A stretch of 64,000 nt of DNA from Eledone cirrhosa (taxonomy: Eukaryota), in the NCBI GenBank assembly GCA_964016885.1, contig OZ024742.1, positions 84,568,001 to 84,632,000 of the forward strand, read 5' to 3'. The position numbers were made by a program, and so were the translations under genes. Below are positions 1-64,000 of this stretch, piece after piece (the first letter of the stretch is position 1; each line of letters opens with the position of its first letter). The notes below the pieces were generated by a model, which was given only the letters and a program-made list of their open reading frames with translations, ran no database searches and was not told the DNA's origin.

Positions 1-467
1 CAGGTATTATTTATCTCAGTATTCAGATCATTGTCTGCTTCGGGTGGTTCCTCCGTTCTCAGGACCTCCTCACCTTCATTTCCCGCCGGCTCGCTTGTCT
101 GGCATACTACACCCGCCATCTCCAAGCCATTCTCTCTGCTCAGTTCCTCCAGTTCCAGCTCGCTTATCCACCCATTAGTTCTTATTACCCGAGCCTGCCC
201 GGCCAATTTTTGTTCATCTAATTTAAATAAACCAATCTCGTTCCAGATGTTATGCATCCGTCTCCTGTAGCCCCTCTCCTTGGGGTTACTTTTCAGGTAG
301 CATTGCATAACAGTTCTATTCAATTCTTTCGTCCAGTTGGTTCTGGCCCCTTTCCTTCTTCTTCTTCCTCCAACATCAGCAGTATTTGGTTGACAGTCAG
401 GCTCCTGCTGCTGAGCCAGGGGGCACCTGTTGGGTGAGAGTCTGTCACATGACGTTCTAGTCTCCAT
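1..467 (-). CDS. N-terminus of an R4/Dong-type non-LTR retrotransposon ORF, running off the window start
   Basis: Open frame from ATG 467: METRTSC...RTNWTKELNRTVMQCYLKSNPKERGYRRRMHNIWNEIGLFKLDEQKLAGQARVIRTNGWISELELEEL. This matches the WT.E.N..VM.CY...RGYR.RM..IW...EQ.L..Q.R.I...W.S.LE N-terminal motif of R4/Dong elements. Absent from the ORF track because no stop lies inside the window. Confidence 0.75.
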   Translation of the reverse strand, partial: METRTSCDRLSPNRCPLAQQQEPDCQPNTADVGGRRRRKGARTNWTKELNRTVMQCYLKSNPKERGYRRRMHNIWNEIGLFKLDEQKLAGQARVIRTNGWISELELEELSRENGLEMAGVVCQTSEPAGNEGEEVLRTEEPPEADNDLNTEINNT

Positions 468-687
468 TTCACCGTTATTCGAACTGTTTATGTTCGATAT
501 TTAAACACTCTTATCGAGGATTGGCGAATGTATGTTTACATAGCCATCTGTGGATCCGCCATCCCACTTGGCCCTTGTGTGGCATTATCACCACGCTGTA
601 TACGGACACACATAAACAAACAAACACACGGGCAGAAAGGGCCCCAAAAATGAATAAGCATAAGTTTCATTGTAATGTAGTATTCGA

Positions 688-727
<40 letters not shown>
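688..727. repeat. (TAA/TTA)n tract at the 5' junction of the R4/Dong-type element
   Basis: ttattattatta... lies immediately upstream of the element on the minus strand; Dong-type elements are known to target TAA repeats. Confidence 0.7.
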
Positions 728-734
<7 letters not shown>

Positions 735-809
735 GTGTGTGTGTGTGTGTGTGTCTGTGCATGGGTGTGCGTAATGGTGTGTGTATGTGTTGTGTGTGTG
801 CACGTGCGT

Positions 810-847
<38 letters not shown>

Positions 848-888
848 TTATAGATAAAGTAATAAGTATTTGAAGATAAACCTAATAT

Positions 889-993
<105 letters not shown>

Positions 994-2481
994 CTTTTAT
1001 AATACAGAACGAAAAAGAAAGAAATTGTGCCCCCCCCCCACACACACAAAAAAATCAGTTCTTATCTTTATAATTCAGCGATAACTGATAGCATTACTTT
1101 AATACTATATTCCATCTTGCTGATTATACTGAGTAATAGGTAATATATGATCTAGAAAATTTAATATTGTGTTTGTCTACATGTTTCTGTATATTTACTT
1201 TTTAAAATATAGTTGCATTTAAGTAGAAACTTGAAGTTTTCTTTTCTAATGTGTGTATGTATGTTTACATTTGAACTTTTATCTGATAGTCGACCACCAA
1301 TAACTTATGTTTTAGGTCATTTTGCCGGTAAAAGAAAGATACACGTCGAGTTAAAGAACAAATCAGTATGTAAATAATATCACAGATCAAGAGTTAAAAT
1401 TTACGGCAATAATAGGAGATCGTTGGAAAAGATAGGAAGCATGAATGATTGAAAAGCATCTATATTGAAAAGCGTTAAATAAATATATACATATATATCA
1501 GGATCTGAGCATAGTGGAATCAAATTCCCATTGTCACTGCCTCCAACGCTCTCACTCTCCTCATCTCTCACTGTGATAAGCAAATGTAGGCCCACGCACT
1601 GGCCATACTGCATTTCTACGGAGAAAGGTGAAGGAAACACGTTGGTAGAGGTATTCAAGCTCGTAGGACTCACACCTGTGGGTAGCCAATTGCATACCTA
1701 GGGCCAAGGACAACAAAGGTATCCACTGCTAGAGGCTCTCCCTCACATCTGTCGGAGAGTGTCTGATATTTGGAGTGTACACCCTCCTCGGTCGCATTTC
1801 AGCAGAGCTTAAACCTAATCCTAAACATAAACACCGAGTCCACCACGCTGACCGCGGCCCAGAAATCACCCTCACTTAATTTGGCATTTACGTGGTCGTG
1901 TAAATGCTTTGTGCTGGATTCAGGCGTGGATGATTGAGCGCAGCTGAAAGCAGAGGTTTGGCGTTCATGGGGACACTTGGATGGGCTCTTGCCGAAAGGA
2001 CGAAAGGTTAGCCTTGACGAAAGCAGCTATGGACAGGTCGCATCGGTCAGATTTGAAAGGCCGTGGGCAAATTGGGTGAAATAGAAGAGGCGCTTCCAGT
2101 CAGAATTGCAGGGGCCCATAGTGGCATTGCAGAGACACTGTAGGGGACAATGTTTTGCTGTAAAAAGTACAACTATAAGAGAAATACAACTCTTAGAGAA
2201 AGAATAAAGTTTTTTAGAAATAGATAAAACAATTAAGCAAAGCATTTGGTCAACCAATTCCCAGAGAATTAATAGAAACCAAAATATTTGATAGTGCCAA
2301 TAGCTGGGATGAGTGGTTGTACATTTTACTACCAACTCTAAAGCTTAGCGCATTCATTCATTCATGCAAACATACATACACACACACAAACACACCAACA
2401 TACATAGACTCTTATATATATATATATATATATATATAAAGCCCTTATTGTACAGCCAAACATGTTAATCTTCATTCTTTA

Positions 2482-2544
<63 letters not shown>

Positions 2545-2635
2545 CGGAAGAAATGTGGTCAGGAACCAGGTGGACCATAACGCACCAAAGTACTCAACAC
2601 TTAGGGTAGTAGAGTGGGTAATAGGAACGAGTAGG

Positions 2636-2731
2636 ACCCCGGCGGCTGAGCTCAAACCGTTTCGACGGCTAATTCTGGACTAAATGAAAATTGTTATCCT
2701 GGTATTTGAATAGCCGAGCTTCTCAAGGGGT
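2636..2731 (-). ncRNA. Type I hammerhead, U3-A8 variant with a mutated cleavage triplet
   Basis: acccc TTGAGAA gctcggcta...tagccgtc GAAA cggt..gccg CC ggggt. Confidence 0.65.
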
Positions 2732-5045
2732 AATTCCATATATGGTCAAAGTGATTGTCACAGGGATTGGTCAAAAGTTTGTAGTTGAGACATAATAATT
2801 CTATGATGGCAATTTGTGGAGGGAAGGGGTAGCTAAACCTGCCAGTAGGAGAAAGAGGGAGAGGGTGCAGGAGACCCATTCATGCGTTGATAGTGCCGGC
2901 TACAGCTGGGCGTGAGGTCAAAGAAGATACTAGGGAGGGGGAGGGGAGGAAGTCGAAACAGTAAGTAGAACAATAAGGGGTAAATATATAGAAAAATACT
3001 GAGAGTGCTAAAAAGCAATTAAATGTAAAAAAAACAAAAAAAAAACAATTTCTGGTTACTACGACCTAAGTCTCTCACTATTGCTAGACTAAAGAAATAT
3101 ACTAGGTGGGACGGAATTAAAATGAGACCCTTTTAAGAGGTATAAGTAATAAACCGAGTATATCTTACGGTGACGGGTCAACAAGTGAGGGGCCAAAATA
3201 CTAAAGAAACTACCACGAAATAATAAAAGTTTCTACCCCAGGCACAAGGCCAGCAACCACCCAGTGCAAAAAAGTAAGCTAATACGAAATAATAATTCAG
3301 AGTCCCGAAAAATAATACTAATACTATCTCTAAGGGTGCCGCCACGATACAAAAGTTCTAGTGCAAGCTACATAAAAGTTCGTACGAAGTAAAAGTAAAA
3401 TTTGATACGGAAAATTAATTCAGAATCCCCCCCCCCCAAAAAAAAAATACTGATAAACGAGAAAATAAAGCAAAGATGCCACTAAGAAATATAGAAAGCC
3501 CGGAAAAGGGGCAGCGGTCGGATATGAGGGCAAGTATCCGGGGTCTAACACATCTGCTATAAAAAGCGGAGTCGGCCAAATCTATCATAGAATAGGCGAA
3601 GGGGGTGGGGGTACTGAGGCTACAATGGACCGAGGGTCTGCCTCGGGTGGGCGAGAAAAAGACGACGACAAAGAAAGAGAACTGGGGTGGAAGGACCAGG
3701 GAGGGATGGGGGAAGAAGGAAATATAGAGGAAGCGATAAAAAGATATAAAAGAAGAACTCACGTCTACCTTAGCAAGCAGGGGTTACCCATTACAAAATC
3801 GGCAAGTGGGGTGTTATAGCCCTAGTCTACCCCCCGGGTCATTATGGGATTTGAGGGCGAGGTAAGTCCTACGCAATCTGTGTTTACATGCAGTATCCAG
3901 TTCATCTTTCTTGTTTAGGAGTTGGTCCGTCGAAAACAGCATTTGTAAAGTTTCCTCCGAGCATAAATTGCACGGACGGCGTCCTCCCGTGTAAGATTTG
4001 GCTCTGGATAGTAATCTCCAAGTGAGATCATAGGTAATGTTGTTATCCTTGAGGTCCCATATGTGGCCCGAAAGTGTAGTGGCGTGACGCCGGGCCGGGT
4101 TTCGGAAGGTATGTCTGTGTTGGTATAGCCGGGTCTTGAAGTCACATGCGGTTAATCCTATATAAGCTTTGTTGGAGGTGTCCGTCCTCACGTTGCACTG
4201 GTAGATCACATTACGATCTCTGCATCTGTTGTCGAGGGGGCAAATGGATCCATCAGGACAGTTACACCTCCTGGTCGACTCTCCACTGCTATTTAGGTTA
4301 TTTCTTCCATAGGGGTTGAGTTTTTTGTTGTTGGAGGAGACGATGTTTTGTGCAAAGTTTGGTGTAGTGCTGTAAGAGAGTGGTGGTATTTCTGTTAATT
4401 ATGTTGTGGTAGCGGTGTTGTAGTGGGAAGTGTTTTTCAATGAGCCTAAAGAAGATTTTCCCGATAGGAGTTGTCACCTCGGCGTTGTGGGGAGGATTGA
4501 ACCATGTTACATTGCGTGAGCGGTGGTGTCGCCTGCTGGTTCCGCTAATGGGAGCTGGACAGTAGGATATTTCCTCCCGGAAACCACTCCGCTTGAGGGC
4601 CTGGTTGTAATAAGGCGCATGTTCATCGAATATCTGCTGACAAACAGGATATGCGGAGGGAGATGTTTTTAACCATGTTATTGGTGATGTTCCTAGGATG
4701 GTTTGATCGGCGGTGGATGTAATGCAGGTTGTCGTTAGGTTTCCTGTATGGGTAGTACAGGTCATTATCGAGGTCGAGGGTAACGTTCAGGAAGTATACT
4801 CGGGTCAGGGACGTTTGTAGGGTTATTTTAAATCCCCAGTCGCGGAAGAAGCTGATTAATTGTTTACGGACCCGATCTGTACTACTGGGGTTGTACCCTT
4901 TAAGAGTAAGGAGCCCATCATCACGGTACAATCCACCGCCGAATGCAGGAAACATATCGGAGAGTTTGGGTATTAGGAATAATCCTATAAGATCTGTGAT
5001 CTTTTGACCAATCCCTGTGACAATCACTTTGACCATTATGGAATT

Positions 5046-5141
5046 ACCCCTTGAGAAGCTCGGCTATTCAAATACCAGGATAAACATTTTCATTTAGTCC
5101 AGAATTAGCTGTCGAAACGGCTTGAGCTCAGCCGTCGGAGT
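5046..5141 (+). ncRNA. Type I hammerhead, U3-A8 variant with long stem II
   Basis: acccc TTGAGAA gctcggcta...tagctgtc GAAA cggc-ttgagctca-gccg TC ggagt. Confidence 0.7.
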
Positions 5142-5151
5142 CCTACTCGTT

Positions 5152-5196
<45 letters not shown>

Positions 5197-5372
5197 GCAT
5201 AAATATACATATATATATATGTATACACACACACATATATATATATGTATATATACAATGTCAATTAGATACCTAGGGATTTTTGTACGAGTTGAAAACA
5301 TGTTATGTATGCATATATATAAATCTATATATATTTATACATGTCCAATCCCACATATATACGCGCACTCCC

Positions 5373-5464
<92 letters not shown>

Positions 5465-5467
<3 letters not shown>

Positions 5468-7525
5468 ACGATGGGGTCCAGTGACTCAGCGCAAGCAACT
5501 GGCCGCCCTGTTTACCGTTAGGAATCATAGCTCCGTAGGATAGAAAACCTTAACAAACATATACACAGGTTCTTTAAGTCATACGGCCTATCCGTAACTA
5601 TGGACCTCAACCACAAGGTTGTCAACTTCCTGGACGTGACCCTGGAGTTGAGTACGGGCTTATACAAGCCATACCATACGACTGGAGAGTGCCTCGCTTA
5701 TATTAACTATGCCTCCAACCACCCTAAGCAGATTCTCAACTCCATAGTCTATAGTATCGCACATAAAATCTCGAGGCCATCCGCCAATGAGGATATCTTC
5801 AACCAAGCGGCAGATTACTACAATAGAGCCTTGATAAGCCCCGGCTTTAACCAAGGAATTTCCTACATCCCTAACGCTAGCTCTAGAAACCACCCCCTCA
5901 TAAAATGAACGTTATAGTAAGCCATACCTATAACTGAGCACGCCGCGACCTCGTTGAAGTCGGATATAATAGAATAGATAATCGCACTAAAGTTCACAAC
6001 TCTGGGGACGGTGACCACTGTAGTTTACTCGAACTATTCCCCTACTACAAAACCAGCAAAGGCGACGGCCTACTACCAACGCCTTCCAACCAACATCTTC
6101 CTGTACATAAACATGGAAGAGGGAAGAAGAGTGCACCCGAGCATAAAGTGAAAGGGGCACCTAACGGGCTACAGCGCATTAACATACATAAGAGCGGTCA
6201 CCTAGATGGAACAATCCGTAGCAAAAGTACAAGTACATGTAATCGCCACCGTAATGTCCTATGGTCCCCCCCCCCACTCTCGGAGTGTGGCCTCCAACAT
6301 ACCCCGAATATTCGTCGAAGCCTTAGAGAAGAACTTCCCGCCCAAACATAGGTATAGAAAAATTCTTAATAGGAACAATATAAAAATATCCTTCTCTACT
6401 ACTCCTAACCTAGCAGACATCATAGGAACAACGATCCACAGTAAGATCACCAAGACACAGCACCTCGACGCAGACGCACCTACACCTGACAATAACTATA
6501 TCGGCCTTAACAACTCCATAGCAGTATCCAATAGTGCTTGCAACGGCCTCCGCAGACGCAACCACAATAACCGCGAAATGACTGGGGAACATGCAGGACA
6601 TGACGTGCGGAACAACAATCGCACCACCCCGCGTGCTGTGGGTTGTAATGGTGCTAACGACAGCTGCGGGAGCGTAGATAACAACGTAGGCAGCAACAAT
6701 GATAGCCTTATCGTGGGAAATAGATGGAACCGCGACAGAAATTGCAACTGCCGCGGGAGAGGACGCTGCTCCCTTAGAGGATACTGCTTGACTGATAGGG
6801 TTATATATAGATGCACTGTAACTAGCCACAATAGCGTTAAACATTATATAGGGGCTAACTCCGGCCCGTTCAAAATTAGGTTTCGAAAACAGCTCCACTC
6901 TTGCACAAATAAAAAACTAAGACACTGCACTTCGCTCGCGGACTATATCACATTACCAAAGGACTTAAACATCAGATTCTCCACGCACTGCGATATTGTC
7001 GGCAGGGCTGCATCATACAACTTCAAGAGGAAGTGCAATCTTTGCCTCATGGAGCTCTACCACATCATAACTGCACCCCACGAACTCATCAACAGCAGAG
7101 CTGAAACAGCGATAAGTTGTACTCATCGCTTAAAAATATCCTTCTAAAGATGGTTTAAGAATGAGGAGTGAAACAGTGCACCGGATCTCCCTGCAACACG
7201 TTTTAACACCCCGGCGGGCAGGCGCTGCAAAATAACACCCAGGAAACTAACCATGCATACCAGACCCATCCTCAAACGAGCCAGACAAACAGGTGCGGTT
7301 AACAAACGTCTCAAAATAAGCGTTGGTTACACGACCCTGTGCGTATCGACAATGGTAAAGTTGTAACCTCATCTTGTAACGGGTAAAATTTTGTCCGGGA
7401 AAGAGTGCCCTAACACCGGCCATAGTTCCCTCCCTTGACCTGCTGCAAAATGAAAACAAGCTATTTTTGCGAACAATGAAACTTGACGTGAATTTAACCC
7501 CCAAAACACTTTTGGTTATTTATGC
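5465..7525 (+). mobile_element. Degenerate PLE fragment (RT C-terminus, Asn-rich linker, GIY-YIG)
   Basis: [57 protein letters not shown]. Flanked by (TA)n. No HHR recognised. Confidence 0.85.
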
Positions 7526-7660
7526 CATATATATATATAATTTATATATATATATAATATATATATATATACTATATATATATATAGTATATATATATAT
7601 ATAATATATATATATATATGGTGGTAGAACACTATATATATATATATATATATAATATAT

Positions 7661-7735
<75 letters not shown>

Positions 7736-7840
7736 ATATATATATATATATATAATATATATATGTATAATATATATATATATATATATAATATATATAT
7801 ATTTATATATATAATATATATACTATATATATATATATAA

Positions 7841-8029
<189 letters not shown>

Positions 8030-8144
8030 GAAAAGTGTAATTTTCTACACAAAACGAAGGTTATAGAGAAAATTGAGGTTGGTAATGGCACATGGAATAT
8101 ATAAGAGACAGAATACTTTTTTGTGAAAAAACATATAATTTTAT

Positions 8145-8176
<32 letters not shown>

Positions 8177-8179
<3 letters not shown>

Positions 8180-8905
8180 GTAGAACACTGGAAGGTAATA
8201 TCCGTAGTGGTAGAGCACTCAGTCCATGGGAGGAGTTAGGTAGAAGTGGTTACACAACAGTTAGTTCACCATACCGAGAACAATTCTTTCACCTCAGCGG
8301 ATCATCAGCTCGTAATGGACATGGTTATACGGAACAGGAAGGACAATCGTACGAACGCGCATGCGTTGAAACGGTCACTTCACACAGGCAATACGTGTGA
8401 AGACAATACGTTTGAAGTGATTGTTTATGCGTGTAAGAGGTGTAAGGGAGATAACTGCGAAAGTCCGAAAAGTTTCTAGTTGATAAGAAAGTTAGGATGT
8501 TGTTGTAATTCAATCCAGAGCTTTGTAGCTACGTAAGAGGTGTTTCGATACGTGTGGACAACGTTTGAAGAATTCATTTCTCGTGTTTAGGCAATCGCTA
8601 TTGCATAATCTCTTTAGAATATTTATTCGTTCATCAATACACACTCCGCACGACGGGTTTCACCTTGCGTATGGCTTGGACTTAGTGAGGGCTGTCCATT
8701 GAATGGAGTAGTCTACACTTGAGTCTTTGAGGGACCATACGTGGCTAGCGAGTTTCGTTGATGAACGTTCTTACCGGTTACCTAAAGGTCGACTGGTCGT
8801 TCAGGAAACGTTCCTTAAATCGGCCCTCCGCCATACCCACATAGGATTTGACCTCCTGTGGTTGATTTGGTCGGTTGAAAGTGACCACAGCTTCGTAAAC
8901 CAGAG
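8177..8905 (-). mobile_element. PLE 3' fragment, family G: broken GIY-YIG, 3'UTR, HHR and tail
   Basis: Minus strand reads VYEAVVT..KSYVGMAEGRFKERF..CGVC..RCPH. Closely similar to 26087-26805. Confidence 0.85.
8275..8312 (-). ncRNA. Minimal type I hammerhead, family G
   Basis: cgag CTGATGA tccgctgaggt GAAA gaattg TT ctcg. Confidence 0.75.
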
Positions 8906-9061
8906 CTATTAACCATATTTAGGGTCGACTTGTCAATGTTGTGGCTCATTGGTAACTAGCTTATTATTCCTATGTGTCGAATTAATTTAATTTGATTATT
9001 TTAATAAACAAATTATATAAATATATATAAATATAAATATTATATAAATATATATATATAT

Positions 9062-9110
9062 GCTTCCTGAAGATTTCATCTGAATGAAACAGTACTAGTC
9101 CTGTAGAAGC
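9062..9110 (+). ncRNA. Solo type I hammerhead between TA tracts
   Basis: gcttc CTGAAGA tttcatctgaat GAAA cag-tactagtc-ctg TA gaagc; all three stems pair. Confidence 0.85.
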
Positions 9111-9119
9111 TCCTTCTAT

Positions 9120-9236
<117 letters not shown>

Positions 9237-9389
9237 TATATATATATAATATATATATAATATATATATATCTATATACATATGTAATATAAATATATAT
9301 ATATATCATATATATATATATATATATATAATATAATATATATATATATATATGAAAAAATCCTGGTAATATATATATATTTATATAAT

Positions 9390-12300
9390 CGATATAAAAC
9401 AAATGGAAACTACATTTATAAAACCATATTTATTTCATTATATATATTTCAGGGATATCATATTAAAAATATGGTATGCCCTCTTCAGATAAAATACCAT
9501 ATATAAACAGTTTTATAAATAAATTTGACATACCTTAGAATTTTACAACTTCCATTTAAAAAGTTGTTATGGTAGTGAAAATGTTAAGGACGGTTAGAAA
9601 GAAAGACGGAGAAAAAAGAAAAAGAAAAAAGAAAAAGAAGGAGAAAAGAAAAAGAAAGAGCGGAAGGTGAAAAAGATGAAGAAATGTATGTAAAGAGAAA
9701 ACCACCAATTGAGAGATTAATGAGGGAAGGGGTACTGTAATTATTTATTTATTTATTTATTTATTTAGTGTTAAGGATACGGGGAGAAATAAAAACAAAA
9801 ATAAATAAGGAGAGGTAGATCGAGTAATATCTATTATACGAGGTGGGAGAGATAGGGGAGGGGTGATATACAGGAGATAGAGTTAAAACAGCCGATACAA
9901 GTATAGAGGGGGGGAGGAGAGGAGATATACTTAGAAACAAAAATGATAGTTTTAAAATATTATGTTTCATCAGTCTATCAATTCCTATGAATTATAATGT
10001 AAATATCAATATTCATGAATGAGACACATATCAATAATGTGTGAAAAAATAATGACTATATGTTTAGTTTAAAAATTCATAGGTTTATAATCAAAATCTG
10101 AGATGAAACTTCAAAAAATACTGAAATACATAAGTATATATGTATTTTCATGAAAAAAGAGAAAAGAGAAAGAAAAAGAGAAGGTTATCTCAAATTGACA
10201 TTATAGACACATGTGAGTTTACATGATCAGCTCTGTAAATTTTTATTTCACATGAAAATCTTCATTGCGTTAAAAAAGAATTTACCATACATATATGTGT
10301 ATATACATATATATATACATAAAATATACATTATTAATAATAATAATATTCTTGCCCTTTCTTACATGATTATCGTTCAAGCATAGAATAGAAGAGATAT
10401 CAATATATTAAAATATTAAAAACGCCAAGAATATTTTCCTCCCCAGAATATCTAGGGCCGTAAAAACACAGTGTGCCCAGCATATCAATCAATCCTTCCA
10501 ATTTATTTGACAATATTGCCAAGTTTATTAGAAGTAATCAGAATCAAAAGCAAACAAAACCAAAATTATTCACCAACCTTATTTAGCAGAAATTATTCAA
10601 AAAAAAAAAAAAACCTTAGGATACCCGGTTGTTCTACAGATGCTCTTATATTTATTATAGAAGTTTATCTAGCTTAAACATTTTATTCAATAGATTTGGA
10701 TCATCACTATTTTAAGGTAGTTTAATTACATTATTAATTATATACTCATGAAGAAGTTTTAAAGAATTGAAGGAATCAAAAGATTTATCGCCAAGTTTTC
10801 TAGAATAATTAAAAGTCTTAAGTAAATATACTACATTTTTAATTTATATTTATATTTAAAAGTTGAGTTCAATCTATGTCTGCAGCAACTGAATAAATTG
10901 GTCCGTAAATTAAGGGAATTTTTAGATTTTAGTATAAAGAATATCTTCTCCGCGCAGAGGTCACATGTCTCAGAGGAGGAGTTAAAAGGAATCCCTCTTG
11001 AGACTATATTCCAAACCGTCGAATATCCAACGTTATCATGTTTAAGTTGCCAGAGTAAGCCTGATAGTGATGTTGAGGATTTTTTGTTTGGATCCGTGAA
11101 AGAATTCTTGTGATTATTATAGCGAAGTTTAAATTCAGTCGAGGTGGAACCAACATAATTAAAAGAATTTAAGTCAGTTTTAACATTACAGTTGTATATT
11201 ATATTTTTAACTAAGCAATTGTTATTTAACGGGCATTTAGATCTATCTCTACAGTTACAGTTGTTTACTTGAATATTGTTTATGCTATCATCGGTATTTT
11301 GGCTAGGTTTTAGATTCCTATTATTTATTCTATTAATATTTTGTGCTAAATTTTTGGTGGACGAGTAGGTTAATTTTATAGTATGTCTATTGAAAATTGA
11401 GTGATACTTATGTGTTCTGGGGAATCGTTTATCAAGAGCATTAAAAAATAGTTTAGCGATGTGGGTTTTAATTTTTAGTGAGAAGGGGGGGGGGGGGCAA
11501 ACCAAATTATGTTTCTAGTTCTATTTCTTTTCTGGTTTTTGGAATTATTGTAATTCTTTCTATTATAGTTGTTAAAGTTGTTACCGTAATTAAAATTGTT
11601 GTTATTTTGGTTAGTTTGTCTATTATTATCGATGTACATAATTTTATCACTATATCCTGCTCTAGCTAACGCTTCATTGTAATAGTGGGCTTTTTGGTTG
11701 AAAATATTTTTATTAGATGAGATTCTAGAGATACGTTTTTGAACAGAGTCACTATAGTATTTTTAACAGATCTGGGGTGGTTGGAGTTAAAGTTGACATA
11801 ATTCAAGTTTTCATTTAACTTGTGAAATGGATAGTGAAGACATGTGTTGAGATTTAATGTTACATCTAGGAAATTGACTATTCTATGGTTATTCTCAATT
11901 TCTATTTTTAGATTAAGGTAATTAATCTGAAAGAACTAAGGAAAAAGTACAAGGTAGCAGATAAGGCTGAACTTGAGAAAATGAACGTTGAGGCATCTGG
12001 TATAATGCATGAGTTGGAAATTGAGAACAAAACACAACCTTTCTTGCCCAGGAAACCCAAGATCAATATGAAAGATCACAAAAGAAATTTCGAAAACGAC
12101 TTGCCAATCAGATTGATTGCACCATCAAAATCTGACCTGGGTAAACTTAGCAAAAACATTCTAGACAGGGTGATACAGCAAATTAAGAACTTGAATTATT
12201 TACCTAACTTAAGCTTGTGGAAGGGAACTGGAGAGGTGATTGAGTGGTTTAAAGAAATTAAATATAACAATAATAATAAATTTATTCAACTAGATATTGC

Positions 12301-14232
12301 TAACTACTATTCATCTATTACCCTAACCTACTAAATAAGGCACTAAATTATGCATTCAAACATACAGACGTAACTAGCAATGAAATGCACATTATACTAT
12401 CGGCAAGAAAAACATTGATGGAATTTAATAACCAACTATGGACTAGGGCAGATAGAGATAGCAATTTTGACATTACTATGGGATCATCTGACTCAGCTCA
12501 GATAACAGACCTTGTGGGCCTATTTATAATTAATTCGCTACACAGGAAAATACCCGTGCTACCGGTGGATTATATCGAGATGACATGCTTTTACTTATTG
12601 AAAATAATAACTCTGAACTAAATAGAAAAAGGAAACAAATTATACAATTTTTTAATTACCTTAATCTAAAAATAGAAATTCAGAATAACCATAGAATAGT
12701 CAATTTCGTAGATGTAACATTAAATCTCAACACATGTCTTCACTATCCATTTCACAAGTTAAATGAAAACTTGAATTATGTCAACTTTAACTCCAACCAC
12801 CCCAGATCTGTTAAAAATACTATAGTGACTCTGTTCAAAAACTTATCTCTAGAATCTCATCTAATAAAAATATTTTCGACCAAAAAGCCCACTATTACAA
12901 TGAAGCGTTAGCTAGAGCAGGATATAGTGATAAAATTATGTACATCGATAATAATAGACAAACTAACCAAAATAACAACAATTTTAATTACGGTAACAAC
13001 TTTAACAACTATAATAGAAAGAATTACAATAATTCCAAAAACCAGATAAGAAATAGAACTAGAAACATAATTTGGTTTGCCCCCCCCCCCCCTTCTCACT
13101 AAACATTTAAAACCCACATCGCTAAACTATTTTTTAATGCTCTTGACAAACGATTCCCTAGAACACATAAGTATCACTCAATTTTCAATAGACATTCTAT
13201 AAAATTAACCTACTCGTCCACCAAAAATTTAGCACAAAATATTAATAGAATAAATAATAGGAATCTAAAACCTAGCCAAAATACCGATGATAGCATAAAC
13301 AATATTCAAGTAAACAACTGTAACTGTAGAGATAGATCTAAATGCCCGTTAAATAACAATTGCTTAGTTAAAAATATAATATACAACTGTAATGTTAAAA
13401 CTGACTTAAATTCTTTTAATTATGTTGGTTCCACCTCGACTGAATTTAAACTTCGCTATAATAATCACAAGAATTCTTTCACGGATCCAAACAAAAAATC
13501 CTCAACATCACTATCAGGCTTACTCTGGCAACTTAAACATGATAACGTTGGATATTCGACGGTTTGGAATATAGTCTCAAGAGGGATTCCTTTTAACTCC
13601 TCCTCTGAGACATGTGACCTCTGCGCGGAGAAGATATTCTTTATACTAAAATCTAAAAATTCCCTTAATTTACGGACCAATTTATTCAGTTGCTGCAGAC
13701 ATAGATTGAACTCAACTTTTAAATATAAATATAAATTTAAAATGTAGTAAATTTACTTAAGACTTTTAATTATTCTAGAAAACTTGGCGATAAATCTTTT
13801 GATTCCTTCAATTCTTTAAAACTTCTTCATGAGTATATAATTAATAATGTAATTAAACTACCTTAAAATAGTGATGATCCAAATCTATTGAATAACATTT
13901 TTAAGCTAGATAAACTTCTATAATAAATATAAGAGCATCTGTAGAACAACCGGGTATCCTAAGGTTTTTTTTTTTTGAATAATTTCTGCTAAATAAGGTT
14001 GGTGAATAATTTTGGTTTTGTTTGCTTTTGATTCTGATTACTTCTAATAAACTTGGTAATATTGTCAAATAAATTGGAAGGATTGATTGATATGCTGGGT
14101 ACACTGTGTTTTATAAATATAGTTTCCATTTGTTTTATATCGTAAAATACTCCAAAACCTGTTGAGTGCTTTTATATCAGTTATAAAATATTTACTCGTT
14201 GTAACCCAACAATTTTAAATAAAACTTTTGCA
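9390..14232. mobile_element. Fold-back PLE, family A: minus arm 9390-11925 and plus arm 11926-14232
   Basis: Plus arm carries frameshifted RT ([33 protein letters not shown]) and GIY-YIG ending near 13747. Segment 10461-11925 is the near-identical reverse complement of about 12652-14112. Confidence 0.93.
9431..9496 (-). ncRNA. Type I hammerhead, family A
   Basis: tattttat CTGAAGA gggcatacc...gatatccct GAAA tatata TA atgaaata. Confidence 0.85.
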
Positions 14233-14292
14233 TATATATATATATATATATATGTATTATATATATACAATATATATATATATATAATATAT

Positions 14293-32956: not shown

Positions 32957-33632
32957 CGTATACCTTCCTGCCAGATGGTTGAACGTCTGAAAGTATATAC
33001 TTTCCAGATGCTGACGATAAGCTTGAAATTTGTAAGCTTGAAACTAGTACATCGTTCCTGTGTCAGTCTTGAACAAAAAGGTGACGTGGTTGCCTAAACA
33101 CTGTACGGCGTAATTCGGGCTGTTTGTTTGTTTACAAACAAACAAACCGAGCATTATAATAAATGTTTGGTAAACCGATACGTGCATATATATATGTGTG
33201 CATGTATGTATATATATCCATACTACTGTACGTCTGTATACATATATGTATGTACGTATGCATACATGCATACTTACATTTAAGTAAGTGCCGTACTAAG
33301 AGTGAGAAATGAAATTTCGTTTCATTCTATTCCATTTATCGTTTTCGGTGCGCCCGGCGGACTGAACTCACTCGATATGCAAATTAGGCGGCTCAGCCGT
33401 TAATATGCATAAGGAAAGTATATACTTTCAGACATTCAACCATCTGGCAGGAAGGTATACGATGCTGACGATAGCTAATAAGCTTGAAACTAGTACATCG
33501 TTCCTGTGTCAGTCTTGAACAAAAAGGTGACGTGGTTGCCTAAACACTGTACGGTGTAATTCGGGCTGTTTGTTTGTTTACAAACAAACAACCGAGCATT
33601 ATAATAAATGTTCGGTAAACCGATACGTGCAT
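32957..33632 (+). repeat. 446-bp retrozyme-like unit bounded by two hammerheads, with a short inverted leader
   Basis: HHRs at 33007-33053 and 33460-33500 (cgatg CTGACGA tagctaataagctt GAAA ctag TA catcg). Segment 32957-33005 is an inverted copy of 33413-33461. No ORF. Confidence 0.88.
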
Positions 33633-34559
33633 TATTGAAAGTCTCTGGATTTCGCAAAATACATATTTATTTTTTATTGAAGAAGGTAAGATATTTTCCC
33701 GCAAAAATTTGATTGCACTGTTTTCTTTCCACTTATGTATTTTTTGAAAATATTATTTATTCACTATAAAAATTAAATGATAACATTCTATATTTTTAGA
33801 CTCAGTCCGCCACTGCCTCGAACTGTTCCGGTATTCCTTCCTCCTGTTCGTGGTGGTGCATATGCTGCAGGTGTCGCCTGGTGGGTAGTGCACACCATGT
33901 GGAAACATGGGTGCGTGGCTGGTTGTCTGTGACCAGGGCACGTGGCTGAACGGTGGGTGAGCAGAGAAGAGAAACTAGAATCATGGGGAAGGAGGCAGCG
34001 TATCTCAACTACACCAGATCCAAAGGCAACATCAACAAAATAAAAAAAAGGGAGGGAGTGTAGGGAAATATAATAGGATAGACGAAAGTGTACTCTACTA
34101 CCTCCTCAATCTTTTTTCGGGCCTAAATGATGTATCGTAATTCTCGTATTGTCTAGGGATGATCGTACTTCGTTGATAATAATATGAAGCGACGGCTGAA
34201 ATATTTCACAGATTTGTTTCATAATACACCGGGAATCTGTTTAGATGTAATCAACGGTCACGACCCGACAGAAATAAAATAAAGCAATGCTGAATTTACC
34301 TACACTACTTGAAGTAGAATCATTAGTTATGAGAATATGTGCAAGGAAGTTTCCTAGCCTACTTGGGATTCCAATTATATTTTGAGATATGGGGACGTTA
34401 TTACATCTGCTAGTGCGAATTTGGAAAGTAAGATATATATATATATCCAAGGACTGGTTAGATACAATCATAATACCCTTATACAAGGGCAAATGAGTGA
34501 AAGCAACATGCAACGACCATTGTGATATGGGTGCGCTTGAACTCCTGGTAATTTTGTTG

Positions 34560-35220
34560 TCATGTTTGACATGCTTAACAGCTTATCGATTTGTTATTAT
34601 GGGCATCAATTGCAGGGGACATGCTTTAAACATAGCCTTCCACTGTATCAGGTCTTTATAGATCTTACCAAGTATTTTGATACTATGAATCGAAAGGCAT
34701 TATGGGTAATTCGGTAAAAGGACTGGAAGGATGTGTTATACTTAATGGAAAACAATCTGAACTGATGAAAATTGACAATTGTGAAGCAACACCAACACTA
34801 TTCTCTATCAATTTTGCAGTCTGTCTGTGCTATGCTATTGAGGATTGCAATGTGGAAAGGTACTTGCGATTTCAGACATATGTCGATCTTTTAAATGTTC
34901 AGAGCTTTTCACGCTAAAGCAAGATATTATATGAGACATTTTGCATGCAAATGTTTCGGATCTAGTTGCACATAATGAAGAAGACATAGAAGTCATAATG
35001 AATCATAGTTTTAGGGTATGTCTTGCTTTTGAACTGACCATCAGCCACACATATAGCAAAGTAATGTTTACTCCTTTAGGAGGGAACCATGTTGACTAAA
35101 AAATAACAGTTAATCCTACACAATCGAATGTTGTAGATAGGTTTCCAGATATGAGAAGCATTTTCAAAAACAATGTATCACTTGATGTGGAAATCAATCA
35201 GAACATTCAAAATGAAACTT
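34560..35220 (+). pseudogene. Highly decayed RTE-like reverse transcriptase
   Basis: FIDLTKYFDTMNRKALW, TPTLFSINFA, DLVAHNEEDIEVIMN. Confidence 0.6.
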
Positions 35221-35799
35221 TATAAGAATTTATAAAAAAGGCAGCAGGTTCGGGGCAGTAATCCTCTAAATAAACACGTGCTCTCAGGTCATGTTGGGGT
35301 GACATACTCAAATTTGATTTTAAAAATATTGAGGCAAAGCATATTGAAAAGGAGAGAGATGCTGTCGAAAGTAGAAAAGTGAGGGATTCCAGAATATTTC
35401 AATCCAGAATTTAGGTGCAATATGTGCAACAGAGTATTCTTTTTAGAGTTGACCTCGTTAATCACTAAAAATGCATGTAGTAAAGGAGACACAAGCTCTC
35501 TATGATAATCATTTGCCGCAGTGGCCAGATAACAATATTTGTCATATCTGTGAAAAAAATGCATTATTCACAATGTTGTCTCCCCACACACACACTCTAA
35601 TCGACAATGGACCGAATATTCTTTTATAGTGTCATATTTGTGAAAAATACTTAACGGTGAGGTTTGAAGAGATAGCAATATTCAGAAAACAAGCGGCAAT
35701 CATTATCATCGCCATCCTCGACATCGTATATATATATATATACATATATATATAGTGACGAAACATAAGTCAATTGCATGAACTCATAATCCTTTATTT

Positions 35800-35855
35800 A
35801 CTGCAATATATATTTCGATGATAGCCATTGAATGGCTATGACCTCATCAGGCAGT
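35800..35855 (-). ncRNA. Type I hammerhead related to the 20.9 kb family
   Basis: actgc CTGATGA ggtcatagcca-ttcaa-tggctatcatc GAAA tatata TT gcagt. Confidence 0.85.
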
Positions 35856-35943
35856 TAGTCAGTTCTTAGATATGCCAGCTCTGTGTTTATGGTTTTGATG
35901 GTATTAGAGCCTTGGAAAATATATATATATATATATATATATA

Positions 35944-36628
35944 AACAGAAAAAATGAAACGAAATTTCATTTCCCAATCTTAGTACGGCTGTTACTTAAA
36001 TATAAGTATGTACACGTACATACATATATGTATACAGACGTACAGTAGTATGTATATATATATATACATACATGCACACATATATATATATATGTACGTA
36101 TGGATTCACCGAACATTTATTATAATGCTCGGTGTGTTTGTAAACAAACATCCCGTATTAAGCCGTAGTGTCCAGCAACCATCGTTGCTCGTTTGTTCAA
36201 CACTGACAAAGGAACGCTGTACTAGTTTCAAGCTTATTAGCTATCGGCAGCAACGTATACCTTCCTGCCAGATTGTTGAACGTATATACTTACCTTATGC
36301 ATATTAACGGCTGAGAAGCCTAATTTGCATATCGAGTGGGTTAATCGGGCGGGTGCACCGAAAACGATAAACGGAAAAAATGAAACGAAATTTCATTTCC
36401 CACTCTTAGTACGGCTGTTACGTAAATATAAGTATGTATACGGACATACATATATGTATACAGACACTACGGCTTAATACGGGATGTTTGTTTACAAACA
36501 CACCGAGCATCATAATAAATGTTCGGTGAATCTATACGTACATATATATATGTGTGCATGTATGTATATATATATACATACTACTGTACGTCTGTATACA
36601 TATAAGTATGTACGTGTACATACTTATA
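35944..36628 (-). repeat. Second insertion of the 446-bp family: unit, partial tandem copy and inverted arm, with mutated HHR core
   Basis: Homologous to 33007-33460. Core reads CTGCCGA at 36215-36255. Segment 36466-36628 is inverted relative to about 36001-36167. Confidence 0.8.
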
Positions 36629-36633
36629 TATAA

Positions 36634-36697
<64 letters not shown>

Positions 36698-36700
<3 letters not shown>

Positions 36701-37976
36701 TGTGCGACGGTATTGAGAACACACGAGAACACAAATTGAGAACACATGCATTTTTAGTCATTATTCTATTTAAATAATTTTTATTGAACTTATTATTTCA
36801 GAAAATAACAATGAAAATAACGATGCTTACTAATGAAATGAAAAGGTTTGTTGTGATTGTGGCTTTGAAGGCTAAGCATGGTGATTTAGAAATTTCTCCT
36901 TATCTGAAAGCTGCAAGATCTTTTGTCCACAAGATTCGGTGTGAGTTAGAGAAAGAAGATGGAAGCGTATTACCTATATCAAAACGTAAAAAAGATTCCA
37001 AATGCTCTGATTGTATCAGGACACCTGAATTTATTCAGAAAGTTAAGCAAAACATTGATGACAATCCAGGAACATCAATGAGGTCAATCGCAAAAGATTT
37101 TGGTGTGTCAGAAAAAACAATCAGAAATGTTGTACATGAAGACATCAGATACAAATCTTACGTGGTGAGAAGGGTCAATTCATGTCAGTAAAAACAAAAG
37201 AAAACCGTTTAATCAGATCAAATAGACTTTTCAACAAACTTAAAAATCCATCAGAAGATGATGTTATTTGGTTTTGTCAGATGAGAAAATCTTTGACCAG
37301 GACCAGAAAACTAGCAGAATAAATGACAGGTGGCTATGTACAGACCCTTCTGAGCTTCCAAGAGTAATGCACACAAAAGTTACTGCAAGTGACATGGTTT
37401 TGGGCGTTTTTAGCAATGAAGGACATGTGATCCTCCTCACTTTTTTCCACAAGGACTTAGGGTGAATGCTGCTGCGTATAATGAGGTTCTGGATAAAGTT
37501 GTTAAGCCTTGAATCAACAGTGTATGCAATGGAAGGCCTTATGTCTTTCAACAAGATTATGCACCATCACACAATGCTCTAATGACACAAGAATGGATGG
37601 CTGACAATTTGCATTATCACATCACCCCCAATATTGTGCCTCCTAATCTCCAGATCTCAATCCACTGGACTTATATGTATGGAGCATCGTTGAGAAATAT
37701 GTCAATGAACACCCCCATAGCACAAAAGATTCTGTGAAAGCCGCAATAGTTCGAGTCTGTTCGATATGAACAAGGACCACTTAATCCGAGCTTGTAAACG
37801 ACTTCAACCACATGTAGATGTAGTTATTGATGCTGGTGCTTTTTTAATTGAAGGAAATTATTACATAGATAATTTAGCTTTATGTTTATTTTATTTGTAT
37901 AAAAATACAGTTTTTTCTGTTATTATATAAGTGTTTTTTAAAACCATAAATCTGTGCTCAAATACCGTCTACACTG
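36698..37976 (+). mobile_element. Tc1/mariner DNA transposon, DD37D (maT) type, decayed
   Basis: Imperfect TIRs cagtgtgcgacggtattgag / ctcaaataccgtctacactg. HTH (SMRSIAKDFGVSEKTIRNVV), SDEK, FQQDYAPSH and PDLNPLD, with 37 residues between the second and third Asp after correcting one frameshift. Confidence 0.85.
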
Positions 37977-38012
37977 TGTGTGGGTGTGTGTGTGAGCGTA
38001 TGAGTGTATATA

Positions 38013-38062
<50 letters not shown>

Positions 38063-38141
38063 AAATTTACGGTTCTTTTATGTTTGATATATATTTATCC
38101 TTATCGAGCCCTCTTTGGATTTTAGTCTTCAAATTTATTAT

Positions 38142-38189
<48 letters not shown>

Positions 38190-38240
38190 AACTGTATTTG
38201 ATTGTGTTGTATTAGTTTTCCTGTTATCTAGTTTAACTGT

Positions 38241-38285
<45 letters not shown>

Positions 38286-38288
<3 letters not shown>

Positions 38289-38706
38289 GGAGGTGAGTTT
38301 TATTGTAGTACAATAAAGCAATGCAGATATCGGATAAGAAGCACTCTACAGTTTGTAGGACTGGAGTATACATAATATAAGATCAAAAGATGGTTAAAGG
38401 AGTTCCATGTATTTTATTATGCGCATTTCAAAAACAAACATCATCATGCAATAATATTTGTGTTTTCATCAGATAAAACAGGAGAACATGATATGAAGGC
38501 TAAAAAACACTTGTGGATAGTGCAGTTTTAAATCAACATATCATATATGTTGATTTAAAACTGCACTATCCACAAGTGTTTTTTAGCCTTTATATCATGT
38601 TCTCCTGTTTTATCTGATGAAAACACAAATATTATTGCATGATGATGTTTGTTTTTGAAATGCGCATAATAAAATACATGGAACTCCTTTAACCATCTTT
38701 TGATCT

Positions 38707-38714
<8 letters not shown>
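38286..38714. mobile_element. Short fold-back of the 47.9 kb PLE family with two intact hammerheads
   Basis: Near-perfect palindrome 38372-38714 centred on 38543. HHR gttttat CTGATGA aaacacaaat..gtttgttttt GAAA tgcgca TA ataaaat at 38607-38675 (+) and 38411-38479 (-). Tail at 38286-38371. Confidence 0.92.
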
Positions 38715-38784
<70 letters not shown>

Positions 38785-39144
38785 TTGTGTGTGTATATAC
38801 ACATGCTTCTATAATTTTCTATGTATTTTTTATATATTATTTTTCTTACATATTAATTTTTATATAATCTTTTCCTATATTTTTTCTTATGTATATTTTT
38901 CCTTTATTTTTCCACCCTCACTTCCAACTTTTAACAGATTTCAAATATCATTTCATATTTTCCATTCATAACATCTCTGTCTGATGAACGATCTAGACGT
39001 ATATTAATATTATTTAGGGTCCTGAAACATTTGGTAATGGAACAGTTATATATTGTGTTCATTTTCTAATTAAATAGCTCTGTTCTATACATAGAGCTCT
39101 CTTTTTTCCTTTACCTTTTCTTCGCAATTACCAAACACACACAC

Positions 39145-39270
<126 letters not shown>

Positions 39271-40699
39271 GGGGGGGTGAGTGAGAGAGAAACATAGCCA
39301 CAAACACACACAAATACGCCCCTCGCACACACATTCACACATATATAGTTATATGTATTCCTCATTGTGTGCAGGTGCCTCTCTTTATTCACATATATGT
39401 TTGTAATTTTCAGTGACTTGAGATTACTAAAAAATAAAACATCGTCTTTTTCTTACCACATCAGATCCTTATCATACTTGCTTAAGCTGTTATGAATAAT
39501 CACCAACATCTTCCTTAGAGCACATCTTTCAAACAGAAAAAGTACTGTAGTAATGAAGTACTTATACAATGATACGGCATGCTGGTGCCTAGGATATATT
39601 TGCTCGTAAATCGGCTCGACCGGCTTTGAATGTAGACAATAGACAAAGAACAATAGCATATTCTAAATATAATAATTCACCTTCTTTTAACGTGTTACTC
39701 ACTTTTCATGCGTTTATATACGGTGCGTGAAATCTCATACCCCTGTAGTTGTTTAGTTTTTAATTATCTTTACGCTTATTTCAAACCTTTCTTTATTTGA
39801 GAAAGCGAAATCATTATGTGAATTGTTCAATTATAATTAGGAAGCATATTGTTTTATCACCTCTTCTAACCCTGCATAATAAGAATGTCTCCGTTTGCTT
39901 TATTGTTTCTTACATATCAGAATGTTTTCTAAAGAACGAAAAGAAGCAATGTAACTATTCAACAGCATCTAAGTAAAGACCAAAATTATATAGACTATGC
40001 TATAATACTTCTCCCAAATTGTACTTGTACCACCTAGAAATGATGATCATATTTTTATCAATTAATTTTTATCAATAAAAGAAATATTAAAAAAATATAT
40101 TATAAGTAATATATTTGTTGCAAGATAGTTGACTGCTAGACAGCATCGAAAGTCAGAAATGAGATGTCGTGGATGTATGAAATTGCCATTGCTTAGTCAA
40201 ATAGCCAATCTGATTGTGAGGGGAATGGAGAAAGTGCTACAGTAACTACAGTTCTAACGCTACGCATAGGTCAGCTTTGTTTATTTCGTTAAACCATCTA
40301 TGTGATGGCCTTGGTGATAACAGAAGTATGGCATCTTTCATTATGCGTCAAAACATCGTAGGGAGTGCTAAATTTGCAAATACAGGGTTTTGTAACATAT
40401 TCCTTATAATATTTTTTGAATGAGCACCCATACTTTGCCTATCTTGTAGTATAACAATTATTGCTGTTTTTGGGTGTTAACAAAATGCTGAAGTGAGCAT
40501 TATAGATATGGGATTTGTTTGAATGTATGTAATCAAAGTTATTTCTGATTGCTTAATAATTCCTAATGGTGTCAGTAACAGCGTAAGCAATGCGGATAAT
40601 TGAGTAATAACAAGGTGGTCAAATTTGTTTGTTCCCCGCAATTTTGAAATACATTTATCACGCTTGCTTTCATTGCCACTACTAGTGCTAGCAATTTGT

Positions 40700-40830
40700 C
40701 ATAGTCAATGAGTGTACGTAGGAACTTATTAAACGAGCACATGACACCATCAAAATTGAAACGACATATGGTTGGTCAACATCGTGAGTATTCAAATAAA
40801 ACAATAAATGTTACTTAGATACATGAAAAA
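40700..40830 (+). pseudogene. hAT (Charlie/Buster-like) transposase relic
   Basis: NEHMTPSKLKRHMVGQHREYSNK resembles the N..MKPSKLKRHL...H motif. Confidence 0.5.
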
Positions 40831-42144
40831 GGAAGTAATAACCTCACTTTATAAAACATTGTTTTGTCATCTTATAGCTTTTCAAAATTGACAGCCGAAA
40901 CCAAATATCTGAATAATATTGTGAATATCTTAGTAAATCCTGGAACTGCAAGTTCTAACGTCCCAAGTGTATGGAACATAAATGAACAGAGTATACATTA
41001 GCTCTCCTGATTCTATCCAACAATACATTGGAATGTAGAGTTGATGACATGGCAACATATAGAGATGTAGGAAGATCTCTCGTTGCTAAGATATAGTACA
41101 AACAACCACGAGTTGTTTTTGTTTACAATGAGTGAATGAAAACACGGATACTGTAGCTACTTTTGATTTAATGTTTTAAAAGATATGTTGTCAACAGCTT
41201 ATAAATAATTTTCAAGAAGAACAAAAAGTGGAATAAAACTTTAAGATTATGCATCATTTTATCATCAAACTGGATAATGACTGGAAAATGTGTTAAGTTT
41301 TGGTAACTATGGGGTACTAGCAATATCAGATTATTGTAATTATTTGTTACGAGTCCGAATAGCAACATGAATCCTATGAGCATTGTACTATTCACGTGAA
41401 TTCCACATTGTATGCATACACAGACACGCTTTAGGCGTAAAATGAATGCGATGAATTTTGAACTTAATTCTACTAAAAGGAGTAATTTGAAAATATTATA
41501 AATTAGCATGATCTTTATTGAGTAGTGTAAAAAATTAAGAAGTGAGTATCAATAATTTATATAAAATTCTAAATGTTAAGGGTTATCAGATGGATTTTAT
41601 CGATGCTTCCCTCACCCAAATTGATGACTTGTGATTAAGTTAGAAATATTTATTATATTACATCAATGAAGAGCATAGAAATAACATAAAACAAATCAGG
41701 AAGGGAGGTGATGAATTTCATGGAAAAGCATTTATACGTTACAAGTTATAATATTTAATTTCGAAATAAAAAAGCAATATTACCGGCTGCGATATATATA
41801 TATGTATATATATATACTGATTTTGATGTTGATTTGGTTATCAATATTAATATTATTGGGCACCAACTGAAGAATTATAAGAGCCCACTTGTTGATCTTA
41901 TACACGCTTCTGCATAATTTGGTATAATTTCACCCAACTTGTAAAAATCTTATAATGAAACGAGTCTTCTGGGAAGTGATATATTTGATATATCTCATAT
42001 GAAATGATACAGCCAATTCTCCACACAATACAATATAGTTAACACCCCGAACGTTTAATTAGGAATATACTCAGATATTTCCTAATGTTTGTTGAGTGAG
42101 ATGGAATTTGGCCGGAGTATCGCTATTAGATTTCTCCGTTTATG

Positions 42145-42549
<405 letters not shown>

Positions 42550-42689
42550 GTGTTAAACAATATTCAATGAGTATCTCAAAGAATGAGTTTTACAGTAGAT
42601 TGGAAGCACTCTACGATAAAAGAATTTTCCGGAATTATTAATATTAAAATACAAATATTAATAAAATAGATTTTCTTTTGATCAATTAC

Positions 42690-42742
42690 ATTTTATTATA
42701 CATATTTCGGATTTACAACAGTACGTCCTCATCAGACAAAAT
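42690..42742 (-). ncRNA. Type I hammerhead with downstream tail (insertion about 42545-42790)
   Basis: attttgt CTGATGA ggacgtactgttgtaaatcc GAAA tatgta TA ataaaat. Confidence 0.8.
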
Positions 42743-42890
42743 ATAATTATACATGACATACCCTGAGATGTTAAATGGTTAAGATTTAATCAAGGTAGTA
42801 TATATATATATATATATTTATACATATATATATATTCGCAAATAGTATGGACATTTCTTTGGATAAATGCATATATATACTTGTGTGTAT

Positions 42891-42956
<66 letters not shown>

Positions 42957-43285
42957 TAGTAATATTAGTAGTAGTAATAGTAGTAGTAGTAGTAATAGTA
43001 TTGCCTGGAATCACTTTTCTTTTAAAACATGGCATTTTATTAAATATATATTCATGAAACAAGATCTTAATAAAGTAATTGAAAGATGTTTATGTTAGTA
43101 AGACAACATCGCAGCCGGTAATATTATTTTCTTATTTCGAAATTAAATATTATAACTTATAATATATACCGGTATAAATGATTTTCCGTAAAATTCATCA
43201 CCTACCTTTATGATTTGTTTTATGTTATTTTTATGCTCTTCATTCATGTAATATAATAAGTATTTCTAACATAATCACAAGGCAT

Positions 43286-43354
<69 letters not shown>

Positions 43355-43401
43355 TAATACGATATATTAACAAATGGAAACTATATTTATAAAACCATAT
43401 T

Positions 43402-43466
43402 TATTTCATTATACATATTTCAAGGACACCAAGTTAAATTATGGTTTGCTTTCATCAGATAAAATA
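43402..43466 (-). ncRNA. Type I hammerhead, relative of family A
   Basis: tattttat CTGATGA aagcaaacca..tggtgtcctt GAAA tatgta TA atgaaata. Confidence 0.8.
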
Positions 43467-43663
43467 TAATATAGAGCAGTTTTATACATAAATATTGACA
43501 TACCCTTAAAGAATGCGATCATTACTGTTGGAAGCTCCCGAATATATATATATAGGTCGAGTGACGTAACTTCTAACGATCAGTGGATTTTAGACTCACC
43601 TGATTAAAGAAATAATTGTTAATACCCTAAATAAACCCTACTGTACAGCCACCATTCTTTTGC

Positions 43664-43736
<73 letters not shown>

Positions 43737-43869
43737 GTGCGTGTGTGTGTGTGTGATTGTGGGTGTGTATGTGAGTGTGTGCCTGTGTGTGTCTGTGTGC
43801 GTGTATGTGTGTGTATGTGTGTGTATGTGTGTGTGTGTGCATGTGTGTGTGTTTGTGTTTGTACATAGT

Positions 43870-44650
43870 TAATGCTGAAGCTGGTGCATTACTGCACCAG
43901 CTCCTGCAATCCTTTTGCACTTATTTCACCCTCTTGTGTCTCTTGTCTTACATGAAATTCTCCACGTGCTCCAGTACAACTCCACTAACATGCACATTGC
44001 ATTGAGCATGTTTCCTTGATGAGACGAGTGTCCTCGTTTTCCTAGTACTGATTTATTTCTGCCATACAGCACTCGGCAGAAGAGCTAGCAGGTCCATGTC
44101 GGAGACTACCTCCAGCGAGTTAAATAGTTCGAGCCGAGTGATCCGAGATTTGTTAGTCTTGATACCACATCCAACTTGAAAGCGCATGTCAATTTTGTAC
44201 CTGAAATGTATTAACAGTAGATATGCCAGTGCGTACCCGTTGTGGAATCGGACATCCAAATGGAATGGTTTCGAATTAACACCTTTTACCTCCAAAATAA
44301 GGCATTCGTATGAATACGACCAGTCAATAAGGAGCCATCAATCGATTACATACTCCTGCAGAATTTTCCGTAACAAACTCCTTGGAACGCAGTCGTATGT
44401 CATTTCTAGGTCTGCGAAATAGGTGTAGTGGACAATACTCCCACGAAGACCTATCGTTGTGTGAATATTTGGTCTTCTGTGCTGTATCCGAGGCGAATAC
44501 GACACGGTACGTCGTCTCTCTTGGAGTTGACATCTCTTTGCCTGACAGAGTGAGGTAGGTGTAAAAGTCACACTCGATATCTTCAATACGGTATTCGTGC
44601 CTACCGTTATCAATTGTCGTGAATCTTGAGTAATGGCCGAAATCGTGAAA
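43870..44650 (-). pseudogene. Decayed RTE LINE fragment
   Basis: FADLEMTYDCVPRSLLRKILQEY and VKGVNSKPFHLDV. End resembles 56170-56215. Confidence 0.65.
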
Positions 44651-45493
44651 ACAAGCAATGAACAAATTATTACCCAGTTAGTTTAGTCATGAGATGGTTT
44701 ATAAAACTAACTCAAATATCTTTCAAAACACATACTATGACATTCCCAATTACCATAGCTGCTCTTCAGCCTCCCCTCTTTTTTTGTATATTTTTACATT
44801 CTATTTTGGACTTCTATTGTAATTTTGTTCTGCACGGGTTTGTGTTTCAATGTGACTGTGAGTCACTGTATTCTTGTGTAGTTTTGTGCGCTGCGACTTC
44901 CACAAACTTCAGTTCTTGGTATTTACGTCCATGAATATATGCATTTGCATGTATGTGTTACCTTAAGGGCATATGTTTTGTCACTGAACTTGGATTCGAA
45001 CACTGATCATATTTCCAATTGCATTACGATAAACCTATGACTCCAAATTCGAAAAATACTAACACTTCAACATATGTAGCACAAGCACTTCCGTGGACAA
45101 GTGCACCACTCGCTAAATATTTGAAGGCGATGAACTAGCAACAAGTGACCCCACCCGCTGATCGAACACCAAAGCAATACAAACAAACGTTTATGAACGC
45201 CACAAATGTCGGGTAAGTGTTTTCCTCACCTATGTTTATTTATATTCACATACCCTTCTTCATGCAGAGGGAAATAATATAGATTAGTGTAAGGCAAGTG
45301 AGTATAAAAGCGTTTCACCATGATATTTCTGATCGTGAGGAATATTAAAATATCACCACCGTCTTCAACCAAGTTTCGTTTGATTTCTCGATTCCTTGCC
45401 CATAGGTATGCAACACGTTTAACTGGAATACATAAACATACATACACAATAGATATACACATGCAAACACACACATGCACGCACACACACACA

Positions 45494-45590
<97 letters not shown>

Positions 45591-45597
45591 TTATTTA

Positions 45598-45628
<31 letters not shown>

Positions 45629-47696
45629 GTGTATATATATATATACGAATATCCATAGGCGCTTATATGTACTCAGGTAAATGTACTTTGTGTGACTCCC
45701 TTGTCTTATAATGTATGTCTATTAATGTTATACAATGTATCTGAATTTTATACAAACATTTAGATTATAATTAATACAACTATCTAGTGTTTGTGAGATG
45801 GTATAATATTTTGTTGCTGTATTATGTCTAGGTGTTTACCGCATGAACATGTGTTCATATAAGTGTATCTTATTTTTTCTTTGTGTAAAGCATTGTATTC
45901 ATTGTAAAATCACCGTTGATATAAATGGGATTAAAAGATTTGAAGCGCGTGAGAAAATAATTCTCAAAAGAGAAATTACAATATTCTAAAATAAATTTTG
46001 ATTATAATTATACAGACGATTATTCGTTATTATCATTCTTACAAAATGAATGTGATTAAAAAACAAAAAAACAACTTGTTTTACTTCGTATGAGACAGAA
46101 AACATTATTTGAAACAAATTAAACGATTAAGCAAATAAAAATGCTACTATTTCAAAGTTTATCGAAAATCCGCAGTGTAACTCATATGCAAACATATTTA
46201 ATATATGTAATGCTGAAATAGTAACGCATGCATTAATTTCTTATAGGCAGTTTTGAGATTCATTTAAAGCGGTGATTCCCATTTTATTGTTTTCAACCCA
46301 CGTTAAGACTGCTTCCATTGAGAAAGACTCAAAACAAGACCTATTGGTTTCCAAACTACTGCAAACCATCTATCAAAGACAAATTCTGGTGAATATTTCC
46401 CGACCAAATATATCAATGTAGCCCATTTTTCAGAAATTTGTTTTATTTAAAATATTCATATATACAGATAGACCAAAACTGTTATGTAAAAATATTTTGT
46501 ATCTTTGATTTAGCTCTCGCAAATCTGATTACCACTATTCACATTTCTATATTCAATGGGTAGAAATCGTAGATATGGGGCGGTAGTGACATTAATTTAC
46601 TTAACCGTCAATTGGAGCTTATGAAAGGTTACGATGAAAAAACAATATCAGGTTAACGAAACATGACAATAAACAAATAATTCTTAGTATATTTAAGTAT
46701 TATCCTAAACATCTTCAATCACCTATTTCTATATCAACGTATATTTCATATTACAAACTGAATGAGCTTCAATATCATGACATTGGCCGTTTTGAATAAA
46801 ATGCATTAAATAACTTTCATACTTTTCGCCATTGCAAAGACAGCAAATACTGCAAAGAAACACCTATTAAAACCTATTTCATACCTCAATTGATATGATT
46901 AATATGATTTGATTAATTAATATTAAAATTGATAATTGTAAACTCATTTAGATTATACTTGACATCTACCTCAAGTATAGAATACAGACGTTAATTCTCT
47001 GCAACCTAGCCACCTATCCATTTTCTGCTCAGTGTGCTGAACAGAGAAAAACAGTAACTAGAGGAAGTCTTTTTCAATATGTTATAGTATTTCCTTCTGT
47101 CATGACATATAGTTTGGTATTTATCTGCCCCACTATCCCCGAGGATTACTAATGTAATATATGTTATAAAAAAAAAAAATACAGAAATAATTTCTGACAT
47201 GAAATCGTAAAGAAATTACTTTGGAACCGAATGTGTCTTTTCTCTTACGGTGAAAAATTCAATTTAATTCTCAGTATGATCATATTGCATTAGTAAATAG
47301 TACTGTGAAGCTACTTGCTGGATATTATAACGATCTATAATGTAAAAGAATAGAGCAACACAAGGTATGATATTCAAATAAAACTGGCACGAAATGCATT
47401 TTAATTTCGTCTTGTTTATTCAAAGTTACTGGAAAGATAGTTAAAAATGTGATTGCACATTAGGAAAATGCAATTCTCAAAAAGAATGAAATAATAATAA
47501 TAAATACTATCCATCATTTTCATTTTAGGTCTAATGAATTATATATTACGGTGACAAAATACATTTAGGCTTTAGAAAATATCGAATTCATGGAAATTTA
47601 AAGATATCTTGTACACACTAAGTGATATTCAAGCTTTCAATAGAAAAGTAATGACGTTCTGATGCCTCTCTCTTTCCCTCTCTTTTATAGAATCGA

Positions 47697-47791
47697 GACA
47701 TATCTGAGGATCTGGCGATTTCAGAGTCAGGTTTGATCATTGCATTGATCGTGCCTCGAGCAGGTCGTCAGAGAAACGATTGTAATATGTC
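47697..47791 (+). ncRNA. Type I hammerhead with extended stem II
   Basis: gacatat CTGAGGA tctggcgatt...ggtcgtcaga GAAA cgattg TA atatgtc. Confidence 0.85.
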
Positions 47792-47834
47792 TAATAAATC
47801 TTATTCGTCGCACCGTTGATTCTCCGTTTCTTAT

Positions 47835-47882
<48 letters not shown>

Positions 47883-49089
47883 GGAGGTGAGTTTTATTGT
47901 AGTACAATAAAGCAATGCAGATATCGGATAAGAAGCACTCTACAGTTTGTAGGACTGGAGTATACATAATATAAGATCAAAAGATGGTTAAAGGAGTTCC
48001 ATGTATTTTATTATGCGCATTTCAAAAACAAACATCATCATGCAATAATATTTGTGTTTTCATCACATAAAACAGGAGAACATGATATGAAGGCTAAAAA
48101 ACACTTGTGGATAGTGCAGTTTTAAATCAACATATGAAAAGTGGTTTTGGATTGATGTGTGATATTGGGAAAAATATTTTATTTAGAGAGGGGGGGGTGG
48201 AAAGGATGAAAAGGGGAGGAGATGAGAGGGAGAGATGGGTGATAGAGAGAAAGAGATAGTTTTTATAACTGAGAGGAGATATATTGTTTTACATAGAGAG
48301 GTTGAAAACCGTTGGAAGATAATGTATAAATTAAAAAAAAATTTGAAAATTAACGAAAGGAGGATATGTGCGAGGAAAAAGTATTTTATTTAGGGAGGGG
48401 TGGTGGAAAGGATGAAAAAAAGGGGGAGGAGATGAGAGTGAAGGTGGAGAGGGAGAGATGGGTGATAGAGAGAAAGAGATAGTTTTTATAACTGAGAGAA
48501 AGATATATTGTTTTACATAGAGAGGTTGAGAAACCGTTGGAAGATAATGTATAAATTAAAGGAATTTGAAAATTAACGAAGGGAATTTATGTATGAAGAT
48601 AGAGAGAAGAAATAATAATTGTGGATGAATATTCTAACGTCAAAAAAGGGTATGTTGTGGCAATTTCAAAATTAACGAAGAGAAAAATTATTAAGGTTTG
48701 TGTGTAGAAGGATTTGAGAAAAATAATGTGAAGTTAAAGTTTGTATATTGGAGGAATTGATAATATATGCGAATAGAGTTAATATGTATTAAGAATGAGT
48801 TCGTTGATGGGGAGAAAAAAATAATAAATTAAGGAAGAAATTGAGATTAAAAAGATTTATGATAGAGAGAAAAAAATAATGATTGCGGATGAATATTCTA
48901 ACGTCAAAAAACAGATGTATATGTTATGAATGATTTTACAAGGTGACGATAGAATGAGGGTAATGAGTAAACAAGTATTATAGAGTGTATAAAGCCCTTT
49001 AAAGTATGGTAGGAAGATGGGTATATTTTAAAGAGGTGTATGTATATGTGCCTTTGAGAAAAGATTCTAAATTGATAAAGAATTGAATA

Positions 49090-51492
49090 TTAACTGTATA
49101 CTTTGTGAAAAGTTCTATGGAATTTATGCAGGCAGATAGAAAACAAATCTGTACGTCTATTTATTATAGAATCTAGGTTAGAGATAATGGTAAATTTTTC
49201 ATTTAGGCAGAGATTACAGATTTTAGATAGAGAGCTGTTCAAGTATGAGGATGCAGAAGAAACCTTCTTCCAAAAGATGGTATATTTAATGTTTTTGTCT
49301 TTTAAGGACCATATGAGTTCTGAGAGAGCAGTGTTGGTTCTTTTAAGTTTGTATTTGAAAGATGAATGATGATTATAGAGACGAGCTTTAAAAGAGGTGG
49401 AAGTGGAGCCAAAATAGGTGAAGGAATTGGTGCTAGTTATAATTTTACATTCATAAATTAAGTTTTTATCGAGACAATGGTTGTTGAGAGGTCATTTATT
49501 TTTAATGCGGCAGTTGCAATTAGAGAGATTATTAATGAGTGACCTAGTGTTATCTATAGAAGGAATTGGATTGGAGAAGTTGTTTGCGATAGGAATAATA
49601 GGAATAATAGTTTCTTGATTTAGAGTTGGATTATGAACATTTAGCGAAGTTGTGTTTGGCGTTGTATTTGGGTTTACAGAAGTTAGCCTAGGGTTTACAA
49701 TGACGTCGGGAGTACTATTACTGTTATTATGAAATTCAATGTTGGAAGGAAGAGATTTAGTATTTAGTATTTTATTGTTGTGTTTAGAGATGATGTTGGA
49801 AATATTGGAGGATGTGGAATAAGAAAATGTGATGGTGTGTTTGTTAAATATTTTACTATAGATATGTGAGGGAGGGAAGCATTTATTTAAGGCACTAAAA
49901 AATAATTTAGGAATATTGTTATTAATAGAGATGGAGAAAGGAGCATTATACCAGATTATGTTTTTGTATCTAGGTCTTTTATTAAAATTATTGGAATGAT
50001 CATGATTAATTATTCTACTGTAAGTTTTTCTAGAATTTGTTTCTTTACTATATTTGATTTTATCTGGATAGCCGGCTTTAGAAAGTGCGTTATTATAGTA
50101 ATTGGCGTTAGCATCAAAGATGTTTTTATTAGAGGATATGTTAGATATTCTTTTTCCAATATTACTAACTATAGCATTCTTGATATTGGTAGGATGGTTA
50201 GATTTAAAGTTAACATAATTTAGGTTCTCATTGTTTTTATGGTAAGGGTAATATAGGCCAGTGTCAAGATTAAGAGATACATCCAAGAAATTAGCTAGTT
50301 TGATACTATTATCAAATTCAATTTTTAGGTTATGTTGGTTAAAGAGATTACGTATATTGTTCTTAATAATATTAAGGTTAACTATATTGCAATTTAGGAT
50401 AGTAAAGAGTCCATCGTCACGATAAATTCCACCGCGAAGTTGAGGAATTTCCCGACTCAAAGAGTTCAAAATGAAGATACCAATTAAATCAGTCAATTGG
50501 GATGAATCGGATGCTCCCATTGTGATGTCGAAGTTGTTAGAGGTATCGGCTCTGGTTCAATATTCGTTGTTGAACTCTAGGATGGTTTTACGTGCAGTGA
50601 GGATGATGTGAAGTTCATCTGTGGTGATGTCAGAATATTTAAGTGCGAAAGATAGAGCATTATTGAGAAGTGAAGGCGAAATGGAGGAATAGTAGCTGGC
50701 AATATCAAATTGAATACATTTTAGTTTGTTTTTATTATCCAATTTGTTGAACCAGCCAATCACCTCAGAAGTGCCAAACCATAAATTTAGGTTCAAAGAA
50801 GAGCAATTAGAACTAACCTGTGGGATAATTCTATCCAAGATGGCTTTACTAACAACCCCCAGATCAGATTTAGAGGGGGCAATTAATCTAACAGGTAGTT
50901 CAGTGCGGAAATTGTTTTTGTGATCCTTGAGATTTATCCTCGGAGTTCTTGGGAGGAATGGTTCGGTCTTTTTTTCAATGCCAAGTTTTGACATAATCTC
51001 AGAGGCTTCAAGGTTTATGTATTCTAAATTTTCATGGTTGGTTTTACGATACTTTTTCCTAAGTTCCTTTAGGATAAGGTTGTTATAATTATCCTTGGAA
51101 ATACCATATAAGTTATTGGTTTTGTCAGAGTGGACTAAAACATTTTTTGAGGAATTTAGGTTAGAGATTGTGTTCTTGAGATTTACAAGATGCTCTTGTC
51201 CTTTGTAAGGGTATCTCTTGAATTTAAGATTTTTTATTATTTTAGTTAATTCTTCCTCGAATTGTACTAGATTTTTGTTGGAAGGAGGATTTCGTCTAGA
51301 ATTAAAAAGATGATCGAGGAAGTTATGTTCTTTGGTATGGAAGTTCCCTTATAGACGCTGGTCATAGAAATAGGCTGTCCATCTAAGTCTTCTTACGAAG
51401 GAGTCAGTTTTTTCAATAAGAAGTTTGGTGAATTCAGATTTACCAGGTATAGGAATGTCTTTAGTTGAATTGGTTATGTTGTAATAATCCAT
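49090..51492 (-). pseudogene. PLE RT + GIY-YIG polyprotein, 800 codons, three in-frame stops, no frameshift
   Basis: MDYYNITNSTKDIPIP..FVRRLRW..SDKTNNLY..FDIASYYSSI..FDITMGASDSSQLTDLIG..IYRDDGL..SNHP..NCNCR..LIYEC..YFG..CNLC..CLH. Stops at 51349 (TAA), 50557 (TGA) and 49492 (TGA). Confidence 0.92.
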
Positions 51493-51692
51493 GTTGTAGA
51501 AGAAGAGGTGAAGGACCATCAAAAGGTATCCAATATGAGAGTAAGCGCTCAACCGTTAAGGAGCAAGTTAATGTAGGAGGTGAGTTTTATTGTAGTACAA
51601 TAAAGCAATGCAGATATCGGATAAGAAGCACTCTACAGTTTGTAGGACTGGAGTATACATAATATAAGATCAAAAGATGGTTAAAGGAGTTC

Positions 51693-52471
51693 CACATATC
51701 TATAGTAAAATATTTAACAAACACACCATCAAATTTTCTTATTCCACATCCTCCAATATTTCCAACATCATCTCTAAACACAACAATAAAATACTAAATA
51801 CTAAATTTCTTCCTTCCAACATTGAATTTCATAATAACAGTAATAGTACTCCCGGCGTCATTGTAAACCCTAGGCTAACTTCTGTAAACCCAAATACAAC
51901 GTCAAACACAACTTCGCTAAATGTTCATAATCCAACTCTAAATCAAGAAACTATTATTCCTATTATTCCTATCGCAAACAACTTCTCCAATCCAATTCCT
52001 TCTATAGATAACACTAGGTCACTCATTAATAATCTCTCTAATTGCAACTGCCGCATTAAAAATAAATGTCCTCTCAACAACCATTGTCTCGATAAAAACT
52101 TAATTTATGAATGTAAAATTATAACTAGCACCAATTCCTTCACCTATTTTGGCTCCACTTCCACCTCTTTTAAAGCTCGTCTCTATAATCATCATTCATC
52201 TTTCAAATACAAACTTAAAAGAACCAACACTGCTCTCTCAGAACTCATATGGTCCTTAAAAGACAAAAACATTAAATATACCATCTTTTGGAAGAAGGTT
52301 TCTTCTGCATCCTCATACTTGAACAGCTCTCTATCTAAAATCTGTAATCTCTGCCTAAATGAAAAATTTACCATTATCTCTAACCTAGATTCTATAATAA
52401 ATAGACGTACAGATTTGTTTTCTATCTGCCTGCATAAATTCCATAGAACTTTTCACAAAGTATACAGTTAA
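51693..52471 (+). pseudogene. Open GIY-YIG half of the ORF on the inverted arm
   Basis: ORF track 51677-52471; near-identical to 49090-49868, with TGT at the 49492 stop position. Confidence 0.85.
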
Positions 52472-53573
52472 TATTCAATTCTTTATCAATTTAGAATCTT
52501 TTCTCAAAGGCACATATACATACACCTCTTTAAAATATACCCATCTTCCTACCATACTTTAAAGGGCTTTATACACTCTATAATACTTGTTTACTCATTA
52601 CCCTCATTCTATCTTCACCTTGTAAAATCATTCATAACATATACATCTGTTTTTTGACGTTAGAATATTCATCCGCAATCATTATTTTTTTCTCTCTATT
52701 ATAAATCTTTTTAATCTCAATTTCTTCCTTAATTTATTATTTTTTTCTCCCCATCAACGAACTCATTCTTAATACATATTAACTCTATTCGCATATATTA
52801 TCAATTCCTCCAATATACAAACTTTAACTTCACATTATTTTTCTCAAATCCTTCTACACACAAACCTTAATAATTTTTCTCTTCGTTAATTTTGAAATTG
52901 CCACAACATACCCTTTTTTGACGTTAGAATATTCATCCACAATTATTATTTCTTCTCTCTATCTTCATACATAAATTCCCTTCGTTAATTTTCAAATTCC
53001 TTTAATTTATACATTATCTTCCAACGGTTTCTCAACCTCTCTATGTAAAACAATATATCTTTCTCTCAGTTATAAAAACTATCTCTTCTCTCTATCACCC
53101 ATCTCTCCCTCTCATCTCCTCCCCCTTTTTTTCATCCTTTCCACCCCCCCTCCCTAAATAAAATACTTTTTCCTCGCACATATCCTCCTTTCGTTAATTT
53201 TCAAATTTTTTTTAATTTATACATTATCTTCCAACGATTTTCAACCTCTCTATGTAAAACAATATATCTCCTCTCAGTTATAAAAACTATCTCTTTCTCT
53301 CTATCACCCATCTCTCCCTCTCATCTCCTCCCCTTTTTCATCCTTTCCACCCCCCCCTCTCTAAATAAAATATTTTTCCCAATATCACACATCAATCCAA
53401 AACCACTTTTCATATGTTGATTTAAAACTGCACTATCCACAAGTGTATTTTAGCCTTCATATCATGTTCTCCTGTTTTATGTGATGAAAACACAAATATT
53501 ATTGCATGATGATGTTTGTTTTTGAAATGCGCATAATAAAATACATGGAACTCCTTTAACCATCTTTTGATCT

Positions 53574-53635
<62 letters not shown>

Positions 53636-53637
<2 letters not shown>

Positions 53638-55558
53638 AGATATTAATAAATGGAAACTATATTTATAAAACCATATTTATTTTAGTATATATATTTCAAG
53701 GGCGACCAAGCAATCTTGGTGCGCTTTCATCAGATAAAATACAAGATTTGTTTTATAAATAATGAAATCAACCTTAACGGTCGGAAAATTCGCTGGGTAG
53801 TGGAAACTTAGGGGTAATTCAAAATGATGTGTGAATATGCAAATGAATGTATGAAACATTGAAAAAGACAACCGTTTATTTAAATTACGCTAGTGAAAGA
53901 TAGGAAAGAAAGACAAGAAAGAGAGAGAAAAAATAGAGAGGGAAAAAATTACTGCTATGAGAGAGATAGAGAGAAGAAAGAAATTTCTCGGAGGATGAAC
54001 TCAAGTAACGTAAATACGTCTTAAGTTTTTATTAATGTTAGGTATCTTTACTAATTATCATAGGCAGACTGGTACTCATTTCTACAGCTGAGTAAACTGG
54101 AGCAACGTGAAATAAAGTGTCTTGCTCAAGGAAACAACACATCACCCGGTCCGAGAATTGAACTCACAACCTTTCGATTGCAAGCCCAATGCTCTAACCA
54201 CTAAGCCATGCGCCTTCACATAATACGATATAATATCTATATTTTTTTCTATATACTTATAATTAGTAAATATAATAATATGATATAATATTTACTAATT
54301 ATAAGTATATAGAAAAAATATAGATTTAAAGATATATTGAAAAATAAATTGAAAATAAATAGATATACAGTAGAAAATAGTAGAATCAATATATAGAAAA
54401 ATATAGATAGAAGAATAGATATATGAGTGGATAAATGGGTATATCATGTTATAGATAATTGTTTTAATAAGTTATGAGGGATACTGGTTTATATTTAGTG
54501 TAAGTAATAAAATTAACTGAGTTAATAAGATTATTTATATGTTTTTAATGTTTTAAATTGTGAAGATACTGAAAATCCCAGGTTTGTTTATTAATTAGCT
54601 AGTATGAGACCATTTTGACGAAGATATATATGTTGAAAGATATATTTAGCCAGAATTAGTTAATTATTGGTTATAACTCTAATATTAAATAATTACAAAA
54701 TATTAAAAGTATTAAAAAATATTAAAAAATATTAAAAAATATTTAAAAATATTAAAAAATATAAAAAAATATTAAAATATTTAAAGTTCTGGAAAAAAAT
54801 TCTGGAAAGAAATTCTGGAAAAAGTTTCTGGAAAAATTTTTTGGAACAAATTTAAAAGAAAAAACACTTAAAATAATTTTCGAAAAATTTAAAAATCTAA
54901 GATACTCAAAAACCCTTTTAAAAAATAAAAATACTTAAAAGGTATTTAAACTATTTAAAATGTTTAAAGATATTTAGAAATATTAAAACATTTTAAATAA
55001 TCTTTAAAAAGTAATTTTTTTAAGAAAGAAGTAATTATATTAGAAATCTAACAATAATTAGTAAAGATACCTAACATTAATAAAAACTTAAGACGTATTT
55101 ACGTGACTTGAGTTCATCCTCCGCTAAATTTCTTTCTTCTCTCTATCTCTCTCATAACAGTAATTTTTTCCCTCTCGATTTTTTTCTCTCTCTTTCTTGT
55201 CTTTTACTAGCGTAATTAAAATAATCGGTTGTCTTTTTCAATTTTTCATACATTCATTTGCATATTTACACATCATTTTGAATTACCCCTAATAAGTTTC
55301 CACTATCCAGCACATTTTCCAACCGTTAAGGTTGATTTCCATGGGTATGTCATTATTTATAAAACAAATCTTGTATTTTATCTGATGAAAGCTTTGTCGG
55401 CCTTGAAATATATATAATAAAATAAATATGGTTTTATAAATATAGTTTCCATTTATTAATATCTTGGAATATTTACTCCAGTAAACTGTTGAGTGCTCTA
55501 TATCAGTTATAAACATTTATATTTATCGGAATTACAACAAATTAAATATAACTTCTAC
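53636..55558. mobile_element. Non-coding fold-back PLE derivative with two hammerheads (53678-53741 minus, 55374-55424 plus)
   Basis: Arms 53636-54058 and about 55052-55466 are diverged reverse complements. Both carry tattttat CTGATGA aag...ctt GAAA tatata TA. Tail extends to 55558. Confidence 0.85.
54065..54218 (-). mobile_element. tRNA-derived SINE 5' half with a CORE-like block
   Basis: Reverse complement reads ggcgcaTGGCTTAGTGGttagagca..GAGTTCAATTC..ccttgagcaagacactt. Confidence 0.8.
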
Positions 55559-55607
55559 ATATATATATATATATACACATATATACACATATATGTGTGT
55601 GTGTGTG

Positions 55608-55688
<81 letters not shown>

Positions 55689-56019
55689 CGAATCTCAGAC
55701 GGGTTGGTGTGTTGTGTTCATTGAGCTGCAGAAAAGAGGTGCGATATCACTGGTGTCAAACTCTATCGGCTAGTGCCTTTCCCTGGGGCAATATCGGTGG
55801 CATAGATGGATGAAACTGGCATGCATGGGCAAATGCCGGTCTTCCACAAACACACCCTTGCACAGGCTTGCGCCTTGAAGAGGAACTTTCTAGGTGTAAA
55901 GCCATGGTCCTTCCTGACCGAAGGAGTTCATGATACATATGTATATACATATGTAGAGACCTATATATGTGTGTATCCCTTTCCTTCCTATTACACACAC
56001 ATACATTCACACAAACACA

Positions 56020-56705
56020 CAAACAAGTTGTGTGATGGACGGGTGGACAGAAGTCCTCAAATTTATATACATGGGAATGGATTTCTACTGAAGCAGTTAG
56101 AGAAATGCAAGTATCTTGGAGCCGTATGCATGAGTGATGGAATTCAGGAGGCTGAATTAAGTGCAAGAATTGCAAAAGCTGATGCAGTAATGCTGCAGCC
56201 CCAGAATTCAGCATTCAGGAGTAGAGTGTAAGTGTAAAGCCATACTCGCTATTTTCCTGGTATTCCTGCCAACTCTTACCGAGGATCATGAGTAATGACC
56301 AAAAGAATACAATTAAAAATAAAAGCGGCAGAAATGGGATTCCTCCGAAGAGTCTTTGGAGTAACGTCAGTCGATAAAATGCGTAATTCAGAGACCATAG
56401 AGTCACTCATGATAGAGCCGCTACTTCTCCGAATTGAGAGATCACAACTCCGATATTATGAGCATGGGCTTAGAATGTCTCAGTAAAGAATCGCTGGACA
56501 CATTTTACAAGCAAAACCAAACAACAAGGGACCTAGAGGTAGTCCTTAAGCAAGATAGTTGCATAACATACATGAGCTTGGCTGGTCTTGCTTTGGGATC
56601 CTGCTGGATCAGTTAGAGATGTTTGCTACAGACAGACTCGCTGCAAGGAGTGTTTGAGAAGGACTCTGCCCCCCACGACCCTCTCAGAAATAAATGGCTG
56701 AAGAA
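56020..56705 (+). pseudogene. RTE LINE 3' fragment
   Basis: LKQLEKCKYLG..ELSARIAKA and KIKAAEMGFLRRVFGVTSVDKMRNSE..RIERSQLRYYEH. Confidence 0.8.
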
Positions 56706-56764
56706 GTTGATATTGTCGATTTACTTATCAATTTACACACACTCACACACACATACACACACAT

Positions 56765-56817
<53 letters not shown>

Positions 56818-56985
56818 TATAATACGAATATGCACACTACATGTGCTAGTAGAAAACCGGCAACAGACGGTTTTACTGCTAGTATCAATAATATTTCGTT
56901 CAAAAGCTCAATAAACCTCTGATTACAGCATGATATTCTTCGTCAGTATGTTTAGGTATTTGCGAAAATGCCTCTCACGGGCTTA

Positions 56986-57028
<43 letters not shown>

Positions 57029-57180
57029 AAGCAAATTATAAACGTAAACATGTAAGTATGTTTTTGAAACGGTGCGCGAGTTTGAAATTAGAAATTAGAA
57101 ATTATAAGCTTTCACCGTATTTTAGACTAAAGAAATTTCTAGCCTGATAGTGGGGTTTATAACCCTCGGAGAAATGCCTA

Positions 57181-57231
<51 letters not shown>

Positions 57232-57315
57232 AATTAGCGCGAATCGTATTTCGGCTTTGGAAATTAGCGAAAAACAACTTCCGAGATGTGTGGCAAGCGC
57301 TCAATAATTCTAACG

Positions 57316-57547
57316 GTGGTAGAACACTGGAAGGTAATATCCGTAGTGTTAGAGCACTCAGTCAATGGGAAAGGTTAGGTAGAAGTGGTTACACAGCAGT
57401 TAGTTCACCATACCAAGAACAATTGTTTCACCTTAGCGGATCCTCAGCTCGTAATGGACCGTATAACCATGCCCATTACGAGCTGAGGATCCGCTAAGGT
57501 GAAACAATTGTTCTCGGTATGGTGAACTAACTGTTGTGTAATCACTT
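57316..57547. mobile_element. Mini fold-back of family G with two hammerheads (57414-57451 minus, 57479-57516 plus)
   Basis: cgag CTGAGGA tccgctaaggt GAAA caattg TT ctcg; both arms share the G at core position 7. Confidence 0.88.
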
Positions 57548-57612
57548 ATATATATATATATATATATATAAAAACGGATTGGACACTACCGTAAACTCTT
57601 GGTAGATTTATC

Positions 57613-57665
<53 letters not shown>

Positions 57666-58109
57666 CATAAACAAGGGTATCATAATATCAAATATTATAC
57701 TTCTTTCATGAAAAAAAACTATGTTTATTCCTTTACATATGTTTCGAATCAGGCATGACCTCCCATCATTCGAAATGTCATTCGAAACATATGTAAGGGA
57801 ATGAATGTATGTTTTTTGGTGAAAGAAGTATAATTCCGTTAATACCAATGTTTATATTTGCTCTACATTTATATGTATTGTCTCTCATCCACGCTCATAT
57901 CATTTCTTCTTCAAACCATTACATATTATATAAAAGCGTCGAGCTACTCCTCTATCTTAAAATCTGGGCAATTACATACTATCATTTCAATGCTCTACTT
58001 TCATTTGAGAATTGTTAGTATAGTCCTAACTTTATATATATATATATATGTGTGTGTGTGTGAGTGTGTGTGTGTGTGTTTATATGTATATACATACACA
58101 CACATACAT

Positions 58110-58155
<46 letters not shown>

Positions 58156-58197
58156 GAGAGGAGAGAATACACGCAAAGTTTGTGTTCGCATTACACG

Positions 58198-58998
58198 GGG
58201 TATATTACCACTAGAGGGAAAAACATAAAAACTACGAGAGGTACAGGAAAAACATTATAATCTAAAAGATTAATTAAAATGGAAAACGTACCTTCATAAC
58301 TATGACAGCTGTATTGTGCCAAAGACATCTTGTTTCGCTAAATAGTGCAAGAATTATATTTTCCATAGATCACCAGCAGGTGTTTGAGAAAATATGTTTC
58401 ACACTTCTAATTAGAAATTAGGTAACTAGTCGTCAGCGCGTAGGGAGAGAAAAGAAAAAAATACGTGCTTCAGACCGTAGCTAGTGGCCTGATAGGGAAA
58501 TAAAACTGCTAGAATTTGCAGCATAAGTCCATCCAAATTAAGTTGAGCTCAGTAAACAGAGACATTTGTAAGGTGCTAAATTATTAAATGAAGTAACGGA
58601 GTAAAGGTCTCCCGTTAATCGCTGTAATTTAATGAGCCCAAGGAAATTTTTTCCGGGCTCTTCAAAATACATAATAGAGAAGAGAGAATACATGCAAATA
58701 ATTTGTTTTCATTACAGGGGGGGGGGGGTCTATTACCATTAGAGGGAAAACACATAAAAACTTTGAGAGGTACACGAAATATATTAAAATCAAACAGATT
58801 AATTAAAATGGAAAACATACCTTCATAACTACGAAACCTGTATACTGCCAGGGAGTGATTGTTTCACTAAATAGTGCAAAAATCATATTTTTTATAGATC
58901 AAAAGCAGGTGTTTCAAAATCTGTTTTACACTTCTAATTAGAAATTAGGTAACTAGTCGTCAGAACTCGGGGAGAGAAAAGGAAAAATACTACGTGCT
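58198..58998. repeat. Diverged direct repeat, period about 527 bp
   Basis: agagggaaaa..gattaattaaaatggaaaac.taccttcataact..ctaattagaaattaggtaactagtcgtcag occurs twice. Confidence 0.75.
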
Positions 58999-59003
58999 TT
59001 ATT

Positions 59004-59059
<56 letters not shown>

Positions 59060-59101
59060 ATATATATATACTATACATATATATATATATATGTATGTGC
59101 G

Positions 59102-59136
<35 letters not shown>

Positions 59137-60357
59137 ATATATATATATATTTATGTATGTATATATATATATATATATTTGTTTTTATGTTTTGAGAGAG
59201 TTATGATGTTTTAATATTGCCAACTTATTGACTGGACTTGATGTTTGCTCTTTAAACTATGCTGCTGCTCGAACTTTGTGGAGAAAAATATCTCATTTTG
59301 ATGTCTGCAACAGGCGGAGTTATAGCGTCACAAGAAGAAAAGAAAGAGAATATTGTTAACAATAGTCAATCCCAGTGGTCAGATACACAAGTAAATGTGT
59401 AAAGTCACTAAATAAGTGCATTTCGAGTATATTAACTCTAACGCAGTGTAAGTAAATGACTGCTGCAAATGAGTAATGATCGCGAAATACATGTAAATCT
59501 CTTCGAGGAATTGCACACGGTCTCACCAATATAATTTTTTGACGTTTATGTTAAGGATGGAATCTCAGTAATGAATGACTTGTTTTGCAGTCAGCATGTT
59601 TTCCTACGAATTCTTTGATGGAAGACTGTATGACTAACAACACATCTAGTTTACGCCAATGCTCTGAGCACATGTATGTTCTTGAAAATTCCCATAGGGT
59701 TTTGTCATGATTGCTGAAGCGCTTCAGCAGTTATTCTACGTTATTATTTCATTTGTCCATACCAAAATGCGGAGGACTATGAGCGAGGGTTCACGCCAAA
59801 TTAAGCATTAAGATCAGAAAGATCAGAACGCAGAACGAGCTGTTCATAGCGATGCTGCTGATGTGTGCTGAGAGGCTGTTTTCCTTTGAGTTGGAGAACT
59901 GTTTCGAGACATACTAGGTGCATGGAATTTTAGTGGTGATGATCGGGAGAGCAGGTATCTACTCAGTGGCATTTTCTAGTTCTACATTACGGAGCAGACC
60001 AAATTTTACAGCGAATAGAAATTTAGGCTTTGTGGGAAGAGAAAAGACATTTATTTGTCAATCTAAGACATTGTCATTGTTTGCTCGGTATGCAAATGCG
60101 GCTCAGCGGATGTGTACTTAAGAAAAATACTATATATTTTCAACCGTTTAACAGATTTGGAAGAGAGGTATACAGTCCTCATAAAAAGTAATGACTCAGA
60201 AACATGTTGATTGTTCTTCAATGCCAGTGTTGAAAAATGGATGACGATTAGTCGTCTACACCGCACAGCTTTAATCGGCCCGTTTCTTTACAAACGGATC
60301 GAACATTATCATTAATATTCAATATAACCCATACTTACATATGTATATGTATATATA

Positions 60358-60425
<68 letters not shown>

Positions 60426-61532
60426 AAAGAATAGAGGTGTAACACACGAGTTGTGATATATTGGTAAAAGGAAAAGAAAATGCTGACAAATTGTTCCCAG
60501 TGAAAAATAGTTTCATTAGGAATAAGTAAAAATTAGTAATAAGTATTGGTTAGTATTCAGTTTTGGTTTTAAGTTTTTACCGGTTGCGCATTTCTAATGT
60601 TTTCAAAAATAATTTTGAGATAGAGCACCCGTGATGTTTGCTCTAACCTGATCAGTTTTGAAAATTATACCTGTTTTATGTGAAAAAAGTTGCTCCAGAG
60701 GTATTAAAATAAGTTTCGCGCCAATTCGTGTTGCAAAATTTCTTGTGGTCAAAACAATTTTGATTCGTCGGTAGAGGTTACGTGGATGTTAAAAATTGAT
60801 TTTGCGCCAAATGTAGGGTTGTCGAAGAGTGTCCTTTTCGCCTGATTGAGAAGTCACTGAAAAATAAATCTCTTAAGACAAATATGTGTGTGTGTGTAGT
60901 AAAGAGGGTCTTTGTTGTGATAATGGTCAGTAGGGATGTGTGTGTGAATTGCAGTCATGTTGACAGGACAACAGTTCAGGTGCCTATTAAGACAAATATG
61001 TGTGTGTGTGTATGTGTGTGTGTTGCAGAGTAATTCGTGGTAGAGGGATCGGTCAGTAGGTTTGTGTCTGTACGTGTGTGGGGGAATTTTAACATGTTAA
61101 AAGCTATTTTTCAGCTCTTGTCTTATACGGAGAAGTGTGTGTGTGCGTTTGTGTATGTGTGTGTATGTGTATGTGTCTCTTTGTATGTTAGTGTACGCGT
61201 GTGTATGTGTGTATGTATATATATATGTGTGTATGTGTATATGTGTGTATGTGTGCGTGTGTGTGATGAACCAGTATTTTTGTGATACTGGTAAAAAGGG
61301 TGTACAGTATTCGATATTTTCAGCAAAAACGATTCTCCCAAGAGAACATCAAAAACCGTAATAATAAAAGGTGTGAAATGATATATAGTATTGTCATAAC
61401 ACCAAGGTGTGTGTGAGTGTCCAGATTGTACGTACTGCAAGGGGAATCCATTAGGCCCTGCCGTATTGGAATACTTGTGTACAAATATGTATGTGCCCAT
61501 CAGTGTGCAATGCATGTGTAATGCATGTGTAA

Positions 61533-64000: not shown

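Follow-up and report, generated by a model that had tools for sequence, protein, structure and literature searches.

A recently inserted, non-functional copy of a Penelope-like element, which its diagnostic motifs place as a new family of the Hydra clade, lies in the window analysed here (64,000 nucleotides of Eledone cirrhosa, assembly GCA_964016885.1, contig OZ024742.1, forward-strand positions 84,568,001 to 84,632,000; coordinates below are window positions). We put this reading, together with the five-step insertion cycle proposed below, at about 80%. The element thus adds one more family to a clade described in 2021. Among many related insertions, this copy has kept a complete 5' UTR and thereby reveals a rule for the insertion ends: the newly seen and unexpected part is a hairpin that is present twice, a few bases past each end. 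How tails and inverted arms of Penelope-like elements come about is a question left open in PMC8557442 and only partly answered for PAc, a Poseidon element from Anolis carolinensis (Frangieh et al. 2024, PMC11167929).

Architecture of the insertion

The insertion consists of a full copy and a 5'-truncated inverted copy, arranged head-to-head between two (TA)n arrays, and has one "long" and one "short" end. The following features were found in the element and in a short derivative of the same family:

38286..38714, no strand: short two-armed palindromic derivative in (TA)n, with the same long and short ends
47838..47879, no strand: left (TA)21 array, the target, common to the end of a neighbouring hammerhead-bearing element
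47880..48011, minus: 3' tail to the "long" end, 132 nt beyond the hammerhead cleavage site, plus 2 nt of AT microhomology
47934..47961, minus: hairpin 1, tail copy, 4 nt 3' of the short-end position
48004..48074, minus: minimal type I hammerhead with a palindromic zero-loop stem III, C3G at 48066, cleavage position 48012
48075..49089, minus: long 3' UTR with an internal duplication of ~205 bp (48168-48369 / 48374-48592)
49090..51492, minus: single ORF for a Hydra-clade RT-EN polyprotein, 800 codons and terminal stop
49126..49518, minus: CxCx5C linker and GIY-YIG endonuclease with CxxC and CxH, without CCHH
49519..49755, minus: Asn/Pro/Thr-rich expansion of the thumb-to-nuclease linker, about 70 residues, predicted to be disordered
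50053..51135, minus: DKT motif, RT core (D263, YRDD 357-360) and thumb
51493..51694, minus: 5' UTR, beginning 11 nt beyond the hammerhead cleavage position and holding both hairpins
51544..51564, minus: hairpin 2, with a basal G-C replacing A-U, located 6 nt 3' of where the long end falls and 52 nt upstream of the ATG
51627..51654, minus: hairpin 1, 5' UTR copy
51693..53581, plus: inverted 5'-truncated arm, beginning in codon 543 and reaching the "short" end, which is 46 nt beyond the cleavage site
53473..53543, plus: hammerhead of the inverted arm with the same C3G (53481)
53582..53635, no strand: right (TA)n array, common to the next element (53636-55558)

The inverted arm is joined to the main copy via a 2-nt microhomology, differs from it by 11 substitutions in 1893 aligned bases, and has an uninterrupted nuclease frame. 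A comparable inverted 5'-truncated copy is present at the 5' end of Penelope-13_HM (PMC8557442). The initial 124 nt of the 5' UTR recur without any difference at 47878-48001, which represents the pLTR overlap. The derivative at 38286..38714 carries intact hammerheads in both arms (C3 at 38472, minus, and 38614, plus). Palindromes with a zero- or 3-nt spacer are found at 20527-21064 and 38286-38714.

Coding capacity and clade assignment

The frame on the minus strand (51492..49090) comprises 801 codons including the terminal TAA, contains no frameshift, and is interrupted by TAA at codon 48 (51351-51349) and by TGA at codons 312 (50559-50557) and 667 (49494-49492). The frame was thus recovered as in the initial annotation, with three point stops. 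The encoded protein was likewise confirmed as a reverse transcriptase with a C-terminal GIY-YIG domain, as fold searches with models of both the full-length protein and the nuclease agreed. The full-length model (pLDDT 77.9) matched retron, telomerase, and group II reverse transcriptases. For the nuclease model (pLDDT 88.9), the best VIA match was I-TevI (Z 8.7, rmsd 2.4, 89 aligned), and the top four fold rows were I-TevI, T4 EndoII, the UvrC GIY-YIG domain, and PD-T4-3. Foldseek gave no match for this model at E<=0.001, its top rows being T4 EndoII, Hpy188I, and I-TevI. The GIY-YIG residues Y680, Y693, G695, R704, H708, E765, and N778 lie in a nuclease region spanning codons 659-789. Pfam returned no domain on the protein apart from one sub-threshold match, and none on the members of alignment A1 (16/16). 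A database search yielded homologues with 31-38% identity and E down to 1e-124, and a profile search matched 4705 representatives at E<=1e-30.

The assignment to the Hydra clade is based on diagnostic motifs that were matched by eye to the Hydra diagnosis and Fig. S7 of Craig et al. 2021 (PMC8557442), which also describes the (TA)n insertion bias of the clade. The motif set comprises R-W at 37-38, SDKT, YRDD, CxCx5C, CxxC-x2-E, and N-x8-CxH; CCHH is absent. As in the Hydra clade, the nuclease is C-terminal, DKG is replaced by DKT (S-D123-K-T), and the nuclease lacks CCHH; a single Cys falls between the tyrosines of GIY and YIG (none in 39, one in 4, and two in 1 of 44 homologues). The CxCX5C linker consists of C659, C661, and codon 667, which is a stop in the main copy and Cys in the arm; CxxC precedes the catalytic E (C759, C762, E765) and CxH follows N (N778, C787, H789). 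There is no N-terminal CxC domain, the first 228 residues being devoid of Cys, and no IFD, as the RT3-RT4 spacing aligns to the homologues, and by eye to Fig. S7, without an insert. The RWK motif that replaces GxKF/Y in this clade occurs as a variant, with R37 and W38 followed by T; this third position is K in 19, R in 11, and another residue in 6 of the 36 homologues aligned at this column. A canonical hammerhead core near the 3' end is predicted to be intact in the family (38472, 38614) and carries C3G in this copy. Both ends of both family members in the window lie in (TA)n. The single RT and GIY-YIG ORF and the pLTR/inverted structure with tail (124-nt overlap, 1.9 kb arm) are those of endonuclease-positive Penelope-like elements in general.

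The motifs argue against membership in other clades. The CCHH nuclease and DKG of Penelope/Poseidon, Neptune, and Nematis are missing, the CX2-5CxxC finger of Neptune, Nematis, and Naiad is replaced by a CxCx5C-P-x4-C linker, and the N-terminal nuclease and IFD of Naiad/Chlamys are lacking. Naiad and Neptune share with the element the (TA)n bias, a cysteine-rich linker beside the nuclease, and tandem/inverted structures. Naiads differ, however, by the N-terminal nuclease, the IFD, and the lack of a canonical hammerhead, and Naiad and Neptune by their CCHH and CX2-5CxxC. In a weakly resolved nuclease tree with unnamed rows, five of six window rows cluster at 87/71, and the bootstrap values had not settled. 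Regarding the element as a (TA)n-associated retroelement candidate was correct as to its Penelope-like anatomy and (TA)n association, but the element is not unplaced, given its Hydra-clade motifs and the published (TA)n insertion. The reference clades listed in the initial annotation omitted Hydra.

By eye, the nearest known member is Hydra-1_Obim, which shares the exact stretch SDKTNNLY. According to PMC8557442, the clade has the same single ORF with RT and C-terminal GIY-YIG, RW, DKT, CxCx5C, CxxC, and CxH without CCHH, a hammerhead near the 3' end, and (TA)n insertion. The element represents a distinct family, as the best database matches are those at 31-38% and it is by eye clearly not identical to the six consensi of File S7. 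Compared with the clade as described in that paper, its unit is about 3.7-3.8 kb long instead of generally <3 kb, it has RWT instead of RWK, and its tail measures about 85 nt instead of 30-40 bp. The greater length is due to the linker expansion of ~70 aa and the 3' UTR of ~1 kb; the thumb-to-nuclease linker has 87 aa compared with 13-50 in 41 of 43 homologues.

Hammerhead ribozymes

Both hammerheads of the element (C3 at 48066, minus, and 53481, plus) read GTGATGA and thus carry C3G. By analogy with PAc, in which C3G kills the hammerhead while insertion in vitro continues (PMC11167929), this is taken to be an inactivating core mutation. Intact CTGATGA versions of the same hammerhead sequence occur at 38614 (plus) and 38472 (minus). 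The former is the intact version that had been reported at 38607, and the latter is a second one. Hammerhead, tail, and 5' UTR were all located, as had been proposed, but as cis elements they include two hammerheads with C3G. As both arms share the mutation, the template probably had a dead ribozyme; the genomic copy would thus agree with the finding in vitro that insertion proceeds without hammerhead cleavage. A C3G common to both arms could also stem from local gene conversion between them.

In the whole window, 19 hammerhead motifs were found, whereas 20 shuffled versions had 0-1 each. No hammerhead was matched by Rfam for the whole window at gathering score or for 38200-38800 at E<=10; its miRNA-type matches at 38.4-38.6 kb were below gathering scores and were discarded as reflections of the palindrome. 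The intact 38.6 kb motif is computed to co-fold into a dimer, and an array of 310-bp units with one hammerhead each lies at 61533-62883. Both resemble hammerheads with a palindromic weak stem III, which are thought to be dimeric. In contrast to such systems, the element is protein-coding, and the core is mutated in both of its hammerheads.

Of 22 arms with a hammerhead, 19 meet (TA)n within 160 nt, compared with 15.6% of random positions, the arms not all being independent. The distance from the cleavage site to (TA)n is bimodal, with 9 of 22 arms at 43-61 and 9 at 126-153. The exceptions are one end at +8, one at +242, and two arms without a TA array in reach.

Hairpins at the insertion ends

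The bulged hairpin follows the pattern RCTC-stem-loop-stem-2 nt bulge-GAGY-RCT. In all eight arms with a reference tail, the short end lies a few nucleotides before hairpin 1 (4, 4, 4, 7, 5, 8, 5, and 7 nt), while the distance of the same ends to the hammerhead ranges from +20 to +56. The long end, read in the element's own family only, lies 6 nt before hairpin 2. In six inverted pairs of close similarity, a long end is always combined with a short one. The hairpin rule does not hold for two ends of another family (8177 and 26087), which are located within, and not before, a stretch of the 57.3 kb copy that resembles hairpin 2, at a depth of about 10 nt.

The exact pattern has 7 matches compared with 0.01 expected by chance, and a strict pattern with an upper stem of at least 2 pairs gives 11 rows against a mean of 0.155 and a maximum of 2 by chance; a relaxed pattern (18 rows, 0-9 in shuffles) performed no better than shuffles. 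Since MAFFT alignments were out of register, pairs were counted by script from anchored coordinates. In the upper stem, 24 of 27 cells are paired, whereas column shuffles give 17.7 (P 0.00065) and sliding gives 7-10, in a control that ignores relatedness and with a pattern derived from the same sequences. Taken by themselves, the hairpins have weak folds (-1 to -8 kcal/mol); when 15-nt flanks are included, the pairing probability of the lower stem is <0.3 in 6 of 9 instances, and hairpin 2 in its context is not the minimum-energy fold. On inspection by eye, published Hydra sequences from corals and sea cucumbers show the same hairpin, including compensatory changes. Searching the entire PMC8557442 supplement with 7-mers gave mostly chance matches in Naiad and Chlamys sequences, which were disregarded. 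The available part of the Hydra clade account in PMC8557442 makes no mention of twin hairpins.

The hairpin probably sets two internal starts of reverse transcription and hence the Penelope "tail". In its full form, the proposal is that it represents an undescribed RNA signal of the Hydra clade, extending from corals and sea cucumbers to Eledone and occurring twice in the pLTR/5' UTR, which docks the reverse transcriptase for priming from nicked (TA)n 4-8 nt upstream, sets the tail by its spacing, and may constitute a minimal cis signal of ~25 nt by which an RNA becomes a template for (TA)n insertion; for this we see about even odds. If docking occurs in this way, hairpin spacing would account for the unequal ends, one long and one short, of inverted insertions. 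The question would be directly testable with short RNAs, and the hairpin would be a compact means of directing RNA-templated insertion to non-coding TA repeats, which are abundant.

Two other explanations of the ends have to be considered. The motif might act as DNA, being recognized by the GIY-YIG nuclease in cDNA or duplex and cut 4-8 nt away, so that one arm is trimmed to the short end. Craig et al. ascribed the tail to nuclease resolution of an intermediate (PMC8557442), the D. virilis nuclease required tail sequence for recognition (Frangieh et al., PMC11167929), the palindromes with zero- or 3-nt spacer fit fold-back copying followed by trimming, and primary sequence (RCTC, GAGYRCT) is conserved beyond pairing alone. 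Compensatory changes and G-U-compatible pairs, however, suit a single-stranded fold, a hairpin copy also lies beyond the long end, which must be a priming site, and the ends of PAc are both reverse transcription starts in vitro. This explanation seems unlikely.

Alternatively, the ends could be set wherever AU-rich RNA happens to pair with the nicked (TA)n primer, the hairpins serving another purpose such as promoter, translation, or packaging. The short end of the element's family lies within TATATTAT, AT homology of 2 nt is found at the long end, the 310-bp hammerhead array stops at an internal (AT)4, and hairpin 2 stands 26-52 nt before the ATG in the element and, by eye, in published 5' UTRs. 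In most other arms, however, the short-end homology is 0-3 nt, and although AU-rich stretches are numerous elsewhere in the tails, the hairpin is always 4-8 nt away, whereas the distance to the hammerhead varies by 36 nt. Chance pairing also seems an unlikely account of the ends.

Damage to the coding sequence

The copy had been regarded as repairable, with two of the stops correctable from inside the window. Both corrections proved valid: codon 312 corresponds to Trp in the window's family A (NNQLWTRAD) and in 44/44 full-length homologues, and at codon 667 the inverted arm has TGT (Cys), with Cys also in 43/44 homologues. Codon 48 lies in a variable region for which the window holds no template. 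A search for shorter homologues yielded 32 matches (30-52% over parts), none a close relative, so that codon 48 is still without a template, and no compensating frameshift was seen near it in the three frames inspected. With missense changes, probable hidden damage, and C3G in both hammerheads in addition, "repairable" was an overstatement, and repairability with three fixes is not established.

Of 103 conserved sites, 12 are altered in the ORF relative to its homologues, which gives it rank 41 of 45; these missense changes had been overlooked in the initial annotation. Thr at 555 is a demonstrable post-insertion lesion, since the arm retains the conserved Lys. C259, S331, K510, A517, and N525 are unlike both the homologues and the nearest window family, all aligned homologues having Pro517, whereas departures at 205, 269, 314, and 682 are common to other window families and thus lineage traits. 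Three stops exceed the expectation from the 0.3% per-arm divergence (P about 0.001-0.015), and further hidden damage is therefore likely. If neutral, three stops imply about 78 substitutions (95% range 16-227).

In its strongest form, the original view was of a copy made directly from an active master and differing solely at the three stops. It agrees with 2403 nt without a frameshift, with the presence of all catalytic residues, with 99.4% identity of the arms at aligned bases, with a single difference in 256 nt between the tail and the 38.3 kb copy, and with the four lineage traits. It conflicts with the Thr555 lesion revealed by the arm, the five departures from homologues and nearest family alike, the number of substitutions implied by the stops, and the fact that all five coding differences between the arms are non-synonymous; we consider it quite improbable. 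All 20 key residues are retained in 29 of the 44 full-length homologues, and compared with such naturally intact relatives the element is a worse enzyme candidate.

Recoding of the stops, by selenocysteine as in some Naiads (PMC8557442) or by a variant genetic code, would leave the ORF intact and accommodate UGA at the conserved Cys 667, but it was rejected as practically untenable because the arm has TGT at this codon and no single code fits this UGA, UGA at the invariant Trp 312, and UAA at codon 48.

Proposed insertion cycle

The preferred reading, with the hairpins acting in RNA, involves five steps. Firstly, a tandem source locus would be transcribed into an RNA comprising 5' UTR, ORF, 3' UTR, and hammerhead and extending into the next 5' UTR, which we infer from the 124-nt pLTR overlap.

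Secondly, the RT-GIY-YIG protein would nick a (TA)n array, in which the strands are equivalent; the TA flanks are observed, and the nicking preference is suggested by the clade and by PAc biochemistry. PAc belongs to a different clade (CCHH and DKG) and prefers ATT, whereas the clade of the element sits in (TA)n arrays, but its mode is comparable in that it nicks AT-rich DNA, has two internal reverse transcription starts that define the tail, and inserts independently of hammerhead cleavage, as seen with C3G (PMC11167929). It is very improbable that the reverse transcriptase instead adds the (TA)n flanks in a telomerase-like manner. Penelope-like reverse transcriptases are sister to telomerase, TERT is among the fold-search matches, and arrays in the window reach hundreds of units. 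However, 5'-truncated copies adjoin (TA)n at their 5' junction as well (5465, 15858, 28001), inside coding or UTR sequence, so that the TA array predates insertion, and single arrays are common to neighbouring elements.

Thirdly, reverse transcription would begin inside the RNA, 46 or 132-134 nt past the hammerhead cleavage position, each start being 4-8 nt 5' of a hairpin copy by which the enzyme is probably positioned; the location of the starts and the conservation of the hairpin are observed, and binding and role are proposed from them. In PAc, the starts lie inside an AC-rich stem loop in the ORF, whereas both ends of the element are in the 5' UTR, with a hairpin copy of its own immediately 3' of each end. 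Fourthly, priming of one strand at each site, or back-copying of one cDNA, may yield the observed head-to-head arms with a microhomology joint and with one long and one short end, their difference of ~85 nt being the "tail". Finally, 3' hammerhead cleavage would not be required, and C3G in both arms together with the surplus of stops suggests that an already decaying source copy was mobilised in trans.

Assignment to the Hydra clade

The element at about 47.9-53.6 kb consists of a full copy on the minus strand and an inverted truncated arm. Pfam detected no domain in its ORF protein. A homology search with this protein yielded 15 proteins at E ≤ 1e-5 with 31-38% identity (7998 candidates scored), and a profile built from them matched 4705 cluster representatives at E ≤ 1e-30. 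In a fold search, the AlphaFold model (mean pLDDT 77.9; residues 580-658 disordered) resembled retron, telomerase, and group II reverse transcriptases (RTs). The C-terminal 146 residues, taken from the uninterrupted inverted arm, were modelled separately (pLDDT 88.9). The best match of this nuclease model was I-TevI (Z 8.7, rmsd 2.4, 89 aligned), followed by T4 EndoII, the GIY-YIG domain of UvrC, and PD-T4-3; the top Foldseek rows were EndoII, Hpy188I, and I-TevI, none at E ≤ 0.001. The catalytic residues of the RT (D263, D359, D360) and of the nuclease (Y680, Y693, G695, R704, H708, E765, N778) are all present.

The Hydra clade is marked by a C-terminal GIY-YIG domain, RWK, DKT, a CxCX5C linker, and the lack of CCHH (Craig et al. 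2021, PMC8557442). The same source adds CxxC and CxH motifs flanking the catalytic E and N, the presence of hammerheads, and insertion into (TA)n, the latter given for 26/27 Hydra families in its table. All of these protein motifs are found in the ORF protein, with T at the third RWK position, while the marks of other clades (CCHH, DKG, N-terminal nuclease) are missing. Assignment to the Hydra clade by motifs is well supported. A nuclease tree contained unnamed rows with weak support; five of the six window rows grouped weakly, which suggests a local radiation. By eye, the ORF protein differs from all six families in File S7 of PMC8557442 and has idiosyncrasies in common with Hydra-1_Obim. The element is a new family of an already known clade. 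Base composition and repeat content would suit an invertebrate genome rich in AT. Passages of an Octopus vulgaris repeat paper mention Penelope-like elements, not Hydra (PMC13282606).

The window contains at least five more decayed families of the Hydra type, which have the cysteine motifs of the element and are all linked to (TA)n:

Decayed Hydra-type families
2544-5153
5465-7527
7697-8906
15858-17300
25636-27541

The nearest relative is family A (9389-14231), a two-armed insertion with a frameshifted ORF and about 60% identity in the RT.

State of the coding region

The ORF (51492-49090, minus strand) comprises 800 codons and a terminal stop without frameshifts, and its start Met aligns with those of full-length homologues. 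The single frame with three stops described in the initial annotation was recovered at the same coordinates, the stops being TAA at codon 48 and TGA at codons 312 and 667. Its proposed residues also agree with the homologues (44 full-length proteins, the 640-950 aa subset of those gathered): Trp at codon 312 occurs in 44/44 and in family A, and Cys at codon 667 in 43/44 and in the inverted arm. Codon 48 lies in a gappy, variable part of the alignment.

The description as repairable is overstated: templates exist for codons 312 and 667 but none in the window for codon 48, stops are in excess, and conserved sites are altered. At the divergence of the two arms (0.29% per arm), three stops in the whole ORF are more than expected (P 0.001-0.003), as are two in its unduplicated part (P 0.007-0.015). 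The protein deviates at 12/103 conserved sites (rank 41 of 45). Four departures recur in other families of the window, the inverted arm reveals Thr555 to be a lesion, and those at 259, 331, 510, 517, and 525 are also unlike the nearest window family; in the one copy examined, lesions and family traits are not separable. All 20 key residues checked are retained in 29/44 full-length homologues, so better starting points than this element exist. The element is thus a damaged copy of its family.

Anatomy and probable target of the insertion

Self-comparison of the window gave the order (TA)21, 3' tail from 47880, hammerhead, 3' UTR of about 1 kb, ORF, and 5' UTR of 202 nt, the first 124 nt of which are identical to the end of the tail. 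An inverted 5'-truncated copy (51693-53581) follows head-to-head, joined through 2 nt of microhomology, and then (TA)n. Penelope-like elements are already known to have inverted arms truncated at the 5' end and tails on one side (PMC8557442). The start of the full copy lies 11 nt beyond the hammerhead cleavage position, an offset compatible both with processing of the template by the ribozyme and with a stop at the stem. Both ends recur in a 429-bp palindromic derivative (38286-38714). A MITE-like non-autonomous Penelope derivative also lies at 20527-21064; it is a perfect 440-bp palindrome without spacer, with two intact hammerheads and one short and one long end.

Of the 22 hammerhead-bearing arms, which are not independent of each other, 19 reach (TA)n within 160 nt, compared to 15.6% of random positions. 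The (TA)n association proposed initially is supported. Since truncated copies adjoin (TA)n at their 5' junctions as well and single arrays are common to neighbouring elements, we infer that the array is the target and not a synthesised tail. An unrelated, interrupted non-LTR-type RT at 21279-23188 (minus strand; Pfam RVT_1 at E 1e-11 and 4.5e-7) also adjoins (TA)n. The 53.6-55.6 kb element contains a short insertion (54060-54215), which we take to resemble a CORE-type SINE.

Hammerhead ribozymes

A structural scan of the window found 19 minimal type I hammerhead motifs vs 0-1 in each of 20 shuffles; Rfam detected none of them. Stem III is of the zero-loop type throughout and in most cases perfectly palindromic, a form thought to act as a dimer (PMC4209133), and an intact motif is predicted to co-fold as such. 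C3 is present in 17/19 motifs, and the two with G3 are those of the element's two arms. In PAc, the Poseidon element of Anolis carolinensis, C3G abolished cleavage and left in vitro insertion unaffected (PMC11167929). In the present hammerhead it favours a misfold (-18.4 vs -13.6 kcal/mol). Both arms share C3G despite 11 differences in 1893 aligned bases and four indels; thus, the template probably already carried it, local gene conversion between the arms being another possible source. The insertion with arms at 2641 (minus) and 5136 (plus) is a second case of a ribozyme variant common to both arms; here an atypical core is combined with a stem III that is long and palindromic.

In several families stem III is (AT)4 (20867, 29475, 9488, 55382, 35850, and others). 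The 5' product of cleavage there would terminate in an AU repeat that could base-pair with the (TA)n target; none of the arms examined ends at the cleavage site. In the right arm of family A, the 3' UTR jumps at about 14108-14112 to 15 nt past the cleavage position, bypassing the ribozyme. Repeats of 140 bp (18003-18430, 62990-63400) contain a hammerhead-like stretch with the core CAGAAGA in all copies seen.

Insertion ends and a conserved hairpin

The distance of insertion ends past the cleavage site is bimodal, with nine arms at 43-61 nt (short ends), nine at 126-153 nt (long ends), and four outliers (+8, +242, and two without TA). Six closely similar inverted pairs each have one end of either type:

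Inverted pairs with one long and one short end
2.5-5.15 kb
9.39-14.23 kb
20.5-21.06 kb
38.3 kb
47.9-53.6 kb
57.2-57.55 kb

The same applies to a seventh pair (53.6-55.6 kb; arms 86% identical); a degenerate palindrome at 24.1-24.3 kb was not scorable. In 8/8 short-ended arms that could be compared with a long tail of a related copy, the short end lies 4-8 nt 5' of a bulged hairpin, while its distance from the hammerhead varies (+20 to +56); for three other short arms (35.8, 47.8, 24.2 kb), no reference tail was usable. Sequence beyond the long end is kept only by the present element, in which a second hairpin copy, with G-C instead of A-U at its base, follows 6 nt further on. This long-end rule comes from one family only, and in another family the ends at 8177 and 26087 fall inside a hairpin-2-like stretch, not before it.

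The hairpin (RCTC-stem-loop-stem-2 nt bulge-GAGY-RCT) is common to tails of otherwise dissimilar families. The exact pattern had seven matches vs 0.01 expected, and the structural pattern 11 rows vs a shuffle mean of 0.155. Over nine distinct instances the lower stem is paired in 36/36 cells, partly by construction. The unconstrained upper stem is paired in 24/27 cells vs 17.7 in column shuffles, which take no account of relatedness (P 0.00065), and in 7-10 when slid. Among the File S7 consensi, inspection by eye revealed clean hairpins in Hydra-2_Amil (one), Hydra-2_Ajap (one), and Hydra-1_Ajap (two, 5' UTR), imperfect ones in Hydra-1_Crog (two) and Hydra-1_Obim (one), and none in Hydra-1_Amil, the consensus of which ends about 40 nt past the cleavage site. 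Their upper stems have unlike sequences with pairing retained. The hairpins are thermodynamically weak, and other folds often win in context. In the text consulted of PMC8557442, PMC11167929, and bioRxiv 10.64898/2026.07.22.740005, the sole stem loop found is the AC-rich one of PAc; the motif was not found described in this literature or in passages of PMC7229834, and subscription papers or Repbase notes may hold it.

Most likely, the ORF protein would nick (TA)n and cDNA would begin at two sites inside the element's own RNA, as for PAc, with each hairpin fixing one start. The two-armed insertion would then result either from both strands being primed or from fold-back copying. That the hairpin is such a start-site signal is given a probability of about 0.5. 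Recognition by the nuclease and chance pairing are each a less likely origin of the ends.

In another hammerhead-bearing repeat family (32930-33640, 35940-36630, 42230-42545), no coding part was seen. Its ends are of the long type (126-136 nt), and the exact bulged hairpin is missing from its tail, although the tail fold is strong (z -4.0). The hairpin is also absent from a non-LTR retrozyme-like array at 61533-62883 (plus strand). This array comprises 4.4 copies of a 310-bp unit (99% identity), four of them with one intact minimal hammerhead each, and its terminal (TA)n lies 129 nt beyond the final cleavage site.
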